Shown here: in pieces, positions 1-64,000 of the stretch
Layout: the number at the start of each line of letters is the position of its first letter
Numbering within the stretch: position 1 is the stretch's first letter
DNA from: an uncultured Candidatus Saccharibacteria bacterium
Lineage (GTDB): Bacteria; Patescibacteriota; Saccharimonadia; Saccharimonadales; UBA7683
Assembly (NCBI GenBank): GCA_964541305.1
Contig: CAZIPE010000001.1
Location: forward strand, 12,138-76,137
Direction of reading: 5' to 3'
DNA length: 64,000 nucleotides
Position numbers and translations under genes: made by a program
Notes under the pieces: generated by a model
Databases searched by the model: none
Seen by the model: only the letters and a program-made list of their open reading frames with translations
Told to the model about the DNA's origin: nothing

Positions 1-498
1 ATGATCAAATGGGTTAATGAGATAAAACTTTTCTAGCGGAATCGTTCTGTTTTTCTCTTCATCTAGAATGTACTGAATCATAGAAAGCACCATGGCGTGA
101 GTGACGAGGATTGCCTGTGTATTTTGTATAGTGAGCTTATGTAGACCCCCTGTTACACGCTTCTTGAAATCGCTAAAATCTTCAATATCTGAGTTTATAA
201 AAACGTCGTGTGGCACATTCCTGTCCTGGTTGGTAAATTCACCAAAATCAAATTCATCAAATTCTGGAATAGAGATAACCTCACTGGGTTTGGCAATTAA
301 TCGGGTGTTTATTATCTCGGCGGTGTCTATGGAGCGATCCAGGGATGAGGCGTAAATCCTACCAAATTCCAATCCTTTCTCTTTTAAGTCTCGAGATATT
401 TCGTGTGCGTACGAAATCCCACTAGGGGTAAGTTGTGTGTTTACGTGTCGGCCAGCAAAAACATTGCGACGATTTGACTCACTTTCGCCGTGTCTCAT
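1..498 (-). CDS. Histidine phosphatase (phosphoglycerate-mutase-like) family protein, 3'-truncated by window edge
   Basis: Minus-strand ORF starting ATG at 498, translating MRHGESESNRR... with the catalytic RHG motif of the histidine phosphatase superfamily. Runs off the window start. Confidence 0.55.
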   Translation of the reverse strand, partial: MRHGESESNRRNVFAGRHVNTQLTPSGISYAHEISRDLKEKGLEFGRIYASSLDRSIDTAEIINTRLIAKPSEVISIPEFDEFDFGEFTNQDRNVPHDVFINSDIEDFSDFKKRVTGGLHKLTIQNTQAILVTHAMVLSMIQYILDEEKNRTIPLEKFYLINPFDH

Positions 499-515
499 AA
501 AGTACACTTGTGCGC

Positions 516-1223
516 TCATAACAAGCCCCTACTCCGCATTCCGTCGTATAAGTTCCCGACTACATCTTCGGCACTTGAATTGGCGTTTATGACTAAAACC
601 CTATCTTTTAATTCTGGTGGGGGCTGTAAGGCGACTTTGTAGAAATCGTCGTAGTACTTCAGGATTATATCTTTATTAAACGCTTTCTTCGAATCGGGCG
701 AATCACGTGTTTCATTGCGTATGAATAGCTGTTCTACTGAGCAGTGCAATATGAATACTAAGTCTGGGATGACTTTAGACCTATCGTATCTCATTGAACC
801 CGGCATGATGTCTGAGAGTGTGGTCCCGGGTTCGTATCTATCGGCTACGAATAAACGAGAGATAACCCCACGATCCTGAAGCAATATAGCATCTGGATCT
901 GAAGATATTGCGGTTCTCAAATTTGCCGCTTCGTGGGCAAGGCGAAGACTTGCTATGGCAGCAACGCGTCTCTCAATATCCGGTGGTCTATCGCCCACAT
1001 GTTTACCGCGAAGTAGTGCTGAGTTTTTTTGCCACCAATCACTGGGTGGGTCCAGTGCGGTTGCCCCGAGGCCCGACCTGACTCCATCGCCACGGCAATA
1101 CGAAACATTTCTGCCTTCTTGGGACAATAGAGAACCTAATTCATAGATAGCAGTGGTTTTCCCAGCGTTATTTATGCCATCTATGGATATCATTGGCGCT
1201 AACTTAGTCATAACTAACCTCAT
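516..1223 (-). CDS. Thymidylate-kinase-like P-loop kinase
   Basis: Walker A IDGINNAGKTT resembles the Tmk motif EGxDGxGKTT, and a DRY motif is present. The 3' end overlaps the upstream oxidoreductase gene by 20 nt, indicating an operon. Confidence 0.55.
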   Translation of the reverse strand: MRLVMTKLAPMISIDGINNAGKTTAIYELGSLLSQEGRNVSYCRGDGVRSGLGATALDPPSDWWQKNSALLRGKHVGDRPPDIERRVAAIASLRLAHEAANLRTAISSDPDAILLQDRGVISRLFVADRYEPGTTLSDIMPGSMRYDRSKVIPDLVFILHCSVEQLFIRNETRDSPDSKKAFNKDIILKYYDDFYKVALQPPPELKDRVLVINANSSAEDVVGNLYDGMRSRGLL

Positions 1224-2664
1224 TTCGTACTAAAAAGTTTTCACCATTTCTTCTCAAAAATGCCGACAAGTACGAAGCGTATAACAGGTTGGTGGTATTT
1301 CTATGAGAATTATAATCAGATCTTGCACTTATTTTCTCATTGCTTACGCATGAAAAGAAGTCTTGAAGACCATTATTCCTCGCCGACCGCATCATGTCTT
1401 CGGGTGCCTTACCAAGTTTATTGAATATTTGGTTAGAGCTAATATGTTCGTACTGCTTGAAAGCTGGGAATAGTGCGCTGTTCCTAAACACGTGGAGATC
1501 GAAATTACCGGACTCCCCTATACCTGTCCCCTCTAATTGTTCGTCGGCGGATGACTCGAGAGAAATAACTTTAACAGTTTGGAGAGGACCAGATATAAAA
1601 TTTAGTGATTCATGTCGCAATCGACCGTTGCCCTTATAAAGATCCCGGCCCTCTGCTGATGGCCAACTCCTTTGAGAAACTCCGTCATGATACATGCCGA
1701 TATTTCCTATAGCTATCTTTTTATTGTTATGATTCATGTAGCTAATCGATAGCTGAGCTGATATTTCTCCGAATTTATCAGCGGATTTGTCTTTAAAGTG
1801 CTCGTCTAAGTGTTTCCGATCTTGCTCTGAGAGTTGCTCTCCCAAGATTTCGTACTGACTATGTGAGGGAAATGCTTCTAGATAGTCCTCGGGGTAAACA
1901 AAGTTGGACACTAGATCAGTGCTAGTAATCTTTTTGCCCCAGCTACGTTCTAGCATCTCTTGGGCGGTGTCGATAGTATGGTATCCGGAATGGAGGCACT
2001 TACCATAGCCGCTATTATATGGATGATAATCTTGATAGATAATTTCTTTTGGTAGGCGCCACTGCCCATCGCTGTGTGAGGCTTCGAATGCAGTTATACC
2101 TACGCCGGATATGTCTACAATCTCGTCTACAAGCTGCCTAACTAAATCGAAGCCGTAGTGATAGCGTCTCTGGGCAAGCACGTTACAAACAAGATGAGGG
2201 TTTATTTTTCTAGCATTCGCGAGTGACTCGAACACTAGATCATAATCTCCTCTAATTGACTCTATCGCCTCGAGACTATTCTTGAGTTTGGTAGGCGCGG
2301 ATAAGGGCTTGTCTATCAACAGGTTAAACTGGTTGGCGAGAGCCCATCGAGCATACATAACATGTGTCTCGGGGTTTGTACTCACGATAATTTTGTCGGT
2401 CTTACATAGATCTGCAATTTCTCGTAAGTACTGGGAGGTTTTCGAGTCCAGTGTATTACCGGTGCCATCCTTTACGCTATATAAATCGAATCGCTCGAAC
2501 TCCAGTGGATACAGCTCTTCGACCAATTTCTTCAATCTGACTATTCGAGGTTCGAGATCGACGAGAACAATAGGGTCCTTGGAATTTTCGACTAAAAATG
2601 GCAGCAAATTTCTAACCGCATGGCGACCACAGCCAATTAACATGGTAGAACTATATTGTGACAT
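1204..2664 (-). CDS. Gfo/Idh/MocA-family NAD(P)-dependent oxidoreductase with large C-terminal domain
   Basis: N-terminal Rossmann signature MLIGCGRHAVRNLLP. Start chosen at MSQYSS (2664) because a TATAAT box lies 7 nt upstream, implying a leaderless transcript. The ORF track extends to 2703. Confidence 0.6.
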   Translation of the reverse strand: MSQYSSTMLIGCGRHAVRNLLPFLVENSKDPIVLVDLEPRIVRLKKLVEELYPLEFERFDLYSVKDGTGNTLDSKTSQYLREIADLCKTDKIIVSTNPETHVMYARWALANQFNLLIDKPLSAPTKLKNSLEAIESIRGDYDLVFESLANARKINPHLVCNVLAQRRYHYGFDLVRQLVDEIVDISGVGITAFEASHSDGQWRLPKEIIYQDYHPYNSGYGKCLHSGYHTIDTAQEMLERSWGKKITSTDLVSNFVYPEDYLEAFPSHSQYEILGEQLSEQDRKHLDEHFKDKSADKFGEISAQLSISYMNHNNKKIAIGNIGMYHDGVSQRSWPSAEGRDLYKGNGRLRHESLNFISGPLQTVKVISLESSADEQLEGTGIGESGNFDLHVFRNSALFPAFKQYEHISSNQIFNKLGKAPEDMMRSARNNGLQDFFSCVSNEKISARSDYNSHRNTTNLLYASYLSAFLRRNGENFLVRNEVSYD

Positions 2665-2745
2665 TACGGCTATTATAATGTATAATATACTTACTAGCAA
2701 CAAGGATTACTACTTTGTTAGATATTTATCATACAACCGCGAGGA

Positions 2746-3549
2746 ATGAGTCGAAAAATGAACGCCACCAGAAACTTATTTATCTCCGAACAACGCCCAC
2801 ACGTTGGTGAGCTAGTTCATTCCACTTTTCATACAGTTGAGGCAGACTGCCCTGCCCTAGAGGACATCCTCGCGTTCAGTCCGCCGGTTCAATTCTCAAG
2901 AGCCATAGCGCTCGTTGCACAAAAAGATGAGACGGGTCAATTTGATCCTCGTCGTCTCACTATTGATGATGACGTGATGCGTTATAAAGAGTTTACCGGT
3001 TGGACTCGCGCAGATAGACAGGGATTTGAATATGGAGAATTGCTTTTGAAATACGGAAAATTTCTATGTGATCAGCTACAAGACTCCCTTACCGACGATG
3101 CATATCATGATCCAGGTTTTACATCAGCGCTCAGCATATTAGTTGAGCACACGCGTCGTTACGCACCATTAACCGACCAACCATTCGAAGATGATTACCT
3201 ACCCCTTTTCGCCGGTACAAATGATTTGAGTTCGAACATTGTCCCAAGTAAATTTGGACCACACATTGACTTTACTCATTCCAGCCCGAGCATTATTGGC
3301 TTTGCTGTCTCGGCTGGCAGTGTCGGCACTATACTGTGCCAAGGAGAGTTTTCTTTTGTTGACCCGACGAGTAGCAAAGAGGAGCTGAATAGTGCCGGTA
3401 ATGGATTAGAAAAAATGGATGCAACTCCTCTCAAGATACATTACGGCGACAGTAGGACATCACTGCATGAGGGACCAGAAATACCACATAATACGTGGCG
3501 GAATTTCGTTCGCTTCTTTATGGGGCCAGCTCATCCAAGACACCCATAA
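2746..3549 (+). CDS. Hypothetical protein
   Basis: 267-aa ORF, divergent from the oxidoreductase operon, with AGGA upstream. No recognisable motif. Confidence 0.4.
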   Translation: MSRKMNATRNLFISEQRPHVGELVHSTFHTVEADCPALEDILAFSPPVQFSRAIALVAQKDETGQFDPRRLTIDDDVMRYKEFTGWTRADRQGFEYGELLLKYGKFLCDQLQDSLTDDAYHDPGFTSALSILVEHTRRYAPLTDQPFEDDYLPLFAGTNDLSSNIVPSKFGPHIDFTHSSPSIIGFAVSAGSVGTILCQGEFSFVDPTSSKEELNSAGNGLEKMDATPLKIHYGDSRTSLHEGPEIPHNTWRNFVRFFMGPAHPRHP

Positions 3550-3603
3550 AGTCTATTATATTTTTTGTAAGTTAGATCAGACTAATGCTAGAATATCTAT
3601 ATA

Positions 3604-4125
3604 ATGAGTCTTTCACTTGTAATTCGCGATTCAGACGTAATACCTGGCTCAACTCCACAGTCCAACATTACGTATAGAGATCGTTTTGCGGCTCGAGCTG
3701 TGGTTCTCAACGATGAGGGTGAAGTATTACTCCTTCACGTATCCCTTCACAACTACCATAAACTACCTGGTGGTGGCATAGAGGCAGATGAAGATGCGCG
3801 GGATGCCTTACAACGCGAACTACTCGAGGAAATAGGCTGTACCGGTAAGATTATTGCTGAACTTGGTCAGGTTACGGAGTATCGGGATCAATTTAAATTG
3901 CATCAAATATCGTACTGTTTCTTGGTCTCAAAAATTGGAGAACAACAGACTCCTATGCTTGAACCCGATGAGAAAGCACAGGGATTCGTAGAGACTAAAG
4001 CAAAAAACCTTAAAGACGCGATTGCTCTGATGAAAAAAGACAATCCGGATAACTACGAGGGCAAGTTCATCACACGGCGAGATGTCGCTATTCTGAAAGC
4101 AGCTTATAAAAATAGACCGCAGTAG
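3604..4125 (+). CDS. NUDIX hydrolase
   Basis: Nudix box GGGIEADEDARDALQRELLEEIG fits the consensus Gx5Ex7REUxEExGU. Confidence 0.8.
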   Translation: MSLSLVIRDSDVIPGSTPQSNITYRDRFAARAVVLNDEGEVLLLHVSLHNYHKLPGGGIEADEDARDALQRELLEEIGCTGKIIAELGQVTEYRDQFKLHQISYCFLVSKIGEQQTPMLEPDEKAQGFVETKAKNLKDAIALMKKDNPDNYEGKFITRRDVAILKAAYKNRPQ

Positions 4126-4417
4126 TTTATATAGTTTAAACAGTATTATTACACAAAAAATTTGGACCAAGGGGCTTGGCTTTATTGGTGCAGTCTAATC
4201 TATTAACAGATTTATTTTATAGATTACACGATGTTCCTGACGCATATCGATTTACTTAAAATTTCAGATCGTGACGCTCGGCCGAGTCAATGAATCGAGA
4301 CTCTACTAGTCTATTTTTTGCTCTAAGAAGTTTAATTATCGGGTTACGGTAGAGAATATTCGAAAAAAGCGGTATACTACACGTTGATACAATAACTAAT
4401 AGAGAGGTAAGACAGAT

Positions 4418-4609
4418 ATGGCTACAGGATACTGCGTTAAATGCAAAGAAAAAGGCGTTGAACTATCAGCACCAGAGATTCACCAAACAGCAAAAGGTGG
4501 CTTTATGGCTAAAGGCAAGCACGAGAAATGTGGAACAACCGTATGTGCAATGATGTCTAAAGATACTGCCGACAAAGCACTAGAAGACGGCGCGAAAAAA
4601 GCGTACTAA
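4418..4609 (+). CDS. Small Cys-containing (zinc-ribbon-like) protein
   Basis: 63 aa with CxxC ... CxxxxC spacing. Strong SD GAGAGG lies 8 nt upstream of the ATG. Confidence 0.45.
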   Translation: MATGYCVKCKEKGVELSAPEIHQTAKGGFMAKGKHEKCGTTVCAMMSKDTADKALEDGAKKAY

Positions 4610-4666
4610 ATACCTAATACACAATGATCTGAATTGCCGACGATTGATTCTAAGTAGTCGATGGTA

Positions 4667-6343
4667 CTACCGTGCTTTTAGACTTTCTCGGCGTTCTATG
4701 CCACGGAGTTCACGCTGAATTAATTCTTTAATTAAATCATTAATTACTGTTCCCCATTGTCTGCTTCTCACGTTTGCACGTGTAGATTCGTCTTCATGAG
4801 TAATTGACAGCATTAATCTTACTGCATCGACATTTTTGAGCCAAAAATTGTCATTAGGTGTAACTCTGCTACTTACAATGTGACTCATAGCCTCATCGGA
4901 AATATCAGTAATGAAGACATTTTTTAAATGACCAACCGTAATACCACCTCTCTCCAAAGCCCCATGATGTGCTATGGTTTTGATAATGGATCGAGTGCAT
5001 CCAGAAATAGAGCTTAACAACTCATGTTTAAGTCGTTCTTTGCGTTGAGCGTTTGTTTCATTTCGGTCATCGCGTGCTGAAGTATTATCACGAACTGTAT
5101 CAATAATAGGAACAGTGTCATCGTATCGGTGCGGTACATCGGAAGAGGCGGCGGCTGGGGTAGTCGTACCTGTTATTACTGACGGTTCTGGTAATGAGTC
5201 CTCAGAATCGTTATATATACGCATTGGTTCGAAATTATCTACATAATCATCTGTTTCGAAAGTGTTTTGATCTGAATAATCACCAACTTGATCTTTCCTG
5301 ATTGCTCTATATATACGATGTCGTCGAACAATAGCAGTGTGACCATTAGTCTTTTGCTCTAGGATTCTGCGCCAACCGTATTGTAGTATATGCCCTTCCT
5401 GATCAAGGATTTCAGAGAGCGCTTCACCGCGAACCTTGGGCCCTAATGTACTCGTTACTCGGCTACGTAAGTGATGTTCAGACAAATCAGCAATAACCTC
5501 TTTCGAATACAAGGCGCGTGCAATTTGGTCTACAGTAACCGTTTGTCCAGAATGCTCTGTCAAACAAAGTGCCGCATAGAGTGCAGCTTTAGGTTGGTCT
5601 ATGTGTCTTTCAGTAAATTTTTTAACTTCCCCATCCGGACAATCTATAGGTACGGGCTCAACTGGAAGTTCGTCCAGTACTGCAAAGATAGAACGATTCT
5701 GGTCCATTAAAGCTAGTGGTAATTCCCAGCTAACCGCTAGTTGACCAACTTTTTCGTCTAGAGAAACAGAATATACCTTAAGTTTTTCAAGTTCTTGACT
5801 GGCTTGATCCTCTTGATCCATTAAATCTATAACAGCATCTTCTAGGTCATTAATTTCTTGATTACTTACCAGCTTAATGCCGCGGGAATCCAATAACTCG
5901 ACTACCGCTTCAACCGATCTAGGAGCAAGCCGTTTCACGGTTGCTAAAAGTTCTTCTGTTTTCTGTCGATGTTTTTGCTGGATTAGTAGTTCCTCAAGAG
6001 CTGCTTCTTGCTCTTTTACAGTAGGCGCCAGTTCATTGACTCGAGCATCTGTTATTTCCAGACCCTTATCGATAGCGAGGCTCGCTTTACCCAGGCTTTT
6101 ATACAAAAGACTCGATTCAGGTGCTATAGCCAAAATATTGGCAAAACTCTCTTCTTGCTCTTCGGCTATACCAAAGTGCACAATATCAAGAATTTCAGGC
6201 TCATCTACGAGCAGAGTATTAGCTTCGTGATATCGAGCATTTTGATCTGCTATTTGCAGTGCAAGTCCATCAGCGTCCACAAGGGTAGCAGACCCGTCTT
6301 CTAGGCCTGCAAATAGCTGGCTTATTTGTTCACTATATTCCAT
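4667..6343 (-). CDS. Hypothetical 558-aa protein (coiled-coil N-terminus, central wHTH-like segment), co-transcribed with upstream helicase
   Basis: Long ORF 64 nt downstream of the helicase on the same strand. Heptad-rich N-terminal half, and a TVDQIARALYS-type helix-turn-helix-like stretch. No known catalytic motif recognised. Confidence 0.6.
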   Translation of the reverse strand: MEYSEQISQLFAGLEDGSATLVDADGLALQIADQNARYHEANTLLVDEPEILDIVHFGIAEEQEESFANILAIAPESSLLYKSLGKASLAIDKGLEITDARVNELAPTVKEQEAALEELLIQQKHRQKTEELLATVKRLAPRSVEAVVELLDSRGIKLVSNQEINDLEDAVIDLMDQEDQASQELEKLKVYSVSLDEKVGQLAVSWELPLALMDQNRSIFAVLDELPVEPVPIDCPDGEVKKFTERHIDQPKAALYAALCLTEHSGQTVTVDQIARALYSKEVIADLSEHHLRSRVTSTLGPKVRGEALSEILDQEGHILQYGWRRILEQKTNGHTAIVRRHRIYRAIRKDQVGDYSDQNTFETDDYVDNFEPMRIYNDSEDSLPEPSVITGTTTPAAASSDVPHRYDDTVPIIDTVRDNTSARDDRNETNAQRKERLKHELLSSISGCTRSIIKTIAHHGALERGGITVGHLKNVFITDISDEAMSHIVSSRVTPNDNFWLKNVDAVRLMLSITHEDESTRANVRSRQWGTVINDLIKELIQRELRGIERRESLKAR

Positions 6344-6407
6344 ATAAATTGTATTATACCAATAAATACCATAAATAGCAATAGTATTATCTATATATCC
6401 TTTTTAC

Positions 6408-7898
6408 TTATTTTTTACGTTTTTGAAAAATGGTGCCACTTGCTCGTCGAATTCTTTCGGCATCTTCGTGTGTAAAGTACGGAATATGACTTCCTTTTTT
6501 GGTTGGAAACTGTTCCGGTTCAATTTTTAAATAAATTGCCACTGATTTGAGCGCTGCAGGAGTCATATCTAGTTCACCCGCCAGCCTACTGAGTCTCGTT
6601 GCACCTAAAGGTACCGTCTGCCCTTCAAGATAGACTCCACTCGCAATTTTTTTAAGGAGAGGCAGTATCCGCTTTGCTTGCTCGGAAAAGTGAACGTAAC
6701 TCATGTCTATTTCAATAGTTTGGAGCAACTCTTCTTCTGGGTCGACCTTAGCGCCTGAGTCTCGCCATATTCTATCAACCATAAGTAGACGTTCGGCGTT
6801 ACCGACAAAGTCAAGTACCTGAACGCGCGATTTTGCACCAGTCTTACGTAGACCACGGCCTAGTTGCTGAAGGTATATTCGTTTTGATCCTGTTTGGCGT
6901 TTAAATACAATCTGTGTTGCCTCTGGCACGTCTATACCTTCGTTAAAGGCGTCAACTGCACAAATTGTACTAATGCCACTGCCGGTCTTAAACGAGTTGA
7001 GTAGACGTTTACGCTCAGTTCTTGTGAGTTCAGAGTGGTAGGCGGCAGAATTTTGGAAGTAGCCCGAAAAATTTTCAGCGTCTTCAATTGAACTACAGAA
7101 AATTATTCGCTTCACTTCTTTAAGATTCTCAGACTTCTCATGTATTATTTTGGCTATTTCATCGTCGCGTTTTGGTACAAATACTTTGCGGTCTAATTGC
7201 TCAAAAGGATATTCCTCGCCGTAATCATCGATAAGTCTGCGCTCTTCAATAACTTCGTCAGTGATAATGTGATAGTCCACGCTTGCAAGGAGTCTATTAC
7301 GTATTGCCTCCTCAAGTGTCATGCTGTACACTTCTTGGCCAAAAATATCTCGAATATCTTTAACATCCATTCGATCAGGAGTCGCAGTTACGCCGAGCAA
7401 GTGTTCAAAATCAAAGTATCTTAGAGTGGGCTCGTAAGTGTCGGCTTTCGCGTGATGTCCTTCATCAACTGTGCCAAATGTAAACTCATCTTTCAAAAAA
7501 GCAGGATGCCATTCGCGCATCACTTGAAATGATCCGAATAAAACAGATACTTCATCATAGTTTCGGCCATCGCCGCTAAATAGTCCGTATTCAAACTCTT
7601 CTCCAACTATGGATTCAAATCGTTCGTGGGCTTGATTAAGGATGTCATTGTTATCATTCAGAAATAAACCACGAGCAGACGGGTCTCTTAGGAGTCTACG
7701 GCGGGCATCAGCGGCCATCACGGTTGTCTTGCCTAGTCCTGGCGCCATAACGATAAGCGAGGAGGTATTACCTTGTTTTTCATTTTCGGCAATCGCATCA
7801 AGGGCTTCAATTTGATAGTCACGCACCTCTACTTCTGGCACACGATGATTAATTTCTCTCATCAATTCAATACTGGAGAGTTCTTTTGGGGTACTCAT
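6408..7898 (-). CDS. SF2 helicase, ResIII/DEAD-DEAH (DExH) family
   Basis: Motif I APGLGKT, motif II DEGHH, motif III TATP, motif VI QQLGRGLR. Has a ~100-aa C-terminal extension. Confidence 0.85.
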   Translation of the reverse strand: MSTPKELSSIELMREINHRVPEVEVRDYQIEALDAIAENEKQGNTSSLIVMAPGLGKTTVMAADARRRLLRDPSARGLFLNDNNDILNQAHERFESIVGEEFEYGLFSGDGRNYDEVSVLFGSFQVMREWHPAFLKDEFTFGTVDEGHHAKADTYEPTLRYFDFEHLLGVTATPDRMDVKDIRDIFGQEVYSMTLEEAIRNRLLASVDYHIITDEVIEERRLIDDYGEEYPFEQLDRKVFVPKRDDEIAKIIHEKSENLKEVKRIIFCSSIEDAENFSGYFQNSAAYHSELTRTERKRLLNSFKTGSGISTICAVDAFNEGIDVPEATQIVFKRQTGSKRIYLQQLGRGLRKTGAKSRVQVLDFVGNAERLLMVDRIWRDSGAKVDPEEELLQTIEIDMSYVHFSEQAKRILPLLKKIASGVYLEGQTVPLGATRLSRLAGELDMTPAALKSVAIYLKIEPEQFPTKKGSHIPYFTHEDAERIRRASGTIFQKRKK

Positions 7899-8024
7899 AA
7901 TCTTCTAATTATACAACACAATACTCAAAAAAACAACATTCTGTTGCGGTTTATATCTCAGAGTAATTTGAGTAACTGCTAAGTATTTTCGTCTAAAGCT
8001 CATGTGATAAAGTATGTATTAGTC

Positions 8025-8420
8025 ATGAGCAATATAAAAATAGCGCTGATTGAAGACGATAAGGACATAGTAGATATGTATGTGACTCGTTTTCGAATTA
8101 CCGGTGGTTTTGAAGTAAAAGTTGCTAATGATGGAGCCCGTGGCTTAGAGCTTATTCACACTTTTCAACCCGACATCATTCTCCTGGACATGATGATGCC
8201 ACGTATGTCGGGCATAGAAACACTCACCCGTCTTCGAAAACTGCCCCACGGAGAAGACTATAAGGTCATCGCATTGACCAATATGAAAGATAATGATACA
8301 GTCAACAAAATTAAACTATTGCATGTCAGCGATTATCTCGTTAAAGCTGAACACTCTCCGGGCGCCATTGTTGAGAGAATCTATAGTATTGTCGGACAAA
8401 CTGCTGACGAAACAAAATAA
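8025..8420 (+). CDS. Stand-alone response-regulator receiver (CheY-like) protein
   Basis: IALIEDDKDIVDMY ... ILLDMMMPRMSGIE ... KVIALT receiver signature with no output domain. ATG at 8025; the ORF track begins at GTG 8004. Confidence 0.8.
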   Translation: MSNIKIALIEDDKDIVDMYVTRFRITGGFEVKVANDGARGLELIHTFQPDIILLDMMMPRMSGIETLTRLRKLPHGEDYKVIALTNMKDNDTVNKIKLLHVSDYLVKAEHSPGAIVERIYSIVGQTADETK

Positions 8421-8467
8421 CGAATAATACGGCAGGACGCCTAGGTCTATACTCCTTATCCTTTCTT

Positions 8468-8476
8468 TGCTACAAT
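8468..8476 (+). promoter_or_regulatory. Extended -10 element TGcTACAAT upstream of giant HK gene
   Basis: TGCTACAAT lies 42 nt upstream of the TTG start. The same 12-mer TGCTACAATAGA recurs upstream of the second giant gene at 13891. Confidence 0.35.
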
Positions 8477-8517
8477 AGACTACAGTTACGAGGAGATAAT
8501 ACAAGGGGAATAAGGGT

Positions 8518-11500
8518 TTGAAAAAACAACTTAGACTAAAACTAACTAAGTCTCTACTTGCTGTAATTGCTATAGTAAGTATTCTTCCTATTGTTCAACC
8601 GGTCTTTGCCCTACCAGAACCCACCGTATCTACTGACCCCGCAACGAACATCACCACAACAACTGCTACTCTAAACGGTACCGTCTCCGATGCCGGTGAT
8701 AGCCCAGTTACTTCACGTGGCTTCAACTATGGAACAACAGATAGTTACGGAAGTATCGCAAATGAGGTGATTCCTGAGAGTTATGAATACGTCTCGCAGT
8801 GGGGCTCAGCAGCGACAAATGATGGCAAGCTAAGCGCTCCTGATTCTGTCGTTATTGATTCTGCCGGTAACCGGTATGTATCGGATACCGATAACCACCG
8901 CATCCAAAAATTCAACAGCAGCGGTGTCTATCAGTCACAGTTCGGGGGCCCCACATTCGGATCTGGCGATGGTGAATTTATTTCTCCAAAAGGTATGGCT
9001 ATCGATTCGGGTGGCAATCTGTATGTCGCAGATTCGGGTAACCACCGCATCCAAAAATTCAACAGCAGCGGTGTCTATCAGTCACAGTTCGGGGGCAGTG
9101 GTACTGGCGATGGCCAGCTCAATAGACCCGACTCTGTCGTAATTGATTCGACTGGCAACATTTACGTTGCAGATACTAATAATCACCGCATCCAAAAATT
9201 CAACAGCAGCGGTGTCTATCAGTCTCAGTTTGGCTCTTACGGCTTTGGCGACGGCCAGTTTTATGCTCCACGAGGTATCTCTTTTGATTCTAGCAATAAT
9301 ATATATATCGTCGATTCAAACAACTCTCGCGTCCAAAAATTCAACAGTAGCGGCGTTTACCTATCCCAGTTTGGAGGCATTGGTTCGGGTGATGGCCAGT
9401 TTAACACTCCCTATGGCATAACTATAGATGCCAGTAACAATCTTTACGTTGCAGATACAAATAATCACCGCATCCAAAAATTCAACAGTAGCGGTGTCTA
9501 TCAGTCTCAGTTTGGCTCTATTGGCTCAGGTGATGGCCAGCTATTTCAACCTTCGGGCATTACGCTCGATACTGACGGTAGCTTTATGATTGCAGACACT
9601 GGAAACAACCGCATTCAGAAATTCAATAGCAGTGCCGTCTATCAGTCGAAATTCGGAATGAACTGCTCGGGTAATAGCCAGTTCAACTTCATTCAAGGCG
9701 TCGCAATCGACCCCGTCGGTGACGTATACGTCTCCGATGCCGACGACAAATGTGTCCAGAAATTCAACAGCACTGGCTTCTACCAGTCCCAGTTTGGCTC
9801 TTTTGGTACCCAAAATGGTCAACTTAACTTTCCTGGAAAAATTAATATAGACCCCAGTGGCAACATTTTTGTTGCTGATACGGTAAATAGTCGGGTCCAG
9901 AAATTCAATAGCAGCGGTGTCTACCAATCCCAATTTGGCGGTGGGGGCGCAGGTAATGGCCAGTTTACTAATCCCCGCGACCTCGCGTTTGACTCTTTTG
10001 GCAACATCTATGTTGTGGACAGTAGCAACCACCGTATTCAAAAATTCAATAGCAGCGGTGTCTACCAATCCCAGTTTGGCAGCCTAGGTTCTGGCGATGG
10101 CCAGTTTAATGGGCCAGTCGCTATCGCTGTAGATTCGTTCGATAATATCTATGTTGCAGATACAAATAATCACCGCATCCAAAAATTCAACAGCAGCGGT
10201 GTCTACCAGTCGAAATTCGGAAGTTACGGCTCTAGTAACGGCCAGTTTGCCGGTCCGAATGATCTCACATTTGACTCTCTCGGGAACATCTTTGTCCTCG
10301 ATACATATAACAACCGAGTCCAAAAATTCAACAGCAGTGGTGTCTATCTATTACAATTCGGTAGTGTCGGCTCTGGCAATGGCGAGTTTAGTCTGCCCCG
10401 AGCTATAGCTATCGATTCGAATGACACCATATACATAGGAGATACTCTTAATGAGCGCGTCCAAACATTCACTCAAGGCATGAACGAGGGAGCTTTTAGC
10501 ACTAACCTAACAAATCTGACCTGTGGAACAACCTACCATTATCAAGCCTATGCTAACAATAGCCATGGATCTACCCAAGCTATTGATGCTACCTTTTCCA
10601 CTGAAGCATGTGAACCAGGTCCCCCAACTAATCTTTCCGCTACTGCCAGCTCACCCTCGTCCATTAACATAACTTGGGACGAGCCCCAGGAGGCAGGGGA
10701 TTCTGCTATTTCCTACTATATAGTCTCCCTCAGGAAAGACGGAGATATTGACTGGGTATCTGCGCTGACGCCGGATAACAATACTACCTTTACTTGGATT
10801 GGTTTGGAGCCGGATACCCAGTACGAAATTAAAGTCAAGACTCGAAATACCAACGATTATATAAGTATATATTCAAATATAGTTACCGCGACTACCGATA
10901 TCTACGTAAATCCTACACCTGATCCACCAACTAACCTCCAGGCTACCATCGGCTCTTCAAGCACTATCAATGTGACGTGGAATGCGCCGGTAAACACTGG
11001 TGATTCACCGATTTCAAAATACTATATTTATTATCAAAAAGTGGGTGACGGTTCTTGGGGCAGCCTTGATCCAGATAATGACAACACATCTGCAACCATA
11101 TCGGGTTTACAACCGAGTACACAATACAACATTAAGGTGATTGCCAGAAATAGCAACAATAACGATAGTATCGACTCCGAAATTATTACCGCGACCACAG
11201 CTACTCCGGATTTTTATCTCATCACTGATTGTCAGCAGTTGCAGGATATTCAAAACGATCTTGTTGGAAACTATGAACTTGCGAGAGATATTGATTGTTC
11301 CGACAGCATCAATTGGAATGGTGGAAAAGGGTTTATACCAATAGGATCGCCGCTAACGGCCTCCCCGTTTTCCGGGATAATCGCAGGAAATAACTATACT
11401 ATTGAAGATCTATATATTAATCAAGATGGAGAGGAGTATGCTTTTGCAGCACTTTTTGGCGGTACTGATGGTGCTTTGATTCAAGACTTGCGTGTCGTCC

Positions 11501-13851
11501 GTCCTGTGATTTCTGCATTGAACTCATCTTTTAGTATTCCTGCGACTTTGACTGCATATGATGCCAGTACATCTTCCAAAACAACTACTTTTAACAATGT
11601 GCATATTGTTGATGCACACCTGGAGGGCGGAGGTGAGCTGATTACGGTAGCGGGTGGAATGGTGGGGCTTACTCAAAATTCAGGAACGGCAGCAGATAAC
11701 CTAAATGAGTTTCAGGGGACAATAGAACTTCATGGATCAATGGGCCAACTGGTGGTAGCTGGAGGCCTGTACGGTCAAATGGACGGCGGCATTCGGTCTG
11801 TTAATAATAGTTATGCAGTTGCTGATATTACTATCGAGAATACATTTTCAGGTTCAGGTGATTCATATAGTATAGCAGGGGGACTTCTCGGTGGGAATGG
11901 ATTAATTCAAAGGGAACCCACGCAATCAATATTTAATCACAGCTATGCTGCTGGCAGTATCTCTCACAATGGTGTTGATCCAAACGGCGGGATCGCGCTC
12001 GGGGGAACAACTGGATTAGTAACCAGGGATGGCTCTATAAGCAACACCTTTGCTCGTAACACCCTTACAAACACGCAATCTGATGCTACGGAGTTTGTTG
12101 GCGGTGTTGTCGCAGGCTTCTATGGTTCTGGGGATCGATCCTTTACCAACAACTACTTCGACGCCGACCAAGCCGGCACCACCGACTGCATCGATCCAGT
12201 CTTCGGCTCGATCTCCGGTTGCACCCCCATTCAAGGCCAACCCAACTACTTCTACAACAACACCACCAACGCCCCCCTCAACACTTGGGACTTCGACAAC
12301 ATCTGGAAGACTACCAGTACTCTCCCCGTTTTCGGAGAAAAAGTTCTGACTAGTATTACCGCCATCCCTGAATCGCGCCTCAACCCTGATCCAGTAACCC
12401 CACCAGCCGGCGGTGTCCCCGCCATCGCTGAACTGACTAAGAAACTAAAGGCCCCCACAGTCCTTACGCAACTGGCAGCTCAGGAGACCACCTCAGCTCC
12501 CAAAGAAGATACCGGCATCCTTGGTGCAATAAAACGTTTCTTCAAGAACATACCGGGGTCTGTCTTAGTCAGCTTCCCCTACATTCTGTTTGCTCTGCTT
12601 CTTCTGGCTGCTGGAGCTATGCTCGTTCAATTCCTCATTGGCTCCCGTAGACTTAAAGAGACTAAACTCCTCATTGCCAAACAAAAAGCCGTAGCCGAAG
12701 AACGAGACACCTTCTGGCACCTGGCTGCCAATTACCTCAGGGCTCCCATTACTCTCATGATCGGTGGCGTCGAGCTCCTGAGCACCGACAAAGATATTCG
12801 CTTGCCGGCTGTGGCTCAGCTGGAAGTCTTTGCTAAGAACTTACAAAAGAAAGTATTTGCCATTATGTCCCACATAGAACAAAGCCGCACGCTGCAGGAT
12901 ATCCATTGGCCTGAGCTGGAGAGCGGTGGCAGAGTCCTCACACAACTTAAGTTCTGGCTCCCGGTAGGCCTGGTTGCTTTCTTTGCCGTTTCCATGAACC
13001 TGGTCGCTAAGAACTACCGTAACCTCAGTGTGAGCACTACGAACCTGGCTATTCAGCTCCTTATCTTCATCCTAGTCTCAGTCTTGTTCTACTGGGTACT
13101 CAGTGCCCTGGGTCTCGTGAACCGAAAACGCAAACAAGCTCAGGCACTGCTGGAGCAGCAGTCAGCTACTCTCGATGATGCCCGTACCTACTTCATTGAG
13201 CAATCTGCTGCTACCCTCGACAAAGACCTATCTGACTTTGAAGCTCAACTCGACAGCATACCCAAGAAAGCTGCCTCGGTCGGTATTATCCATGAAGGCG
13301 CCCACCGTCTTAGAACCCTCATAGATAGCTTCGAGCTACTGGTCGCTGCCCAAAACAACAAACTAGACAACCTGTCTCCTGCCACGGCTCACACCCAGCT
13401 CAACACCATCTTCGACGGTGTCCTTGCCTCCCTGCAGCCCATTATTTCCCAGAAACAACTCAAGGTTGTCACTCCCAACCTCAACAACGTCACCCTCCCC
13501 GGTAACGCACTGTTACTTAACCAGGTCATTGGTAGTGTGGTCTCTAACGCTGTCGCCTTTAGCCCTTCTGGAAGTACCATACAACTTGATCTCAAACAAC
13601 ACAAAGACGGTACCCGTCTTAGTGTGACCAACCAAGGAGAGACCATTGATGAAGACCAGCTGTCTCATGTCTTTAGTCCTCTTACCAAAGCTGATGGCTA
13701 CGACGCCCTTCAACTTGACCACGGCGGCCTGGGGGTCAACCTCTACATAGACAGACTGATTATGCAGCACCTGGGAGGTGGCATAAGTGTGGCTTCAGAC
13801 GCGTCCAAAGGTACGACGCTTACTATGTTGTGGCCGAAAAATATAACATAG
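8518..13851 (+). CDS. Giant (1777 aa) membrane sensor histidine kinase with extracellular NHL-repeat propeller(s), FN3 domains and GLUG domain
   Basis: TTG start with AAGGGGAA SD. Signal peptide, then about 14 tandem NHL repeats (NHRIQKFNSSGVYQSQFG...) and 3 FN3-like modules (PPTNL..SxI.ItW). GLUG motifs (AGGLLGGNG..SYAAG). TM helices around aa 1320 and 1480-1540. H-box-like HLAANYLRAPI and HEGAHRLRTL. C-terminal HATPase_c with N, G1 and G2 boxes (NAVAFS, TNQGETID, GGLGVNLY). Confidence 0.85.
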   Translation: MKKQLRLKLTKSLLAVIAIVSILPIVQPVFALPEPTVSTDPATNITTTTATLNGTVSDAGDSPVTSRGFNYGTTDSYGSIANEVIPESYEYVSQWGSAATNDGKLSAPDSVVIDSAGNRYVSDTDNHRIQKFNSSGVYQSQFGGPTFGSGDGEFISPKGMAIDSGGNLYVADSGNHRIQKFNSSGVYQSQFGGSGTGDGQLNRPDSVVIDSTGNIYVADTNNHRIQKFNSSGVYQSQFGSYGFGDGQFYAPRGISFDSSNNIYIVDSNNSRVQKFNSSGVYLSQFGGIGSGDGQFNTPYGITIDASNNLYVADTNNHRIQKFNSSGVYQSQFGSIGSGDGQLFQPSGITLDTDGSFMIADTGNNRIQKFNSSAVYQSKFGMNCSGNSQFNFIQGVAIDPVGDVYVSDADDKCVQKFNSTGFYQSQFGSFGTQNGQLNFPGKINIDPSGNIFVADTVNSRVQKFNSSGVYQSQFGGGGAGNGQFTNPRDLAFDSFGNIYVVDSSNHRIQKFNSSGVYQSQFGSLGSGDGQFNGPVAIAVDSFDNIYVADTNNHRIQKFNSSGVYQSKFGSYGSSNGQFAGPNDLTFDSLGNIFVLDTYNNRVQKFNSSGVYLLQFGSVGSGNGEFSLPRAIAIDSNDTIYIGDTLNERVQTFTQGMNEGAFSTNLTNLTCGTTYHYQAYANNSHGSTQAIDATFSTEACEPGPPTNLSATASSPSSINITWDEPQEAGDSAISYYIVSLRKDGDIDWVSALTPDNNTTFTWIGLEPDTQYEIKVKTRNTNDYISIYSNIVTATTDIYVNPTPDPPTNLQATIGSSSTINVTWNAPVNTGDSPISKYYIYYQKVGDGSWGSLDPDNDNTSATISGLQPSTQYNIKVIARNSNNNDSIDSEIITATTATPDFYLITDCQQLQDIQNDLVGNYELARDIDCSDSINWNGGKGFIPIGSPLTASPFSGIIAGNNYTIEDLYINQDGEEYAFAALFGGTDGALIQDLRVVRPVISALNSSFSIPATLTAYDASTSSKTTTFNNVHIVDAHLEGGGELITVAGGMVGLTQNSGTAADNLNEFQGTIELHGSMGQLVVAGGLYGQMDGGIRSVNNSYAVADITIENTFSGSGDSYSIAGGLLGGNGLIQREPTQSIFNHSYAAGSISHNGVDPNGGIALGGTTGLVTRDGSISNTFARNTLTNTQSDATEFVGGVVAGFYGSGDRSFTNNYFDADQAGTTDCIDPVFGSISGCTPIQGQPNYFYNNTTNAPLNTWDFDNIWKTTSTLPVFGEKVLTSITAIPESRLNPDPVTPPAGGVPAIAELTKKLKAPTVLTQLAAQETTSAPKEDTGILGAIKRFFKNIPGSVLVSFPYILFALLLLAAGAMLVQFLIGSRRLKETKLLIAKQKAVAEERDTFWHLAANYLRAPITLMIGGVELLSTDKDIRLPAVAQLEVFAKNLQKKVFAIMSHIEQSRTLQDIHWPELESGGRVLTQLKFWLPVGLVAFFAVSMNLVAKNYRNLSVSTTNLAIQLLIFILVSVLFYWVLSALGLVNRKRKQAQALLEQQSATLDDARTYFIEQSAATLDKDLSDFEAQLDSIPKKAASVGIIHEGAHRLRTLIDSFELLVAAQNNKLDNLSPATAHTQLNTIFDGVLASLQPIISQKQLKVVTPNLNNVTLPGNALLLNQVIGSVVSNAVAFSPSGSTIQLDLKQHKDGTRLSVTNQGETIDEDQLSHVFSPLTKADGYDALQLDHGGLGVNLYIDRLIMQHLGGGISVASDASKGTTLTMLWPKNIT
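8880..10460 (+). repeat. Tandem ~120-126 bp DNA repeats encoding the NHL blades
   Basis: Near-identical segments caccgcatccaaaaattcaacagcagcggtgtctatcagtc recur about 14 times. They generate the spurious antisense ORFs in this region. Confidence 0.8.
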
Positions 13852-13890
13852 AATTACCAGTCATTTGCATAAGCATCATCTGATATTTCG

Positions 13891-13899
13891 TGCTACAAT
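13891..13899 (+). promoter_or_regulatory. Extended -10 TGcTACAAT 12 nt upstream of ATG (possible leaderless start)
   Basis: TGCTACAATAGA 12-mer shared with position 8468. No SD precedes the ATG at 13912. Confidence 0.3.
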
Positions 13900-13911
13900 A
13901 GAGCTTAAGTT

Positions 13912-16900
13912 ATGAGGGTAAAAAAAGACAGGAAGCTGGTATTTTTTAAACGTATACAAGACGTGTACGTCCGTTTGGGCTATTCATCTGTTAGTAAAGC
14001 CATAAAACGGTGGCTTCGGTTACCCGCTAAAGCTATCGCTGGAACCTTATTGACTGTGCACGGTTGGTTGCTACGGCATAGCCGAGTATATCGGGCGGTG
14101 AGTCGCTATGGCTCTCATCATCCCCGCCAGCGGATACTAGCCTCGTTTCTTACCGTACTTTTTGCTGGCTCTCTCCTCCTTCGTTTTGGGGCATATGCTT
14201 CAGACGTTAACAAGGTCTGGGACTTTTCGAATCCCACCGATTATTCTCTTGAGGACAGCGACAAACTCGAATATGAGGGTAGCTCTGTTCGCCTAAAGGC
14301 GCAAAATTACGCCACTGATTCAAATACAAAAGCTCTGTATCATCTTGATGAAGCCTCAGGAACGACGGTCGCGGATAGTTCAAGCAACTCCAATACCGCA
14401 ACCGCTACGAATCCAACTTGGGGAACGGGAAACCTCAATAATGCCCTCCAACTAAACGGCACCACAAGTCAGCTTAGTGCGGATGATTCAACCTCTCTTT
14501 CGCTTACTCAATCAAATACGCTGGAGGCCTGGACCAAATTCAATGACTCATTTACCGCAGGCAGTACTGCGGGCAGACAGTCGGTCATAGATAAAGGCCC
14601 CTATCAGCTGTATTATGATGACGAAACGGGCAAGGCTGTCTACGAGTTGCAAAACAGCTCGGCAACTAACTGGCAACAGCAAGCCGGCGGCGGCGTAAAC
14701 CGTAGCTGGGACCTTGATGGCAAAAACTCCGCCGATTCCTCAGTTGGAATCGGGAATGATCTCTACATAGGGACAGGTAGCTCTACGGCTGGTGACGCTG
14801 AAGTGTGGAAACTTTCAGCCGCTGGTGTGTGGACACAAATTGGCGGAGCAGGGCTCAATAATAGTTGGGCCGCCAACACCTTCGAGACTATTGCCTCTTT
14901 GGAAACTGATGGCACCAACCTGTATGCCGGTACCGGTCTATCGAGTGGAGATGGTGAGGTCTGGATGTGGAACGGTACCACTTGGTCACGCATAGGCGGT
15001 GATGCTATTAACTCAAGCTGGGCAGTTAACACCTATAACTCGGTTCTAAGTATGGATTACTTTGGCGGCAATCTTTACGCGGGTCTCGGTAGCGGTACGG
15101 GCGGAGGTGAGGTTTGGCGATATAACGGAAGCAGCTGGACCAAGATTGGTGGCGATGGACTCAGCAGTAGCTGGGCGGCTGCCTTTACCGTCAAGCGATT
15201 AGAAAATGATGGCACCAACCTGTACGCCGGTACCGGGAACACTGCCGGCATGGCGGACGTATGGCGCTGGAATGGTACCATTTGGGCCCAAATCGGTGGT
15301 GACGGAATCAATAGTAGCTGGGCGGCCAGTACCTACGAGGAAGTGCTTAGTTCATTCTATATGGGCTCCAACCTGTACATTGGGCTTGGCACCACAGCCG
15401 GTGACGCCGAGGTGTGGCGCTGGAGTGGAGGTGCCTGGACAAAACTTGCCAGCAGTGGTGTCGGCTTCCCTGCTGCGACCTACACCGGCGTGTATAGCCT
15501 AAGTGGTGATGGCACCAATCTCTATGCTGGGGTCGGCTCCGGAGTAAATCTCGGCGACGTCTGGAAATATAACGGTAGCACCTGGACTCAAGTTGGTAAT
15601 GATGGCCTCAATTCAAGTTGGACAGGAGGCAGATTAGTCTCCACCATGGCGTATGTCAACTCTAAATTATTTGCTCACAACACATTTAGTGCGGTCGCGA
15701 CCATACCGCTCTATTCATATAACGGTTCAGTCTGGCAACGCGAAGGAGGGCAGTATTTTGATGGCAGTTGGGGTTACACCGCTTTTAACGCCGTACAATC
15801 TATGACCACAAGCAGTGGTAAGCTGTATGCTGGCCTGACCTCGACCTATGGTGGAGCGATTGTATTTGAGTTTAATGGAGGTGTGTGGCAACAGATCGGT
15901 GGCAACCTAACAAATGGAAGTTGGGATCTCGGCACTTTTAATGCGATCGAGAGCATGACTTCATACAACGGTAATCTCGTTGTCGGTACGACTGGTACTG
16001 TTAATGGAGACGCCGAAGTGTGGTCGTGGGACGGCAGTACCTGGACTAAACTTGGTGGTGACGGCTTAAGTTCAAGCTGGAACGTCAGCTATAGTGCAAC
16101 GAAGAGCCTAGCGGTAAATGCGGGTATACTCTACGCCGGTGTGGGTTCCACCGGCAATAATGGTGGCATCTGGAAGTACGAAAGCGGCACCTGGGTTAAG
16201 ATTGGCGGCGACGGTACCAATGGAAGCTGGAACAACGTATTTCGCTATGTGACTTCGATGAACTTCTATAACGGTGAGTTGGTGGCTGGCGGTACAGGTA
16301 GTACTACATCCTCTGCTGAAGTTTGGAAGTGGAATGGATCTTCGTGGACAAAAATTGGCGGCGATGGTGTGGGCAGTAGCTGGAATGCCGCTAACTACTT
16401 GGAGGTTAATGCACTGGCAACCTATCAGGGTAAGCTGATTGCCGGGATTGGTGGATCAGCGGGCGATGGTGAGGTATGGCGATATGATGGCACGACCTGG
16501 ACATTGATTGGTGGCGATAGCGTCGACAGTAGTTGGGATGGCACTACTACTCACCGTCGGGTGGCCACATTAACTGTCTACAACGGCGATCTTTACGCGG
16601 GAACGAGCGGTTCAGCAGGCGATGGTGAGGCCTGGAGATATAACGGCTCTACGTGGTCCCAGGCTGGTGGTGACAGTATAAGTAGCAGTTGGACGAATGC
16701 AATTATTTCTGTGCGATCAATGGTGGTATATAAAGGGAAATTATACACTGGCTTAGGAGACAATATATCGTTACATCCATTAGTGTATTCACTTGGTAAT
16801 AACGGCTATTTGGAGTCAACAAATAGTTCCTACAATACCGATTGGCGACATATTGCTGCCACCTATGATGGTACAACTATGAAGCTTTACATTAATGGGC

Positions 16901-19900
16901 AGCTTGATGCTAGTACGGCCGTTTCGCTTTCTATGTCTGACACTTCCTCACCGCTGCTTATAGGTTCGGCACAAGGGCCGGTGACCGCCAGTAAGGGTAC
17001 TGGTAAATTTAAGGGTATGCTCGATGAAGTTCGCATTAGTAATTCTGCGCGGACCAACTTCACAACGACACCTTATACCAGCGAAAGAGTGTCTGCTCGG
17101 CTTGCTACGGCAGATTACACCTCCGGGATTGCCTCGTGGGATGATTATATTTCTTCCGAAACAACAAATGGCGGCACCCTCACCTATCGTCTCTCAGATG
17201 ATGACGGCACCACCTGGAAATTCTGGAATGGTTCTGCTTGGGCTGTCTCTGCTGATCTGAGCCAGGCCAATGGTGCGACTGACATTGGCGATCATATCGC
17301 CACTTTCCCAGTCTCTACTGGCGGCATAACCTGGCAAGCGGTGTTTGATGGTGATGGCAATCAGCGCGTACAGCTTAATTCGGTTTCGCTTGCAGCCACT
17401 GCAGATAACACCGCACCTGCAGCAAATGCATCGAGCATTGTAATGAAAACGAGTCCTTCCGGCCCTACGATCAATTCCGGACAATGGACAAATGCCCAGG
17501 AGCCGTACTTTTCGTGGACACCTGGGAACGATGCCCAATCTACCATTAAGGGTTACTGTCTCTATCTAGGTACATCTCAAAGTGATGACCCGGTAACTTC
17601 CAAGGGTCTGCTTGGCACAAGTCCTCTCGATACCGACGGTGAATGTCAATTCGCTGTTGCCGGAGACTCGGTAGATCTTTCCACATCAGGTTATCTCGGA
17701 AGCCCTCTCGTCAGTTCAAATTCAACTTACTATCTTAATGTTAAAGCCATAGATAATGCCGGTAATGTATTCACTGGTGCCAGTGAGAGTTTTGCGTTTA
17801 AATTCGACAATACCAATCCGACCAATCCTCTCTTTGTGTCTGCGCCCTCACAATTTGTGTCTAACAAGCAGGTTACAATTACCTGGCCAACTTCTAATGC
17901 CACCGCTGCAGACGATAATCATTCTGGTGTTGCAGGTCTGCAATACAAAATTGGCGCTGGTGGAACCTGGTATGGCGATGGGCATACAGGTGCTCAAGAT
18001 GTTACCGACCTTCTGGCAGACGACGGGAGTTACCAGACAATCGATCCAATCGACTTTAATGCATTGAGTGATGGAAATAACACCATCTACTTTAGAACTT
18101 ATGACAATGCCGGTAACTTTTCTGCTTCGACAGTGACAGGAGTGATTAAAATTAATACCACCTCACCTACTGGACCACAAAATGTGACTGCCACACCAGC
18201 TACCAATACCACAAATGCCTTTGCTTTCAGCTGGAGTCCGCCAGCTACATTTGGAGGTTCAGCAAGCAACTTGGAGTACTGCTACTCGATCAATACTCTT
18301 CCCTCTGTTAATACTTGTACGTATACCGACCCCGGCGTGACAAGTCTTGTTTCCGGAGCGTATGCAACTCAGCCTGGCGAAAACACTTTTTATGTTGTGG
18401 CTAAAGATGAAGCTGGAAATATTAATTACGCTACCACCAGCAGTGCTATATTTACTGCCAACACCTCTGCTCCTGGTATTGCTCTTAATCTGGATATCGT
18501 CGATATAAGTGTGAAATCGACTAATAATTGGCGTTTAGCACTATCATGGGACGAGCCGACCGATGCGGGAGCTGGAATAGCAAGCTATAAGGTATATCGT
18601 TCTGCTGATAATATAACGTTTACCAACGTTGCCTCGACCGCTGGAACCAGCTATGTTGACGGCGGACTCTCTCAGCAACCGTATTACTACAAGGTTCGAG
18701 CCTGCGATTCTGCGAATAATTGCGGTGCTTATACGAGTGCCGTAGACGAAACACCAACCGGAAAGTACACGACTGCTGCAAATAGTACCAGTGCGCCGGA
18801 AGTATCAAGTGTCAGTACGCGTAAAGCAACCATTAGTTGGTCTACGGATCGTCAAAGTGATAGCCGCATTCAATATGGCATAAAGAGTGGTCAGTATTTC
18901 GCTACCGAAGCTGCCATATCTGATCAAGTCACCGACCATGAAGTACTCCTTAATAATCTGAGCGCTGGCACCACCTATTATTACAAAGCTAAATGGACAG
19001 ATGAAGATGGAAATACGGGACAATCGGCAGAGCTTAGCTTTAAAACAGCACCAGCCCCAGTCGTAAAAGAGGTCACTTCAGAACCATCCTTGTCAGATGC
19101 AGATATTAACTTCACCTCCAAAGATGCCGCAAAAGTGAAGATATACTTTGGTAAGTCAGAAAGCTTTGGAGGCCTCACCACCCTAAACACGTCGTTGGCT
19201 GAATCGAAATACGGCACCACGCTTACGGGCTTGGACGACGGAAGTAAGTATTTCTTTAAACTCAATACTCTCGACAGCGATGGTAATGAATACGAAGGAA
19301 ATGTCTATTCTTTTACCACTCCCCCACGTCCTCGCATTACGAATTTACGATTCCAACCTGTAAAAGACCAGCCCAGTAGCACCCAGAGAGTAACCTGGAA
19401 TACCAACGTTCCTTCGAGTAGTGAAATTACCTACGGCGTTCGTCGACCTACGCAGTCGCTCTCGCAATCTAAGCTCACCACTGAGCATGAGATAACAATT
19501 AAGGGTCTATCTGATGACAGTGACTACGTTTTAATAGCCCGGTCGCGTGATGCCAGCGGTAATGTTGCCACCTCCGATCAGCAAAGCTTTAAAACCGCTC
19601 TCGATACCCGCCCGCCGAAAATTGCCGATATTACGGTCGATACCTCAATACGCGGTACCGGGGCTGAAGCGCGCGGTCAGGTGGTTATTAGCTGGAAGAC
19701 AGATGAACCAGCCACCAGTCAGGTTGCTTACGGTGAAGGATCATCCGGTTTTCTCTCGAGTGTCAGCAGCGAGGATGCCAAGTTAACTACCGACCATGTT
19801 GTAGTGGTATCAGATCTTTCAACCTCACGTGTCTACCATTTCGAAGCACGATCATTTGACCGGGCTCGGAATGAGGCCAAGGGTGATCAACAAGTTGCCA

Positions 19901-19974
19901 TCATCGGTCGAGCCAGTGAAAATGTGCTCAGCATCATATTCAACGCGCTGCAAAAGATGTTCGGAATAAACTAA
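13912..19974 (+). CDS. Giant (2020 aa) N-terminally anchored surface protein: LamG/ConA-like domains, ~14 x 55-aa Trp/Gly-rich propeller-like repeats, FN3 and purple-acid-phosphatase-N-like FN3 modules
   Basis: N-terminal TM anchor (LASFLTVLFAGSLLLRF). LamG-like signatures (W.HIAATYDG..MKLYINGQ...FKGMLDEVRISN). Repeats of consensus GDGEVWRYNGSxWTKIGGDGxxSSW. C-terminal modules with SW.TD...Y......H.V.L..L..GT.YYYK pattern repeated 4 times. Confidence 0.85.
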   Translation: MRVKKDRKLVFFKRIQDVYVRLGYSSVSKAIKRWLRLPAKAIAGTLLTVHGWLLRHSRVYRAVSRYGSHHPRQRILASFLTVLFAGSLLLRFGAYASDVNKVWDFSNPTDYSLEDSDKLEYEGSSVRLKAQNYATDSNTKALYHLDEASGTTVADSSSNSNTATATNPTWGTGNLNNALQLNGTTSQLSADDSTSLSLTQSNTLEAWTKFNDSFTAGSTAGRQSVIDKGPYQLYYDDETGKAVYELQNSSATNWQQQAGGGVNRSWDLDGKNSADSSVGIGNDLYIGTGSSTAGDAEVWKLSAAGVWTQIGGAGLNNSWAANTFETIASLETDGTNLYAGTGLSSGDGEVWMWNGTTWSRIGGDAINSSWAVNTYNSVLSMDYFGGNLYAGLGSGTGGGEVWRYNGSSWTKIGGDGLSSSWAAAFTVKRLENDGTNLYAGTGNTAGMADVWRWNGTIWAQIGGDGINSSWAASTYEEVLSSFYMGSNLYIGLGTTAGDAEVWRWSGGAWTKLASSGVGFPAATYTGVYSLSGDGTNLYAGVGSGVNLGDVWKYNGSTWTQVGNDGLNSSWTGGRLVSTMAYVNSKLFAHNTFSAVATIPLYSYNGSVWQREGGQYFDGSWGYTAFNAVQSMTTSSGKLYAGLTSTYGGAIVFEFNGGVWQQIGGNLTNGSWDLGTFNAIESMTSYNGNLVVGTTGTVNGDAEVWSWDGSTWTKLGGDGLSSSWNVSYSATKSLAVNAGILYAGVGSTGNNGGIWKYESGTWVKIGGDGTNGSWNNVFRYVTSMNFYNGELVAGGTGSTTSSAEVWKWNGSSWTKIGGDGVGSSWNAANYLEVNALATYQGKLIAGIGGSAGDGEVWRYDGTTWTLIGGDSVDSSWDGTTTHRRVATLTVYNGDLYAGTSGSAGDGEAWRYNGSTWSQAGGDSISSSWTNAIISVRSMVVYKGKLYTGLGDNISLHPLVYSLGNNGYLESTNSSYNTDWRHIAATYDGTTMKLYINGQLDASTAVSLSMSDTSSPLLIGSAQGPVTASKGTGKFKGMLDEVRISNSARTNFTTTPYTSERVSARLATADYTSGIASWDDYISSETTNGGTLTYRLSDDDGTTWKFWNGSAWAVSADLSQANGATDIGDHIATFPVSTGGITWQAVFDGDGNQRVQLNSVSLAATADNTAPAANASSIVMKTSPSGPTINSGQWTNAQEPYFSWTPGNDAQSTIKGYCLYLGTSQSDDPVTSKGLLGTSPLDTDGECQFAVAGDSVDLSTSGYLGSPLVSSNSTYYLNVKAIDNAGNVFTGASESFAFKFDNTNPTNPLFVSAPSQFVSNKQVTITWPTSNATAADDNHSGVAGLQYKIGAGGTWYGDGHTGAQDVTDLLADDGSYQTIDPIDFNALSDGNNTIYFRTYDNAGNFSASTVTGVIKINTTSPTGPQNVTATPATNTTNAFAFSWSPPATFGGSASNLEYCYSINTLPSVNTCTYTDPGVTSLVSGAYATQPGENTFYVVAKDEAGNINYATTSSAIFTANTSAPGIALNLDIVDISVKSTNNWRLALSWDEPTDAGAGIASYKVYRSADNITFTNVASTAGTSYVDGGLSQQPYYYKVRACDSANNCGAYTSAVDETPTGKYTTAANSTSAPEVSSVSTRKATISWSTDRQSDSRIQYGIKSGQYFATEAAISDQVTDHEVLLNNLSAGTTYYYKAKWTDEDGNTGQSAELSFKTAPAPVVKEVTSEPSLSDADINFTSKDAAKVKIYFGKSESFGGLTTLNTSLAESKYGTTLTGLDDGSKYFFKLNTLDSDGNEYEGNVYSFTTPPRPRITNLRFQPVKDQPSSTQRVTWNTNVPSSSEITYGVRRPTQSLSQSKLTTEHEITIKGLSDDSDYVLIARSRDASGNVATSDQQSFKTALDTRPPKIADITVDTSIRGTGAEARGQVVISWKTDEPATSQVAYGEGSSGFLSSVSSEDAKLTTDHVVVVSDLSTSRVYHFEARSFDRARNEAKGDQQVAIIGRASENVLSIIFNALQKMFGIN

Positions 19975-20741
19975 TGGAACCAGCTGTAAAGACATCACAT
20001 TCTGGCAGAAACATGTGTGAGTTTAAGAATGTGTCTAAATCGTTCACATCCAAAGACCTGACTATCTCAGTTCTCAAAAATATAAACTTCACTATCCCTG
20101 AAGGCAGTTTTACAATACTCTATGGCCCATCTGGAAGTGGCAAAACGACCATCTTGAATACTATGATTGGTCTTCAACCTGCCACAAGCGGGAAGGTCTG
20201 TGTGAACGGCACTGATCTATACAGTCTCGATAGCGATAAACGGGCTCACTTTCGTGCTTCTACGCTTGGTATGGTGCACCAAGATAACTATTGGGTAAAC
20301 AGTCTTACCGTTCTTGAAAATATCGCCTTACCACTCCTGCTGGCTGGCTGGGACCATAAAAAGGCCTTGATGGTAGCACAACAAAGCTTGGTTCGAGTGG
20401 GGCTGGAGAGTTATGGTAACTATAACCCCACAGTACTCTCCGGGGGGCAGCAGCAACGCGTTTCTTTTGCTCGAGCTACCGTCATACGGCCAAAACTGCT
20501 AGTAGCTGATGAACCGACAGGCAATCTTGATAGCAAAAATGGCGAGCTTATTATTAGCCTTCTACAGGATTTCAACAGTCGCTACAATGCAACCGTAGTG
20601 CTCGTTACTCATAATCTTGAATTACTTGCTCTCAGTAATAATCTTATTAGCGTCAAGGATGGTCAGATTGTTGAATCAAGCACCCCCGATCCTACCGTCA
20701 AGTTCATGACAGCTTCAATTGCAGGGAAGAAACCAAAATGA
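19974..20741 (+). CDS. ABC transporter ATP-binding protein, MacB/LolD/FtsE family
   Basis: Walker [10 protein letters not shown], signature [14 protein letters not shown], Walker [13 protein letters not shown]. The start overlaps the upstream stop (TAATG). A later start at [11 protein letters not shown] (20013) is also possible. Confidence 0.8.
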
Positions 20742-22021
20742 AAATTCCTAAAACAAATCTCAAAAAAAATGTAAATGAAGCGAAAGGCACTATTCGCTGG
20801 AGCTTACTGATAGATATTGCATTCAAAAATCTATTTTACAAGAAGCTCCGGACCTCACTGACTATTATTGGTGTTGTCATCGGTGTAGGTGCGGTGGTAT
20901 TCCTACTTGCTTTTGGTTTTGGCCTACGTGATGTAGTAACTCGGCAGGTTGTGGATTCAAATTCTATTCGTACCATTGATGTTGAGAGTGCGAAATCTCA
21001 GCTGGTGACACTTAACCAGGAGACTATCGGCAAAATTACGCAAATTGAAGATGTTACCGATGTCTCACGGGTATATAGTGTCGCTGGTAATACAACCTAT
21101 GGAAATTCTCAAATTGAATCAGTGCTATACGGGGTTGATCAAGAGTATCTCGATCTGGCTAATGTAAAACTCTCAGCTGGGCAGCCACCCCAGTTTAAAA
21201 ATGCTGACGATATTTTCGTCAATACTTCTTATGCCAAAGCAATCGGAATTTCAGACAGCAAAGACCTTATAGGCAAGGAGCTCGAGGTGTCATTAGAGGC
21301 TCCGGTGCCGCAGCTTGCTGAAGAAGCTGAAAATAACGATACTGGTCCGGAGTCCGCTGTCGCTACGAAAGAAGTGGTGATTAAGGGCAAGGTGGCAAGC
21401 GTATTTGAAACAGGCAGCGGTTCTGAACTGTACGTTTCGAGTAACATATTTGATGATTTTGGCTTTGAAGATGCAAGTCAGTTGAAGGTACTGGTTGATC
21501 GAAAAGAACAAGTTGTTGAGGCGCAGAAGAAGATTGAAGCTCTGGGACTTATTACGGTTTCACCACTTAGCACGCTCGAACAAATTAACCAGGTATTCGG
21601 TTTTCTTAACCTACTATTTCTGGGCTTTGGTGGCATTGGTCTCATTATTGCTGTTTTAGGTATGTTTAACACACTCACTATCTCGCTACTCGAGCGCACC
21701 AAAGAAATTGGTTTGATGATTACACTTGGAGCACGCAAAAAAGATATTCTACGCTTGTTTGTAGTAGAAGCCGTCGGTCTTTCAATGATTGGTGGTGCTC
21801 TCGGAGTGGTAGTAGCGTATGGGATAAGTCGAATTGCTGATGTGGTGCTCAATGGGTTCGCCCGTTCAAGAGGTGTCACCGACACATTCACTATTTTCGC
21901 GTTCAAGCCCGTGCTGATTTTGGCTGTCTTTGTTTTCTCGGCCCTCCTTGGTTTACTTGTGGTCTATTTCCCCGCCAAGCGAGCCGCAAATATTAACCCA
22001 ATTGAAGCTCTCAAGTCGTAA
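20738..22021 (+). CDS. ABC transporter permease, FtsX/MacB-type (type VII ABC)
   Basis: ATGA overlap with the ATPase gene. One N-terminal TM, a ~230-aa periplasmic domain, then three C-terminal TMs with FtsX-like LxERxKEIGxMxxLGA motif (LLERTKEIGLMITLGA). Confidence 0.8.
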   Translation: MKIPKTNLKKNVNEAKGTIRWSLLIDIAFKNLFYKKLRTSLTIIGVVIGVGAVVFLLAFGFGLRDVVTRQVVDSNSIRTIDVESAKSQLVTLNQETIGKITQIEDVTDVSRVYSVAGNTTYGNSQIESVLYGVDQEYLDLANVKLSAGQPPQFKNADDIFVNTSYAKAIGISDSKDLIGKELEVSLEAPVPQLAEEAENNDTGPESAVATKEVVIKGKVASVFETGSGSELYVSSNIFDDFGFEDASQLKVLVDRKEQVVEAQKKIEALGLITVSPLSTLEQINQVFGFLNLLFLGFGGIGLIIAVLGMFNTLTISLLERTKEIGLMITLGARKKDILRLFVVEAVGLSMIGGALGVVVAYGISRIADVVLNGFARSRGVTDTFTIFAFKPVLILAVFVFSALLGLLVVYFPAKRAANINPIEALKS

Positions 22022-22055
22022 GTGCTATACTGATGAGCATAAGAAGGATTAACCC

Positions 22056-23168
22056 ATGACTTTAAATGTAAATATTGATACGAAAAATGTTATAAAAGTA
22101 TTCACGCTTGCAGTACTCTTCATTGTTGGTGTTTTTGCCCTCATTCGTATGTATGACGCGCTTGTGTTGGTTGCTACGGCATTCTTTTTTGCTCTTGCAC
22201 TGAATCCTGCGGTGAGTTTTTTGAGTAAATACATGCCGAAAAAAAAGCGTGGTCCTGCGGTATTTATTGTTATGCTTAGTGCATTCTTCTTGCTGAGCGT
22301 GTTAATCTTCTCTATTCTTACGCCAGTTTCGCGTGAAGCGTCTGCTTTTTCGGAGACAATACCACAAAGAATCGATGAGCTTAATAGTCAGGACTCGCCA
22401 TTTGGAAGATTTGTCTACAAATACGATCTTCAGGATGATATTACAGAAGTGATTAACTCTGCCCAAAGTCGACTAGTCAGCTTATCGAGCAATGCAGTGA
22501 GCAAGGTTGGTCAGTTTGGCAATAGTGTGATCATGTCAATCGCTGGAATGGTTATAACGGTACTAATGCTTACTAACGGCCCAGCGCTCTTTAAGCGAGT
22601 TGAACGCAACGTGTACCGTGACCAGAAGTTACGTGCTCGACACGAAAATCTTTTGAATAAAATGTACGATGTTGTCACTGGGTATGTGAATGGGCAGTTA
22701 CTTGTTGCTGTTGTCGCATCGCTTGTGGCGCTTGGGGTGCTTTTTCTGCTAGGCGTACCTTATCCACTCCCTCTTGCTGCAATCGTATTTGTATTCGGTT
22801 TAATCCCGCTCATCGGCAATACAATTGCCGCAATACTAGTAGTTTTGTTTACGCTGATACTTAAAGATCTTACTTCAGCTCTCATTCTTATCGCTTTCTT
22901 CGTGCTCTATCAGCAGATTGAAAATGCCACCCTGCAACCCCTTGTGCAAGGCAGAGCTACACAACTTCCTACGCTTGTCATCTTTGTGTCAGTCATCTTA
23001 GGCGTGGCGCTTATGGGCCCAATCGGTGGTTTATTCGCTATCCCTGCTGCTGGTTGCGCTAAGGTTCTGCTCGCAGATTATCTTGAACATCGTCCTGCTC
23101 CAAAGAATAGCGGTGCCAAAAACCTATCTGCCTCGTTAAAGCATCACATCAAAAAAGCCGTTAGCTAG
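22056..23168 (+). CDS. AI-2E family transporter (UPF0118/PerM-like)
   Basis: Eight predicted TMs, length ~370 aa, C-terminal GPIGGLFAIPAAG motif typical of the family. AAGGA SD. Confidence 0.65.
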   Translation: MTLNVNIDTKNVIKVFTLAVLFIVGVFALIRMYDALVLVATAFFFALALNPAVSFLSKYMPKKKRGPAVFIVMLSAFFLLSVLIFSILTPVSREASAFSETIPQRIDELNSQDSPFGRFVYKYDLQDDITEVINSAQSRLVSLSSNAVSKVGQFGNSVIMSIAGMVITVLMLTNGPALFKRVERNVYRDQKLRARHENLLNKMYDVVTGYVNGQLLVAVVASLVALGVLFLLGVPYPLPLAAIVFVFGLIPLIGNTIAAILVVLFTLILKDLTSALILIAFFVLYQQIENATLQPLVQGRATQLPTLVIFVSVILGVALMGPIGGLFAIPAAGCAKVLLADYLEHRPAPKNSGAKNLSASLKHHIKKAVS

Positions 23169-24535
23169 ACTCTACTCCAGATAGTTTTGTCGGCAGTATC
23201 TTTTACTTCAATACCGCGTTTTTTTAGCGTATCACGTAGTTCATCTGCTTTTACCCAGTCTTTTGCCTGTCGTGCCTGTTCGCGCTGTGCTATGAGCTGT
23301 TTTTCTCCATCGGTAATATCATCATCCAATAAATCTAAACCTAGTACGTCACGAATGGTGAGCAGGGTGTCTCGAGATGGCATTGCCTGGGCTTCTTCAA
23401 CGTTGTCAAAATAGGCATCAATTTTAGCCAGAGCTATCGGACTGTTCAAATCGTCTGAGAGGGCATCCATAATTTCCTGGGATATATCAGGTTGATCATT
23501 TTTTAAAGTTTCAATCTGCCAGCGACGATTGAACATAGCGCGCCACCTATTCAAACGGTTCTGACTTGCCTCTAAAATATCCCAAGTAAAATTACCTTCC
23601 GTGCGGTAGTGCTTGCTTAGGATGAGTAGTTTAAATGCTTCTGTCGAAAAGTTTTTGGCTTTAATATCTGCCAGGGTGTATATATTGCCAAGACTTTTAC
23701 TCATCTTTGTTCCGTCAACTTTGATGTGATTATTATGTAGCCATATCTGTGAAAATGGTTTTCCTGTTACACTCTCAGTTTGGGCAATCTCATTGGTGTG
23801 ATGCACGGGGATGTGATCTATGCCACCGGTATGAATATCAATCTGATCGCCCAGAAACTCTCTGGCTAGTACTGAACATTCGAGATGCCAACCAGGAAAG
23901 CCAATTACCCAAGGACTTTCCCATTCCATGTCTCGCTTCTCGCCCGCATGAGAAAACTTCCATAGTGCAAAATCAGTTGGGTTCTTCTTCCCTTCAACTG
24001 GCACACGAGCGCCAGGTTTTAAGCCTTCAATATCGAGCATTGCCAATTTGCCATAATCCGATAACTTGCTGGTATCAAAGTATACTCCGTCATCGGGGAT
24101 CACGTAGGTAAAACCTTTTTCCTCAAGTTCTTTGACAAATTCAATTTGCTTCTCAATATAATCAGTAGCTCGCGGCAGTTCATCTGGGGTGATGAGCCCT
24201 AGCTCAGCAGATTCCTTTTCTGCTATTTCAATGTATTTCTCAGCAACCTCCCAAGCGCTAATACCTTCGCGTTTTGCACCTTTTTCAAGCTTATCTTCAC
24301 CGCTATCCTCGTCGGACGTAAGATGCCCGACGTCAGTAATATTTTGTACACGTGTGACGTCGTAGCCATCAGCTTTTAGCGTGCGCACAAGGATATCCCA
24401 GTAAATATACCCCACCCAGTTACCAATATGGGGTTGTGAGTACACCGTCAGACCACAGGTATACATTTTCACCTTTTTGTCATCAAGTGGTTTGAATTCT
24501 TCTTTTTTTCTGGTGAGCGTATTATACAGCTTCAT
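23165..24535 (-). CDS. cysS: Cysteine--tRNA ligase
   Basis: Class I signatures HIGN (HIGH) and KMSKS, plus CysRS-like core (CGLTVYSQPHIGN, WHLECS). GGAG SD precedes the second ATG; the ORF track starts 4 codons earlier. Confidence 0.9.
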   Translation of the reverse strand: MKLYNTLTRKKEEFKPLDDKKVKMYTCGLTVYSQPHIGNWVGYIYWDILVRTLKADGYDVTRVQNITDVGHLTSDEDSGEDKLEKGAKREGISAWEVAEKYIEIAEKESAELGLITPDELPRATDYIEKQIEFVKELEEKGFTYVIPDDGVYFDTSKLSDYGKLAMLDIEGLKPGARVPVEGKKNPTDFALWKFSHAGEKRDMEWESPWVIGFPGWHLECSVLAREFLGDQIDIHTGGIDHIPVHHTNEIAQTESVTGKPFSQIWLHNNHIKVDGTKMSKSLGNIYTLADIKAKNFSTEAFKLLILSKHYRTEGNFTWDILEASQNRLNRWRAMFNRRWQIETLKNDQPDISQEIMDALSDDLNSPIALAKIDAYFDNVEEAQAMPSRDTLLTIRDVLGLDLLDDDITDGEKQLIAQREQARQAKDWVKADELRDTLKKRGIEVKDTADKTIWSRV

Positions 24536-24938
24536 GCTTTTCTCCATCTTTAATTATCAATGGTATTGCCGACACCGGAATTTTTCTAACGTTAACTTGC
24601 TCCATTCCTTCAATCGATTGCTTCATCAGCCGGTGTAATCCGTCAAGAATGAGCCAGCGTTCTTTCCAGTGTATTATGTCAATTGGATATCGTGTATCTG
24701 CCTGCATTGTTCGCGTATATTCTCCGGAATGTTTTTCTGGATGATTAATAACTTCCCTAGGTGTTACGTCATAATAACCATCAGGTTTAGACCAGTAGAA
24801 TGGTATATCAAAATGCCAAATTAAACTTTCAATTGATATTTCTTCAATCGGCACATTTAAACCCCAGACTTTTCGTTCATCCCAACTAAAATCAAAACCA
24901 ACCTCCTTTATTATGTCGGGGAGAGGGCGTTTAGTCAT
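24522..24938 (-). CDS. Hypothetical protein with ParB/sulfiredoxin-like DGxHR motif
   Basis: LILDGLHRL resembles the ParB-N/Srx fold signature. Overlaps the cysS start by 14 nt. Confidence 0.4.
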   Translation of the reverse strand: MTKRPLPDIIKEVGFDFSWDERKVWGLNVPIEEISIESLIWHFDIPFYWSKPDGYYDVTPREVINHPEKHSGEYTRTMQADTRYPIDIIHWKERWLILDGLHRLMKQSIEGMEQVNVRKIPVSAIPLIIKDGEKHEAV

Positions 24939-25899
24939 GTATTAGTTCCTGGGCTTTTTTAGTGATTTCAGTTTTTAGTTCGTCTAGTTGCCAATCGGTT
25001 GTTTTAAACCCAGCTGCATAATCATGGCCACCGCCGCCGAAATGTCCGGCTAGTTTGCCAGCTATTGGTTCGTTGCCTCGCAATTTTCCTGTAATTTTTC
25101 CATCAGGATACGTCTTGAGGGCAACAGAAAGTTTTACCCCTTCAGTATTTCGCAGTTCCTCAAGTGCGAGCATGCTCGGATTGTAGAGTGGACTATATTT
25201 TTCAATTTCTTCCCATGGAATAGTAATAAGGGCAAGCGCACCATCAAGCAGATATTCAATGCGTTGGAGTAAGATTCCTTTGTAGGTGACTATTTCTTTA
25301 GACTTTTGCATCATTTTGCGTCGCCGAGTATCGACGTCGCTCATTTTAGCCCCTTTATCGAGCATATCAGCCACTACACGAAGTGTTTGACTGGTTACTG
25401 CTTCAGTAGTCATCCCAAGTGTGTCGGCGAGTGTAGCCTCAATTATGTGGGTGGCAGCCATTGAGTTAATCTCCCAGCCCTCTTGTTGAGCAAGCTGATA
25501 TACGAGCTCTCCTGTTGCAATGACACTCCCCTCGCCCTTAAAAAACTCCGCATGCTCAAGCGGTAGGTCATTTTCTACTGGGTGACAGTCCAAGACGAGC
25601 ACGGGTTTATTATTGATTGCGCTCAGCCGAATACCACTAAGAGTGTTTTCTAGTAAGTTTCCTGAAACGGTGTCAACAATAACGCTCAGATCAAATTCAT
25701 TAGGAAATTCATCGGTAATTCGATCATGACCCTCTATATACCCAAGATAGCTCGGAATATTCACATAACTGTAGATTGCTACTTCCTTGCCAAAATCACC
25801 AAGAATTTCTTCCAGCGCTAGGGCTGAGGCAACGCTATCGCCATCCGGATTTTCCGGCTGCAACACAACCACTTTTTTAATTTCAGACCAGTTTATCAT
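24931..25899 (-). CDS. nrnA: DHH/DHHA1 phosphoesterase (NrnA-like oligoribonuclease / pAp phosphatase)
   Basis: DHH motifs PDGDSVAS and DTVS, plus DHHA1 GGGH motif (GHFGGGGHDYAAG). Confidence 0.75.
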   Translation of the reverse strand: MINWSEIKKVVVLQPENPDGDSVASALALEEILGDFGKEVAIYSYVNIPSYLGYIEGHDRITDEFPNEFDLSVIVDTVSGNLLENTLSGIRLSAINNKPVLVLDCHPVENDLPLEHAEFFKGEGSVIATGELVYQLAQQEGWEINSMAATHIIEATLADTLGMTTEAVTSQTLRVVADMLDKGAKMSDVDTRRRKMMQKSKEIVTYKGILLQRIEYLLDGALALITIPWEEIEKYSPLYNPSMLALEELRNTEGVKLSVALKTYPDGKITGKLRGNEPIAGKLAGHFGGGGHDYAAGFKTTDWQLDELKTEITKKAQELIHD

Positions 25900-25923
25900 C
25901 TGTTTAATTGTATCATGTAGAAC

Positions 25924-26535
25924 CTAGAGTTGCGTGCGACCCTGGAGGGCATGTTTTAAGGTTATCTGATCGGCGTATTCTAGATCGATTCCAACCGGAA
26001 GGCCACGGGCTAAACGACTCATTTTTACTGTTAAACCTGCTTCTTCAATCATCTTTTGAATAAATAATGCTGTGCTCTCACCTTCAACAGAAGCGTTGGT
26101 TGCTAAGATTATCTCTTGCACCTCATCCTCGGCTATGCGTTTAACGAGCTCCTGAATATGTAACTGTTCAGGGCCAATGCCGTCAATCGGACTAATGACA
26201 CCACCAAGTACATGGTAGGTGCCCTTAAATTGAGCTGTTTTTTCCAGGCTTACAATATCTATTGGGTCTTCTACTACTGCAATTAATTTCTTATCGCGCG
26301 CAGGATCGGAATAAAGTGAAGATACGTCCTCGTTCGTATCAATCAATGCAAATGTTTTTGGACAGGTTTTGAGTGAACTATGTAGATTCTCCAAGCTTGA
26401 TGCCAATTGAAGTGCGTCCTTATTAGAGCCCTTGAGCACCCCGAGAGCATAGCGTTCAGCCGTTCGAGGGCCAACTCCAGGGAGTTTTCCGAGGTTTTCA
26501 ATAAGATCTTCTAGGGCGCGTGGCAGGACACTCAT
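25924..26535 (-). CDS. recR: Recombination protein RecR
   Basis: N-terminal HhH LPGVGPRTAERYA and Toprim segment IIAVVEDPIDIVSLEKT. Sits at the conserved dnaX-ybaB-recR position. Confidence 0.85.
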   Translation of the reverse strand: MSVLPRALEDLIENLGKLPGVGPRTAERYALGVLKGSNKDALQLASSLENLHSSLKTCPKTFALIDTNEDVSSLYSDPARDKKLIAVVEDPIDIVSLEKTAQFKGTYHVLGGVISPIDGIGPEQLHIQELVKRIAEDEVQEIILATNASVEGESTALFIQKMIEEAGLTVKMSRLARGLPVGIDLEYADQITLKHALQGRTQL

Positions 26536-26590
26536 AGAGTGCCTCTGTGTTTCAAGTAGCATGTGTCATATAACAAAGAAGTAGCACGTA

Positions 26591-26950
26591 TCATGTTGCA
26601 GGTTTCTCGCGGAGCGTGTTAACTATTTTTTGTAAAATTAGTAATATTTCTTGTGTCTCTTTCAAGTATTTATCAGTCGCTAATTCATCTGTCAGTTCTG
26701 TGATTATTCTAAGCCAATAACGACTTTCACTCGCCTCTTTTTTTGCTATGAATATTTTATTTCTGAAATCAGCGCGAGAACTTGCGTTCTGAGCTTCTGA
26801 ATAATTGGCACCTACACTTGTTGAAGATCGTATGACCTGATCAATTACAGAAAATGGAAGAGCTTCTCTATATTGCTGAGTCAGTTTAATTACATTTACA
26901 CCAAAATTTAAAAATCGTTGTTCCAGCTCTTCGCTTTGCTTTGTTTTCAC
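26591..26950 (-). CDS. Four-helix-bundle protein (TIGR02436; 23S rRNA IVS-protein family)
   Basis: Family signature QVIRSSTSVGANYSEAQNASSRADFRNKIFIAKKEASESRYWL. Confidence 0.7.
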   Translation of the reverse strand: MKTKQSEELEQRFLNFGVNVIKLTQQYREALPFSVIDQVIRSSTSVGANYSEAQNASSRADFRNKIFIAKKEASESRYWLRIITELTDELATDKYLKETQEILLILQKIVNTLREKPAT

Positions 26951-27003
26951 TTGATACCTGTTACTTGTTACATCTTTGCTACGTGAAACATGTTAAATGA
27001 TAC

Positions 27004-27291
27004 TTATAACCCGAGGTTGCCGAGTTGGCCCATCATCGGCTTCATCTTCTCAGCTGCAAGCTGTTGAGATTCAGTAATAGCCTGTTTAATAGCTTCCTCT
27101 AGCCACGTTTCTAGCTCGCGGATATCATTAAGATCAACCTGGTCCGGATCAATACTAATCTTCTTTAGTTTTTGTTCACCGTTGATCTGAACGGTAACCG
27201 CACCATCGCCGGCCTCGACTTCCACTATCGTTTTAGAAAGTTCTTTCTGGAGCTTTTTTACCTGCATGAGCATTTTAGCTTGATCTAACAT
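27004..27291 (-). CDS. ybaB: YbaB/EbfC nucleoid-associated protein
   Basis: 95 aa; MLMQVKKLQKEL...VDLNDIRELETWLEEAIKQA pattern. Lies between dnaX and recR. Confidence 0.85.
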   Translation of the reverse strand: MLDQAKMLMQVKKLQKELSKTIVEVEAGDGAVTVQINGEQKLKKISIDPDQVDLNDIRELETWLEEAIKQAITESQQLAAEKMKPMMGQLGNLGL

Positions 27292-27372
27292 ATATTTCCT
27301 CTCTTTATAGTATTTGTATTATAGCCTAAAGATGCATGTACGTCATGAGCTCGTTATGTGAGGGGTGTGATT

Positions 27373-28833
27373 TCAGTTAACACTTACAATCCAACGAACA
27401 TTTTGTTGTAAGTCGCCATTACTGAGTGAGCGTGTATTTTCGCCATACCCATATAAGTTATTCTTGTGTGGTTTTGCAATAATCTTTAGCCCAGGTTGAA
27501 TCTGAATGATGTCTTTTGAGGAATAAAAGGTTGTTTCACAAACCGGCTTCTTAACGGTCAGGAGTATTTCAATTTGTTTAGTTGCTCCAGACACCGCACA
27601 TACTCCGGGCTGCGCAAGCTCGTTTTTCACAAGCTTAAAATCAGTGTTGAATACCTGGTGAGTTGCTGTCTGGCGCGGCCACAGTATAAAATACGACTGA
27701 TAGTGCAAAAGCGTCGTTGTGAGCACAAGTAACACAAGTGGAACTAGAAGTGCGACTTTAGCGTATGGATTCTTTGGAAATGTCCGTTGCCATCTGTGAA
27801 TGAAATGACGAATACCTGCAGTCATGCACACAGCAGCGGGTACGATAAGCAGGCTTCCGCCTCGAGAACCAGAGTTTAGCCCACTAACAACGGCTAGCAC
27901 CAGGGCGTTTGTTAATATCACGAGGTTCAGTCTGTTTACCCGAGTCATCCACAGCATAACTAGACCGAACAACATGAATATAAATTCAAAATAGCGAACC
28001 AAAAATACCCCACTCGGTCCAAGTAGAGGGTTATTATCTGGCCAGAGTATCGCGACGCCACTTGAATTTATAACAAAGTTTTTTACATACTCTCCGACTG
28101 AAGGTATGTCTGTGATGCCAAGAATAGACTGTAAAAAAGTGATATCCCTAATTGAGAGTAAAATGACAAGTACCAGACCCATTAGAATGCTAAAAATAGA
28201 GAGTACTTTAATATAAGTTCCAGATTCAGTAACTCTTTTTCGGAACATCGCACATGCACACATACAAATAGAAGTAGTGATAACAGCGTATACTCCATAC
28301 GGCACGAATAGCAACATGGTTGCACCTACTGCATACATCAGGAGCCAGTTAGTCTTTTTTTCAATTAACTTCATGAGAGAAAAAAGTAACAGTACAAACC
28401 AGAAGCTAAATTCAATACCTCCTGTGCCGAGTCTCGCTATATATAAAAACCAATCTGCACACAGTAGTAATGTAATAGAGAGTAGTACGGTTACTTTCCC
28501 GAACCACTTTTTTAGAAGATTGTAGAGTAGTAGCGCAGTTGTTGCTGCGAGAATAATACTTGGCAAGCGAATGCTGATTGAGGTGACGCCCAGAACATGC
28601 AGACTTATCCACTGAAGTAATGAATGGAGAGGATACAGCGGAAGCTGAATAAGTGATTCAAGGGAACTATTTTTGGCAGCCGCTATCAGTTCTGGGTGGC
28701 TGAGACCGGGAATAATTGAACCAAGCCGCCAACACAAAAAATAGAATGCGAACACAAATATAAGAAGGTAGGCAAAAACGTAGCGATAGTTATATAAAAC
28801 TAGAGATTTAAGCGTGCGCTCTTTCACCTTCAT
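27373..28833 (-). CDS. Polytopic membrane protein, possible GT-C-type glycosyltransferase (GT39/ArnT-like)
   Basis: About 12 predicted TMs over 486 aa with a luminal-loop-rich N-terminus. Assignment is by topology only. Confidence 0.45.
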   Translation of the reverse strand: MKVKERTLKSLVLYNYRYVFAYLLIFVFAFYFLCWRLGSIIPGLSHPELIAAAKNSSLESLIQLPLYPLHSLLQWISLHVLGVTSISIRLPSIILAATTALLLYNLLKKWFGKVTVLLSITLLLCADWFLYIARLGTGGIEFSFWFVLLLFSLMKLIEKKTNWLLMYAVGATMLLFVPYGVYAVITTSICMCACAMFRKRVTESGTYIKVLSIFSILMGLVLVILLSIRDITFLQSILGITDIPSVGEYVKNFVINSSGVAILWPDNNPLLGPSGVFLVRYFEFIFMLFGLVMLWMTRVNRLNLVILTNALVLAVVSGLNSGSRGGSLLIVPAAVCMTAGIRHFIHRWQRTFPKNPYAKVALLVPLVLLVLTTTLLHYQSYFILWPRQTATHQVFNTDFKLVKNELAQPGVCAVSGATKQIEILLTVKKPVCETTFYSSKDIIQIQPGLKIIAKPHKNNLYGYGENTRSLSNGDLQQNVRWIVSVN

Positions 28834-28862
28834 TATGGTATCCAGTATAGCACCTGAGACTG

Positions 28863-30215
28863 TTAATGTGAGGAATCAAGCGAGAGAAACTTGAGCTGCT
28901 CAGGGTGGAAGTAGAGCTCGATCTTACCAGTGGGGCCATTTCGATGTTTGGCAATAATAAGGTCGGTAATGTGTTGTCGGTCAGTTTCAGGGTTGTAGTA
29001 ATCTTCGCGGTAAATAAACATGACGATATCTGCATCTTGCTCAATAGATCCTGATTCACGAAGATCAGAAAGCTGAGGTATTTTATCAGGGCGCTGTTCA
29101 ACACTTCGTGAAAGCTGAGACAATGCCACAACCGGAACGTTCATTTCGCGGGCAATCAATTTGAGCCCACGACTTATTTCAGAAATCTCTTGTACGCGGT
29201 TAAAGTCATTTGCTTTGCCTGTTCCACTCATCAACTGCAGGTAATCTACCACGATTAAGCCAAGAGGGTGTTTGTTGGCCTCTCGGCGGGCCTTGGTGCG
29301 CATCTCCATAATGCTAATCCCCGGGGTGTCATCGATAAATATTGGTGATTCACTCAGGCTACCCATGGCGTGACCAAGTTTTTCAAAGTCATCATCATTA
29401 AGATCGCCGGTGCGTATCTTCCAGGCATCGACACCCGATTCTGCTGCCAACATCCTGTCGACTAATTGATCTTTGCTCATCTCGAGACTAAAAAATAGTA
29501 CTGCTTGTTTCTCTAGACCAGCAACGTTCTGAACGAGGTTACCTACTAGTGTTGTCTTACCCATGGCAGGTCGAGCGGCAAGTACAATAAGATCTGAGCG
29601 TTGAAGGCCGGAGGTCTTTTTATCGAGATCTTTCCAGCCGGTTCTAATGCCGCGGAGTGCGCCTTTGTTTTTGTGAAGTTCGTCTAATCTATCAAAGCCT
29701 TCAGCTAAAATCTGTTCAATTGAGACTAAGTCTTGCTTGAGAGTTCGCTGTGAAACGCTAAACAGTCGGGCTTCAGCTTGTTCTAGGATTTCTTGGACAC
29801 TCGTCGTGTTATCTGAAAAACTCATGCTAGTTATATCCTCAGAAGCCTTGATAAGTTTTCGACGTAACGCTTTTTCTGCAACTATGTCTGCATAATGCTC
29901 GCCATGTGCTGCGGTGGGAACGGCATTGGTAAGTTCAGTCAGGTAGCTCGCTCCGCCAACTTGTTCAAGATCACCTCTATCGTTCAGGGTGCTAGAAAGA
30001 GTCAGTAAATCAACTGGCTTATTTTGTTCATAGAGCCGTAAAATAGCGTCATAGATGATCCCGTGCCGCCTATCGTAAAAATCTTCATTACTTATTTTAT
30101 CGGCAATAGTGGTAATAACATCACCATCCAACAAAATTGAGCCGAGCAAGCTTACTTCCGCTTCAACGTTTTGCGGTGGGACCTTTCCTCCAGCGATATC
30201 AGGTGTTTCGGGCAT
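28863..30215 (-). CDS. dnaB: Replicative DNA helicase DnaB
   Basis: N-terminal PPQNVEAEVSLLGSIL, Walker A AARPAMGKTT, RecA-like motifs (VVDYLQLM, ALSQLSR). Confidence 0.9.
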   Translation of the reverse strand: MPETPDIAGGKVPPQNVEAEVSLLGSILLDGDVITTIADKISNEDFYDRRHGIIYDAILRLYEQNKPVDLLTLSSTLNDRGDLEQVGGASYLTELTNAVPTAAHGEHYADIVAEKALRRKLIKASEDITSMSFSDNTTSVQEILEQAEARLFSVSQRTLKQDLVSIEQILAEGFDRLDELHKNKGALRGIRTGWKDLDKKTSGLQRSDLIVLAARPAMGKTTLVGNLVQNVAGLEKQAVLFFSLEMSKDQLVDRMLAAESGVDAWKIRTGDLNDDDFEKLGHAMGSLSESPIFIDDTPGISIMEMRTKARREANKHPLGLIVVDYLQLMSGTGKANDFNRVQEISEISRGLKLIAREMNVPVVALSQLSRSVEQRPDKIPQLSDLRESGSIEQDADIVMFIYREDYYNPETDRQHITDLIIAKHRNGPTGKIELYFHPEQLKFLSLDSSH

Positions 30216-31722
30216 CTACAATTTCTCCTCCGCCCATCATATCTTGAATATTGGTAATAAGTGAAGCATGAGCACTATCGGGTTCTGGTGTGTGTGCGGC
30301 CAGAGTATCATCTTTTCGTTTTAAAGTTGAGTCTACTCGAGTGACAATATTCGGTTGCGAACCAATTTGGTTTGAAATGATTTCTGAAATAAGCTGTTTA
30401 TTCTTGGCTTCATCAGCTCGCTTCTGGTGAAAAGGAAACTGGAATGAAAGAATGCAGGTGTCACCCTCAATATGTGGGTGTGCGAGTCGCATAACGGTGT
30501 ACAGAGAGCTATTACGTTCCTTTACTTCGCTAAGTATATCGCGCCAATCATCTTCAATTGAGCCTACCGGATCGCTCACTTTTTTTGGTGCTTGAACCAT
30601 CTCTGTTTTTTCACGAGCTTCATCATCATTTAATTCTGGTGACTTAGACTCGATCACTTCTTTGGATGGCTCAACTGTTTTGACTGGTGGCTTTGGGGTT
30701 GGAGCAGCTAGCCCCTCCCTCACGGGCACTGAAGACTCGACAAGCCCACCTGTCTCAGGTTTATGGGCCAGACAATAATCTATAACTGCGATGTCAAGGC
30801 TTAATCCTGGCTGAGGACTTGCGTTTACAGAAAGCAAGCTGCGCATTAGACTAAGCGTAGAGTCATCGTTCACCTCACTTCTCAGGAGCGCAATAAGTTG
30901 ATCAGCAATACGTGCCGGCGATACTCCGTTTTCCTGTAAGGTGTGGGCTTTCTGGAGACTCTGGCTTGTATTACCTTCACGGGCACTGCTGAGCATTTCA
31001 GCAAGTTCATCTCGAGGTGCCAAGCCAAGCAAATCTTCAATTACCGCCTTAGAAACAGGTTGGGGTAGATGACTGATTTGGTCAAGTAAACTAATGCTAT
31101 CCCTAAAACTTCCTTCACCGTGCTCAGCGAGCAGAGTAAGCGCATCGTCATCAACTTTTATGCCCTCGCTTTTGGCAATTGCTTTTAAATGTGCAGTTAC
31201 TTGAGGTGTGGGAACGGCACGGAAGGTGTGACGTTGCGTACGACTGACGATAGTAGCAGGTAATTTGTGTACTTCAGTGGTCGCAAGTATAAATATCACA
31301 TGCGCAGGCGGCTCTTCGAGTGTCTTAAGTAGTGCATTGAAGCTCTCTGAAGTTAACATGTGTACCTCATCGATTATGTAAACTTTGTACGTAGCATTCA
31401 CAGGAGCGAGATTAACTTTTTCACGCAAATCTCGGATGTCATCAATCCGTCTATTGCTCGCAGCATCTATTTCTATAATATCGAGATGGGCTGAATCGTC
31501 GGTGTAAGCAATATTGTTTATTTCATGAGCCAGTATTCGCGCAATAGACGTCTTGCCCACCCCTCGAGGCCCCGTGAATAAATAGGCGTGGCTGAGCGTG
31601 TTATTCTTTATAGCATTCTTAAGACTTGTTGTGATGTGTTCCTGCCCGATAATCTCATCAAGAGATTTTGAGCGGTACTTACGATACAACGCACGATGCG
31701 CCTCTTTTTTCTTTTCTCCCAT
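30199..31722 (-). CDS. dnaX: DNA polymerase III subunit gamma/tau
   Basis: AAA+ Walker A GPRGVGKTS, ~200-aa clamp-loader core (SESFNALLKTLEEPP), and a long Pro/Glu-rich C-terminal region. Confidence 0.9.
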   Translation of the reverse strand: MGEKKKEAHRALYRKYRSKSLDEIIGQEHITTSLKNAIKNNTLSHAYLFTGPRGVGKTSIARILAHEINNIAYTDDSAHLDIIEIDAASNRRIDDIRDLREKVNLAPVNATYKVYIIDEVHMLTSESFNALLKTLEEPPAHVIFILATTEVHKLPATIVSRTQRHTFRAVPTPQVTAHLKAIAKSEGIKVDDDALTLLAEHGEGSFRDSISLLDQISHLPQPVSKAVIEDLLGLAPRDELAEMLSSAREGNTSQSLQKAHTLQENGVSPARIADQLIALLRSEVNDDSTLSLMRSLLSVNASPQPGLSLDIAVIDYCLAHKPETGGLVESSVPVREGLAAPTPKPPVKTVEPSKEVIESKSPELNDDEAREKTEMVQAPKKVSDPVGSIEDDWRDILSEVKERNSSLYTVMRLAHPHIEGDTCILSFQFPFHQKRADEAKNKQLISEIISNQIGSQPNIVTRVDSTLKRKDDTLAAHTPEPDSAHASLITNIQDMMGGGEIVDARNT

Positions 31723-31820
31723 AGTACTACTAGTATATCAGCAAGGGCATATTTTAAAGCGTTGATCGACTAGCTTGCTGTAAAAACCACACATATGCGA
31801 TATCAGAACCACCGGCTCTA

Positions 31821-32330
31821 CTACAGTGCTGCTTCGAGGGCGGCCCACTCGACGTCTTCATCGTCTTCAGGAATGACAACGCTTACCTGGTCGCCAACGT
31901 GACCCTTAAAGTACGTGACGCTAGCAAGAAGTACGCGGTACTCTTTTCCGGCTACATCAACAAAGTATCCGCCTTCGCGTTGAATGAGCGTGCCGATGAC
32001 TTGTTTTCGCGGTACAGGTCCTATTTGTTTGTAAATGAATGAACCGTCATCAGCTATGCTTAATTTTAAGATATCGCCCTGAATAAGCTTCGATTTGCTG
32101 GCGTAATTTGCTGGCACAGGATATGTTTTACCATCTGGACCAAGCATATTTTGACCATCAAAGACACCTTCTATAACCTTTCCTGCTACTTCTTCTCGTT
32201 GCGCTGTAGAAACACTAGTATCCTCGCCTACAAGGCTAGTTAATAGCTCTTTAGCGGCGGCAAGACTTGTTTCAGCCTCAGTTAACAACGCCTTCAGGCG
32301 TTTTACTTGTTTCTCCGGTAGTTCTGACAT
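31821..32330 (-). CDS. Hypothetical protein
   Basis: 169-aa ORF upstream of dnaX on the same strand. No recognisable motif. Confidence 0.4.
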   Translation of the reverse strand: MSELPEKQVKRLKALLTEAETSLAAAKELLTSLVGEDTSVSTAQREEVAGKVIEGVFDGQNMLGPDGKTYPVPANYASKSKLIQGDILKLSIADDGSFIYKQIGPVPRKQVIGTLIQREGGYFVDVAGKEYRVLLASVTYFKGHVGDQVSVVIPEDDEDVEWAALEAAL

Positions 32331-32509
32331 TTGATAAACCCTTACTTTTTATTTAACTCGCAAGTATCTTGCTCACATTAGCATGTAAGCGTATACGTGT
32401 CAATAATTATGTACAGACTTTTCCACAGTTATATATTCCAGAGTTGTAAATAGTCGTACGAGGGACAACAAATTTCAGGCATTACAATGTATAATTATAC
32501 AAATACTTC

Positions 32510-34243
32510 ATGTTAAAAAAACTATCATTTACTATACCTATTGTTGAAACGTTAAAGAGTTATCAGCGCTCATGGCTCAGGTTCGATTTACTCGCTGGTG
32601 TAACGGTTGCGGCGGTTGCTATTCCGCAGTCTATGGCATACGCACAACTTGCAGGGGCACCGATTGCTATGGGATTATATGCCGCGTTTGCCGCAATGAT
32701 TTTGTATGCACTTTTCTCCACCACCAAACACGTCATAGTTGGGCCTGATGCTGCCATGGCGGCTCTTACAGGAGCTACGTTGATACCTCTCGCAAGTGGA
32801 GGATCGGGGCAATACCTTGCGCTTGTAGCGTTGATGAGTATTTTAGTCGGTATCGCAAGCCTTATCGCGGTTGCCGCAAAGCTAAATTTTTTAAGTGAAT
32901 TTATATCCCGCCCCATACTACTCGGCTATATGGCTGGCTTGGCTTTGGCGGTGATTGCTTCGCAGGCACCAAAATTGTTCGGTATTCCGGTGCTACCTAA
33001 GAGTAACTTCTTTAGTAGCATACTTCATATTATTACTAGCCTTGGTGGCGCTCATGTTCAGACAGTACTGTTTAGTATTGCATTGGGTGTATCAGCATAT
33101 CTGTTATTTCGTTACTTTCCCAAATTACCAGCTAGCATACTAATTTTAATAACTAGTATTGTTCTCTCGTATCTATTTGATTTTCAAAGTAACGGTATTG
33201 CCATTGTGGGCGCTATTCCGTCTGGCTTACCCATCCCAAGTATTCCTCAGGTGAGTTGGTTCGATGTCCAAAACTTATTTGTGCCGGCGTTTGCTATTAT
33301 GATGGTCAGTTACGCGAACACAATTACTACGGCACGTTCGTTTGCCGCTAAGAAGAACGATCAGATTGATTCCTCTCAAGAGCTTACCGCACTAGGCATC
33401 GCTAGTATAGGCTCAGGATTGAGTGGTGGAATTCCAGTTGCCGCCAGTGGCGCTCGCACCGCGCTTAACGAGCAGAATAAAGCTGTCAGTCAGGTTTCTC
33501 AGCTTATTGCAGCACTGTTTATTGCACTAGCGCTGTTGTTTTTTACGCCTGTGCTCAAGTACCTTCCTCAGCCTGCGCTCGCAGTTATTATAATAATGGC
33601 AGTACTGACGTTATTTAACATCACAGAACTTCGTTCAATATGGCACGCCTGGCAACCTGAGGCAGTACTGGCAATTATTACCGTGCTTGGTGTAACGTTC
33701 CTCGGTATATTCCAGGGTTTACTGGTAGCAATACTTCTGGCTATTGTGAATCTCATACGCACTAGCGCTTTTCCTACTGATGCAGTACTTGGGGTCGCGG
33801 AAGATGGGTCAATTAGAGATAAAAAACGTCCACCAAAGACAGAGCCTGTCCCCGGTATAATTATGTATCGTTTTGACGCACCACTATATTTTGGCAATGC
33901 TAACTTCTTTCGACAACGGGTAATCGAGTTACTTGATGAAAATCCTGCAGCTCGCTGGTTTCTGTGGGACGCAGAAACCATTACGTCACTTGACTCAACT
34001 GGCGCCCAAATGCTTCTTGGACTTATGCAAGAACTTAAGGCACGAAAAATTACATTTTGTATTGCCCGCATGAAAGGTCCGATTCGCTCGACAATTAACA
34101 AAACAAATCGTCTTTCAAATGCCTTTAAGTCTGTCCCGCATTATCCAAGTATGGGGAAGGCACTCACTGCGTTTGAGGAGGAGTCTGGACGCAATACACG
34201 GGTAGCGAAACTTGTTAAAAAATCTAAAATACTTAGGAAATAG
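32510..34243 (+). CDS. SulP-family anion transporter with C-terminal STAS domain
   Basis: N-terminal SulP signature (RFDLLAGVTVAAVAIPQSMAYAQLAG), multiple TMs, and a STAS-like C-terminus. Confidence 0.85.
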   Translation: MLKKLSFTIPIVETLKSYQRSWLRFDLLAGVTVAAVAIPQSMAYAQLAGAPIAMGLYAAFAAMILYALFSTTKHVIVGPDAAMAALTGATLIPLASGGSGQYLALVALMSILVGIASLIAVAAKLNFLSEFISRPILLGYMAGLALAVIASQAPKLFGIPVLPKSNFFSSILHIITSLGGAHVQTVLFSIALGVSAYLLFRYFPKLPASILILITSIVLSYLFDFQSNGIAIVGAIPSGLPIPSIPQVSWFDVQNLFVPAFAIMMVSYANTITTARSFAAKKNDQIDSSQELTALGIASIGSGLSGGIPVAASGARTALNEQNKAVSQVSQLIAALFIALALLFFTPVLKYLPQPALAVIIIMAVLTLFNITELRSIWHAWQPEAVLAIITVLGVTFLGIFQGLLVAILLAIVNLIRTSAFPTDAVLGVAEDGSIRDKKRPPKTEPVPGIIMYRFDAPLYFGNANFFRQRVIELLDENPAARWFLWDAETITSLDSTGAQMLLGLMQELKARKITFCIARMKGPIRSTINKTNRLSNAFKSVPHYPSMGKALTAFEEESGRNTRVAKLVKKSKILRK

Positions 34244-34276
34244 TATTCAACGTAAAATCCGTCGTATTGCACTAAA

Positions 34277-34285
34277 TGGTATAAT
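34277..34285 (+). promoter_or_regulatory. Extended -10 TGgTATAAT 6 nt upstream of ATG (leaderless rhodanese transcript)
   Basis: TGGTATAAT at 34277-34285 and ATG at 34292, with no room for an SD. Confidence 0.35.
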
Positions 34286-34291
34286 GTAGGT

Positions 34292-34558
34292 ATGGATAGA
34301 GTAATAATTGATGTTAGGGAGCCTGAGGAGTACTCCGTTGATCATGTTGAGGGCGCAATAAACATCCCTCCTAGCGAAATTATGGCTGGTTCACGTAAGT
34401 TGGATGGTCTACCCAAGGATACGGAGCTCATTTTATATTGTGTTTCAGGTAGTCGTTCGAATGTCTCAGCTAACATTTTAAGATCCCAGGGATTTACAAA
34501 TATTGTAAACGGCATCAACAAGCAACAGGTTAAAGCTAAGTACGCCAGTATCAAGTAG
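34292..34558 (+). CDS. Single-domain rhodanese (sulfurtransferase)
   Basis: Active-site loop CVSGSRS (Cx2Gx2R/S); 88 aa. Confidence 0.8.
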   Translation: MDRVIIDVREPEEYSVDHVEGAINIPPSEIMAGSRKLDGLPKDTELILYCVSGSRSNVSANILRSQGFTNIVNGINKQQVKAKYASIK

Positions 34559-34603
34559 TGTCTCCCTCTTTAATTTGCCGATTTGAGAGAGTATCTTAGT
34601 AAT

Positions 34604-35101
34604 ATGACGGACGTACACGAACTGGTTGACAGAAGTGACTTTAGTGCATATCTGCCACTGGGCGAAGTTGAAAGCCGTGGCCTAGGAGTCTTGTACATAG
34701 CAGATAGTCTGCAGATTGATGAATTGGCAGTGTATATAGGAGACGGTATATTCAAAGGCATCTCGCCAGAAATTCGACCACAAGCGTTAACGCTAAGATT
34801 AAGGATTGATAATCACAAAGATTCGAACAAAGGAGATGCTCTTCGACCGTACCTTTATGTCAATAAAATTGATACTTCGATTCTCGAACAACCAGCAGTC
34901 CTTATGGCGACGCTACTGCCACAATTAACTGCACATTACCAAACATTAGTTAGTGAAAATACAAATGTAACGCAAAGAATGACGAATAGTGAACTGCAGG
35001 ACAGACTGAATCTTTATAAACGGACACTTAGGGCGCTTGAGGCCAGGGAAAAAACAATCGATCCAATTGATGGGTTAATAAATATGTTAGACACGGCTTG
35101 A
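34604..35101 (+). CDS. Hypothetical protein
   Basis: ORF with start taken at MTDVHEL. No motif recognised. Confidence 0.35.
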   Translation: MTDVHELVDRSDFSAYLPLGEVESRGLGVLYIADSLQIDELAVYIGDGIFKGISPEIRPQALTLRLRIDNHKDSNKGDALRPYLYVNKIDTSILEQPAVLMATLLPQLTAHYQTLVSENTNVTQRMTNSELQDRLNLYKRTLRALEAREKTIDPIDGLINMLDTA

Positions 35102-35368
35102 AAGCAAGAATATCATAACAATGAGCCCAACTGTTCGTCGTGCGTACGTAATGCCAGAAAATATCTCAAGCCAAGCCCAGGTAAAAAAAGCTCCGAAACC
35201 AACAAGTTGCAAGAGTAGCTGTAGCTGAAGGCTGCTTTCTGGTATCACGCGTTGAGCAAGAAGGCACACCACACCTGTTATTAAAGGTGTATTTGGAAAT
35301 TGCCACCAGATGACTTTATCATTTTTATCTTTATAGCAGCGGTCAATAATAGACTGTTTTTTGCTCAT
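35087..35368 (-). CDS. Hypothetical small membrane protein
   Basis: 93 aa with two hydrophobic helices. Weak support. Confidence 0.3.
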   Translation of the reverse strand: MSKKQSIIDRCYKDKNDKVIWWQFPNTPLITGVVCLLAQRVIPESSLQLQLLLQLVGFGAFFTWAWLEIFSGITYARRTVGLIVMIFLLSSRV

Positions 35369-35662
35369 ATGCTTATTTTACCGAATTACCACCAAAAAGT
35401 CATTGACATAAGCAATTTCCAGGACTATAACAGTATCAATACTAAACGAAAGGATATATATGTGTTCAGAGTTTGGAGTGCCCGTTAATCGGAATGAGTT
35501 AAGTTGCCATAGTAGGTGTTCGTATACAGATATAGGAGGTGGGGTGCTCGCTGTAGAGTGCTCAATGGAGCCAGGTCAGGTTGCGGTTATGATCCCTACT
35601 GGAGACAATGATACCTTTGTCAGACAGCAACAGTTAAATCCGTCCTAGTCTAGATGAAACAT

Positions 35663-35696
35663 AAAAAAGACTGCCCTAATGAGCAGTCTTTTTTAG
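35663..35696. terminator. Bidirectional rho-independent terminator downstream of rplL
   Basis: AAAAAAGACTGCCCTAATGAGCAGTCTTTTTT: a 7-bp stem, 8-nt loop, A-run on one side and T-run on the other. Confidence 0.7.
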
Positions 35697-35715
35697 TTGT
35701 AAGAACTAAACGAGA

Positions 35716-36093
35716 CTAGGCTAGTTCAACGGTTGCGCCAGCTTCTTCAAGTGACTTCTTTGCAGCTTCGGCTTCTTCTTTGTTAGCCTTTTCTTTTACT
35801 GCTTTTGGAGCACCATCAACAATAGCTTTTGCTTCACCAAGACCAAGACCAGTGATTTCTTTTACTGCTTTGATCACGGCTACTTTTTGAGCACCAGCAT
35901 CCTTAAGAATTACGTCAAATTCGCTCTTCTCGTCTGCTGCTGCACCGCCACCGTCACCTGCTGGTGCGGCAACTGCTGCAACTGCTGCTGCAGGCTCAAT
36001 GCCATATTCATCTTTTAGAATTGTTTTCAGTTCGTTTACTTCTAATACAGTCAAGCCTGTAAGCTGTTCTGCAATCTTCTTTAAATCAGCCAT
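35716..36093 (-). CDS. rplL: 50S ribosomal protein L7/L12
   Basis: Ala-rich hinge and conserved C-terminal domain ([33 protein letters not shown]). Confidence 0.95.
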
Positions 36094-36121
36094 GTGATTT
36101 CCTTTCGGTTTATTACGTTAT

Positions 36122-36646
36122 CTAACTTGTAGCTTTAGCCTCAACACCATCGAGGAGTGCGTGTAGGTTGCCAGAAAGGCCACTTACCACATCGTTTAGT
36201 GGTGATGAGAGCGTTGCCATTACTTGAGCGATAAGCTCGTTCTTGCTCGGAAGTATCGCAAATGCATTTACATCTTCGCTACCAAGAACTACTCCATCTG
36301 CTTGCAAACCTGCTACCAAATGTATATCTGGGTTTGTTTTGGCAAACTTTGCTAGTACTTGTGCTGGCGCCACTTCATCTTCTGGATTGAAAGCATACAG
36401 GAGCTGCTCAGCATACTGAGATAAATCAGCATCTTTAAGGCTCTCAATACGAGAAACTGCAAGACGAAATAGACGGTTTTTTACTACCTTTATCTCTGTG
36501 CCGTTTTCTCGTGCCAGGCGACGAAGTGTTTGCATATCTTTCACACTCAAACCCTTGTACTGTGCGAGTAGAGTGAATTTTGAGGTTGAAAGTAGCTCCA
36601 CTACTTCCGCAACAACAGATTCTTTTTGTTCACGACTTAGTGCCAT
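36122..36646 (-). CDS. rplJ: 50S ribosomal protein L10
   Basis: MALSREQKESVVAEV...LSVKDMQTLRRLARENG, a typical L10 N-terminus, immediately upstream of rplL. Confidence 0.9.
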   Translation of the reverse strand: MALSREQKESVVAEVVELLSTSKFTLLAQYKGLSVKDMQTLRRLARENGTEIKVVKNRLFRLAVSRIESLKDADLSQYAEQLLYAFNPEDEVAPAQVLAKFAKTNPDIHLVAGLQADGVVLGSEDVNAFAILPSKNELIAQVMATLSSPLNDVVSGLSGNLHALLDGVEAKATS

Positions 36647-36856
36647 AAACTTCCTCTCTTATTACGTTTATTTCGACCAGTTATGTTAATGAACAGACTA
36701 AAAAAGTCTTTGGTTATCGCATTGCCAAAGACTTAGGGACAAAAACAAAGTGTTTGTTTCACGCCTCGGTAAGTCTTATTGATTGTGTACAATCTGCTTA
36801 CTGTCTTTGGTAATGATCTGTAATATCTTACAGTAGTTGAACAGATTGGTCAATAC

Positions 36857-36887
36857 ATTGACATTAATAGATAAAACGTGCTATAAT
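36857..36887 (+). promoter_or_regulatory. Sigma70-like promoter (TTGACA-N19-TGcTATAAT) directly abutting GGDEF gene start
   Basis: TTGACA at 36857 and TGCTATAAT at 36879-36887. The ATG at 36895 is 7 nt downstream, consistent with a leaderless transcript. Confidence 0.4.
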
Positions 36888-36894
36888 ATAATTA

Positions 36895-37515
36895 ATGAGA
36901 ACTGTCATGGAAAAAACACTTGCACGCGGTGGTGATGCATTACGATTTGCGCGTAAGACTATTGGTCATTCTGCGCTCAAATTTGCTGAAATAGTTGATC
37001 CTGCCATAAAATTCGAAAACGAAACAGATGCGCTATCAGGTTTATTGACGTTCGATGCTTTTAAATGTTATTACGAGGCAAATGTTAATAATAATCGCCG
37101 AGCTCGTCTTGAGGGTGCCAAAGATTATTTATTGCTAGCAGATCTCGATAACTTCGGACAGTTCAATAAAACAAGAGGTCATCTTTATGGCGACTCAGTA
37201 ATAGCAGATATTGGTAGTCGTATTAAAGTATTCAAAAGAATTGAAGACCTTGCATGCAGACGTGGGGGCGACGAATTTATGGTACTTTTTCATGATGCAC
37301 TTGCACTCGATCCAATTGTTCAGAATCTCCGACACTTGAACGAACAGATATATGCAGATTACCAACAGCTCACAAGTGTAAGTATGGGCATGGTTGAGGT
37401 GAGGCGTGGAGACGATTTTAGCTTAGTGCACAAGTTAGCGGATGCAGCTCTGAGCGATGTCAAGCTTAATGGCCGTAATGATATCCGTGTTTATGAAAGA
37501 TTCGACACCGCCTAA
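36895..37515 (+). CDS. GGDEF-domain diguanylate cyclase (stand-alone)
   Basis: DALSGLLTFDAF, LLLADLDNFGQFN, active-site RRGGDEF, and ADAALSDVKLNGRN motifs. Confidence 0.8.
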   Translation: MRTVMEKTLARGGDALRFARKTIGHSALKFAEIVDPAIKFENETDALSGLLTFDAFKCYYEANVNNNRRARLEGAKDYLLLADLDNFGQFNKTRGHLYGDSVIADIGSRIKVFKRIEDLACRRGGDEFMVLFHDALALDPIVQNLRHLNEQIYADYQQLTSVSMGMVEVRRGDDFSLVHKLADAALSDVKLNGRNDIRVYERFDTA

Positions 37516-37523
37516 CGGTGTGA

Positions 37524-39047
37524 CTATTTCAAAAATAGTAAGTATGCTAAATTGTTTGATTCAATCTTGTATTCGAACCCTGTTGTGTTTAAAAACAATG
37601 TAAAGTCTTTCGCGTCTGGTGCTATGACATCGAATCCAATCAAGACTCTCCCGCTATCTGCGCCCATTCCTCTGTAGTGAAATAGGCTAATATTCCAGCG
37701 TCGACCGAGTGCTTTTAAGAAGTCACCAAGTGCGCCCGGTCTTTCAGGAAAGTCAAAATGCACGAGGATTTCATTTTTTGGCCCTTCAGCTCCTCCGACC
37801 ATGTGGCGAATATGTTCTTTTGCAAGTTCGTTATCAGTCAGGTCTATTATGTTGTATCCTTTTTTGGTTAGTCTCGTAGATATCATGCGAGCATCATTGA
37901 CGTCATGTGTTGTAATGCCTACGAGTATGTGAGCTCGTGACAAATTATTCTGCCGATAATTAAACTCACTGATATTGTGTTTTCCAAGATCTTTACAAAA
38001 ATGTTCGAGTGCGCCTTGTTTTTCAGGTAATTCAACTGAAAAAAGTGCTTCGTGACCACTACCAATGAGTGTTCGCTCTGTAATAAACTGCAGTCGCTCA
38101 AAACTCATGTTTGCGCCACTATTTATAGCTACAACATGGTCGGTTTCTGTCAGTGTGTGTGTTTGGGTGTATTTTTCTATGCCCGCAACACCAAGGGCGC
38201 CAGCTGGCTCAACAATTGAGCGTGTTTCTTCATAGATCCGTTTAATGGCAGCACATAATTGATCGTTTGTTACTAAAACAACCTCATCTACGTATTTTTT
38301 CGCGATATCAAAAGTGTTCTTACCGATTTGCTTAACAGCTACCCCGTCAGCGAATATACCCACATGAGGCAAGCTTACTCGTTTATTATGCCTGAGTGCT
38401 TCATGAAGCGTTGCGGCATCTTCCGGCTCAACTCCAATGATTTTGACATCGGGATGAGTAGATTTGATCGCACGAGCAACTCCTGCAATTAATCCCCCGC
38501 CACCAACAGGAACAAACACATGTGTAACCGACGGCAACTGTTGGAGTATTTCGCCACCAATTGTTCCCTGGCCCTCAATGACAAGTGGGTCGTCAAACGG
38601 ATGTATGAATATACGACCGGTCTTTTTTCGTAGTTTCTCGCAGTGTTCAGCTGCCTCGGAGTAATTGTCACCGCTGAGAATAATCTCGGCTCCATAGCCC
38701 GCTACTGCATCAATTTTTATGCGTGGTGTAGTCTTTGGCATAACAATTAATGCCGAAATACCTAATTTCTGCGCACTTAACGCGACACCCTGTGCGTGAT
38801 TTCCGGCACTTGCTGCAATTACGCCCGACTTCTTCTCTACTGGTGTGAGCGACAGCATCTTATTGTAAGCACCCCTGATTTTAAATGAAAAAACTGGTTG
38901 CATGTCTTCCCGTTTAAAATATACATTGGTAGATAGTGCTGTACTCAATTTGGGCGCCTTCTCAAGTGGCGTACGAACAACAACATTATATATGTTTGAT
39001 GTATCGGAGATGCCTGGTATGTTATTTGTCATCACTACCTTGTACAA
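37524..39047 (-). CDS. ilvA: Threonine dehydratase, biosynthetic (two C-terminal ACT-like domains)
   Basis: PLP-lysine motif FKIRGAYNKM and SAGNHAQGVA; 507 aa. Confidence 0.9.
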   Translation of the reverse strand: MYKVVMTNNIPGISDTSNIYNVVVRTPLEKAPKLSTALSTNVYFKREDMQPVFSFKIRGAYNKMLSLTPVEKKSGVIAASAGNHAQGVALSAQKLGISALIVMPKTTPRIKIDAVAGYGAEIILSGDNYSEAAEHCEKLRKKTGRIFIHPFDDPLVIEGQGTIGGEILQQLPSVTHVFVPVGGGGLIAGVARAIKSTHPDVKIIGVEPEDAATLHEALRHNKRVSLPHVGIFADGVAVKQIGKNTFDIAKKYVDEVVLVTNDQLCAAIKRIYEETRSIVEPAGALGVAGIEKYTQTHTLTETDHVVAINSGANMSFERLQFITERTLIGSGHEALFSVELPEKQGALEHFCKDLGKHNISEFNYRQNNLSRAHILVGITTHDVNDARMISTRLTKKGYNIIDLTDNELAKEHIRHMVGGAEGPKNEILVHFDFPERPGALGDFLKALGRRWNISLFHYRGMGADSGRVLIGFDVIAPDAKDFTLFLNTTGFEYKIESNNLAYLLFLK

Positions 39048-39405
39048 TTACTGATATTTCAACTAGTAACGGAACTTCACCGGCTACTGGTGGTAGTTCT
39101 CGTACGCCAACACATTCTCGAGTCGGTGGATATTCGCCAAAGAAGTCACCGTATAACTCGTTCATTTTTTCAAAGTCTGACATGTGCGTGAGATATACCC
39201 GTGAATTTACAACCGAATGTCTCGATAGTTTGTTTTGCTTAAGTATTGTATCAATATTTTTCAGTGCTTGAGTCATTTGGTCGCTAAAATCGTGAGAGGC
39301 TGTTTTGCTAACTGGGTCGACACCGACTTGACCTGCAACAAAGTATAGTCCACCAGCTTTGCGTATTATTGAATATGGTCCATATGTCTCGGTTTTCATA
39401 TACAT
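39022..39405 (-). CDS. ridA: RidA/YjgF reactive-intermediate deaminase
   Basis: 127 aa, YjgF signature (GPYS...AGGLYFVAGQVG...PARxxVxVxxLP...VEIxxIA). Overlaps the ilvA start. Confidence 0.85.
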   Translation of the reverse strand: MYMKTETYGPYSIIRKAGGLYFVAGQVGVDPVSKTASHDFSDQMTQALKNIDTILKQNKLSRHSVVNSRVYLTHMSDFEKMNELYGDFFGEYPPTRECVGVRELPPVAGEVPLLVEISVIVQGSDDK

Positions 39406-39408
39406 ATA

Positions 39409-40605
39409 TCAATTGGTTATTGCATTGGAATTTGTTTTTGCGGCGTGCGTGCCTTTCCGCCCTTGATATTTTCCTTCCTCGTGGATTGCGTTTTGTGCAT
39501 GTCCCCAAAAAGTTGGATCATAAGGTGTGTATAGGCGGTGACCATTTTCTCCCCCCGCAATAATACCAGCACTATGTATGCCAGATCGATGAACGTTCGT
39601 GTCGCGGCCTACAACTGGACTTTGCCTAGACACCTCTTGACCTGCGTATTTCATCACAGCTTCTGCTGTTAATACTGAATATTCTGGATTAAAACGCCAT
39701 CCGACAGGAACACCTAAATCACCAGTAAACTTAAAGACTCCTCCTATAAACGGAAAGACATCTGCATTACCTGCCCTCTCACCAAGTCCACAAATTGTTG
39801 TTTCTGCCTGCACCTTAATTATTCTTTCATATTGCTTGGAATATTTTGCCGCAGCCTTTACAAGGCTATAGCTGTTGGCCACTGCCATGCCAAGGTCGTT
39901 GTGGCAATGTGCAGATATCGTCACGTCGGGATTTAGTGGCTGTATCCATGCTATCGCTTTGTAGTAAAAGTCTTCCATCCACGAAGGATCGCGCTGGCCG
40001 ACTGTATCAGGGAGATTGATGACATCAGCACCTTCATCTACTGCAGCTTTTATAACGCGTTCTAAATACACTGGATCGGTTGTACTTGCAGCTTCTGCAG
40101 AAAACTCGACAGTGCCATCTGACGACTGATCTACTAATTCACGTGCCTGCTTTACTGCAGCCCTCCCCATACGAAGCACTTCATCGGGGCTCATATCTGG
40201 AAATTTTTCAGCCATATGTTCGTTATCGGTTGACACAAAGGTGTGGATGCGTGGTCGCGAAGCATATTGCACAGCATCCCAGGTTGCCTCAATGTCGGCA
40301 GGTGTTGTGCGTGATAAACCCGCAATTATTGGTGAGTCCCATGCGGTATCTTGGTGACCATCGGGTGTCCAGAGGTGTGTGGAATATATCTCATTGCCCA
40401 CTTGCTTGGATACTGAACTCACTTCTTCGCTGTCACCAGGTGTTGCTGGAAACCCCGCCTCTATTACTCCAATTCCAAGAGAAGCCAGTTTGTCAGCTAT
40501 TTCTGGCTTTGATCCCTCGGGAAACTGATTTTCTTTAGGTAGTGCCTGAGCACCATCGCGTAAAGTTGTGTCGAATATAGTTATATCTACATGTGCTTCT
40601 GTCAT
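39409..40605 (-). CDS. HMGL-like 2-alkylmalate synthase (citramalate/2-isopropylmalate synthase family, short form)
   Basis: DTTLRDGAQ and HCHNDLGMAVANS motifs. At 398 aa it lacks the LeuA C-terminal regulatory domain. Position beside ilvA suggests a CimA-like role. Confidence 0.75.
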   Translation of the reverse strand: MTEAHVDITIFDTTLRDGAQALPKENQFPEGSKPEIADKLASLGIGVIEAGFPATPGDSEEVSSVSKQVGNEIYSTHLWTPDGHQDTAWDSPIIAGLSRTTPADIEATWDAVQYASRPRIHTFVSTDNEHMAEKFPDMSPDEVLRMGRAAVKQARELVDQSSDGTVEFSAEAASTTDPVYLERVIKAAVDEGADVINLPDTVGQRDPSWMEDFYYKAIAWIQPLNPDVTISAHCHNDLGMAVANSYSLVKAAAKYSKQYERIIKVQAETTICGLGERAGNADVFPFIGGVFKFTGDLGVPVGWRFNPEYSVLTAEAVMKYAGQEVSRQSPVVGRDTNVHRSGIHSAGIIAGGENGHRLYTPYDPTFWGHAQNAIHEEGKYQGRKGTHAAKTNSNAITN

Positions 40606-40625
40606 TGATTATCCTTGCAAATTGA

Positions 40626-40653
40626 ATTTATTAAAAACCGAGTGTTGAAACTC
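40626..40653 (-). terminator. Attenuator-type terminator hairpin in leader of cimA/leuA-like operon
   Basis: Minus strand ACCGAGUUUCAACACUCGGUUUUUAAUAA lies 20 nt upstream of the start codon. Upstream alternative-pairing segments GCACAGC(C)/GGCUGUGC are repeated 3 times. Confidence 0.35.
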
Positions 40654-40676
40654 GGTATTCTTCTAGGCTGTGCGTG

Positions 40677-40766
40677 GCGCTATGCGCTCCGAGCTTCAAC
40701 TTCGTTAAAGCACAGCCCTTTTAGGCTGAGTAGAATGAGTAGTTGCTGTGCATTGAATTTTATCAT
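40677..40766 (-). CDS. Putative Leu/Ile-rich leader peptide (MMIKFNAQQLLILLSLKGLCFNEVEARSA)
   Basis: 29-aa ORF inside the leader with the run LLILLSL. Its stop lies just before the attenuator hairpins. No strong SD. Confidence 0.25.
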
Positions 40767-40808
40767 CACGTCTGATGGTACTCTTGGGAAAAACATTTGT
40801 CAATAAAT

Positions 40809-40836
40809 AGTTGACAAATAGTACTTTAAGAGTAAA
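40809..40836 (+). promoter_or_regulatory. Sigma70-like promoter TTGACA-N16-TAAAAT for long leader of gene 41002
   Basis: Read directly: ttgacaaatagtactttaagagtaaaat. Confidence 0.3.
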
Positions 40837-40954
40837 ATTAATTTTTGGAATGTCAATTCAATCTACAAACAACATGATTTCAAAGTATGTGCACCGCGCA
40901 TGTTTTAGTATTGTGCGCTAAATTGTAGATTGAGCCAGACAACTAACAGGATGT

Positions 40955-40984
40955 AACGAGCTCAATCACGGAAGGGAGCTCTTT
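40955..40984 (+). terminator. Hairpin + U6 immediately upstream of gene 41002 start (leader terminator / attenuator)
   Basis: GAGCTC-12 nt-GAGCTC followed by TTTTTT, 17 nt before the ATG. Confidence 0.3.
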
Positions 40985-41001
40985 TTTAACGAAAAATTAT
41001 C

Positions 41002-41400
41002 ATGACTACTATTGAACATACAACTCTACAAAACGGCGAAAGTGTCAGTGACTCACTAACAGTATGTGAGATTGATGAACAAGTGCAAGCAGTGGCCAGC
41101 AACTTCTTTGGATCGATTGACAAAGTACTAGATAGAAAAGATGCAAAGATACACGTAGCATATTTTGCTTCAGGTATTGCAGTACACGAAGATGTTCGAG
41201 AACAGCTCATGGCTGGTGTTATGGAGCTGTGCGATCACATAGATAGTAACTGTGTGCAATCACAGTTAAAAATATCTGATGTGGCCACCGCTATAGTTGA
41301 ATCGAAAAAAAGCGGAAATTTGCTTATTGAAGAGGTACACACTGATAGTGATGATGCTGTATTCGGATATTGGTATTACATTATGCCTTCTCCGGAGTAA
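41002..41400 (+). CDS. Hypothetical protein
   Basis: 132-aa ORF preceded by a ~160-nt structured leader. Confidence 0.4.
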   Translation: MTTIEHTTLQNGESVSDSLTVCEIDEQVQAVASNFFGSIDKVLDRKDAKIHVAYFASGIAVHEDVREQLMAGVMELCDHIDSNCVQSQLKISDVATAIVESKKSGNLLIEEVHTDSDDAVFGYWYYIMPSPE

Positions 41401-41417
41401 CGTGGAGTCTTTCGTTA

Positions 41418-43787
41418 TTATTTCAGTTGTTCTAATTTAAACTGAGTGGCGCGCTCTGCAGCGAGACGCGTGAGTTCTGGGTCTTCACCTTGGTTCACAA
41501 AGATCATGTTTTCCGCAAGAATTGGGTGCACACTCTCGATAGCGTCGTGCATTTGTTTGGCAAGCTTGCGGTAGCCTGGATGACCTTGAGGGCTTGTACG
41601 GAGCTCCATAAAGTGAAAAGCCTCTCGTGCATTCATAACTACCTTCCAGCGCATTTTGTGACCAAGCAGTGTGGCATACTGCGCTTCGTTGTGATAGCCT
41701 CCATCCCACAGAATTTGATACAACTTCCGGCTCAGTTCAAAACAAGTTTCAAATAAATCTTCGCATCCTGCTTCGCTGACAAGTTTTGGTACCTCGTAAC
41801 CATAATGAGGACTCAGTAATTGCCATTCCATACTATCTACCATGCGATGTCGCTGTAAGTCTCGAAAAATTCCGTAGTCGCAAAGTAGGTCGAAACTGTA
41901 GTGTGCTACTTCAAGTGCGCGACCAGGCTTGTGTCGCCGATTAAGGCGTTCGCCAATGTACGCCTTAAAAGCTTCTTCTTTTTCTTGGTAGCTCAGCTTA
42001 TCAACTGCTCGTTCAAGCTCACTAAGACCCATGCTACTGCTTTCGTACAGCATATGAGGTAGCAGATCCAGCTCATTTTTTGGCCAGAAATCTACCAGCT
42101 CTACCGCTTCTCCATCCGCACCTTTCATGGGTTGTAGGCTGTGTTCTGCGGTGAATTTTTGCAATGCTTTTCGTGTATTGGCGCGGTATGCCATCCATGC
42201 ACCACCGCGATCTGGCTTATCAGCACGCTCCAAGAAAGTCGGCACTACTTTACGTGCTTCATCTAAAATTGCTTGACCGGTATCCGTCGATTCAACCAAT
42301 TCCTCGCTCATTAGGTGCATTATCAGGCTTTCAAGTGCCTGGCCACTAGCGAAAATGCCAACAGTTGATTTGGTGGCTACAGGTAGTACTGGTCGTGCCG
42401 CATCACACGCCTGAGCACGTATCGCCGATTTCCATGCCCCGTCACGCGTATCTTCAGGTTCATCAGACGATGCTTCAACATGCTGAGTAAGTTTATGAAC
42501 TAGTTGCGAGTACGTTTCAAACAGTTCATCCATTGTGTTGTCATACGACTGAGTAGTCTTTTCGTCTAAGTTTGTAGGCGTGTAGTATTTAAATGCTCCA
42601 AATTCATCTTTTTGATCGAAATAGATGTAGCGTGTTGATTGCTCTAAATAGGCGGCTAGTCTGCCCCATTCAAGCTTTTTGGTGAGCAGATTGCTCGCAC
42701 CTTCAACGACAAAGTGAATTCCGGTAAGCTGTTGAACGCTATCGTCGCCGTAGGCAGTAATGACACGTTTGAGTAGATTTTGGTCTTTTCCTTCTTTTCC
42801 TGCAAATTCATCCAAGATTGTGATTCGCATATCATCACCTCGACGCGAAAGCCGAGCCATAGCCGCTGCAATTGTTTGGTTGGATATTTTATCGGTAAAA
42901 ACGTAGACATTGTCTTTTGTGTTGGTGACTGCTTCTGAAAGGTACTCGGTACCTTCTTTCGTAATTGAATAACTACCGTTCTGGTTCTTTGTGACGTAGG
43001 GGTTTAGTTCTTTAGTTTTTTTAGGAGCAAACACTGTTTGAGCAGACTGTCCCGACGTATCTTCCGGTTTCTTTTTGCGTAATTTACCGAGCATAGGCTG
43101 GATCCTTTCCCAGATGAGGTTATTGATTGTTGGAATACTTTGAAGTTCACCATCTTTCACACAGTCAATAGACTGGAAGGTATCTGGGAAGGCTTCGCGT
43201 AGTTGTTTGTAGGTTTCCACTGCATTTTCGAGATGATGTATATCTGCCTCGTGAATGTCTCGTTTCTTGTCTGTATAGCTGCGTTTCTCTTTTTTATCAA
43301 CCAACTTCTGAGCTACACCTGCTTCTACTAGCAGTATAATACTTAGGTCGGGACGAGGGATTTCAAGCATCCCGAACTCTAAATTGTCGAGCCACTTAAA
43401 TAGTTCACGGCGTTCAGCTAGTGTTTTAAATTTGCCCCCTTGATGCGCCATGCTTGAACCAGCAAATCGGTTGCAGAGAACTATCTTACCAGCAGCCAGG
43501 TCACGTTTCATGTCTGCTGAGGCATCAAATCTGTCCAGAGCGTAAAAAACTGATGGTATGTAGGGGCCGAGGTCATCACCAGAACCATAGTCACCATTAA
43601 GATACTTGCGCACAAAGTACGACGAGTCTTTCTCATATTGCGGGAAATCGTAAGTTGCCACATCATAGCCCTCTGATTTTAGTCGTTCAATCAGAAGTTT
43701 AAACTGAGTACCTTTGCCAGACCCGTCTGAACCTTCTATGACAATGAACAATCCGCTGTTGGTGTCGGACGCTTCCGAATTGTTCAT
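41418..43787 (-). CDS. Fusion protein: thymidylate kinase (N-term) + tandem-duplicated flavin-dependent thymidylate synthase ThyX
   Basis: Tmk Walker A IVIEGSDGSGKGTQ at the N-terminus. Two ThyX-like halves: the first with AAAMARLSRRGDD, the second with the RHR motif (FRDLQRHRM) and ELRTSPQGHPGYR. Confidence 0.8.
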   Translation of the reverse strand: MNNSEASDTNSGLFIVIEGSDGSGKGTQFKLLIERLKSEGYDVATYDFPQYEKDSSYFVRKYLNGDYGSGDDLGPYIPSVFYALDRFDASADMKRDLAAGKIVLCNRFAGSSMAHQGGKFKTLAERRELFKWLDNLEFGMLEIPRPDLSIILLVEAGVAQKLVDKKEKRSYTDKKRDIHEADIHHLENAVETYKQLREAFPDTFQSIDCVKDGELQSIPTINNLIWERIQPMLGKLRKKKPEDTSGQSAQTVFAPKKTKELNPYVTKNQNGSYSITKEGTEYLSEAVTNTKDNVYVFTDKISNQTIAAAMARLSRRGDDMRITILDEFAGKEGKDQNLLKRVITAYGDDSVQQLTGIHFVVEGASNLLTKKLEWGRLAAYLEQSTRYIYFDQKDEFGAFKYYTPTNLDEKTTQSYDNTMDELFETYSQLVHKLTQHVEASSDEPEDTRDGAWKSAIRAQACDAARPVLPVATKSTVGIFASGQALESLIMHLMSEELVESTDTGQAILDEARKVVPTFLERADKPDRGGAWMAYRANTRKALQKFTAEHSLQPMKGADGEAVELVDFWPKNELDLLPHMLYESSSMGLSELERAVDKLSYQEKEEAFKAYIGERLNRRHKPGRALEVAHYSFDLLCDYGIFRDLQRHRMVDSMEWQLLSPHYGYEVPKLVSEAGCEDLFETCFELSRKLYQILWDGGYHNEAQYATLLGHKMRWKVVMNAREAFHFMELRTSPQGHPGYRKLAKQMHDAIESVHPILAENMIFVNQGEDPELTRLAAERATQFKLEQLK

Positions 43788-44497
43788 CGTGCTTTTAAAC
43801 CTTTGATTGCCTCCGGCATGGTGCGCTTGTCTTTGTAGGCGCGGGGTAGCATCTGGGCAGGTGTCCAGTTGGAGATAAGTTCATCCAAATTGGTCCCTGT
43901 TTGGTATTTACCACTAAATCCGTCGTTTCTGCCTTCACCATAATTTCCCTCAACCTCGCCAGTTTCTAGAAATATAGCTTGTGCAATCCGCTCCCCAACA
44001 GGTAGAAGCACTGTCTCATGCTCATTTAGGTTATATATCTCAAGCGTCAGACGGTTGATATAGCCAGGATCTACCCAGCCAGCATCAAAGCACACCGCTA
44101 CACCATTTCGTCCCCAGCTGGAGCGTGATTTCACTTCATATGCGCCTGGTGGTTTAATACCAAAGAATTCATGAGTGTGCGCCAATATTCTTTCACCTGG
44201 ACGCAGCGGAATGACTGGATGTTCTGGCGGGATGCCCTCTAATAACTTTGTCCCGTTGCTGGCACACCAGTCTTGATGTGAAATTGCTTGCTGCACGTCG
44301 CCAAAGTACCGCTTCACATCTGCTTCATCGAATGGATTGTAGACAAATCCTTTCTTAGCCTGACCTGTGCGGTAGTAGTAATATCCTAGTGTTACATCCA
44401 AACTTGCATGAGAAATATGAGCATCATTAAACGGTTCACATACTATATGACCCTCTTTTAATGCTTGTCGAATTTGTGTGTTACTGTAGACTCCCAC
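43784..44497 (-). CDS. dcd: dCTP deaminase (dUTPase superfamily)
   Basis: VKSRSSWGRNGV matches the Dcd Ser-rich motif. GERIAQ resembles the Dcd/Dut beta-strand motifs. ATGA overlap with the tmk-thyX gene. Confidence 0.75.
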   Translation of the reverse strand: MGVYSNTQIRQALKEGHIVCEPFNDAHISHASLDVTLGYYYYRTGQAKKGFVYNPFDEADVKRYFGDVQQAISHQDWCASNGTKLLEGIPPEHPVIPLRPGERILAHTHEFFGIKPPGAYEVKSRSSWGRNGVAVCFDAGWVDPGYINRLTLEIYNLNEHETVLLPVGERIAQAIFLETGEVEGNYGEGRNDGFSGKYQTGTNLDELISNWTPAQMLPRAYKDKRTMPEAIKGLKAR

Positions 44498-44616
44498 GTA
44501 TACCCTCCATTACTTGTACGCGAGCCCACCTTCGCTTTGAACTATATTATATCAAAAAACTGACAAATCACTAATCCCTGTGGTACGATTGAAATCAATG
44601 TAAAAGGAGTTAGCTT

Positions 44617-45066
44617 ATGTCAGCTGAAGCACGTAAATTATATGTAGGTTGTGGTCTCACTCATGCTCCTGAAACATTCAGAAACTCAGTGGATGGCTTC
44701 AAAAAGGTTTTACGAAGTAATGGGCACGAAGTTTTTGATTTTGTCGGATTAGTCGCTGGAACTGAGGCTGATGTATATAACTGGGATATTGGACACTGTG
44801 TAGCCCGGGCTGACCTGCTAATTGGTGTCTGTGATGAGCCAAGCATAGGGCTTGGCTGGGAGCTGGCTGTTGCTGCAGAAAAACTTGAAATTCCTGTTTT
44901 GGCCACCGCTCATACTGACTCCAAAGTTACCCGACTAATTCACGGTGCAGCAGAAGTGTTACCTAATGTTCAATTCGCATCATATGATAATCTTGAGCAT
45001 GATATACCACCGCTTGTTGACGAGATTCTGCTCGCAGCTTACGGTCTTAAGGCGGTTATAAAGTAG
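44617..45066 (+). CDS. Nucleoside 2-deoxyribosyltransferase-like / DNPH1 (Rcl)-like protein
   Basis: LYVGCGLTH...ADLLIGVCDEPSIGLGWELAVA pattern of the PF05014 fold. Confidence 0.5.
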   Translation: MSAEARKLYVGCGLTHAPETFRNSVDGFKKVLRSNGHEVFDFVGLVAGTEADVYNWDIGHCVARADLLIGVCDEPSIGLGWELAVAAEKLEIPVLATAHTDSKVTRLIHGAAEVLPNVQFASYDNLEHDIPPLVDEILLAAYGLKAVIK

Positions 45067-45788
45067 ACTGACTTTAACTGGTTACTGGCTATGTCACTGA
45101 GTATGACCGACGCCGTTGCGCTCAACTGACTCAGGGAGCCGCTATTGATAATACGTGAGTCGTAGTGTATTTTAGATCGCTCTCGTTCGGTTGGATCATC
45201 GGTATCCGAAGTTTGTTTGTCGGGTCGGACTATTTCAACAACAAAGCCACCAGCGTTGCTTGTTGTGTCCGCGTCACCGGGAAAACGTAATCCGCCAATA
45301 ATGTATAATTTGCACCCATTTTGTTCAGCCGTTTTAGCTCGACGAATCAGTTCGTCGTACCATATAGTTGGGAATAATCTTTTAACAAAATATCCACCAA
45401 ACCACTGTAAAATAGACCGATGATTTGCTTTGTTGGCAGTTGTAATCTGTTCAGTGACTAGTTTTGGATTCTTCTGCGTTTGTAGTATGTAATTATGCAA
45501 TTTTACATATTCGCTCGAACTTAAGTCTGTATCATCTGTGATGTATAGGTCTGAGGTGCGTACTTTCGTATGCAGATGTTTATGTATACGTTCTTGGAGT
45601 GAATCGAGCCACTTGTTAATTTCGGGTATGTCAGTAGACGTCGGTAGGTCAATCTTGGCATCATTTGCAAATTCACTAATCAATCGTGATGATTCATCAT
45701 GAATTCCAGTTGGCTCGTGCGCCAAAAAAGCTTCGGCTAAACTTGTTTTGCCGTGTCCGATAGCTCCAGTGATACCGATTAAGATCAT
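45039..45788 (-). CDS. P-loop nucleoside/nucleotide kinase family protein
   Basis: N-terminal MILIGITGAIGHGKTS (CoaE/dNK-like Walker A). Confidence 0.5.
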   Translation of the reverse strand: MILIGITGAIGHGKTSLAEAFLAHEPTGIHDESSRLISEFANDAKIDLPTSTDIPEINKWLDSLQERIHKHLHTKVRTSDLYITDDTDLSSSEYVKLHNYILQTQKNPKLVTEQITTANKANHRSILQWFGGYFVKRLFPTIWYDELIRRAKTAEQNGCKLYIIGGLRFPGDADTTSNAGGFVVEIVRPDKQTSDTDDPTERERSKIHYDSRIINSGSLSQLSATASVILSDIASNQLKSVYFITALRP

Positions 45789-45822
45789 CTTCCTAGTGTA
45801 TCAAAGGTAGTAGAAATGACAG

Positions 45823-46251
45823 TTAGAAGCTCAGGCGGTATGCGGGTTTTTTTGAGTGCAATGTAATTCTTCGTTGCTTGCCTGTAGTCTTAATCAAATG
45901 GAAATGTTGATGTGGTATCGATTTTGTTGGTGATGACGGGGCTCGCGCATAAAGGTTATAGCCGCGCTTTTCATATGCACCAAGCAATTTCATGTAGTCA
46001 AGCAACTCTTTGTCATTCAAATCTCCAAGGCTACTGACGTGTCGTAGCGGGGTGATCATTAGGTGTTCGCTAACCTTCACATATTCCCAGAGGGAATAAG
46101 GGAAAATATTTTCAATTACACGACAGTATTTTGTTGATTGAATATGTGACTTATCACTGTTTTTAATATCACAAAACACACATATATTTGGTGGTAGCGT
46201 TTTTAGGTATGCTTTGTATTTCTTTTCCTCGGTTCTGTTTCTTGTTGCCAT
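45823..46251 (-). CDS. HIT-family (histidine triad) hydrolase
   Basis: HxHxHxx motif IPHQHFHLI near the C-terminus. Confidence 0.55.
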   Translation of the reverse strand: MATRNRTEEKKYKAYLKTLPPNICVFCDIKNSDKSHIQSTKYCRVIENIFPYSLWEYVKVSEHLMITPLRHVSSLGDLNDKELLDYMKLLGAYEKRGYNLYARAPSSPTKSIPHQHFHLIKTTGKQRRITLHSKKPAYRLSF

Positions 46252-46259
46252 AAGTTTAT

Positions 46260-47045
46260 TTATACGTTGCCAGTTATGCGTTTTACGATTGCTGTCGTTG
46301 AAAAGGTGCCCACAAGCTTATCGTGAAAATAGCTGTCGTTATCGATTCTAACTATCCTTGTTTCTTCAAGTCCTTGTTCTTCTGGTGCCAGAGATAATAT
46401 GTCATCAGACTCATGAAAAACTGACCATACATCTGGTTTCAGGTGTCTAGCAAGGGGTATCGTATCTTCGTGGTTGGTGCCCTTTAGTGAAACAGGATCA
46501 TGGATAGTGACTGCGTCTGCGATTGGCATAAATGTAGATTGGTTCGGTGTTTGATGCATGGCGGTTGCTACGCTTCGTGCTCGTGTTAACCACGAATATA
46601 TAGGTCGGGTGCTATTCCCTTTTTCAGGTTGGAAGCCCTTGCGTTTCATTACCCAATCATCCCCATCAACACTAACTACTAGCTTTAGTGTGCCACTACC
46701 GAGTACACGTTGTGCGGTTTCAATTTTCTCTTCTTCGCACATTGTATCCCACGCCGTTGGTCCGAACTCTTTCGTTACATGAAACGGGACTCCCTGTAGC
46801 TTAGTGTCCGCAAGATAACCCACGTGCGTAAGGTGCATTAGATCATAGCAACCACTAGTGAAAACAACTGTTTTATCATCAGACTTCCACTTACTGACTT
46901 GCTCGACTAGTAGCTCTGAAGAACCTTCTGTTGACAGAGGGTTAAACAGTCGATCGTCCCAAGGATTTCCAATTAGTTCCTGTATTTGAGGTACTGATGT
47001 GGTTTGATTATATACCCTGCCCTCTCTCACTCTTTCTTCACTCAT
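46260..47045 (-). CDS. Cytidylyltransferase-like nucleotidyltransferase
   Basis: FTSGCYDLMHLTHVGYL is a (H/T)xGH nucleotidyltransferase motif, as in RfaE domain II / TagD. Confidence 0.55.
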   Translation of the reverse strand: MSEERVREGRVYNQTTSVPQIQELIGNPWDDRLFNPLSTEGSSELLVEQVSKWKSDDKTVVFTSGCYDLMHLTHVGYLADTKLQGVPFHVTKEFGPTAWDTMCEEEKIETAQRVLGSGTLKLVVSVDGDDWVMKRKGFQPEKGNSTRPIYSWLTRARSVATAMHQTPNQSTFMPIADAVTIHDPVSLKGTNHEDTIPLARHLKPDVWSVFHESDDILSLAPEEQGLEETRIVRIDNDSYFHDKLVGTFSTTAIVKRITGNV

Positions 47046-47108
47046 GAATAGTATAGTATCACACTACCACTACGTGGACGCAAGTGGAAAGATAGAATCT
47101 GTTGTCAT

Positions 47109-48092
47109 CTAAACTTCGCTAGAAACGATTTTAACGCTTGGTCCCATAGTGGTTGTCATGGAAACACCCGTAATGTATCCACCCTTGATACTCGTTGGAC
47201 GAGCATCTTTGATACCCTTGAGTACTGCTTGTGTGTTTTCTGCTATCTGAACGGGTGTAAAGCTTACTTTCCCGACAGCTTGGTGAATGATTCCTTGTTT
47301 ATCAACACGGAACTCTACTTTACCGGCTTTAGCTTGCTTTACTGCATCTGCCACCTTAGTAGTAACAGTACCGCTCTTAGGGTTGGGCATTAAGCCTTTT
47401 GGCCCGAGTATTCGAGCGTATCTACCTAATTTTGCCATTAATTGAGGTGTTGCGATAAGTACATCAAAGTCGATGAGTTCTTTATCAAGCTGTTGCAAGA
47501 ACTCTTCCTCTCCAACAATATCTGCTCCAGCTTTTTTAGCAGCTTCGTGTTGATCTGCTGGTGCGAATACCGCCACCCGAAGTGTTTTACCTGTTCCGTG
47601 AGGCAGTACAACGGTTGCTCGGATGTTCTGGTCGGCCTGTCGTGGGTCAACATTAAGGTTGACATGGACTTCAATACTGGCGTCGAATTTAACGGTGCTC
47701 GTCTTGGGAAGTACTTCTGATGCCTCCTTGATACTGTATTCTTTTGAATTATCAAGAAGTTCGGCAGCTTTACGGTAACCTTTAGAGCGTCGTTCACTCT
47801 TCAAGCGAGTTTTTGGTGCAGGACCACGTTGAACTTCAGCAGATAGGTCTATCTCGCCCTTAGCTACTTGCTCCTTTCGTTCTTCTTTTTCAGCTAACTC
47901 TTCTGCTTCGTGTAGTGCTTTGGCGCTCCTTTTCCCAGCTTTAGCTACCTTTGTCGCATCTACTGATTCTGTTTTTTCTTCTACAGACGCTACAGTTGCG
48001 AGTGCTGCTTCAATTTCAGCAATGGTATTTTGATTAGATACGTCTAACTTTAGTTTCTTTGCTTGTTCTAATAGTTCTAACTTCTTTGCCAT
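47109..48092 (-). CDS. rplA: 50S ribosomal protein L1 with ~95-aa Lys/Glu/Ala-rich N-terminal extension
   Basis: Core VNLNVDPRQADQNIRATVVLPHGTGK...GPKGLMPNPKSGTV. No internal Met between residues 1 and 97. Confidence 0.9.
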   Translation of the reverse strand: MAKKLELLEQAKKLKLDVSNQNTIAEIEAALATVASVEEKTESVDATKVAKAGKRSAKALHEAEELAEKEERKEQVAKGEIDLSAEVQRGPAPKTRLKSERRSKGYRKAAELLDNSKEYSIKEASEVLPKTSTVKFDASIEVHVNLNVDPRQADQNIRATVVLPHGTGKTLRVAVFAPADQHEAAKKAGADIVGEEEFLQQLDKELIDFDVLIATPQLMAKLGRYARILGPKGLMPNPKSGTVTTKVADAVKQAKAGKVEFRVDKQGIIHQAVGKVSFTPVQIAENTQAVLKGIKDARPTSIKGGYITGVSMTTTMGPSVKIVSSEV

Positions 48093-48176
48093 GGTGGCTC
48101 CTTTTCTCCCTCCTTAGCTTTATGCGCAGGAAGGTCGTGGTTCAAACGGCTTTCGGCCTCCCACGTAGATTATTTG

Positions 48177-48413
48177 TTAACTTTCAACTTCTGGGTACTT
48201 GTTGTCTACAACAGCTTCTCGGTGTCTTACTTCAAGCGTTTGAACTTCGACTTCTGCCTTGTCGACAAATCTACGAAGACTCTCTACGCGAGGTCCGTGA
48301 GGGTGCTCAAGAGCAAGCTCGTTTGCCAGAACAACTGCTCCGTACTTAAAGCGTACATTCGGGTTGTTGAAGTATCCTTCAGGAACAAACAAGTCACGTG
48401 ATGTTTCAGACAT
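48177..48413 (-). CDS. Hypothetical 78-aa ORF between rplK and rplA
   Basis: Starts 3 nt after the rplK stop, with GAGAG 7 nt upstream. Occupies the usual L1-leader position. May be non-coding. Confidence 0.3.
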   Translation of the reverse strand: MSETSRDLFVPEGYFNNPNVRFKYGAVVLANELALEHPHGPRVESLRRFVDKAEVEVQTLEVRHREAVVDNKYPEVES

Positions 48414-48415
48414 GA

Positions 48416-48841
48416 TTAGCTCTCAATCTCCACACCCATTGAACGAGCGGTGCCTGCGATTACTTTTTTAGCTGCTTCAATATCGTTTGCGTTGAGGTAA
48501 CTCATCTTTTTCTCGGCAATTTCTGTCAGCTGAGCATCGGTGAGCTTACCCACTTTTTCTTTGTGAGGCACACCCGAGCCTTTTTTAATCCCGGCAGCTT
48601 TTCGTATTAAGTCGTCAGCAGGTTCGCCAATAACATCAAATTCGAAGGTACGATCATCAAAAATACGAAGATGTACAATAACATCACTTCCCATCATATC
48701 TTTCGTTTGTTCGTTAAACGGATTAATAAAATCCATCATATTAAGACCGTACTGACCAAGCGTCGAACCTACGGGAGGTCCAGCACTTGCTTTGCCAGCA
48801 GGAATACGAAGTTTTAAATTCGCAGTAATTTTCTTAGCCAT
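48416..48841 (-). CDS. rplK: 50S ribosomal protein L11
   Basis: IPAGKASAGPPVGSTLGQYGLNMMDF (L11 signature). Confidence 0.95.
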   Translation of the reverse strand: MAKKITANLKLRIPAGKASAGPPVGSTLGQYGLNMMDFINPFNEQTKDMMGSDVIVHLRIFDDRTFEFDVIGEPADDLIRKAAGIKKGSGVPHKEKVGKLTDAQLTEIAEKKMSYLNANDIEAAKKVIAGTARSMGVEIES

Positions 48842-48969
48842 AAAAACCTTTCAAGAAATACGTTTTTCCAATTTATAACAAAACAAATAGATTTCAATTT
48901 TCGAAGTTCACAATTTCGAAACAAGAAATGTAAGTGCGTAACAGATAGATTATAGCAAAATCATAGCTA

Positions 48970-49419
48970 TTAAACAATAGGTTTTCTAACGGTGCTAACC
49001 AGGGCAGATTGTGCTATTGCTACTTCACTCTCTTCGGGCGCTAGGGTTGACGCCCAGGCAATTGCTTCACCATCTAAATCGGAGGCAATGAGCTGTACCA
49101 GGACTCCAAAATCATCAGCAGCTCTTGCTGACATTACTTCCTCAAGTAGATCGTCTGGCTCATCCTCCCACAACGGGAATATGGTCGACCGATCATCCCA
49201 GGATACTACCGCTGCGACATCTACAGCTTCTCTTAGCAATGTGAAGAACTCACCCTGTATCCTATCAGCTTCGTCAGCTAATCGATCCGCTACTATTCTC
49301 GCTACAAGAGCACGTTTAATTGCTGTGCGTACCTCAGACGTAAATTCCGTCCCTTCTGGCATAAGGGTTACGCCGACAATTTCGTCGGCATCTGTACGGA
49401 GTATTCGCTCACCATCCAT
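48970..49419 (-). CDS. Hypothetical acidic protein inserted between nusG and rplK
   Basis: 149-aa ORF in operon orientation, starting 9 nt after the nusG stop. Locally higher GC. No motif. Confidence 0.35.
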   Translation of the reverse strand: MDGERILRTDADEIVGVTLMPEGTEFTSEVRTAIKRALVARIVADRLADEADRIQGEFFTLLREAVDVAAVVSWDDRSTIFPLWEDEPDDLLEEVMSARAADDFGVLVQLIASDLDGEAIAWASTLAPEESEVAIAQSALVSTVRKPIV

Positions 49420-49428
49420 CTGATGTTG

Positions 49429-49971
49429 CTACACCTTCTTAACTTGCAGGGCATCGAGTTCAACGGGGGTTTCACGACCGAACATGCTTACGAGTACTTT
49501 AAGCTTGCCTTTAGCGGCGTCAATTTCGTTGATAGCACCGTCGAAGCCTTTGAATGGGCCATCTATGATATTTACGACCTCACCAACACGGAAGTCAATT
49601 TTATGCTTAGGGTCTTCAGCACCCATCCGCTTCATAATTTTGCTCATCTCATCATCTTCAACCGGGCTAGGATCAGTTCCTGAGCCAACGAAACCGGTCA
49701 CATTCGGTGTGTTTCGAACAATATACCAGGCATCTTCGCTCATTTTCATTTGTACGAGTACGTAACCTTGAAAAATCTTCTTCTCTACTACTTTTCGCTT
49801 ACCATTTTTAATTTCAATCTGCTTTTCTTTCGGCACAACTACATCGTAGATTTTATCGGCCATATCAAGACTGTCAGCACGCTGTTTAATGCTTTCCGCT
49901 ACTTTCTCCTCATAACCTGAGTAGGTATGAATTGCGTACCACTGTTTACTTGAATCGTATCGTTTGCTCAT
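49429..49971 (-). CDS. nusG: Transcription termination/antitermination factor NusG
   Basis: NGN domain (WYAIHTYSGYEEKV) and KOW motif (FRVGEVVNIIDGPFKGFDGAI). Confidence 0.9.
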   Translation of the reverse strand: MSKRYDSSKQWYAIHTYSGYEEKVAESIKQRADSLDMADKIYDVVVPKEKQIEIKNGKRKVVEKKIFQGYVLVQMKMSEDAWYIVRNTPNVTGFVGSGTDPSPVEDDEMSKIMKRMGAEDPKHKIDFRVGEVVNIIDGPFKGFDGAINEIDAAKGKLKVLVSMFGRETPVELDALQVKKV

Positions 49972-49987
49972 CTTCTTATAACTCCGT

Positions 49988-50296
49988 TTACTTTAGAAAT
50001 ATCTGTTTAGCTAACTTTTCAAAACCAATGTCGATTGCGGCAGTGAACAAGGCAAATACGAGAGAGAAAGCAACAACAATAAACGTAAGTTTCCAGGCGG
50101 TTTTACGACTCGGCCACTGTACTTTCCGCACTTCACGCCATGAATTGATAAAGTATCCTCGAAACGGAGACCGTAGAATATACTTACGCAGAAACTTCCA
50201 TATTTTGGTTCTGCGAATTGGTGCAGTAACTTTTGCAAAAAAAGTCTTAATCTTTGCAAAAATGTTCTGGAAGGCTAATTTGATTCGTTTCTTCAT
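49988..50296 (-). CDS. secE: Preprotein translocase subunit SecE (long form)
   Basis: C-terminal REVRKVQWPSRKTAWKLTFIVVAFSLVF resembles the SecE TM signature. Position upstream of nusG. Confidence 0.7.
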   Translation of the reverse strand: MKKRIKLAFQNIFAKIKTFFAKVTAPIRRTKIWKFLRKYILRSPFRGYFINSWREVRKVQWPSRKTAWKLTFIVVAFSLVFALFTAAIDIGFEKLAKQIFLK

Positions 50297-50406
50297 TATT
50301 CCTCTATCTTGCAGTTCTTATTATAAAATTCTCTCAAATTAAAAAGAGCTTTATCAGCTCGTCAAGTCAATACTACCACATCGCAGTAATGAATTCAATA
50401 TGAGTA

Positions 50407-52053
50407 TCACTTCTTTTCCTTCTTGAGCGAAGGCACCGTAATAGTGAAGGTTGAACCCTTGTTAAGCTGGCTTTCTACTGTTATGACCGCTTTCAGTCGA
50501 TGCGCGAGCTTAGAAGTGACGTATAATCCGAGTCCTGTACCGCTTGATTCTCTCGTGCGGTAGTCTTCGCTACGGAAGAACTTTTCGAATATCTTTTTCT
50601 GATCTGATGTTGAAAGTCCAATACCAGTATCAGCTACTGAAAAGACGGCATTACCCTGAGGATCACTACGAACATGCACCATGATTGAGCCTTGTTTGGT
50701 GTATTTAATAGAATTAGTCACAAAGTTTTGTAAAATTTCACCAAGATATAGCTCAGATGTGTATATCTTTTTCAGGTGTGGCGCTGCGTGAACGATAAAC
50801 TTCAACTTTTTAACTTGTGCTTGCGGAGCGTAATCTCGAGCAATAGCATCAAGTACTTTTTGCGGATCAACATCGCCAAATTCAATGGGCTTATCAGTTC
50901 GCTCAGCACGCGAGAGGGTGGCAAGGTCATTTATCATGCTCGCAAGAAAGAGAATTTTATCGTGTGCCTGATTGAGTGATTCCATTGAGCTTTTTGGGGC
51001 GTGTTCTTTAGTGTTCATGAAGATAGCATTACTAATATTACCTTCAGCTATGGCAACAGGCGTACGGAGTTCATGACTTACTACACTAATAAATTCATCA
51101 CGCTCTTCTTCGAGCGATTTTTCACGCGTAATGTCTCTCATGATGAGAATGTAGCCACTTTGTGTTTTTTCTTTAAAACCAAGTCGAATAGGTGTGATAT
51201 TTAAGTATAGCGAAATAGCATCTTTCGCATTGAAATGGTGTTTGTAGGAGGTAGAACTCATACCATTGGGTGATTTCTTTAGTATTTTCAGTACATCAGC
51301 ATGCTTATGTTTTTGATCGTACAGATTGAGAATTTTGGTGATTGATTTACCCTCCAACGTCTCGTTAGTGTCCAGCAGCTCGAGTGTTGCACCGTTATAA
51401 AGAAGTACTTTGCCTTTTTCATCGGTGGCAATCACGCCATCACCCATGTTATTAATTAGCGAAAGCAAACGGTGTCGTTCGAACGATGTTTGCCGGGATG
51501 TCGAATCGAGAAGTTGACGCTCGCTATCTGACACTTGTCGATATTTTGATACTTGTAGTGCAACCAGCAGGGTGCCCGCTACATACGTCAGAGCAATAAC
51601 AATGTTTGAAGTGCTAACCTCAACACCCGATTGTATAAATATCGCGGTGTACACGACACCGTAATATGCCATGCTAATTTTCTGCCACCGTGCCCCAAAT
51701 AATACGTCGACAGCTACTAGCAGAACTATCCACAGAAATGCGAATGGTGATGGGTACGGTACTACGAAGACGGCAAGGAGCGTAAGTCCAATGTGATAGC
51801 CTACGTACATTATCGCAAGCCTGGTTTTTGATGGCTTTTTCCGCAGTAGTAACTGTAGAATTGCTGAGATGAGCACGATAGTAACTACGCCAGTATAGGC
51901 GTTTCGTGCGAACGTACCAGATTGAAAGAAGGTAGGATCTGCGAACCACAAAATTGATGCCAGCAGTGTACTCAGCGCCACGGGAATGAAAAGTCCGTGT
52001 AGCACATTTATATTCTGAATTCGCTGCTCAAATTTAGAGATTGCATTACCCAT
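50407..52053 (-). CDS. Membrane sensor histidine kinase with PAS domain
   Basis: Six N-terminal TMs, PAS-like region, H-box FISVVSHELRTP, and HATPase_c G2 box GTGLGLYVT. Confidence 0.85.
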   Translation of the reverse strand: MGNAISKFEQRIQNINVLHGLFIPVALSTLLASILWFADPTFFQSGTFARNAYTGVVTIVLISAILQLLLRKKPSKTRLAIMYVGYHIGLTLLAVFVVPYPSPFAFLWIVLLVAVDVLFGARWQKISMAYYGVVYTAIFIQSGVEVSTSNIVIALTYVAGTLLVALQVSKYRQVSDSERQLLDSTSRQTSFERHRLLSLINNMGDGVIATDEKGKVLLYNGATLELLDTNETLEGKSITKILNLYDQKHKHADVLKILKKSPNGMSSTSYKHHFNAKDAISLYLNITPIRLGFKEKTQSGYILIMRDITREKSLEEERDEFISVVSHELRTPVAIAEGNISNAIFMNTKEHAPKSSMESLNQAHDKILFLASMINDLATLSRAERTDKPIEFGDVDPQKVLDAIARDYAPQAQVKKLKFIVHAAPHLKKIYTSELYLGEILQNFVTNSIKYTKQGSIMVHVRSDPQGNAVFSVADTGIGLSTSDQKKIFEKFFRSEDYRTRESSGTGLGLYVTSKLAHRLKAVITVESQLNKGSTFTITVPSLKKEKK

Positions 52054-52092
52054 TCACTTAATTATGCCCTATTGGTGGCGGTAAGGTAAAGC

Positions 52093-52791
52093 TTATGCTT
52101 CAAGGTTCAGGTAGGGGCGGTGGGTTTTGAGTTCTTTTCTGAGTTGTTTGTAGTTTGGAATCATTGTTTCTAGTTCGAGCCAGAAGTCTGGTTGGTGGTG
52201 TTGGTGGTGCAGGTGTGTCAGTTCGTGAGAAATAACATAATCTATTAGTTCATCAGAAAGTTGCATAAGCCAAATATTCAGATTAATTATTCCGTTTGAT
52301 GAGCAACTTCCCCATCTTGTTTTGAGTGCTTTGCAACGAACATCCCTGTACGTGTAGCCACGTTCCTGTGCAATTTCATACATTCGACTTGGCAAATATG
52401 CTTCTGCCTGTCGTCGCATCGCCCGTGTACAAGCTTTTAGTGCTTCGGCTTGAACTTCGGTGGACTCAACAGCAAGAGGTGCGGGTACAGTAACCACTAT
52501 CGAATATTTCCCTACTCTGCTGGACAGTTTTTTACCACGCTTGAACTCTACGGTATGATTTTGTCCAATACGCGCACCGGCTTTAATAATCGTTTCAGGC
52601 GAGCGCTTGATGTGATCCATCAGCCACTGCTTGTTTTTTGTGGCGTATAGTCTACCGTAACCATAAGGTACGTGGCGTGGGATGGTGATGCGTGGGGTGC
52701 CATCATGACGAATTGAAAGTATTACGCGTTTCGCACGTGCAGATTTTTTAATTTCAATCTCACCCACTCCTTCGAGTGTGAAGCTGTGCAT
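52093..52791 (-). CDS. DUF45/YgjP-like HExxH metal-dependent hydrolase
   Basis: SHELTHLHHQHHQPDFW matches the YgjP/SprT-like motif. N-terminal RAKRVILSIRHDG. Start at MHSF; the ORF track extends to 52884. Confidence 0.65.
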   Translation of the reverse strand: MHSFTLEGVGEIEIKKSARAKRVILSIRHDGTPRITIPRHVPYGYGRLYATKNKQWLMDHIKRSPETIIKAGARIGQNHTVEFKRGKKLSSRVGKYSIVVTVPAPLAVESTEVQAEALKACTRAMRRQAEAYLPSRMYEIAQERGYTYRDVRCKALKTRWGSCSSNGIINLNIWLMQLSDELIDYVISHELTHLHHQHHQPDFWLELETMIPNYKQLRKELKTHRPYLNLEA

Positions 52792-52792
52792 G

Positions 52793-53479
52793 TTACTGAA
52801 TGACTCGTTTGCTCGAAAGCGGTCTCTGGGTGGCGCTGGCAGGAGGGGTCTCAAGAGAAAGTGCCGCGGTATACATGTCGGCAATTTTTCGAAGTACGGT
52901 CAGGTTCTGACCCTTGAAGGCGTTTTTTCCGCTTATAACAATCGATACTTCTTTTTCGGAAGGGCGTTGAAGTGAAGCTTGCAAACGTTGCATAGTTTTA
53001 CTATCAATATTGAAAGAATACTTGCTATCAAGGTTCCTTCTATCACGTTGACTCGCTCGATGCGCAGCCGTTCTGGCATCTGTTTGAACCCATACCGTGA
53101 GCGTGCGATACCCATTATTCCTAGCCAGAGTATACAGCGCTGTGCGGTGCGCCAGTGTTGAATAGCTACCGTCGCATACAATTGGTGACTTCGTCTTCAT
53201 GGCCTGCTCAAGACTGTAACGCAGTACGCTACCTATAATTTCTTGCTCGTCCGTATTGAATAACGGCTTTTCAAAGAGTTCATAGCGAAATCTATCTTCG
53301 CTGATACATGGCAAACTGTACAAATCTGCAAACTGACGCGCGAAGAAGGTCTTCCCTGCTCCCGGATACCCCATAGTGATGATTAAAAGCGGTGGTGTCA
53401 GCTGTAACTGCTTCATAAGTTCTGTAAACAATACTATAGCACGTTTCACCAAAGCCTGCGACGTCCTCTCAGATTGCAA
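52793..53479 (-). CDS. P-loop ATPase/kinase (zeta-toxin/AAA_33-like)
   Basis: Walker A GYPGAGKTF. About 170-aa kinase-like core. Stop lies 1 nt from the downstream start. Confidence 0.5.
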   Translation of the reverse strand: MQSERTSQALVKRAIVLFTELMKQLQLTPPLLIITMGYPGAGKTFFARQFADLYSLPCISEDRFRYELFEKPLFNTDEQEIIGSVLRYSLEQAMKTKSPIVCDGSYSTLAHRTALYTLARNNGYRTLTVWVQTDARTAAHRASQRDRRNLDSKYSFNIDSKTMQRLQASLQRPSEKEVSIVISGKNAFKGQNLTVLRKIADMYTAALSLETPPASATQRPLSSKRVIQ

Positions 53480-53536
53480 GGGTAGAATTTCAACCTACTA
53501 ACTGCTACAATTTCTGCGGTACATTAACTACATTAT

Positions 53537-53611
53537 AGGGGCATAGTACAACGGTTAGTATAAGGGTCTCCAAAACCCTAGATCGTGGTTCGATTCCACG
53601 TGCCCCTGCCA
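53537..53611 (+). tRNA. tRNA-Trp (anticodon CCA), CCA-encoded
   Basis: Hand-folded cloverleaf: acceptor AGGGGCA/TGCCCCT, D stem GTAC/GTAT, anticodon arm AGGGT-CTCCAAA-ACCCT, T arm CGTGG-TTCGATT-CCACG. On the opposite strand relative to secE. Confidence 0.8.
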
Positions 53612-53676
53612 AGCATAAGCACTATAAACAGAAAGAAGCTTCACAGTTTCTTTTTTATAATTGTTGCTTGAATTTT

Positions 53677-54081
53677 ATGTGTGATTTTGTCAGATTGATA
53701 CGTATGGGTAGTGAATATCGTGAAAAGATTATGAATGCAGATTTGTGCGAAAAGTGTCCAGCTAGACACGGAGAGGTGTTTACTGCAAAACTTCGTGGCT
53801 CTTCTTTTCGTGGGAGACTAATCAGAGACGGCGAAGAGTTTACAATTGATAATTGCATTATTGCCGTTAGAGATTTTCTTATTGCTAATGTACAGATAGC
53901 CAATATCGATATGGCGTCTGCTGAGCAAGATGCTGAGGTGCTCACAAGTATCTTCGAAACGAGTATAGATGGGTGTCAAGGTCCAGCAGAAGTCGCTACT
54001 GGACAAGGAATAGGTATGTTCTGCACACCAATCAATAAAGCTACTGACGACTTTATAGATGTAAACTACGACCAGCAGTAG
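53677..54081 (+). CDS. Hypothetical protein
   Basis: ORF downstream of tRNA-Trp, with TTATAAT upstream. No motif. Confidence 0.3.
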   Translation: MCDFVRLIRMGSEYREKIMNADLCEKCPARHGEVFTAKLRGSSFRGRLIRDGEEFTIDNCIIAVRDFLIANVQIANIDMASAEQDAEVLTSIFETSIDGCQGPAEVATGQGIGMFCTPINKATDDFIDVNYDQQ

Positions 54082-54381
54082 CTATTATTAAAGTTCTAAC
54101 CTGACCAATTATTCCCTGCCAAACTAAAGAATAGCTTGATCGATTATTAAAAGAAGAGACGCATTACGCGTCCCTTCTAACTAGGGAAGGCTTGCACCCA
54201 CAGATGTGATCTACTAACTAACAAACTATCTACCGTAACTTACTAACTCGAATGATCACATATACTGAGAACAAAGTGCTGTATCACTTGGTCTTCCGTG
54301 TAATAATATATCAAAGGTAAAAAGCAACGTCAACAAATATTTGTAGTATTATTTATAACAAAAAAAGGATGCTAAAATTTA

Positions 54382-54585
54382 CTAGTGTTTCTTAGGTTTA
54401 ACTTCGTTACGTCCAAGATTCTTCTTTGTTTCAGTAAAAACTTCAGTGCGCTTTAGTCGAGGATTGTATTTCTTAAGACTTAATTTATCAGGAGTATTCA
54501 TGGTGTTCTTTCGCGTATAATACAAGCGATCACCACTTTCTTCACCAACCATACCAACAATTACTCGTTTAGTGTTCTTTGCCAT
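54382..54585 (-). CDS. rpmG: 50S ribosomal protein L33 (Cys-less form, C-terminal extension)
   Basis: MAKNTKRVIVGMV...LYYTRKNTMNTPDKLSLKKYNPRLKR matches L33 (YxTxKNxRNxPxxLELKKYxP). Confidence 0.65.
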   Translation of the reverse strand: MAKNTKRVIVGMVGEESGDRLYYTRKNTMNTPDKLSLKKYNPRLKRTEVFTETKKNLGRNEVKPKKH

Positions 54586-54587
54586 TA

Positions 54588-54863
54588 CTATATGTTATCA
54601 GATGAAGCGCTATCTCGCAACACTTCAACAGGAAGCTCTTCAGCACATTGGTTCTTTAAAACAATATTTCCAATACATCCAACAGCAACGACTGCAAATC
54701 CCTTGAGCCCTTCTGCTTGAGAACCGTTAGTCATTAATTCAGCGCCTATAGCTGTTACTCCCAACGCGGTAGTTGTATCAGCTAAAACTTTTAGAGGTAG
54801 TACCTTTTCATATCTGTTGACATATCTACTAAGTGATTTAATCATGAACACACTATAACACAC
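54588..54863 (-). CDS. Hypothetical protein upstream of rpmG
   Basis: 91-aa ORF abutting the rpmG start. No motif. Confidence 0.3.
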   Translation of the reverse strand: MCYSVFMIKSLSRYVNRYEKVLPLKVLADTTTALGVTAIGAELMTNGSQAEGLKGFAVVAVGCIGNIVLKNQCAEELPVEVLRDSASSDNI

Positions 54864-54874
54864 TTACACTAATA

Positions 54875-55309
54875 GTGTCAATAGTTATGGATTCGTCGTC
54901 GAGATTTGAACTCGAACCCCTTCCTGACAATGGCAGTACTCAAGCTATATATCAATACATCAGACCGATGTTTCCATATATGTTACTACGAACTATGTAT
55001 TGTAAGGCTCAAGTTCTAACTTGCAGAAATATATGTCGTAAAACAATGTTGTATACTATCGCTATGATTAACCCTGAGGAAGCGGAGCACTTACGAGAGT
55101 ACAGAGTTCGACCAGATACAATATTGGAGCGTGTACTCGACTCTATAACACCCCCGCTACTGGGATTGGTAGGTGCTGTGGCCTTAGACTTTATACTTGA
55201 CTCACCGTTTGATACTGGCAGTGCTGCTATCTTGGGCGGTACAGCAGGATTTATACACCTTTTTCAAAGAAAAGATTACGAGATAGTAGATAGCCCACCG
55301 AAGCAATAA
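54875..55309 (+). CDS. Doubtful hypothetical ORF
   Basis: 144-aa ORF that begins inside the tRNA fragment and ends inside the 25-bp direct repeat. Possibly non-coding. Confidence 0.2.
   Translation: MSIVMDSSSRFELEPLPDNGSTQAIYQYIRPMFPYMLLRTMYCKAQVLTCRNICRKTMLYTIAMINPEEAEHLREYRVRPDTILERVLDSITPPLLGLVGAVALDFILDSPFDTGSAAILGGTAGFIHLFQRKDYEIVDSPPKQ
54888..54947 (-). pseudogene. Degenerate tRNA-Thr 3'-half copy (att-like remnant)
   Basis: The minus-strand sequence GGAAGGGGTTCGAGTTCAAATCTCGACGACGAATCCA matches 35 of 38 positions of the 3' end of the tRNA-Thr(GGT) at 56126-56200. The 5' half is diverged. Confidence 0.5.
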
Positions 55310-55312
55310 AAC
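55288..55312. repeat. 25-bp exact direct repeat, copy 1 (TAGATAGCCCACCGAAGCAATAAAA)
   Basis: Identical copy at 55572-55596. The ~259 nt between them contains nested inverted repeats (GTACCCC...GGGGTAC). Confidence 0.7.
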
Positions 55313-55571
55313 CCTAAGCTTGCACAGCCATTATTTAGAACTGCGACTCTCTTTGATCTCTTTCTCAGACGGATGAATAGGCAAGAAACAAAAAAACATT
55401 TATAAATTCAAAATCACCTGCGAAAGGCTTAACTGATAAATCAGCGTACCCCTTTATGCCAGGTGATTTGCTTTGAGATTTCCCTAGCATAGGGTTTCCG
55501 CATTGCGGTTACCTACTCAGAATCTAGGGGTACGGTATCGTCTTTCGACTTCCCGTAGATATTTTAACATA

Positions 55572-55596
55572 TAGATAGCCCACCGAAGCAATAAAA
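55572..55596. repeat. 25-bp exact direct repeat, copy 2
   Basis: See copy 1. Confidence 0.7.
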
Positions 55597-55888
55597 AAAG
55601 ACCACGGTCCATATGGGGTGATCTATGTCGCACAAGCTGTATTGTTAGACTAGATTGTGTGATGCTCGTTGTAGACTCGCTTTAAGTCGTTGTCTACTAC
55701 GTTTTGCAGATATATAATTCGAAGTAGATTTGTACCTTACTAGGCTGACGGAATACTACCCTTCTCTCTCATTGTTTACTCGGGGCTCGCTACCTTACCT
55801 CCTCCTCCATAGTTCATTGTGGTGAATTATGGGGGGAGAGGTTTTGAAAAGGTCGAGCTCCCTGTAACGTAAACGGAGGACTTATGTG

Positions 55889-56020
55889 ATGGCGAAAGCT
55901 AAAAACATACGCTACCGAAGGGCCGATAATGGTCGGTACACAACAGAGAGATATGCTGTAAAGCATCCTCACACCACTGTTCGTGAAACCGACAAGGCTC
56001 GGAGGACTAAGAAGAAGTAA
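55889..56020 (+). CDS. Candidate 43-aa highly basic small protein (MAKAKNIRYRRADNGRYTTERYAVKHPHTTVRETDKARRTKKK)
   Basis: Strong SD GGAGGA 8 nt upstream of the ATG. Below the size cutoff of the ORF track. Confidence 0.3.
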   Translation: MAKAKNIRYRRADNGRYTTERYAVKHPHTTVRETDKARRTKKK

Positions 56021-56125
56021 TTCTTTTTAGTGGTGTTTCCGTCAGTCTAATATGGTACAAATCGCTATAAGAATTTTCTATCTGAGTCACACGGTCGCAT
56101 CTGAAATGTTGGGTAATCTTTTGTT

Positions 56126-56200
<75 letters not shown>

Positions 56201-56261
56201 AAAATACCATAACAGAGTAGCAGATGTTCGTGGTCGACACAAATTACTTACAATATGTACT

Positions 56262-56609
56262 TTAGAACAATTGTAGCTGCTCAAAATTTTTAGAATAACG
56301 TTGTTTCACTTGGGCTTTTTTTGAGGGAATGGTACGGATGCCCTTTAGGTACGGGATATTCCCTCCAAAACTGCTAATTATTCTTGCAGTTAATTCAGTA
56401 TCATACGTTAAATCTACATTAAGAATTTCCGGCATGATATGTTGAGCTGAATCAAGATCATAACTTTTTGCATTTTCATCGAGCCAATACAGCGAATTTG
56501 TCACCGCCAATTCTGGTGTAGTTGCGACTGCATTAATTGTTAAGTGTCCAATTTCCACAGCATATATTTGTGGAAATTTAACTTGTGATAATTCAATTCT
56601 TTCAGACAT
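56262..56609 (-). CDS. Hypothetical protein embedded between tRNA-Tyr and tRNA-Thr
   Basis: 115-aa ORF filling the inter-tRNA gap. No motif. Confidence 0.4.
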   Translation of the reverse strand: MSERIELSQVKFPQIYAVEIGHLTINAVATTPELAVTNSLYWLDENAKSYDLDSAQHIMPEILNVDLTYDTELTARIISSFGGNIPYLKGIRTIPSKKAQVKQRYSKNFEQLQLF

Positions 56610-56617
56610 AGTTTAAA

Positions 56618-56703
56618 TGGTGCTGGGAGTAGGATTCGAACCTACGAAGGCATAAGCCAGCAGATTTACAGTCTGCCGTGTTTGACCGCTTCACTATCCC
56701 AGC
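56618..56703 (-). tRNA. tRNA-Tyr (anticodon GTA), long variable arm
   Basis: Minus strand GCTGGGA...GCAGA-CTGTAAA-TCTGC...GTAGG-TTCGAAT-CCTAC-TCCCAGC-A-CCA. Confidence 0.85.
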
Positions 56704-56827
56704 TCGTCGACGTTTACTACAAGTTACGGTTTTAATTGTACAAATTAAAATCCTTCACTTTTCGTTACGTCTCCTCTCAAATTGAAAAAGTCGCAAGCGC
56801 TTTGTTTTTCAATTTGTAAAGAATACT

Positions 56828-56904
56828 ATGGAGCCGCCTGTCGGATTCGAACCGACGACCTACTGTTTACAAAACAGTCGCTCTAACCAACTGAGCTAAG
56901 GCGG
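56828..56904 (-). tRNA. tRNA-Thr (anticodon TGT)
   Basis: Minus strand GCCGCCT-TA-GCTC-AGTTGGTTA-GAGC-G-ACTGT-TTTGTAA-ACAGT-AGGTC-GTCGG-TTCGAAT-CCGAC-AGGCGGC-T-CCA. Confidence 0.9.
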
Positions 56905-56966
56905 CACATCTGTTACTTAACTGTAACACTATACGAAATTTTACTCTAAACTGCAAATGACACTCA

Positions 56967-57626
56967 TTACATCACAACTTTGCGAGGTTGTTTGATTCGA
57001 GCCGCTTTTTTGATCTTCACATTCGCCTTCTTCATAGCTGTTTCAATCTTTTTAGCATCTTCGTCGCGCCCTACTTTTTTGTATGCATCCATAACCAGCA
57101 TATAGGTTTGGCGGTTAGGCTGAAGGCGCGCAGCTGTTTCGAGCGATTCCACCATCTTCTTTTCGTTTCCTAGCTTGTCTTGCACTTTGGCATAGGCAAT
57201 ATAACGAGTTGGTACGTCATCTTCTTCGTCTAGCGCTGTTTCGAGTACGTGGGCAGCTTTATTGTATTCTGCAGTCTCTAAATACACCAAACCAAGGTTA
57301 TGCAGTGTCGATGCATTAGGCTCTAGGCTTTGAGCAATTTCAAAACACTCCACCGCGTGATCAAATGAGCGTTGTTTTGCATATAAAATACCGAGGCGGT
57401 TGTAGGCTCCAGCGTTACGTTCGTCAAACTTCAAAATGGTAAGCAAGGCTCGTTCAGCACGAAGGAACTTGTTTTCTTTCAGAGATTTGAATGCATCATC
57501 CCATAGTTTCTGAAGTCTATCCCCTACGCGATTACTTACCAGCTCGTCGGCTTGTTCCTCGGCCTGATTCATGGCATAGACCGTCCAGCCACCAAGACCA
57601 ATAATTATAAATAATGAGAGTATCAT
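56967..57626 (-). CDS. Membrane-anchored TPR-repeat protein
   Basis: N-terminal TM followed by 3-4 TPR-like 34-aa units (AYNRLGILYAKQRSFDHAVECFEIAQSLEP...). Confidence 0.65.
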   Translation of the reverse strand: MILSLFIIIGLGGWTVYAMNQAEEQADELVSNRVGDRLQKLWDDAFKSLKENKFLRAERALLTILKFDERNAGAYNRLGILYAKQRSFDHAVECFEIAQSLEPNASTLHNLGLVYLETAEYNKAAHVLETALDEEDDVPTRYIAYAKVQDKLGNEKKMVESLETAARLQPNRQTYMLVMDAYKKVGRDEDAKKIETAMKKANVKIKKAARIKQPRKVVM

Positions 57627-57680
57627 TGATATAAATTATAGCATTATGAGAACACTCCCCAAAGTACAGTGGTTATGATA

Positions 57681-58517
57681 CTACAATTGTTCTGCGAATT
57701 TAGTGAGATGAATCTTGGGGTTGCCTGATATACTCTTCAAATTGTGGGTGGTAAGTTCAACGAGCTGTGCCTGATCTTTAAGTTTTGTGAGCACCTGCTT
57801 ATTACTCGTATTTCCACGTATCAAGGCCTGTAAAATTGTGGTGATGTTTTGCAAAAAAAGTAATGCCCAGTCTCTCTCGTAACTATGTGCAGTCAGGATT
57901 TTGTGTCGTTCATATTTCGGTGCACCATAAAAAAGTTTTGCTGTGTTCATCTCGGTTTGAGCAGCTTCCAAAGTTTCATTGTCGGTCATAGCTTGAGAGA
58001 GTGCACCTGGTAAGCCACGGGTGATACTGGCTATTTTGCTAAACTCATCTGTATCGCCAGCAAACTCAGGCTTAAAGTAGGTTACGGTATCCTCTTTGGT
58101 TGGAGCTACAACTTGAATGGTTGTGCAACGCGACTGAATGGTTGAAAGCAGGCTTTGTACGCTCGGAGCTGTGAGGATGAACAGAACGTTCTCTGGTGGT
58201 TCCTCGAGAAGTTTTAAGAATGCGTTCTGAGCCTCAGAGCCAAGATTATCGGCATCTCTGACAACTATTGCCTGTTTTCTGCCTGTTTTTGTCTTTTCAT
58301 AAAGTTCTCGTATTTGGTCTATTGAAATTGTAGATTTCTTTTCTAAGACCTCTACGACACTATACTGTGCACCCATTTTATAGCTAAGCCAACATGCTAG
58401 ATAAAACTTTCCAATGCCGTCCTCGCCATGTAGTAAAACGGCGTGCGGAGGATGCGCAAGATAAAGATCTAGTTGTATACGAGTCCGGTGATGCAACAGA
58501 GGTTCTTTCATAATCAT
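57681..58517 (-). CDS. holB: DNA polymerase III delta' subunit-like AAA+ protein
   Basis: Degenerate Walker A GEDGIGKF, SRC motif (IQSRCTTI), and sensor-2-like region. About 278 aa. Confidence 0.65.
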   Translation of the reverse strand: MIMKEPLLHHRTRIQLDLYLAHPPHAVLLHGEDGIGKFYLACWLSYKMGAQYSVVEVLEKKSTISIDQIRELYEKTKTGRKQAIVVRDADNLGSEAQNAFLKLLEEPPENVLFILTAPSVQSLLSTIQSRCTTIQVVAPTKEDTVTYFKPEFAGDTDEFSKIASITRGLPGALSQAMTDNETLEAAQTEMNTAKLFYGAPKYERHKILTAHSYERDWALLFLQNITTILQALIRGNTSNKQVLTKLKDQAQLVELTTHNLKSISGNPKIHLTKFAEQL

Positions 58518-59395
58518 AGAGAAAATTCTGCGGGTGTTTCCGTCTCAAAAACACGTCGTTCACCGTCAGGTAGTGTTATTTCAAGCTGACGTGCGTGCAG
58601 TAACATCCGTTCATTGTCAGATCCTTCGTAGAGTGCATCACCCACAATAGGGTGTTTGAGGTATGCGAGGTGAACGCGCAGTTGATGAGTGCGGCCCGTA
58701 ACTGGTCGTAATTCAAGAAGTGAACGCGTGCTGTTTGTTTTTAAAAGCCTAAATGCGGTCTGGGCTGATTTGCCGTTAATACCTGCTCTAAATGTTGCCG
58801 GTTTCTTGGGGTTGCGTCCGATGGGTATGTCTATCAGGCCTTCAGTTTCAGAGAGCTCACCTTCAATTACTGCAAGATATGTTTTTTTGACGCTTCGACC
58901 AGCAAACTGTTTCTGAATATAGGTTTGAGCCATCTCATTTTTTGCGCAAATGATAACCCCACTTGTTCCTCTGTCTAGTCGATGCACGATACCCGCACGG
59001 TTGGATTCCCAAAACACATCATCAGTAGTTATCTTCGATGTGGCAGAAGTCACGTGTCGTTTTAGCCACGTAGCAACTGTAGCTTCATTATGTAGCGTAC
59101 CTTTCGCATGCGTAAGGACACCAGCTGGCTTATCTACTACTACTATATTTTCATCTTCGTACACTATCGGAAGCGAAATATCAGGGGGAGCCTGATTCAC
59201 GACGCTCAGGTCGATTGTGATAACATCATCAGACTTTGTCTTGTACTTAGTTTTTACAGACATGCCATTGACCTGAACAGAGCCATCATCAATAAGTTTT
59301 TCAAGTAGAGACCTCGAATACTGCGGAAATGCAGAAGAAAGCACCTTATCTAGGCGCTCACCGACATTAAAATCCTCTACCTTCTGACTATTCAC
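58514..59395 (-). CDS. RluA-family pseudouridine synthase (RluD-like, N-terminal S4 domain)
   Basis: Catalytic motif HRLDRGTSGVIICAKN. S4-like N-terminus (RLDKVLS). Confidence 0.85.
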   Translation of the reverse strand: MNSQKVEDFNVGERLDKVLSSAFPQYSRSLLEKLIDDGSVQVNGMSVKTKYKTKSDDVITIDLSVVNQAPPDISLPIVYEDENIVVVDKPAGVLTHAKGTLHNEATVATWLKRHVTSATSKITTDDVFWESNRAGIVHRLDRGTSGVIICAKNEMAQTYIQKQFAGRSVKKTYLAVIEGELSETEGLIDIPIGRNPKKPATFRAGINGKSAQTAFRLLKTNSTRSLLELRPVTGRTHQLRVHLAYLKHPIVGDALYEGSDNERMLLHARQLEITLPDGERRVFETETPAEFSL

Positions 59396-59423
59396 TGCCC
59401 TATTGTAACTCTAATCAGTTAAA

Positions 59424-59915
59424 TTAGTCTTGATTTTTAATCTTTTGCTTGCGATTTTTAGCTTTGTCTTTGTTCTGTTTATGAACAATACTTTTTCCGC
59501 TTAGTTTGATTCCGTATGTTTTTTCAAACAACTTCTTAATTGTGGCTATTTCATCTGTGCTTGTGATTACTGCAATTACTGGCAAAAAATCTCCTGCATC
59601 AAAATCCTCATTATCAATATGCTCTGCAAAAGATACTCTTGAAAATCCCTTTATATCTTCTCCTTGCACCGTCAAATCTATAACTAGGCCTTGGTCGAAA
59701 ACTATCAGGTGGGCGTAGGAACTTACATAGCAATCGTCTGAATCTATTTCTAATGGGCAATTTTGATTCACCCAGACTTTATAGTCTTCATCAACCCATA
59801 ATGCATCGGCATCGATAATCCAGGCACTGCCGGGTACTGCGTCCTTGATTGTTGGTCTTTCAAGCCTTTCGGGTAGCTGTGCTTGTGTACCGTCTAGTTC
59901 TCCGTTTTGAAACAT
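59424..59915 (-). CDS. Hypothetical protein
   Basis: 163-aa ORF with a Lys-rich C-terminal tail. No motif. Confidence 0.4.
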   Translation of the reverse strand: MFQNGELDGTQAQLPERLERPTIKDAVPGSAWIIDADALWVDEDYKVWVNQNCPLEIDSDDCYVSSYAHLIVFDQGLVIDLTVQGEDIKGFSRVSFAEHIDNEDFDAGDFLPVIAVITSTDEIATIKKLFEKTYGIKLSGKSIVHKQNKDKAKNRKQKIKNQD

Positions 59916-59963
59916 TATAGAACTACGTTAGCACATCTGTTTTTGACGTCAACGTTAAGCGTT

Positions 59964-60992
59964 TTAGCGTAGCCCTACGGCTTCTTGCGCTTTTAACAGC
60001 GTTGCGCTGGCAACTTCGTTCATCATAGCTTCTGAAGAATTAAGTTTTTCCTCAACTGCCTGCATGTCGACTTGACCATATGCTGACTGGAAATTGTTCA
60101 AAAAGCTTTCAGTGGCGTCTGCGACTGCCTTTTTTAAATTGCCGTAACTTGTTTGTCCTGTGTATTCTGAAGCTACCTCTTCAAGTCTGCGACCGCTAAA
60201 TAAAGCCAGGATTTGCAGAAGATTACTTATACCTGGCTGATTTACATAATCAAGATTAATACTCCCGACACTATCGGTGTTAGCACTCATGATTTTCTTG
60301 ACTGCCTCCTCGGGAGCGTCGCTGAGGAAAATAATACCTCTACCCCATTCATCCGACTTGCTCATCTTCTTGGTTGGGTCGACTAAGTCTTTAATTCTAA
60401 GTCCCTGATCTTTACCAAAAAATTCGTGTTGTTTCTTCACTTCGTGTGGTACGGTAAATAATTCACCGAATTTAGCGTTCATTCGCTGGGCAATATCGCG
60501 CGTAAATTCAAGATGTTGGCTCTGATCATCACCCACGGGTACATATTCGGCTCCGTAGAGTAGTATATCTGCAGCCATGAGTACGGGGTAGTCAAAAAGG
60601 CCAACACTAATTCTGTCGCTGTCTAACTTCGCAGATTTGTCCTTGAACTGCGTCATTCGTGACATTTCACCCATACCGGTGAAGCAATTAAGTATTACTG
60701 TGAGCTCGCTGTGAGCCGATATACGGCTTTGGCGGTAGATATGGATATCTGGGACATCTAACGGCAATCCTGCAGCTACAAACAGTCGTAGATTGTCCAT
60801 AATCTGCTCTTTCAACAAGCTGTGGTCTATAGGTGTTGTAAAACTATGCAAATCTGGCACAAACAAATTAATTTGATATTCGTTTGCCTTGTTTTTTGCC
60901 ATATCAATAAGCGGTAGCAATGCACCGAAATAATTTCCGATATGCAGATCGTTATTGGCTCGAAGTCCCGTTAGAATGACTGGTTTACTCAT
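59964..60992 (-). CDS. trpS: Tryptophan--tRNA ligase
   Basis: HIGN (HIGH) and KMSKS motifs. TrpRS-like GLRANNDLHIGNYFGA N-terminus. 342 aa. Confidence 0.85.
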   Translation of the reverse strand: MSKPVILTGLRANNDLHIGNYFGALLPLIDMAKNKANEYQINLFVPDLHSFTTPIDHSLLKEQIMDNLRLFVAAGLPLDVPDIHIYRQSRISAHSELTVILNCFTGMGEMSRMTQFKDKSAKLDSDRISVGLFDYPVLMAADILLYGAEYVPVGDDQSQHLEFTRDIAQRMNAKFGELFTVPHEVKKQHEFFGKDQGLRIKDLVDPTKKMSKSDEWGRGIIFLSDAPEEAVKKIMSANTDSVGSINLDYVNQPGISNLLQILALFSGRRLEEVASEYTGQTSYGNLKKAVADATESFLNNFQSAYGQVDMQAVEEKLNSSEAMMNEVASATLLKAQEAVGLR

Positions 60993-61063
60993 AATGAGAC
61001 TATTATACTTTATCTCGTAGATACATATGAAATAAAAACACCCCTTTCGGGGTGTGATAATTG

Positions 61064-61462
61064 TTAACGCTTTGAGAATTGCTCGGTGCGTCTGGCACCT
61101 TTGAGACCTGGCTTCATTCGTTCTTTTTCGCGTGGATCACGCTTGAGTAGGCCATTCTTCTTGAGTGTAGACCGATAATCATCATTCATAGCACTGAGTG
61201 CTTTAGCAATCGCAAGCTTACAGGCACCAATTTGTGAGTGGTGTCCGCCACCATCTACCTTTAGGGTAATATCAAAGCTATCTGTCTTCTGAAGGAGACG
61301 CAGTGGCTCAGTTAATTCGTAAAGGAGTGCTTCGTTGTTGGAAAAATAGTCAGCTGCAGGTGTTTCGTTAAGCGTAATAACGCCTTTACCGCCGAGTAGT
61401 CGTGCTCGTGCAGTAGAACTCTTGCGTCGTCCTAGTCCGTAAAAATAGGTTTCTTTTTTCAT
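61064..61462 (-). CDS. rpsI: 30S ribosomal protein S9
   Basis: GGGHHSQIGACKLAIAKAL...KRDPREKERMKPGLKGARR...KR C-terminus. Confidence 0.9.
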   Translation of the reverse strand: MKKETYFYGLGRRKSSTARARLLGGKGVITLNETPAADYFSNNEALLYELTEPLRLLQKTDSFDITLKVDGGGHHSQIGACKLAIAKALSAMNDDYRSTLKKNGLLKRDPREKERMKPGLKGARRTEQFSKR

Positions 61463-61920
61463 TATTTCGACTCCTTAGGTGCGCTAAAGCTAATTTTAGT
61501 TGGTTGCTGAGCGTTGTGCTCGTGTTCTTCTCCAGCGAAGACATGAAGTCGCTTCAAACGTTCAGGCTGGAGCTTGTTGCGGGGAATCATTCCACGTACC
61601 GAAGCTACAATAACACTTCCAGAATCTTTAGCAATTTTATCACCGAGAGTAACTTCTTTAATTCCGCCAGGAAAACCAGTGTGACGGTAATATTTCTTAC
61701 CAAGTAGCTTATTACCTGTCACCACTAACTTATCGGTGTTAATAACAACAATGTGGTCACCACAATCAATATGCGGGGTATACATAGGCTTATCTTTGCC
61801 CATAAGTTTCGTAGCTATTACAGTAGAGAGACGGCCGAGGGGTGCATCTGATGCATCAATGACATACCAGTTTCGAGTAACTTCGGATGGTTTCGCGCTA
61901 TATGTTTTAACATTTTTCAT
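61462..61920 (-). CDS. rplM: 50S ribosomal protein L13
   Basis: KTYSAKPSEVTRNWYVIDA...TPHIDCGDHIVVINTDK. Confidence 0.9.
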   Translation of the reverse strand: MKNVKTYSAKPSEVTRNWYVIDASDAPLGRLSTVIATKLMGKDKPMYTPHIDCGDHIVVINTDKLVVTGNKLLGKKYYRHTGFPGGIKEVTLGDKIAKDSGSVIVASVRGMIPRNKLQPERLKRLHVFAGEEHEHNAQQPTKISFSAPKESK

Positions 61921-62450
61921 TATCTATTACCTCTTACGCCAGTTCGCTTCTTTGTAGCGGTCGTAGACGTAGCTTTAAGTGCGGATTTCGTAGTAGCCAG
62001 TTTATCTTTAACAACCTTGGTAACCTTTGCATCATGTTCGGTCGATACTTTTTTAGCAGTCGGTGCTGATTTGCCGGTAGTAGCAGTGTCTTTAATTTCA
62101 TCAACAAAAGATATGCGGGCCATCTGAGTGTTATCTCCGCGACGAAGTTCTGTTCGCTCAATGCGCAGGTAGCCACTTGTTCGCTTCATGACAGGTGCAA
62201 TCTGTTCGACGAGTTTGTGAGCGGCATCTTTGTTAGAAAGCTTATCAATAATCTGACGTCTGTTGTGTAGGTCATTTTTACGTGCCTTGCTCACGAGCTT
62301 TTCAACATAAGGACGAAGATCTTTCGCTTTAGGCAGTGTTGTCTCGATGCTACCGTGTTCAATAAGAGCAATAGCAAGGCCACGCATTAAAGCAGTGCGC
62401 TGATCACGCTCTCTTCCAAATTTACGACCTTTGTATGAGTGACGATGCAT
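61920..62450 (-). CDS. rplQ: 50S ribosomal protein L17 (C-terminal extension)
   Basis: MHRHSYKGRKFGRERDQRTALMRGLA...; 176 aa versus a ~125-aa core. Confidence 0.9.
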   Translation of the reverse strand: MHRHSYKGRKFGRERDQRTALMRGLAIALIEHGSIETTLPKAKDLRPYVEKLVSKARKNDLHNRRQIIDKLSNKDAAHKLVEQIAPVMKRTSGYLRIERTELRRGDNTQMARISFVDEIKDTATTGKSAPTAKKVSTEHDAKVTKVVKDKLATTKSALKATSTTATKKRTGVRGNR

Positions 62451-63373
62451 TAGAACTCCAATTCAGCCAGTTTATCCTTAACTTCATCAAGGGCCTTAGA
62501 TCCAAAACCTTTTAGGTCTCGGAGGTCAACTTCACCAAGTGTGACGAGATCGCCAACTGTTTTAATTCCGTTATTCACAAGTGCATTAGCAGTGCGAGCG
62601 GTAAGGTTAAGATCCTCAATTGAGGTCATTAACGCAGCTGTTTCTTCAGTATGGGCAGTTTGCGAAAGGGGCTGAGCCGCAGCAACAGTAGTGCTACCGG
62701 CAAGCGCTGTGTACTGGTTTACCAAAATGGCAGAAGCCTGTTCAAATGCTTCGCGTGGTGAAATGGAGCCGTCAGTGTCAATTGTCAGTAGTAGCTTATC
62801 GAGGTCAGTCATCTGGCCGACACGTGTACTTTCAACTTTGTAGCGCACGCGAGTAACAGGGGTGAATAGTGCATCAACTGCAATCATGTCGCTCGGGCGG
62901 CTCGCAGCTGGCGCTGCTTCAATAGTGCGGTACCCGCGACCAGTTTCTACCAAGATATCCATAACAAAAGGCTTGTTGCTATCGAGTGTAGCAATAACGT
63001 GCTCAGGGTTAACTACTTCAACCTGATCAGTTGTTTTGATATCGCCAACCGTGATTGCACCTTTTTTATTCTTCTCTAAACGTACAATCTGCGGTTCATC
63101 GCTAAATACCTTGAAGCGAGCTTGTTTAAGGTTGAGCATAATGTCTACGACATCTTCTTTGACACCGTCAACAGTAGTGAATTCGTGAGTAATACCTTCA
63201 ATTTTAAATGCTACGACGCTCGCACCTGAGATAGATGAAAGAAGAACTCGTCGTAAGCTATTACCAAGAGTCATACCGTAGCCAGTATGAAGCGGTTCTA
63301 TAACCATAGTAGCGCTGTGTGCGCTGTGGTCGTCGACTGATGCGAGGGTTGGGTTATGGATCATTTTTGACAT
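62450..63373 (-). CDS. rpoA: DNA-directed RNA polymerase subunit alpha
   Basis: N-terminal-domain motifs (GYGMTLGNSLRRVLLSSI) and C-terminal-domain HhH (TVGDLVTLGEVDLRDLKGFG). Confidence 0.9.
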   Translation of the reverse strand: MSKMIHNPTLASVDDHSAHSATMVIEPLHTGYGMTLGNSLRRVLLSSISGASVVAFKIEGITHEFTTVDGVKEDVVDIMLNLKQARFKVFSDEPQIVRLEKNKKGAITVGDIKTTDQVEVVNPEHVIATLDSNKPFVMDILVETGRGYRTIEAAPAASRPSDMIAVDALFTPVTRVRYKVESTRVGQMTDLDKLLLTIDTDGSISPREAFEQASAILVNQYTALAGSTTVAAAQPLSQTAHTEETAALMTSIEDLNLTARTANALVNNGIKTVGDLVTLGEVDLRDLKGFGSKALDEVKDKLAELEF

Positions 63374-63387
63374 TGTGTGCTCCTTTG

Positions 63388-64000
63388 TTAGCGTGAGTAG
63401 TACTCTACAATTAATTGTTCGTTAATATCTGGTTCAGATTCTTCTCTCTGTGGAAGGCCGGTAATAGTAATTTTCAGTTTCTTCACGTCGCTGGTGAGCC
63501 AGCTTAGTTGCGGCTGGCTAGCGGTTGCGTGAATGTCAGCAATTTCCTTGAAGTATTCGTTTTTTGCGCTCTTTTCGCGAACAGTAATGACGTCACCTTC
63601 ACTAACCCGAATTGATGGTATATCAACGCGTCGTCCGTTGAGCATAAAGTGGCCGTGGCCAACAAGTTGACGAGAGGCGCGGCGTGAAGTCGCGAATCCT
63701 GCACGGTATACTGCATTGTCGAGACGCTGTTCAAGTAGACGAAGTAGAATTTGACCAGACTGACCCTTGGAACGGTTGGCTTCCTTCATGAGATTGCTAA
63801 ACTGCTTTTCCATAAGACCATACAGACGACGAACCTTCTGTTTTTCACGGAGCTGCAATGCATAACCAGTCAGTTTTCGCTGACGCCCGTGACCGTGTTC
63901 GCCCGGTATGGTGCTCCGTTTGGCCATAATCTTATGAGCTTTAGGATGAAGCGCATAGCCTTCTCTTCGACTTTGTTTAACAATTGGTGAAGTATCTCGT
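63388..64000 (-). CDS. rpsD: 30S ribosomal protein S4, 5' end beyond window
   Basis: PGEHGHGRQRKLTGYALQLREKQKVRRLYG. The in-frame upstream stretch SPIVKQSRREGYALHPK aligns with the S4 N-terminus (GPKxKLxRREGTxLFLK), so the true start is about 2 codons past the window end. No zinc-finger cysteines. Confidence 0.85.
   Translation of the reverse strand, partial: RDTSPIVKQSRREGYALHPKAHKIMAKRSTIPGEHGHGRQRKLTGYALQLREKQKVRRLYGLMEKQFSNLMKEANRSKGQSGQILLRLLEQRLDNAVYRAGFATSRRASRQLVGHGHFMLNGRRVDIPSIRVSEGDVITVREKSAKNEYFKEIADIHATASQPQLSWLTSDVKKLKITITGLPQREESEPDINEQLIVEYYSR

Follow-up and report, generated by a model that had tools for sequence, protein, structure and literature searches.

LolCDE and HrtBA, two ABC transporters with the MacB fold, pull hydrophobic moieties out of the outer leaflet (PMC8333309, PMC9271180). 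FtsEX acts mechanically on EnvC, PcsB or CwlO, and BceAB signals to the kinase BceS. A predicted transporter of this general kind is encoded in the 64,000-nucleotide stretch of DNA analysed here (the window), at the end of a run of five forward-strand genes (positions 8004-22021) for a stand-alone receiver (REC), a sensor kinase, a giant surface protein (BIG), an ABC ATPase and an FtsX permease. Our ORF check agrees exactly with the coordinates, lengths and common orientation given in an earlier, sequence-only reading, which took the five genes for a single sensing and signalling complex. We favor a different interpretation, to which we assign a probability of about 0.6, in which REC and the kinase (Unit A, 8004-13851) are independent of BIG, the ABC ATPase and FtsX (Unit B, 13912-22021), the two units lie side by side only in this Saccharibacteria (CPR) genome, and BIG is a surface fibre coupled to the transporter.

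The receiver and the sensor kinase

The REC gene (8004-8420; 138 aa, Pfam Response_reg 4.9e-21) probably has its true start at the ATG at 8025 (MSNIK...). The acidic pair, the phospho-Asp D62, T92 and K114 are all conserved in the orthologues from five loci (L010-L014), and in each of these loci the REC gene is located immediately upstream of the kinase gene; in L003, L004 and L035, which come from more distant members of the subfamily, the two genes are not neighbours. The earlier reading had noted no DNA-binding response regulator nearby, and none was found among the window ORFs scanned. Since the output of the kinase would go to a single-domain receiver, it would presumably act through protein-protein contacts or a phosphorelay.

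Pfam searches, a hydropathy scan and alignments show that the 1777-aa membrane kinase (8518-13851) consists of a signal peptide, an NHL array, two fn3 domains, a GLUG-type domain, a transmembrane (TM) helix, DHp1, a TM hairpin, DHp2 and an ATPase domain, in that order. The extracellular architecture is unusual, in line with the impression gained from the sequence, although several of its details have to be revised. Thus, motif spacing gives twelve NHL blades of 47 aa each (aa 96-655, 8803-10482; Pfam NHL 5e-95), rather than the 14 or so first proposed, with a tandem period of 141 nt in the DNA, and these blades probably form two six-bladed propellers. The array is limited to the closest relatives of the window kinase, in which it stands in place of the first GLUG-type domain; most members of the subfamily have two GLUG-type copies. 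The 12-blade array therefore appears to be a lineage-specific replacement of the first of these copies. The fn3 modules reported earlier correspond to two Pfam fn3 stretches (aa 700-895, 10615-11202; 1e-31). They are followed by the GLUG-type domain of about 400 aa (aa 895-1290, 11200-12387), which at the level of the family profile resembles the N-terminal region of the S. pneumoniae IgA1 protease; the profile (A4) matches residues 170-385 of PDB 6xjb with an E-value of 1.5e-16. Pfam Glug is matched by 8 of 13 homologous copies, so that the GLUG assignment holds for the family, but the window copy by itself gives no Pfam Glug match. The GLUG-type domain is the hallmark extracellular domain of the subfamily and its conserved sensor element.

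The core of the kinase is predicted to be atypical, in that a DHp domain bearing the H-box is placed in the cytoplasmic loop between TM helix 1 (aa 1356-1374, 12583-12639; hydropathy scan) and the TM hairpin (aa 1479-1528, 12952-13101), which is kept across the family alignment, and a His-less DHp2 is joined to the ATPase domain. DHp1, with its H-box EERDTFWHLAANYLRAPITLMIG (12697-12765), is defined by alignments. DHp2 (13135-13377) is a second DHp-like helical hairpin, directly before the ATPase domain, which the family profile aligns to the DHp of WalK/VicK with Ala at the His position; none of the members aligned has a His there. Of the two Pfam kinase domains that the sequence-only reading had named for checking, HATPase_c is recovered (13504-13839; 6.3e-15, with its motifs tabulated), but no HisKA match is obtained for the window kinase. 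Weak HisKA matches are seen about 210 aa upstream of HATPase_c in the relatives with the canonical SHYLRTP motif. An AF2 model of the core has a pLDDT of 48.6, which is too low for use.

Subfamily alignments place Asn1405 at the canonical His position of DHp1, with an invariant His1401 four residues upstream in FWHLAANYLRAP. Among the best 147 representatives, which are those carrying the region, two H-box motif classes split completely, all of the approximately 38 closest relatives having FWHLAANYLRAP or a near variant and about 105 others having SHYLRTP; distant kinase relatives have SHYLRTPLT. Hence, the phospho-acceptor has probably shifted by one helical turn, with Asn1405 replacing the canonical His and the new, invariant His1401 being used in its place.

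In other GHKL ATPases, replacement of the G1-box Asp by Asn abolishes ATP binding. The same substitution is present in the window kinase, the G1 box of which reads NQGET instead of DxGxG, and in its three closest relatives, so the kinase could be inactive or a phosphatase only. REC might then be phosphorylated by another enzyme, such as the orphan, canonical PAS-HisKA kinase that is also encoded in the window (50407-52053). Asn1405 and the missing HisKA match are consistent with such a pseudokinase or phosphatase-only sensor, which we nevertheless regard as doubtful. No segment of the subfamily is more strongly conserved than the FWHLAANYLRAP stretch with His1401, which argues for a retained catalytic role. 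Moreover, the kinase has an intact N box and an intact G2 box, most subfamily members retain the G1 Asp, and Asn turns up at this position sporadically in otherwise canonical relatives.

The giant surface protein and its transporter

BIG (13912-19974; 2020 aa) is the product of the first gene of a three-gene operon and has at least 120 full-length orthologues (1940-2090 aa, 50-66% identity). The region encoded at 13912-14199 comprises a basic N-terminal tail and one hydrophobic segment (aa 75-93) with AYA/SD after it; judging from the hydropathy scan, it either serves as a signal anchor or is cut off as a long signal peptide. No part of the protein is less conserved than this N-terminal region, and conservation of the ectodomain is uniformly high. 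Two LamG domains had been thought to flank a propeller; the evidence points instead to one LamG jelly roll that is split by propellers. By itself, the N-terminal piece (aa 125-262, 14284-14697) has no Pfam match and the C-terminal half (aa 951-1056, 16762-17079) matches Laminin_G_3, but residues 125-262 and 951-1056, when joined, give a single full Laminin_G_3 match over profile positions 1-146 of 151. The W/G repeats inserted in LamG (14698-16761) number about 14, with 13 clear copies, and have a period of 50-51 aa rather than the 55 or so estimated previously. The earlier idea of a propeller is borne out, in that the repeats are modelled with confidence (pLDDT 88) as a large all-beta region that resembles tandem seven-bladed propellers most closely among PDB structures, and a tandem pair of seven-bladed beta-propellers is therefore predicted. 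The ligand of this head, composed of the split LamG and the two propellers, is presumably a glycan.

The head is followed by a stalk of about 860 aa (aa 1146-1995, 17347-19896) made of Ig/fn3/PAP-N-like domains, the Pfam matches to fn3 and Pur_ac_phosph_N corroborating the modules read from the sequence, and then by an amphipathic C-terminal tail ending in AIIGRASENVLSIIFNALQKMFGIN (19897-19971). This tail is invariant to its last residues in all orthologues and head-swapped variants. The head is swappable, and stalk and tail go with the transporter: partners of 1830 aa and 1505 aa in loci L038 and L039 have other heads with the same stalk, tail and transporter, the stalk being the only region of BIG that they have in common with it, at 55% and 45% identity, respectively.

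Motif reading of the 255-aa ABC ATPase (19974-20741; Pfam ABC_tran 3.3e-30) shows that Walker A, the signature, Walker B with the catalytic Glu, and the H-loop are all intact; the closest solved structures are Spr0694, the MacB NBD, LolD and YtrE. The 427-aa permease (20738-22021; Pfam MacB_PCD 2.8e-14, FtsX 2.4e-19) has four TM helices and an extracytoplasmic core domain of about 230 aa in a TM scan, and its closest solved structures are MacB, YtrF and Spr0695. One family member of the permease is annotated elsewhere, in one source, as an antimicrobial peptide transport permease. These matches assign the pair to the MacB/FtsX-fold (type VII) transporters, as first suggested. The pair is not a housekeeping FtsEX or LolCDE, since it scores far under the NCBIfam cut-offs, and so does the permease for MacB, LolC/E or FtsX proper.

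Each of the 14 related loci examined has BIG, ABC and FtsX contiguous in this order; in the four loci for which gene coordinates are reported, the junctions are gaps of at most 9 nt or overlaps of 4-11 nt. The dedicated extracytoplasmic partner of the transporter is thus supported to be BIG and not the kinase. It is unlikely, in our view, that the pair is an ordinary MacB-type exporter (of antimicrobial peptides, lipids or glycolipids, for example) that shares an operon with BIG for regulation or BIG-required export and has no mechanical coupling to it. Although its nearest sequence relatives (MacB, Spr0694-0695, YtrEF) are of the efflux type and the peptide-transport annotation agrees with such a role, genes of this transporter subfamily always come after one of the BIG type, even when heads are swapped, the junctions being tight or overlapping in the loci with reported gene coordinates, and no membrane-fusion adaptor gene is present. 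The invariant extreme C-terminus of BIG would also be left to be explained. We consider it very unlikely that the transporter pulls the N-terminal anchor of BIG from the membrane, as in LolCDE, with the fibre being passed to the cell wall, a surface layer or a host cell. LolCDE and HrtBA are precedents with the same fold, and BIG does have a single N-terminal hydrophobic segment; however, this is the least conserved region of BIG, the AXA-type site after the segment suggests ordinary signal-peptidase cleavage, and it is the C-terminus that co-varies with the transporter.

If BIG is instead a transporter-coupled fibre, its C-terminal tail would dock on the extracytoplasmic domain of the permease, and ATP hydrolysis would be passed mechanically to the fibre, for anchoring and conformational switching, in an action resembling that of FtsEX on its partners and unlike solute transport. 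The N-terminal hydrophobic segment could speak against docking were it a true membrane anchor, because a C-terminal tether would then be unnecessary; an ordinary exporter simply co-transcribed with BIG could likewise speak against mechanical coupling.

Gene neighbourhoods and promoter-like motifs

Tight coupling, which had been attributed to all five genes, is seen for the last three only, in the overlaps already recognized from the sequence (TAATG at 19974, BIG stop/ABC start; ATGA at 20738, ABC stop/FtsX start), whereas REC and the kinase gene are 97 nt apart and the kinase gene and BIG 60 nt. Separate copies of an extended -10 promoter-like motif, TGCTACAAT, precede the kinase gene (8468-8476) and BIG (13891-13899), one in each gap. 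As the second copy lies 13 nt before the BIG ATG, it would imply that BIG has its own promoter and a near-leaderless transcript. A similar motif, TGCTATACT (22023-22031), is located ahead of the AI-2E transporter gene, which is the next gene after FtsX and is outside Unit B. For the pattern TGCTAYAMT, the window has 10 occurrences versus 2.9 expected, a count reached in no shuffle. A terminator was looked for between the kinase gene and BIG and none was detected, so read-through from one into the other could take place in the window genome.

When all window proteins were compared by tblastn with 11 kinase loci (9 GTDB Saccharibacteria loci and 2 metagenome loci; L007-L014, L003, L004, L035), no BIG, ABC or FtsX gene was found within 10 kb of the kinase relatives, the downstream side included. 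Likewise, the kinase family was not found upstream of the BIG-type operon in any of the 14 related loci, and REC and kinase genes are missing there in the two closest relatives of the operon also, one of which has the downstream AI-2E/CysS/DHH synteny of the window. Among the loci compared, AI-2E follows the BIG operon only in the window and the P0124 locus. The five-gene arrangement, on whose recurrence in related genomes the sequence-only reading had staked its single complex, was seen in none of the related loci examined, the closest relatives of both halves included. Therefore, a surface-sensing complex of all five genes, in which the FtsX transporter and BIG signal to the kinase in the BceAB-BceS manner with output through REC, is largely refuted by synteny and seems most improbable, even though the genes are adjacent in one orientation in the window, as they are in contigs L001 and L002 of the same strain, read-through is conceivable, and another stand-alone REC, only distantly similar to that of the window, adjoins the BIG-type operon in L033, because each half is conserved by itself, kinase gene and BIG have separate promoter-like motifs, and the permease has 4 TM helices, as in MacB, versus 10 in BceB.

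Unit A is a Saccharibacteria-specific two-component pair, and its kinase, the core of which is common to at least 371 cluster representatives, is a member of a large, apparently undescribed architectural family. The operon of BIG, ABC and FtsX is widely conserved in Saccharimonadia, where BIG would be a surface fibre with a type VII ABC transporter of its own that tethers or drives it.

Gene content and conservation of the locus

Five co-oriented open reading frames on the forward strand encode proteins of 138, 1777, 2020, 255 and 427 aa at the positions proposed in the sequence-only reading: a receiver (REC, 8004-8420), a kinase (8518-13851), a giant surface protein that we call BIG (13912-19974), an ABC ATPase (19974-20741) and an FtsX-type permease (20738-22021). 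Pfam searches recover the domains assigned to them: Response_reg is found in the receiver, an array of NHL repeats plus fn3 and HATPase_c in the kinase, Laminin_G_3 together with fn3/Pur_ac_phosph_N in BIG, ABC_tran in the ATPase, and both MacB_PCD and FtsX in the permease. The last three genes overlap translationally as described (TAATG at 19974, ATGA at 20738), but the tight coupling claimed for all five does not extend to the first two junctions, where gaps of 97 nt (REC/kinase) and 60 nt (kinase/BIG) are found. Each gap contains one extended -10 motif, TGCTACAAT. This motif (TGCTAYAMT) is over-represented in the window, where 10 copies occur and 2.9 would be expected; they include sites at 8468-8476, 13891-13899, 22023-22031, 36879-36887 and 53503-53511 on the forward strand and at 28844-28852, 48949-48957 and 57635-57643 on the reverse strand, and several of them directly precede genes. 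It alone was enriched, the number of sites in a sigma-70 and terminator scan of the window being no higher than in shuffled sequence. Because its 3' end often falls just 8-13 nt ahead of a start codon, leaderless or near-leaderless transcripts may be frequent in this genome.

The genes flanking the locus are ordinary housekeeping genes (helicase, CysRS, DHH, RecR, DnaB and DnaX), and every relative found in genome collections is a MAG of Candidatus Saccharibacteria or Saccharimonadia. Between 12001 and 18000, a stretch that takes in the kinase gene's 3' half and the first two-thirds of the BIG gene, GC content reaches 0.49-0.52, compared with about 0.43 elsewhere, and GC skew shifts sharply at about 12-14 kb; the rise could reflect Gly/Ala/Trp-rich repeats, amino-acid composition, or a different origin by horizontal transfer. 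Elsewhere in the window, a 789-aa ORF (41418-43787, reverse strand) combines thymidylate kinase with two stretches matching the Thy1 model and is an apparent Tmk-ThyX fusion, and two ordinary features are present on the same strand, a 23S rRNA intervening-sequence protein gene (26591-26950; PF05635, from the annotation of locus L001) and a ribosomal protein L10 leader (36690-36828; Rfam, 47.3 bits).

A profile of the kinase C-terminus, run over one genome per GTDB species, identified nine Saccharibacteria loci (L007-L015), and protein look-ups provided further kinase loci (L003, L004 and L035). Neighbourhoods were compared by tblastn with all window proteins as queries. REC lies immediately 5' of the kinase gene in L010, L011, L012, L013 and L014 (43-69% identity). 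Homologues of BIG, the ABC ATPase, the permease and the AI-2E transporter were not detected by tblastn within 10 kb downstream of the kinase gene in any kinase locus, the closest kinase relatives, L007 and L014 (59-78% identity), included. Loci for the other three genes were gathered by a permease scan of metagenomes together with look-ups of BIG and permease homologues. In 14 related loci the giant-protein gene is followed at once by the ABC gene and then by the FtsX gene, the junctions being gaps of at most 9 nt or overlaps of 4-11 nt in the four loci with reported gene coordinates, and a member of the kinase family was found upstream of this operon in none of the 14. At the locus of P0124, a BIG homologue (62% identity), the downstream AI-2E, CysS and DHH genes are those of the window but the upstream genes are different. 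The sequence-only reading had treated the five genes as one unit and had named synteny in related genomes as a check; because kinase relatives lack the BIG operon and operon relatives lack the kinase, the unit fails that check, and the arrangement is syntenic in no related genome examined. We consider it highly probable (roughly 85%) that the locus comprises two separately conserved modules, REC plus kinase (module A) and BIG plus ABC ATPase and permease (module B), rather than one five-gene unit. The integrated sensing complex that had been proposed is not supported.

The receiver and the kinase family

According to a hydropathy scan, the signal peptide of the kinase is followed by an extracellular region of about 1320 residues, TM1 (1356-1374), a cytoplasmic loop of about 100 aa, a TM hairpin (1479-1528) and a cytoplasmic C-terminus with the HATPase_c domain. 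The last of these, anticipated in the sequence-only reading, matches Pfam above its cut-off (6.3e-15) and has N, F and G2 boxes, although its G1 box reads NQGET instead of DxGxG. There is no Pfam match to HisKA. WalK/VicK DHp (the His-bearing helical hairpin of kinases) and catalytic domains align, at the level of the family profile (E about 1e-25), to the helical hairpin directly before HATPase_c, but in this second DHp-like hairpin the canonical His position is Ala or variable in every family member. The family's most conserved segment, EERDTFWHLAANYLRAPxTL, is found instead in the loop between TM1 and the TM hairpin, where Asn1405 occupies the place of the H-box His (S-H-E-L-R-T-P) and an invariant His1401 lies four residues upstream. 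The His-bearing DHp is thus not directly N-terminal to the ATPase domain, the TM hairpin and the His-less hairpin lying between. An AF2 model of residues 895-1777, built with only six homologues, had a mean pLDDT of 48.6 and was too poor for a fold search, and the kinase N-terminus has no Pfam match even at E<=10.

We searched 1.84 billion cluster representatives exhaustively with HMMER, taking residues 1340-1640 only as query, and obtained 371 proteins that match the whole kinase module, 240 of them at E<=1e-10 and 37 at E<=1e-30; the best 150 matches range from 200 to 4656 aa. Among those of the best 147 representatives that carry the region, about 105 more distant members have SHYLRTPLT, a canonical HisKA H-box, at this place, and several of these give weak HisKA matches about 210 aa upstream of HATPase_c, so that the long spacing between H-box and ATPase domain is present in canonical relatives too. 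All of the approximately 38 closest members have FWHLAANYLRAP or a near variant, in which Asn (N1405) stands in for the canonical His and the invariant His (H1401) is located one helical turn upstream. Judged on sequence, the kinase of module A derives from the HisKA type but has a split DHp layout and its histidine in a new position, and we infer that H1401 would serve as the phospho-acceptor. A live rival is that the window kinase is a pseudokinase or acts only as a phosphatase, since the G1-box Asp is replaced by Asn in this protein and in its three closest relatives; the rival is set against the intact N, F and G2 boxes and the invariance of H1401. Compared with WalK/VicK and HK853 (HisKA), which the HisKA-derived kinase resembles in its ATPase domain, in the hairpin preceding it and in the SHYLRTP motif of distant members, the H-box DHp is split from the ATPase domain and the subfamily histidine is displaced toward the N-terminus from the canonical site.

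Two divergently oriented paralogues of the family are present in one genome (L004, 4709-9805 on the reverse strand and 10001-11386 on the forward strand), the 1698-aa copy having a canonical H-box (LASHYLRTP) and the 461-aa copy the shifted motif (FWHLAANYLRAP) and nearly no ectodomain. The TM-DHp-TM-TM-DHp2 core is also C-terminal in homologues of 3254-4656 aa (P0309, P0311, P0327, P0339 and P0368), so in some organisms the family has extremely large extracellular regions.

The ectodomain of the window kinase contains two fn3 domains and an NHL array (Pfam 5e-95) of 12 blades of 47 aa, not the roughly 14 estimated earlier. Most subfamily members are about 1400 aa long with the order X-fn3-X-TM-kinase, where X is a GLUG-type domain of about 400 aa corresponding to residues 895-1290; in the window kinase and two other representatives the NHL array replaces the first X copy. 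The earlier GLUG assignment is right at the profile level, as the X-family profile matches the N-terminal region of Streptococcus pneumoniae IgA1 protease (M26, GLUG motif; 6xjb residues 170-385, E 1.5e-16) and 8 of 13 X copies match Pfam Glug, although the window copy alone falls below detection. Unlike its counterpart in IgA1 protease, X comes without a protease domain and forms part of a kinase, usually as two copies. The Bacteroides hybrid two-component sensors BT4663 and BT3049 are likewise kinases with a propeller-array ectodomain, in their case of tandem beta-propellers that bind glycans, but the window kinase has blades of NHL type and no Y_Y_Y domain, fused receiver or AraC output; Bacteroides sensor structures (3v9f, 3ott and 4a2l) do appear among fold matches, but of the BIG model rather than of the kinase.

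REC matches Response_reg (4.9e-21), with D19/D20, D62, T92 and K114 conserved across orthologues, and has within its 138 aa no further domain and hence no output domain. The absence of a nearby DNA-binding response regulator, remarked on earlier, was confirmed among the scanned ORFs of the window. A second kinase in the window (50407-52053, reverse strand; 548 aa) has canonical PAS, HisKA and HATPase_c domains and no adjacent response regulator. Adjacency of REC and kinase is conserved in six loci. The pair is located between ftsA and ftsZ in two MAGs of Saccharimonadales (L011, 5692-13763; L012, 5699-13251), with the REC start overlapping the ftsA end in L011. A link to cell division is possible, but because contexts differ at other loci we take this as no more than a hint.

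The giant protein and its transporter

BIG has at least 120 full-length orthologues of 1940-2090 aa and 50-66% identity, on contigs up to complete genomes of 1.1-1.2 Mb, all of them from Saccharibacteria or Saccharimonadales and annotated solely as LamG-domain, fn3-domain or hypothetical proteins. Conservation is uniformly high across the ectodomain and is low only in the first 80 or so residues. The N-terminus comprises a basic tail and a single hydrophobic segment (aa 75-93) followed by AYA/SD (AYA|SD); one rival account of module B is that the transporter extracts this N-terminal anchor. Two LamG domains had been reported on either side of a propeller. Laminin_G_3 is indeed present, but as one jelly roll split in two by the propeller insert: the N-terminal piece alone has no Pfam match, whereas joined to residues 951-1056, with the propellers removed in silico, it gives a single full match covering profile positions 1-146 of 151 (70 bits). 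About 14 W/G blades, with a period of 50-51 aa rather than the 55 or so first suggested, are inserted between the LamG halves, and they are modelled with confidence (pLDDT 88, pTM 0.82) as an all-beta repeat region. Neither the isolated repeat region nor the BIG N-terminus matches Pfam even at E<=10. The best PDB fold matches of the repeat region are tandem seven-bladed propellers, namely double WD40 proteins and GH74 xyloglucanase 5jwz, which ranks first in Foldseek for the BIG head (E 5e-17, 14% identity). As in GH74 enzymes, where the cleft holds catalytic Asp residues, a cleft formed by the propeller pair would be a suitable site for glycans; the likeness is one of fold, BIG has no sequence-family match, and its propeller pair sits inside a LamG domain.

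The head is followed by a stalk of about 860 aa of Ig/fn3/PAP-N-like domains, for which a PDB sequence search gave no meaningful match, and by an amphipathic C-terminal tail that is conserved to the last residues (AIIGRAS(D/E)SVL.I..N.LQK.FG.). At locus L038, where the permease is 54% identical, the partner protein has 1830 aa, and at L039 (complete genome CP064998.1; permease 44% identical) it has 1505 aa and a DUF2341 head. These partners align to BIG only over residues 1146-2019 and 1164-2019 (55% and 45% identity, respectively), tail included, and we conclude that stalk and tail travel with the transporter whereas the head can be exchanged.

The ABC ATPase motifs are intact, and the presence of FtsX in the permease is borne out (MacB_PCD 39-268, FtsX 297-421; Pfam). 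The permease has four TM segments (about 41-59, 292-310, 341-359 and 392-410), an extracytoplasmic core domain of about 230 aa between TM1 and TM2, and a cognate ATPase, all features of a type VII (MacB/FtsX-fold) transporter. Its nearest solved relatives are MacB, Spr0694-0695 of S. pneumoniae and YtrEF of Bacillus subtilis. The last two, MacB-family transporters of monoderms, share with it four TM segments, the extracytoplasmic core domain and a separate ATPase but differ in having no giant co-encoded surface protein, and they show little sequence identity to it (phmmer E about 1e-21 to 1e-24).

The pair is not a housekeeping FtsEX or LolCDE system, orthology to which the sequence-only reading had listed as contrary to its proposal, as scores are far below the NCBIfam equivalog cut-offs (FtsX models 24-32 bits against 225-255, FtsE 185.6 against 264.85, lolCE 53.9 against 362, LolD 201.8 against 307.75). 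This organism is taken to be a monoderm, in which LolCDE would have no outer membrane to serve. A MacAB-TolC assignment was rejected in the same way (94 bits against a MacB cut-off of 966). BceAB-BceRS also places an FtsX-domain ABC transporter gene near a histidine kinase gene, but there the two are conserved neighbours, BceB has 10 TM segments, and BceS is an intramembrane-sensing kinase with the DNA-binding partner BceR; with four TM segments in the permease and kinase-transporter adjacency in no relative examined, we rejected a module of this type. No membrane-fusion adaptor of the MacA/HlyD type occurs in the operon in seven loci with Pfam-annotated gene tables. That the ABC-FtsX pair is a plain exporter is a further rival that we retain.

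The P0124 locus also encodes, about 2 kb upstream of its BIG operon, a 701-aa protein (4930-7035, reverse strand) that has the Glug motif but no kinase domain. In the complete 1.2 Mb genome of L033, a stand-alone 123-aa receiver that is just distantly similar to REC directly follows the FtsX gene of the operon (16217-16588, reverse strand). Tn-seq data are available for one Saccharibacteria strain, Southlakia epibionticum, in whose tables no protein with PF13385 or PF16656 is found and whose MacB-type pairs (SEML1_0053/54 and SEML1_0385-87) have contexts that differ from the BIG operon. A BIG orthologue seems to be absent from this strain, so no fitness data can be transferred.

A proposed mechanism and its implications

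Conservation of the operon, covariation of stalk and tail with the transporter, the MacB-type fold and the intact ATPase motifs are established, as are tight or overlapping junctions for the window and the four relatives whose coordinates were reported. Module B is, as far as sequence can tell, a type VII ABC transporter whose giant partner has no precedent; for both modules, function is assigned by inference. In the mechanism that we propose tentatively, by analogy, the invariant C-terminal helix of BIG would dock on the extracytoplasmic domain of the permease, the transporter would act as membrane socket and ATP-driven actuator of the BIG fibre, and the distal N-terminal head (LamG and double propeller) would bind glycan. 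This model follows the action of FtsEX on EnvC, PcsB, CwlO and RipC and a suggestion made for YtrF. FtsEX is likewise a type VII complex with a dedicated extracytoplasmic protein, and on the current view its ATP hydrolysis drives mechanical transmission rather than transport (PMC7668044, PMC10694151, PMC6705773), while YtrF has been proposed to act on cell-wall enzymes through protein-protein interaction (PMC8060467). FtsEX partners dock via a helical element, whereas docking in the BIG operon is putative; in addition, the window permease has a full MacB-type core domain and is no FtsX orthologue, BIG is a lectin-like fibre without a recognisable hydrolase domain, and a single operon with translational coupling encodes both BIG and the transporter. 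Beside export and anchor extraction, the five-gene sensing complex is the remaining rival to this tether and actuator mechanism, and synteny already speaks largely against it.

Saccharibacteria are ultrasmall epibiotic bacteria that, with other CPR bacteria, live attached to host cells. The furthest-reaching reading of our data is that the operon is an unrecognised type VII machine, in which a MacB-fold socket and actuator holds a 2000-residue fibre with an exchangeable head that many environmental Saccharibacteria use to engage or release host or environmental glycans, and that, separately, there exists a kinase family in which the histidine has moved by one helical turn and the DHp is topologically apart from the ATPase domain; in its entirety we regard this reading as rather unlikely. 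The literature searched on Saccharibacteria in combination with FtsX, MacB, giant proteins, histidine kinases or S-layers contained nothing on the genes of either module. With its split DHp and relocated histidine, the kinase family lends itself to testing which geometries still allow a His kinase to autophosphorylate, and it shows that CPR sensor kinases are overlooked in sizeable number by standard HMM annotation (HisKA). Should the transporter actuate the fibre, the FtsEX principle of mechanotransmission would apply to partners of a new class as well. With its conserved length of about 2000 residues, 50-66% identity across much of the class and a MacB-type transporter of its own in every locus examined, BIG makes the operon a strong candidate for a core envelope machine.

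Follow-up and report, generated by a model that had tools for sequence, protein, structure and literature searches.

How can a histidine kinase work if the hairpin that carries its H-box is separated from its catalytic domain by membrane helices? This question is raised by the gene for a giant NHL kinase in the window, by which we mean the whole stretch of Saccharibacteria DNA analysed here (64,000 nucleotides). A sequence-only reading had noticed two H-box-like segments in the protein, with hydrophobic helices between them, and had proposed that either one H-box is vestigial or the kinase core is non-canonical. The relevant features are as follows, with hydropathy given as Kyte-Doolittle (KD) values.

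8004..8420, plus strand: stand-alone receiver, a CheY-like response regulator of 138 aa (NCBIfam receiver profiles, E 1e-15).
8518..13851, plus strand: whole kinase ORF, a single ORF of 1777 aa with a TTG start.
8518..8610, plus strand: N-terminal signal peptide or anchor, aa 1-31, ending in QPVFA (KD peak 2.47 at aa 13-31).
8764..11202, plus strand: extracellular sensor region, NHL followed by Ig/fn3 (Pfam).
11203..12522, plus strand: extracellular domain without assignment, aa ~896-1335, with GG-rich repeats (motif common to relatives).
12583..12639, plus strand: predicted TM1, aa 1356-1374, outside to inside, running into DHp-A helix alpha1 (KD 2.66, AF2, family hydropathy and charges).
12640..12882, plus strand: DHp-A, a predicted cytoplasmic HisKA-like hairpin, aa 1375-1455 (hhalign, AF2 helices).
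12703..12768, plus strand: H-box of DHp-A, RDTFWHLAANYLRAPITLMIGG, nearly invariant in 38 subfamily representatives.
12952..13008, plus strand: predicted TM2, aa 1479-1497, inside to outside (KD peak 1.9, AF2 helix, family data).
13045..13119, plus strand: predicted TM3, aa 1510-1534, outside to inside, running into DHp-B helix alpha1 (KD 2.62, AF2, family data).
13120..13353, plus strand: DHp-B, a second, His-less hairpin, aa 1535-1612 (hhalign, family alignment).
13291..13332, plus strand: supposed second H-box HEGAHRLRTLIDSF, aa 1592-1605, which is the start of DHp-B helix alpha2, the X-region (NCBIfam profiles, hhalign).
13504..13839, plus strand: CA domain, HATPase_c (Pfam PF02518, E 6e-15 at aa 1663-1774).

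The protein thus runs from a signal peptide through an NHL/fn3 ectodomain, TM1, DHp-A, TM2, a 12-aa loop, TM3 and DHp-B to HATPase_c. A basic n-region and a VFA motif are seen in the sequence of the N-terminal segment, which might be cleaved as a signal peptide. Twelve NHL repeats (aa ~83-650; Pfam NHL, E 5e-95, 12 stretches) are followed by Ig/fn3 domains (aa ~700-895; Pfam fn3, E 1e-31, 2 stretches). The domain at aa ~896-1335 had no Pfam match, and a PDB sequence search with the ectodomain segment aa 890-1339 gave no match; its YF.NN..N.PL..W.F..IW motif is conserved in relatives P0003-P0006. The G+C content rises from ~0.44 to 0.50-0.52 over 12-16 kb of the window.

The kinase belongs to a family that was found by exhaustive profile search; word-indexed homologue searches recovered few of its members. 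At E<=1e-30 the exhaustive search yielded 1211 cluster representatives, and the whole TM1-to-CA module was present in all of the best 150 (>=249 bits). The split-core module is common to at least 140 cluster representatives. NCBI records name the family proteins 'ATP-binding protein' or 'fibronectin type III domain-containing protein', and they apparently constitute a large Patescibacteria family that is so far undescribed. We did not find the split-core architecture described in the searched literature on tandem or degenerate DHp domains, CPR kinases, shifted acceptors and trans-complementation.

The sequence-only reading had placed the first C-terminal TM helix at ~aa 1320, a position that hydropathy moves to aa 1356-1374. 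It had also counted two or three further hydrophobic helices at ~aa 1480-1545; helices are present there, and their number is two (aa 1479-1497 and 1510-1534, with 19-residue KD peaks of 1.9 and 2.6), not three. Among 140 family members, the median maximum KD of TM1, TM2 and TM3 is 2.2-2.3, with values above 1.6 in 94-97% of sequences, and the TM2-TM3 loop is fixed at 12 residues. Summed Lys and Arg counts in these same 140 members average 3.2, 2.7 and 3.4 at the inferred cytoplasmic ends of the three helices, versus 0.9 in the loop. Hydropathy and positive-inside counts together place DHp-A in the cytoplasm. Within the helices, Pro1482 of TM2 is nearly invariant in the family and Gln1513 of TM3 is conserved. 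The AF2 monomer model (pLDDT 92.3, pTM 0.82) predicts both TM2 and TM3 to be helical, and joins TM1 to alpha1 of DHp-A (aa 1347-1422) and TM3 to alpha1 of DHp-B (aa 1507-1578), each pair in one unbroken helix. The membrane helices that had been suspected between an H-box element and the CA domain are thus real and are a conserved trait of the family. From H-box to N-box Asn there are 272 residues in the window protein; the family median is 267, compared with 117 in 55 ordinary kinases. In that comparison set, His was located by a regular expression that biases the count of Glu/Asp at +1, and this count was not used as evidence.

In the AF2 model, helix alpha1 of DHp-A extends to aa 1422 and alpha2 covers aa 1429-1455. 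Compared with a canonical DHp profile, DHp-A gives an hhalign Prob of 98.6% (E 5e-16), and the first of the two H-box-like segments does align to the HisKA H-box. This homology is visible only by profile-profile comparison. Pfam HisKA had no match at E<=1 on the window protein, nor did the Pfam models for HisKA_2/HWE, HisKA_3, His_kinase/LytS and HPt on the whole protein or on aa 1281-1777. Pfam HisKA reached 16-23 bits, under its cut-off of 26.9, in four of five SHYLRTP relatives tested, and searching PDB sequences with a DHp-A profile built from seven sequences returned nothing at E<=10. One option of the sequence-only reading was that one H-box is vestigial. This first segment is not: R1396-G1417 is nearly invariant among the 38 representatives, and nowhere in the module is conservation higher.

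The sequence WHLAANYLRAPITLMIGGVELL is located at aa 1400-1421 of this hairpin. Its canonical His position is occupied by Asn1405 (nt 12730-12732), and an invariant histidine, His1401 (nt 12718-12720), stands at -4 from that position, which corresponds to one helical turn. His1401 is followed at +1 by Leu, and the canonical position is followed family-wide by Tyr (Tyr1406 here), rather than by the usual Glu/Asp. It is thus not obvious that the acid-base chemistry usual for such kinases is available here.

Across 142 aligned modules, the DHp-A column at the H-box holds His in 103 sequences and Asn in 38. The former carry F..L.SHYLRTP and the latter FWHLAANYLRAP, and the same 38 have Trp at -5, His at -4 and Ala at +4, a perfect co-variation between the two groups, with Tyr at +1 invariant in all 142. 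If the CA domain is set aside, each group has a single conserved histidine, which falls in column 1401 (100%) for the Asn subfamily and in column 1405 (100%) for the other; Asp1397, Trp1400 and His1401 are all invariant in the former. We found 17 genome loci with FWHLAANYLRAP, all of them Saccharibacteria MAGs (16 are named so).

The second hairpin is homologous to the first. DHp-B alone aligns with the canonical DHp profile (hhalign Prob 91.8%, E 7e-7), and DHp-B plus CA aligns with canonical DHp plus CA over 232 columns (Prob 100%, E 2e-43), indicating that both hairpins, and not just one, align to HisKA-type DHp. TM1 plus DHp-A also aligns with TM3 plus DHp-B (Prob 96.1%, E 3e-9). The comparison of DHp-A with DHp-B gave a Prob of only 1% with shallow profiles and became significant once 142-sequence profiles were used. 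Against the PDB, the DHp-B profile had only marginal WalK matches (E ~1) in addition to coiled-coil noise. It is ARTYFIEQSAATL (aa 1555-1567) that forms the degenerate second H-box, the counterpart in DHp-B of the true one. Ala1565 (nt 13210-13212) takes the place of the His there, in a column that is variable in both subfamilies.

The HATPase_c domain seen by the sequence-only reading is as clear as claimed. Foldseek gave a probability of 1.00 to DHp+CA chains, with matches that include ZraS, CusS, HK853, WalK and DivL. The window protein retains an intact N-box, with Asn1677, and an intact G2 box, GGLGVNL, and Leu replaces the second F-box Phe (FSPL versus FxPF in the family). The G1 box is degenerate, reading NQGETI (nt 13630-13647) versus DxGxGI in the family, with Asn1705 in place of Asp and Thr1709 in place of the second Gly. 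The window protein shares the Asn for Asp with eight close relatives, and VTNQG is conserved in this clade. The equivalent change in other GHKL ATPases (Hsp90, GyrB) abolishes nucleotide binding. Across the Asn subfamily, the N-box Asn is kept in 37 of 38 members, the G1 Asp in 33 and the second G1 Gly in 34, and this retention of CA motifs argues for catalysis having been retained; the window protein itself may bind ATP.

The stand-alone receiver upstream of the kinase has all active-site residues (D18/D19, D62, T92 and K114), and a receiver homolog adjoins the kinase in 10 of the 17 related Saccharibacteria loci. It is likely to be the phosphotransfer partner of the kinase. An ABC_tran gene (19974-20741) and a MacB_PCD/FtsX gene (20738-22021) are located 6 kb downstream of the kinase. 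In the related loci, which have short flanks, we did not find this pair, the downstream 2020-aa protein or the AI-2E transporter.

Considering the domain order, the homologies, the pattern of conservation, the TM-like hydropathy and the adjacent receiver together, we think that the protein is probably a working membrane sensor histidine kinase whose core is split and duplicated, and in which a CA domain mounted on the His-less DHp-B phosphorylates DHp-A. The non-canonical core that the sequence-only reading offered as its other option is supported, as the separation of the H-box hairpin from CA by membrane helices is family-wide. The NHL/fn3 sensor would act through TM1 on helix alpha1 of the HisKA-derived DHp-A, the bearer of the phosphoacceptor. 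The chain would then cross the membrane and return as TM2, loop and TM3 to the homologous DHp-B, which would have lost its histidine and serve as a stalk for the ATP-binding CA domain. The latter would reach across to phosphorylate the histidine of DHp-A, from which the phosphoryl group might pass to the adjacent receiver. For most family members, the acceptor would be the canonical His of SHYLRTP. In the Saccharibacteria branch it would be His1401, one turn towards the membrane, flanked on its own face of the helix by Asp1397 and Asn1405.

How the two hairpins might pack is a more tentative matter. The columns of Asn1405 and Ala1565 are both found 31 residues below the respective TM helix (His1401 lies 27 below TM1), and given this equal spacing DHp-A can take the place that the DHp of the partner subunit has in an ordinary kinase dimer. 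It is conceivable, and we propose it with some reserve, that the core is a natural single-chain 'pseudo-dimer' in which a His-bearing and a His-less hairpin form one four-helix bundle, with the acceptor moved in Saccharibacteria. The membrane hairpin would stitch the two hairpins together and the bundle would sit beneath a three-helix TM bundle. Signaling might then involve movement of TM1 and the acceptor helix relative to the catalytic unit anchored by TM3, with no symmetric dimer rearrangement. Mean-field DCA of 103 sequences for contacts between DHp-A and DHp-B gave a signal dominated by gap columns.

Alternatively, the protein might not autophosphorylate at all, being a pseudokinase or a phosphatase-only protein that serves as a scaffold, dephosphorylates the phosphorylated receiver or regulates some other kinase, with His1401 in a structural role. 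We regard this as rather unlikely. It would fit with the Asn at the canonical position in all 38 subfamily members, with the NQGETI box and its clade-conserved VTNQG, and with the lack of an acidic residue next to His1401. The non-canonical kinases DivL and RetS are among the structural matches, and at locus L002 a sensor-less Asn-type member is paired with an adjacent His-type giant kinase, as might be expected of a regulatory pair. L002 and L022, which hold subfamily-2 kinases, showed no adjacent receiver, which counts against the reading that we prefer. Nevertheless, the N, G1 and G2 boxes are intact in most of the Asn subfamily, and the G1 Asn of the window protein is itself clade-conserved while its other CA motifs are intact. 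His1401, Asp1397 and Trp1400 are invariant and arose with the loss of the canonical His, a pattern that resembles relocation of a site rather than decay, and the receiver partner is conserved beside the gene.

A second possibility is that the acceptor is near CA after all, at H1596 or H1592, and that the first segment is vestigial or a coiled coil that transmits the signal. Both histidines are indeed present in the DHp directly before CA, and kinase profiles align unbroken from ~aa 1583 to the C-terminus. The second H-box-like motif of the sequence-only reading does exist at aa 1592-1605; it is however not an H-box. Profile alignment assigns it to helix alpha2 of DHp-B (aa 1586-1612), to which HEGAHRLRT aligns, and NCBIfam kinase profiles begin to align at HEGAHRLRTLIDSF some 30-36 positions past their own His. 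Position 1592 is His in 12 of the 38 Asn-subfamily members and position 1596 in only 5, and both are essentially absent from the other 103, where neither is among the common residues. In addition, the H-box-equivalent Ala1565 is in a variable column, and no part of the module is better conserved than the segment taken as vestigial. H1592 and H1596 as phosphoacceptors are thus already largely refuted by conservation, and we consider this possibility very improbable. Least credible of all is an artefact, be it misassembly, fusion of two neighboring kinase genes or buried soluble helices taken for membrane spans, as the G+C shift at 12-16 kb might suggest, because the same unbroken order recurs across many samples, in no fewer than 140 cluster representatives, as well as in 17 MAG loci that are independent of one another, and because TM2 and TM3 show membrane-like KD values, a loop of fixed length and positive-inside charges throughout the family.

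If the CA domain does phosphorylate the separate DHp-A hairpin, the family would depart from the prevailing assumption that the acceptor His sits on the hairpin of the catalytic domain in a symmetric dimer, and a natural separation of acceptor and CA would represent a new solution to kinase regulation. Such a family would serve studies of cis versus trans phosphorylation geometry and of transmembrane signaling. SHYLRTP and WH...NYLRAP provide paired natural variants for positional tolerance of the acceptor, and the one-turn shift in Saccharibacteria, if true, would be a natural experiment on acceptor mobility in DHp domains. Domain-based censuses, of which PMC10805038 is an example, report very few kinases in CPR bacteria. 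Because the family fails or barely reaches the Pfam HisKA threshold, such censuses may undercount kinases of this kind. Saccharibacteria live as epibionts, and their giant surface-exposed sensors, coupled to a minimal receiver, might serve to sense a host or a surface.

Canonical HisKA kinases of the EnvZ, HK853, WalK and CpxA type consist of TM, a DHp with H-E/D-x-x-T/N, and CA. The window protein resembles them in its HisKA-homologous hairpins, its Bergerat-fold CA with N, F and G2 boxes, its large extracellular sensor and its adjacent receiver. In contrast, its CA-proximal hairpin lacks His, two TM helices plus another DHp stand between its H-box hairpin and CA (so that 272 residues take the place of the canonical ~110-140 between H-box and N-box), Tyr rather than Glu/Asp is at +1, and in this branch His is at -4 with Asn at the canonical position. 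DivL (which has Tyr), RetS and other pseudokinases likewise have residues other than His at the canonical acceptor position, as do Asn1405 and Ala1565 here, and Foldseek ranks chains of DivL and RetS among its best structural matches. However, these proteins differ from the window protein with its invariant new His one turn off and its 103 related representatives with an orthodox His, and the duplicated hairpin and TM insertion have no counterpart in them.

The intramembrane-sensing kinases BceS and LiaS have two TM helices with a loop under ~25 residues, then DHp-CA, and no large ectodomain. The C-terminal half of the window protein, with TM2, its 12-residue loop, TM3, DHp-B and CA, resembles this layout, and Foldseek aligned 351-355 columns with the BceS chain 8g3a_D, although the superposition is poor (rmsd ~25 A, TM-score 0.5). 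Unlike BceS and LiaS, it adds an ectodomain of 1300 residues plus one more TM helix and hairpin, and its DHp-B lacks His. As for a BceAB-type transporter linkage, the ABC/FtsX genes downstream are a feature of this locus that was not found within the short flanks of the related ones.

CheA is a class II kinase with its His on a separate P1 domain, a His-less P3 dimerization hairpin and a P4 catalytic domain. The analogy is that here too the acceptor is missing from the hairpin attached to the catalytic domain; the His is on another helical domain of the same chain and must be presented. In contrast to CheA, with which sequence matches are marginal (E 0.18-0.38), the His-bearing domain is a HisKA-type hairpin rather than an HPt bundle, is tethered to the membrane on both sides rather than held by flexible linkers, and is not accompanied by P2 or P5. 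In the classical EnvZ and NtrB experiments, heterodimers of a His-less and a CA-defective subunit complemented each other in trans. There, as proposed here, one hairpin gives the His and the other the catalytic domain, but in the window protein both are part of one natural polypeptide in which they are joined by a membrane hairpin.

The kinase is encoded by a single unbroken ORF (8518-13851, +; 1777 aa), for which Pfam and hydropathy gave the following elements:

aa 13-31, +, N-terminal signal-like segment (hydropathy)
12 NHL repeats and two fn3 domains, + (Pfam)
aa 1356-1374, 1479-1497 and 1510-1534, +, C-terminal hydrophobic helices TM1, TM2 and TM3 (hydropathy)
aa 1663-1774, +, HATPase_c, the CA domain (Pfam, E 6e-15)

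Pfam returned no HisKA match in this protein at E<=1. Both H-box-like strings quoted in the sequence-only reading are present (aa 1400-1421 and 1592-1605), and so are its hydrophobic helices, although it located these only approximately and allowed for two or three separating the first motif from the CA domain, where there are two. A 175-aa antisense ORF within the NHL repeat region (9541-10068, -) is most likely a by-product of repetitive coding sequence rather than a gene.

We aligned the core with a canonical profile of 58 ordinary kinases from the first homologue search. Residues 1537-1774 matched DHp+CA over 232 columns (hhalign, Prob 100%, E 2e-43), with ARTYFIEQSAATL on the H-box, Ala1565 at the His position and HEGAHRLRTLIDSF on helix alpha2. 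NCBIfam full-length kinase profiles (VanS, PhoR, PnpS, CusS, CreC, CpxA) gave unbroken alignments that run from aa 1583-1596 to the C-terminal end. They begin 30-36 profile positions past the phospho-His of each profile, which corresponds to DHp helix alpha2. The second segment proposed as an H-box is therefore helix alpha2 of a hairpin following TM3 (DHp-B, aa 1535-1612). The segment past TM1 (DHp-A, aa 1375-1455) aligned with the canonical DHp profile at Prob 76-89% as a 7-sequence profile and at Prob 98.6% (E 5e-16, hhalign) as a 142-sequence profile, with FWHLAANYLRAPITL on FLATLSHELRTPLTAI, so that Asn1405 takes the His position; the same register came, weakly, from PDB chains of WalK. 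Because these alignments place both segments on DHp, the core order is TM1 - DHp-A - TM2 - 12-aa loop - TM3 - DHp-B - CA, and the canonical position lacks His in both hairpins of the window protein. Deep profiles of TM1+DHp-A and TM3+DHp-B also aligned with each other (Prob 96.1%, E 3e-9), which makes the two mutually homologous. We rate the protein as a two-component kinase whose core topology is non-canonical and conserved. In a full-text literature search, neither this architecture nor a displaced DHp acceptor was found described, an absence that is no proof.

Among 140 members, TM1, TM2 and TM3 have median maximum KD values of 2.2-2.3, with 94-97% of sequences above 1.6; a loop of 12 residues links TM2 to TM3, and mean Lys+Arg counts are 3.2 after TM1, 2.7 before TM2, 3.4 after TM3 and 0.9 in the loop. 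This pattern, together with extracellular NHL/fn3 domains behind a signal peptide, predicts that both hairpins lie in the cytoplasm. Pro1482 and Gln1513 are nearly invariant in both subfamilies defined below, and Asn1494 and Tyr1526 are conserved too; these polar or helix-breaking residues of the TM hairpin (12952-13119, aa 1479-1534) may form an intramembrane hinge or ligand site.

AlphaFold2 gave two models of the C-terminal core (pLDDT 76, pTM 0.65 from 10 sequences; pLDDT 92.3, pTM 0.82 from 79). Both have one continuous helix for TM1 plus alpha1A (aa 1347-1422), then alpha2A (1429-1455), TM2 (1477-1500), a second continuous helix for TM3 plus alpha1B (1507-1578), alpha2B (1586-1612) and an alpha/beta CA domain, whose ATP lid is modelled at low confidence. 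Foldseek matched DHp+CA chains of ZraS, CusS, HK853, WalK, CpxA, DivL and RetS, and aligned about 350 columns with BceS. Since 31 residues separate both the TM1 end from Asn1405 and the TM3 end from Ala1565, and confidence in the monomer model is high, we infer that DHp-A would pack against DHp-B.

Full-length relatives of the module (aa 1340-1777) share 38-79% identity and carry PF02518 as sole annotation. When 1.84 billion cluster representatives were searched exhaustively with HMMER, 1211 matched at E<=1e-30, and each of the best 150 of these (>=249 bits) spans the whole module. Since ordinary kinases can reach E values of roughly 1e-31 to 1e-36 against a comparable profile, the family has at most 1211 representatives and, as a firm minimum, ~140.

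Across 142 aligned C-terminal modules, the H-box of DHp-A reads F-x-x-L-x-S-H-Y-L-R-T-P in 103 and F-W-H-L-A-A-N-Y-L-R-A-P in 38, including the window protein. The classes co-vary perfectly, Trp, His, Asn and Ala in the 38 standing opposite x, x, His and Thr in the 103, and Tyr follows the canonical position in all 142. Leaving the CA domain aside, each class conserves a single His, at column 1401 in the 38 and at column 1405 in the 103, and columns 1565, 1592 and 1596 vary in both. Far from being vestigial, as had been considered, the DHp-A H-box is the best-conserved part of the module: R1396-D1397-x-F-W-H-L-A-A-N-Y-L-R-A-P-[VI]-T-L-x-x-G-G is essentially invariant in the 38. Named members of the larger class belong to MAGs labelled 'Patescibacteria group' or 'Saccharimonadales' and are recorded merely as 'ATP-binding protein'; its short members (~600 aa, e.g. 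P0110 and P0106) have, in place of giant NHL/fn3 sensors, a common small Cys-containing ectodomain in the N-terminal part of their alignment consensus (A6; YG.G.YG.C.Y...C ... NL.DGQ.IP..GY....TPLNG.G; weak Big_7 match).

The Asn type, FWHLAANYLR[AS]P, was present in 17/17 loci found in species-representative genomes, 16 named Candidatus Saccharibacteria or Saccharimonadia MAGs and one titled only 'uncultured bacterium'. A receiver homologue adjoins the kinase in 10/17, on the same strand 20-120 nt upstream in seven and convergent downstream in three. On contig L002, the 461-aa, sensor-less P0007 of Asn/His(-4) type (L002:8001-9386, +) lies head-to-head with a 1698-aa paralogue (L002:2709-7805, -) bearing the orthodox FVDLASHYLRTP at the DHp-A H-box, an arrangement that could reflect paired or hetero-oligomeric function. 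An 841-aa fn3/GG-repeat ORF (L001:5521-8046) lies upstream of the P0005 gene (L001:8001-10061), which it overlaps at its end; the two look like one giant kinase gene broken by a frameshift or assembly error. Other genes of the window include:

8004-8420, just upstream of the kinase, stand-alone receiver of 138 aa (D18/D19, D62, T92 and K114 present)
13912-19974, +, 2020-aa protein downstream of the kinase, with Laminin_G_3 and several fn3-like domains
19974-23168, +, ABC ATPase, MacB_PCD/FtsX permease and AI-2E family transporter, after the 2020-aa giant gene
50407-52053, -, ordinary multi-TM histidine kinase of 548 aa with orthodox H-box EEERDEFISVVSHELRTPV

The last of these means that both kinase types occur in one genome. 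The 2020-aa protein has an N-terminal TM-like segment and many W..IGG.G..SSW repeats. G+C rises to 0.49-0.52 at 12001-18000, against ~0.43 elsewhere, a stretch that takes in the kinase core and the beginning of the giant gene downstream; at 12-14 kb the GC skew is -0.17. Homologues of the 2020-aa protein, ABC ATPase, MacB/FtsX permease and AI-2E transporter were not found in the related loci.

The G1 box of the window protein is NQGETI (13630-13647, aa 1705-1710), as against DxGxGI. This is the chief reservation about the window protein as an active kinase. VTNQG is kept throughout a nine-member clade of the Asn subfamily (window protein, P0001, P0002, P0068, P0070, P0073, P0080, P0223 and P0224), several members of which also have NHL repeats. 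This Asp to Asn change makes a pseudokinase or phosphatase-only role a serious rival there; N-box Asn1677 and the G2 motif are retained in the same clade. The best-supported reading is a functional kinase. DHp-A would hold the acceptor (the canonical His for most family members, His1401 for the window protein), DHp-B would be a His-less stalk bearing the CA domain, and the CA domain would phosphorylate DHp-A, from which the phosphoryl group would pass to the adjacent stand-alone receiver.

Asp1397, His1401 and Asn1405 of the Saccharibacteria branch follow one another at four-residue intervals and thus lie on one helical face, and His1401 to Asn1405 reproduces the HisKA spacing of His to Thr/Asn(+4). 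The window's ABC pair recalls the BceAB-type partners of two-TM kinases, but is not conserved beside the kinase's relatives. By analogy, the split core would follow the logic of CheA, with His on P1, a His-less P3 and a catalytic P4, and that of laboratory trans-complementing heterodimers; its parts would be two duplicated HisKA hairpins plus a hairpin through the membrane.

Follow-up and report, generated by a model that had tools for sequence, protein, structure and literature searches.

A candidate double beta-propeller of diverged Kelch/Rax2-like blades within a LamG domain, encoded beside a MacB-type transporter in Saccharibacteria

Closest described systems

The described blade families closest to the repeat studied here are the Rax2/DUF5122/delta-60 group (PF12768, PF17164 and TIGR02608) and the Kelch group (Kelch_1/3/4/6, of the galactose-oxidase type). 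The first resembles the repeat in the window (the whole stretch of DNA analysed, 64,000 nucleotides from an uncultured Candidatus Saccharibacteria bacterium) in having four-stranded blades of about 50 aa, with ...LYAGG... followed by ...W(D/N)G..W..(L/I)GG, and in forming long arrays in surface proteins. The window unit departs from it by showing G-x-G, not 'GG.F', after strand B, by the Trp of strand C and by a conserved GGDGxNSSW loop not shared with this group, and its array is nested in a LamG domain. The Kelch group is similar to it in unit length, strand layout and probably the 3+1 closure of the last blade, and agrees with it in part in the motif, a Gly pair behind strand B with an aromatic residue in strand C and Trp in strand D, where the window unit shows G-x-G and W in place of Y. 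The window protein has no Kelch match even at E<=10.

Other described systems are close in fold or in content. The Bacteroides hybrid two-component sensor BT4663 (PDB 4a2m), a top fold match, has tandem seven-bladed propellers like those proposed here; its periplasmic Reg_prop propellers and Y_Y_Y domain sit outside the membrane and bind glycan. In contrast, no kinase or receiver is fused to the window protein, no Reg_prop match is found in it (Y_Y_Y matches at E 0.21 only), and its genomic partner is an ABC transporter rather than a phosphorelay. GH74 xyloglucanases, in which two seven-bladed propellers form the substrate cleft, share the proposed overall two-propeller architecture and give the top single-ring TMq (0.63-0.65), but at 12-16% identity there is no sequence-level relationship, no catalytic residues are identified in the window protein, and GH74 blades bear Asp-box motifs, which the loop of the present unit does not resemble. 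Tail proteins of phage origin assigned to phrog_4271 (P0049, P0056, P0062 and others) carry a seven-blade module of this very repeat family, and their whole-protein match to the query is at 37-52% identity; they have one propeller where two are proposed for the window protein, no LamG host domain and the setting of a viral particle. As at this locus, MacB/FtsEX/LolCDE-type systems encode an ATPase and a four-helix MacB_PCD/FtsX permease with an extracytoplasmic protein, translationally coupled, but no characterised partner resembles the putative one here, a LamG/propeller/fn3 protein of 2020 aa. A literature search found no description of the repeat family or of its operon.

The repeat array and its place among blade families

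The features of the locus, all on the forward strand, are as follows.

13912..19974, +, surface-protein ORF of 2020 aa, containing the whole repeat region 14650-16900
13912..14202, +, N-terminal stretch, basic and His/Trp-rich, with a single hydrophobic segment
14203..14658, +, residues 98-249, small beta-sandwich and N-terminal LamG half (Laminin_G_3), from the splice test; all-beta in AF2
14659..14712, +, residues 250-267, N-terminal half-unit SSATNWQQQAGGGVNRSW, strand D and SSW loop
14731..15786, +, residues 274-625, units 1-7, proposed first seven-bladed propeller
15787..16707, +, residues 626-932, units 8-13, bulk of the proposed second propeller
16708..16779, +, residues 933-956, C-terminal part-unit ISVRSMVVYKGKLYTGLG..., strands A-B of the proposed blade 14, running into the LamG C-half
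16780..17061, +, residues ~957-1050, C-terminal LamG half, from Pfam Laminin_G_3, the splice test and the PDB profile search
17062..19974, +, residues ~1051-2020, fn3/Ig-like beta-sandwich array, from Pfam fn3 x3, Pur_ac_phosph_N-like and Big_13
19974..20741, +, ABC transporter ATPase, Pfam ABC_tran, E 3.3e-30
20738..22021, +, MacB-type permease, Pfam MacB_PCD and FtsX

The ORF holds 13 complete units of 49-52 aa at residues 274-932 (DNA 14731-16707), starting at residues 274, 325, 376, 425, 476, 525, 575, 626, 678, 728, 779, 830 and 882, with the consensus V.S[LM]..(Y)GG.LYAGLG..AGDAEVW.[WY]NGS.WTKIGGDG.NSSW. The HMM derived from these 13 units gives every unit 58-79 bits, whereas in 200 shuffled versions of the region it reaches no more than 0.1 bit for a whole sequence. 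At the edges lie two half-units, of which the N-terminal one (residues 250-267) corresponds to the last strand and the SSW loop (unit HMM positions 30-47) and the C-terminal one (residues 934-950) to the first two strands (positions 3-19). The 13 full units and two edge half-units thus give 14 blades, the last of which is most likely assembled at the junction from both array ends while the 13 other units are contiguous. The N-terminal half-unit is probably the 'velcro' strand of this blade 14; an AF2 model shows a strand at residues 254-258 within it, and in the orthologues L001 and L003 the C-terminal part-unit covers nearly the entire unit HMM. An earlier note, made by eye, had described a tandem repeat of about 14 copies in this region; the repeat is real, and its consensus and copy number are borne out, while the period, given as about 55 aa, is about 51 aa (spacing 49-52 aa).

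Mean pairwise identity between units is 39% in protein (range 12-65%) and 48% in DNA, and Tandem Repeats Finder reported no repeat in DNA 12000-20000, the array being detectable at the protein level only. Because of this low identity and the lack of a Tandem Repeats Finder signal, the array is judged to be old and diverged; recent amplification is not the reading. The loop after strand D, GGDGxNSSW, is nevertheless conserved (W 96%, GG 92-97%). Unit 7 is the most diverged, and a lag-7 identity signal between units is absent, giving no sign of the duplication of a seven-blade propeller.

The repeat is not confined to this genome, and the earlier note's proposal to look for it elsewhere yielded at least 2,431 protein clusters at E<=1e-10. 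Family arrays have mainly 7-8 or 14-15 matched stretches, with a few of 21; these sizes are stretch counts, taken in preference to a histogram of local HMM matches, which is noisy since weak units split arrays. The seven-blade module also forms the C-terminal part or tip of phage tail proteins, after a conserved core (Phage-tail_3 and Rcc01698_C, phrog_4271), and two distant relatives, P0086 and P0036, match Reg_prop at 47.8 and 19 bits, respectively. Despite its size the family goes almost undetected by Pfam, NCBIfam and PHROGs, and with a model of its own, thousands of proteins now called 'hypothetical' or 'LamG domain-containing' would receive a label, phage tail tips included.

By eye, the 51-aa unit consists of strand A, a Gly pair, LYAGxG in strand B (L12-Y13-A14-G15-x-G17), an aromatic residue in strand C (W26) and a Trp in strand D (W33); compared with the Kelch motif, whose unit spans 44-56 aa, it shows G-x-G for GG and W for the Kelch Y. 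A per-blade Asp-box (S-x-D-x-G-x-T-W) was not found, the loop being G-G-D-G-x-N-S-S-W, with other spacing and after strand D. The sole exact Asp-box match in the protein, SDDDGTTW at residues 1095-1102, lies in the fn3/Ig-like region outside the repeat.

The earlier note had seen by eye no match to Kelch, BNR/Asp-box, FG-GAP or NHL and had raised the possibility of a new type of blade; on this reading the repeat would be unrelated to these families and to any other Pfam propeller. Consistent with this suggestion, the repeat region 14650-16900 matches zero Pfam families at E<=10 (NHL, FG-GAP, WD40 and BNR among those absent), zero NCBIfam models and zero PHROGs; the orthologue alignment, used as a sequence profile against the PDB, returned LamG and fn3 matches only and no propeller; and the GGDGxNSSW loop is distinctive and highly conserved. 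The statement that known blades are not matched stands for the Pfam search of the repeat itself; by eye, the layout of the unit resembles that of Kelch, with the departures given above.

The relatives of the repeat, in contrast, connect it to known families. The homologues P0035, P0071 and P0139 exceed the Pfam gathering thresholds of Kelch_3, Kelch_4 or Kelch_1, and these threshold-passing members of the family are at 36-38% identity. A sevenfold concatemer of the family consensus, an artificial sequence, matches PF12768 (Rax2) at E=1.4e-11 with 44.8 bits against a cut-off of 28.8, with no match to TIGR02608; the window protein itself is below threshold, with no match to PF12768, PF17164 or TIGR02608. 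In hhalign comparisons, whose templates were units cut by the W..G..W anchor from the query's own match list, a procedure that favours similarity, the family unit profile (483 units) aligned to Rax2/DUF5122/delta-60-type units (137 units from annotated proteins) at 97.0%, E 8.8e-11 over 38 columns, and to Kelch units at 91.8%, E 7.3e-7 over 28 columns covering strands B-D only; the 13-unit window profile aligned to P0086 at 87.9%. Even a search with the single sequence of the window protein finds Kelch and Rax2/DUF5122 proteins, with E values of 1e-15 to 1e-20. A confident match to a known propeller family had been named beforehand as the test of novelty, and such a match was essentially obtained by proxy, through homologues, consensus and unit profiles. 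A new blade type is thus largely refuted and would now be very improbable. These profile comparisons give strong support to the placement of the repeat as a diverged, un-modelled branch of the Kelch/Rax2 (delta-60)-like four-stranded blade family, and it is read here as an unannotated branch of a known fold and not as a new type of blade.

A LamG domain and the number of propellers

The earlier note had described the array as flanked by LamG domains, and the splice test shows instead that the flanks are two halves of one. Laminin_G_3 matches residues 943-1048 over profile positions 45-146 (Pfam, E 2.9e-16), and the C-side piece alone scores 60-67 bits over positions 45/67-146, whereas the N-side piece alone matches no Pfam family. 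Only when the N and C flanks are spliced together is the full profile matched, over positions 1-146 at 72.3 bits. The C-terminal half also finds LamG domains in the PDB profile search (4qvs, pappalysin). A single LamG jelly-roll that would be interrupted in a loop by the inserted propeller pair is strongly supported by these matches; two propellers nested in a LamG jelly-roll would be an unusual domain-in-domain arrangement.

The hydrophobic segment at residues ~75-96, ILASFLTVLFAGSLLLRFGAYA, is followed by A-Y-A|SD and is a predicted signal-anchor or long signal peptide, and every orthologue N-terminus that could be aligned shows a single hydrophobic segment with A-x-A and a W(D/N)F motif behind it. 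An extracytoplasmic location is proposed because the N-terminal hydrophobic segment is followed by A-x-A. The C-terminal fn3/Ig-like array of ~950 aa, which has titin/fn3 matches in the PDB and an NCBIfam match to an OmpL47-type domain below cut-off, is a stalk or spacer.

Both AF2 models are confident and all-beta, that of residues 100-1070 with pLDDT 86.8 and pTM 0.81 and that of residues 268-632, units 1-7 alone, with 28 strands (pLDDT 89.3, pTM 0.90). DSSP assigns four strands to each 51-aa unit in both models, and Foldseek gives probability 1.00 against many propellers. The solved structures that match best contain seven-bladed propellers, either singly or in tandem, and are 9-16% identical. 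The models thereby bear out the suggestion of the earlier note that the units are propeller blades, and strongly support four-stranded beta-propeller blades as their predicted fold. The search of an AlphaFold model with Foldseek, also proposed there, was run on residues 100-1070 and placed tandem seven-bladed propellers on top (Elp2, Aip1 1nr0, GH74 and BT4663, TMt 0.38-0.45). Units 1-7 give TMq 0.60-0.65 against seven-bladed propellers such as GH74 halves and LGI1 EPTP; WD40, LGI1 and designed propellers fit about equally well as GH74. No Kelch structure is among the best 50 fold matches of either model.

The 14 blades most likely form two seven-bladed beta-propellers, where the 7+7 split, the assignment of units to rings and the velcro closure are deduced from the structures matched, the strands counted and the number of copies. 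Closure into a single very large ring might be suggested by the presence of only one obvious split (velcro) blade, at the two array ends, and by the absent lag-7 signal. However, the TMt values of the tandem seven-bladed matches are those expected when one ring superposes, units 1-7 fold alone and resemble seven-bladed propellers, the commonest stand-alone form of the repeat family is the seven-unit array, and the junction between units 7 and 8 is distinctive and conserved among orthologues. A single ring is for these reasons considered extremely improbable.

The resemblance to GH74 raises the question of whether the double propeller could be a carbohydrate-active enzyme like the xyloglucanases, with LamG and fn3 as carbohydrate-binding modules. 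The GH74 structures 5jwz, 6p2o and 2cn2 are among the best matches of the residues 100-1070 model, 6p2m, 2ebs, 1sqj and 7kn8 have the highest TMq for units 1-7, and Saccharibacteria are generally known to depend on host envelope material. Yet identity is just 12-16%, no GH74 chain appeared in the PDB sequence-profile search, and, as noted, propellers of the WD40, LGI1 and designed kinds give comparable matches. Furthermore, the invariant or near-invariant orthologue columns are nearly all structural G, W, Y, S, D and E of the repeat, with no unique catalytic-looking pair among them. An enzymatic role is accordingly improbable.

Operon conservation and possible function

The surface-protein gene is closely linked to the two genes that follow it. 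The ATG of the ABC ATPase overlaps the surface-protein stop codon (TAATG), and the permease start overlaps the ATPase stop by 4 nt. Full-length orthologues, retaining 13 full units and partial ones, are present in ~50 species-level genomes of Saccharibacteria/Patescibacteria, and an ABC ATPase and a MacB-type permease are found immediately downstream in 52 of the 54 assessable loci from different species-level genomes, a conservation that denotes genomic linkage and not physical or functional interaction. Surface protein, ABC ATPase and MacB-type permease, in this order, appear to constitute a conserved Saccharibacteria/Patescibacteria module, as gene order strongly supports. Identity between genomes is 38-72% for the LamG/propeller head (mostly 45-54%), 38-55% for the ATPase and 28-45% for the permease. 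No membrane-fusion-protein gene was found in the loci examined, and scans of 13700-23400 for promoter and terminator patterns gave site counts no higher than in shuffles. The NHL/histidine-kinase gene on the upstream side does not keep its place beside the module in related loci. In contrast to the window repeat, the gene upstream of ORF 13912..19974 scores 307 bits for NHL.

The explanation we consider probable is that a diverged Kelch/Rax2-like double propeller within LamG serves as a membrane-anchored ligand-binding head that works with the transporter. Modules such as LamG and fn3 are typical of cell surfaces or of glycan binding. The LamG and double-propeller head would act as an extracytoplasmic ligand-binding module, its ligand being a glycan or protein on the envelope of the bacterium itself or of a host cell, and binding might take place on the faces of the propellers or in the cleft that separates them. 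The head would act with the co-transcribed MacB-type ABC transporter, and not as a free, fast-evolving adhesin. The occurrence of this repeat as the C-terminal part of phage tail proteins makes a role in ligand or host binding, as put forward in the earlier note, plausible. The head directly follows the membrane anchor, so that, if the anchor is uncleaved, it would lie near the membrane, which would be odd for a long-range adhesin. Saccharibacteria live on other bacteria, to which they are attached, and only a small number of their surface components are understood. Since it occurs in ~50 species-level genomes, is conserved like the ATPase and nearly always precedes a MacB-type transporter, the surface protein is a specific candidate, open to experiment, for a core device of the envelope or of host contact.

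A reading that overlaps with this ligand-binding head, and that has a real if minor chance of being right, is that the protein serves above all as an extracytoplasmic partner to the MacB-type transporter, with host adhesion secondary. Either ATP-driven movements would act on the head, as in FtsEX, or ligand binding by the head would gate the transporter. MacB/FtsEX/LolCDE-type transporters are known mechanotransducers. The near-universal gene order with very short gaps and overlapping codons, the head immediately after the membrane anchor and as conserved as the ATPase, and the lack of a membrane-fusion-protein gene in the loci examined are in keeping with such a partnership, but this evidence is purely genomic linkage. 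It is possible, though unlikely, that the LamG/double-propeller protein and the MacB-type transporter make up a single envelope machine, conserved in Saccharibacteria and in other Patescibacteria, for attachment to the host cell or acquisition of material from it. If so, cytoplasmic ATP hydrolysis would be mechanically coupled to a giant ligand-binding head beyond the membrane, or the head would gate the transporter, an ABC-driven surface device without a characterised counterpart.

An apparent propeller-FtsX fusion, P0035, which might have been taken to support the partnership, proved spurious. Its locus, L006, holds a copy of the operon with a frameshift and an internal deletion, in which an upstream ORF in another frame encodes the anchor, the N-terminal LamG half and blade 1, and blade 14 of P0035 runs straight into the C-terminus of FtsX.

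Repeat array and the LamG domain around it

From the features recognised in its sequence, the surface protein has several domains and is predicted to be extracytoplasmic; 14 Kelch/Rax2-like blades are carried by the LamG domain that forms its head. The gene and the edges of the array are:

Window 13912-19974, + strand: surface-protein ORF, 2020 aa, containing the whole repeat finding at 14650-16900
Residues 250-267, + strand: N-terminal half-unit, where the 13-unit profile matches the last strand and the SSW loop
Residues 934-950, + strand: C-terminal half-unit, where the 13-unit profile matches the first two strands

With unit borders set by anchoring on the W..IGG motif, 13 complete units are spaced 49-52 aa apart (starts at residues 274, 325, 376, 425, 476, 525, 575, 626, 678, 728, 779, 830 and 882). 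The 13-unit profile gives 58-79 bits for each of its own units, and none of 200 shuffles of the repeat region scored above 0.1 bit as a whole sequence. Thirteen full units and two edge half-units make an array of 14 blades, near the roughly 14 copies of the earlier note; the period of about 55 aa given there is corrected to about 51 aa. Identity between units averages 39% in protein (12-65%) and 48% in DNA, and Tandem Repeats Finder, run on the DNA, did not report this Kelch-like repeat, which lacks DNA-level periodicity. The array thus reads as an old repeat, preserved at the protein level. The family consensus from 483 units is ASVESLAVYGGKLYAGLGSTAGDAEVWRYNGSTWTKIGGDGVNSSWAASTY, with W33 (98%), G38 (97%), W45 (96%), W26 (92%), G37 (92%) and G15 (91%) as its most conserved positions.

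The array had been described as flanked by LamG domains; a single, split LamG is found instead. The one Laminin_G_3 match that Pfam gives in the window protein, at residues 943-1048, covers no more than profile positions 45-146, while residues 130-250, before the repeat, have no Pfam match when searched alone. The C-side flank alone matches positions 67-146 (67.3 bits). Splicing the flanks with the repeat removed raises the score little, to 72.3 bits, but the alignment now covers Laminin_G_3 positions 1-146, which argues that the array is an insertion in a loop of one LamG jelly-roll. Both half-units are located precisely at the LamG/repeat junctions.

The AlphaFold2 model of residues 100-1070, from an input alignment of 24 homologues, is confident (mean pLDDT 86.8, pTM 0.81) and has four strands per unit. 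Its top Foldseek matches in the PDB are tandem seven-bladed double propellers, in agreement with the beta-propeller fold first suspected by eye. Elp2, Aip1 (1nr0), GH74 xyloglucanases and the periplasmic sensor BT4663 resemble the head in fold at 9-14% identity and TMt 0.34-0.45, values expected if one ring superposes while the second is oriented differently. Units 1-7 modelled alone (residues 268-632; pLDDT 89.3, pTM 0.90) match seven-bladed single propellers, namely GH74 halves and LGI1 EPTP, at TMq 0.60-0.65 and 11-16% identity. A GH74-like enzyme is nevertheless quite unlikely, the likeness being one of fold at such low identity. Full-length orthologues retain 13 full units plus partial units, a second family architecture has 5-6 full and 2 partial units, and in the exhaustive profile search the matched stretches per protein peak at 7-8 and 14-15, and some proteins reach 21 or more. 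These copy numbers agree with a predicted ring of seven, and closure of all 14 blades into a single ring is scarcely credible. Units 7 and 8 are atypical yet kept in orthologues (GG.YVN.SWG...LYAGTG...AGNA.VWE.DG) and may be read as the junction of two rings.

Relation to Kelch and Rax2 blades

The repeat had been proposed as a new blade type without match to a known family. The absence of a match stands for the window's own repeat region, which gives none in Pfam (E≤10), NCBIfam (E≤1) or PHROGs, and a PDB sequence-profile search returned no propeller. Novelty does not stand, as the repeat is homologous to Kelch and Rax2-type blades. Family members with 36-38% identity to the query exceed gathering thresholds of Pfam: the homologues P0035 for Kelch_3 (34.6 vs 22 bits), P0139 for Kelch_4 (31.3 vs 21.6 bits) and Kelch_3, and P0071 for Kelch_3, Kelch_4 and Kelch_1. 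An artificial sevenfold concatemer of the consensus matches PF12768, the Rax2 C-terminal propeller (E 1.4e-11; 44.8 bits, cut-off 28.8), and a single-sequence search reaches P0086 (Rax2/DUF5122/Reg_prop; E 2.8e-20) and the Kelch protein P0089 (E 6.5e-15). In hhalign, with templates cut by the W..G..W anchor from the query's own matches, the family unit profile aligns with Rax2/DUF5122-annotated units over all four strands (97.0%, E 8.8e-11, 38 columns) and with Kelch units over strands B-D (91.8%, E 7.3e-7). In layout the unit resembles Kelch, running from strand A and a Gly pair through LYAGxG to an aromatic residue in strand C and a Trp in strand D; peculiar to the window's branch are Trp in strand C and a conserved GGDGxNSSW loop after strand D. 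Its different spacing rules this loop out as an Asp-box.

On these matches the repeat is assigned to the Kelch / Rax2 (delta-60) group as a separate, un-modelled branch, and an entirely new blade family is very improbable. Fold and blade type are already known; the branch is large and unannotated, and the repeat family represents an annotation gap.

Distribution and the MacB-type operon

The 13-unit profile, searched against 1.84 billion cluster representatives, matched 9,859 proteins at E≤1e-3, of which 2,431 reach E≤1e-10 and 285 reach E≤1e-30. The repeat does occur in other genomes, and the best matches are often full-length counterparts (about 1,900-2,100 aa, 14-15 stretches). Scanning a single genome from each species gave 56 loci, about 50 of them spanning the entire 971-aa head at 38-72% identity. 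Almost all whole-head loci belong to Candidatus Saccharibacteria/Saccharimonadia, including the two nearest to the window protein (L008 and L030, 71-72%), and a few to other Patescibacteria (Microgenomates, Woesebacteria, Moraniibacteriota). The two nearest loci make a Saccharibacterium the almost certain source of the window. An identical gene is also present on a Logan contig. Several loci with the full Saccharibacteria-type operon (L012, L018, L032, L034, L040, L051, L056, L060) lie on contigs titled as Gammaproteobacteria, Bdellovibrionales or Pseudomonadales MAGs, probably through mis-binning or mislabelling rather than real occurrence. The proteins P0121 (5722 aa), P0141, P0151, P0138 and P0146 have 25-61 matched stretches, often of strands A-C only, and appear to be giant many-propeller proteins.

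The surface-protein gene shows conserved co-location and predicted translational coupling with a MacB-type ABC transporter. Its stop codon overlaps the start of the ABC ATPase gene (TAATG, 19972-19976), which in turn overlaps the MacB_PCD/FtsX permease gene. This order is kept in all five independent metagenomic loci whose genes were read one by one, where gene calling often gives the surface protein as two ORFs, and in 52 of 54 assessable loci; the gap from the aligned surface-protein end to the ATPase is 9-233 nt in related loci. Between genomes, identity is mostly 45-54% for the head, 38-55% (median 46%) for the ATPase and 28-45% (median 40%) for the permease; the head therefore evolves no faster than its housekeeping-type neighbours. 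One decayed copy was recognised:

L006 (GCA_041742135.1), 7235-10283: operon with a frameshift after blade 1 and a deletion joining blade 14 to the C-terminal FtsX helices

Gene callers give it as a 760-aa 'Kelch + FtsX' protein (P0035), which was discounted as evidence of a propeller-FtsX fusion. An AI-2E family transporter gene lies downstream of the operon in the window (22056-23168, +) and upstream of it in a CPR2 Saccharibacteria locus (L001, 3349-4428).

Putative function and neighbouring features

A single seven-blade module of the same family occurs in phage tail proteins (Phage-tail_3 + Rcc01698_C; phrog_4271 'tail protein'), placed after the conserved tail-protein core (P0049, P0056, P0057, P0061-P0065, P0068, P0070, P0071). 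This suggests exchange of the module between phages and cellular surface proteins. Given this placement and what LamG, fn3 and propeller modules are known to do, the head would bind a ligand, and its slow evolution suggests that the ligand is conserved. The surface protein may function together with the ABC transporter: the transporter could act on it, it could gate the transporter, or the two could share regulation alone. A purely transporter-centred role, to which the operon points, is possible if disfavoured. Two propellers nested in LamG, and near-universal MacB-type transporter linkage in Saccharibacteria, appear undescribed in the literature searched. In Patescibacteria, the surface protein is a candidate for a core device of the envelope or of host contact.

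The window protein begins with a basic His/Trp-rich stretch and one hydrophobic segment, after which comes A-Y-A|SD; every alignable orthologue N-terminus likewise shows one hydrophobic segment, then A-x-A and W(D/N)F. Downstream of the head are about 950 aa of fn3/Ig-like domains. A lone exact Asp-box, SDDDGTTW (window 17194-17217, residues 1095-1102), lies within TYRLSDDDGTTWKFWNGSAW in a beta-sandwich domain right after the LamG C-half, and its surroundings are kept in orthologues (YRLS..DGTTWKYWNGS.W). In window 12001-20000 the GC content of the surface-protein gene is 0.48-0.51, vs 0.41-0.45 elsewhere in the window; as the repeat region is rich in Gly (17.9%) and Trp (6.2%), amino-acid composition may explain this.

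Two further features of the window are:

Window 8518-13851, + strand: 1777-aa ORF with at least 10 NHL repeats (307 bits), two fn3, a long unassigned region, hydrophobic segments and a C-terminal HATPase_c
Window 53537-56905: four tRNA genes, Trp-CCA (+) and Thr-GGT, Tyr-GTA and Thr-TGT (-)

The 1777-aa protein resembles a giant sensor kinase whose NHL propeller would lie outside the cell; its gene is not a conserved neighbour in other genomes. Its NHL repeats are seen in the DNA as 141-bp tandem repeats with 66-75% matches (window 8884-10208), whereas the Kelch-like array has no such periodicity, which suggests that the NHL array is much younger or is being homogenised. The tRNA genes are unrelated to the repeat.
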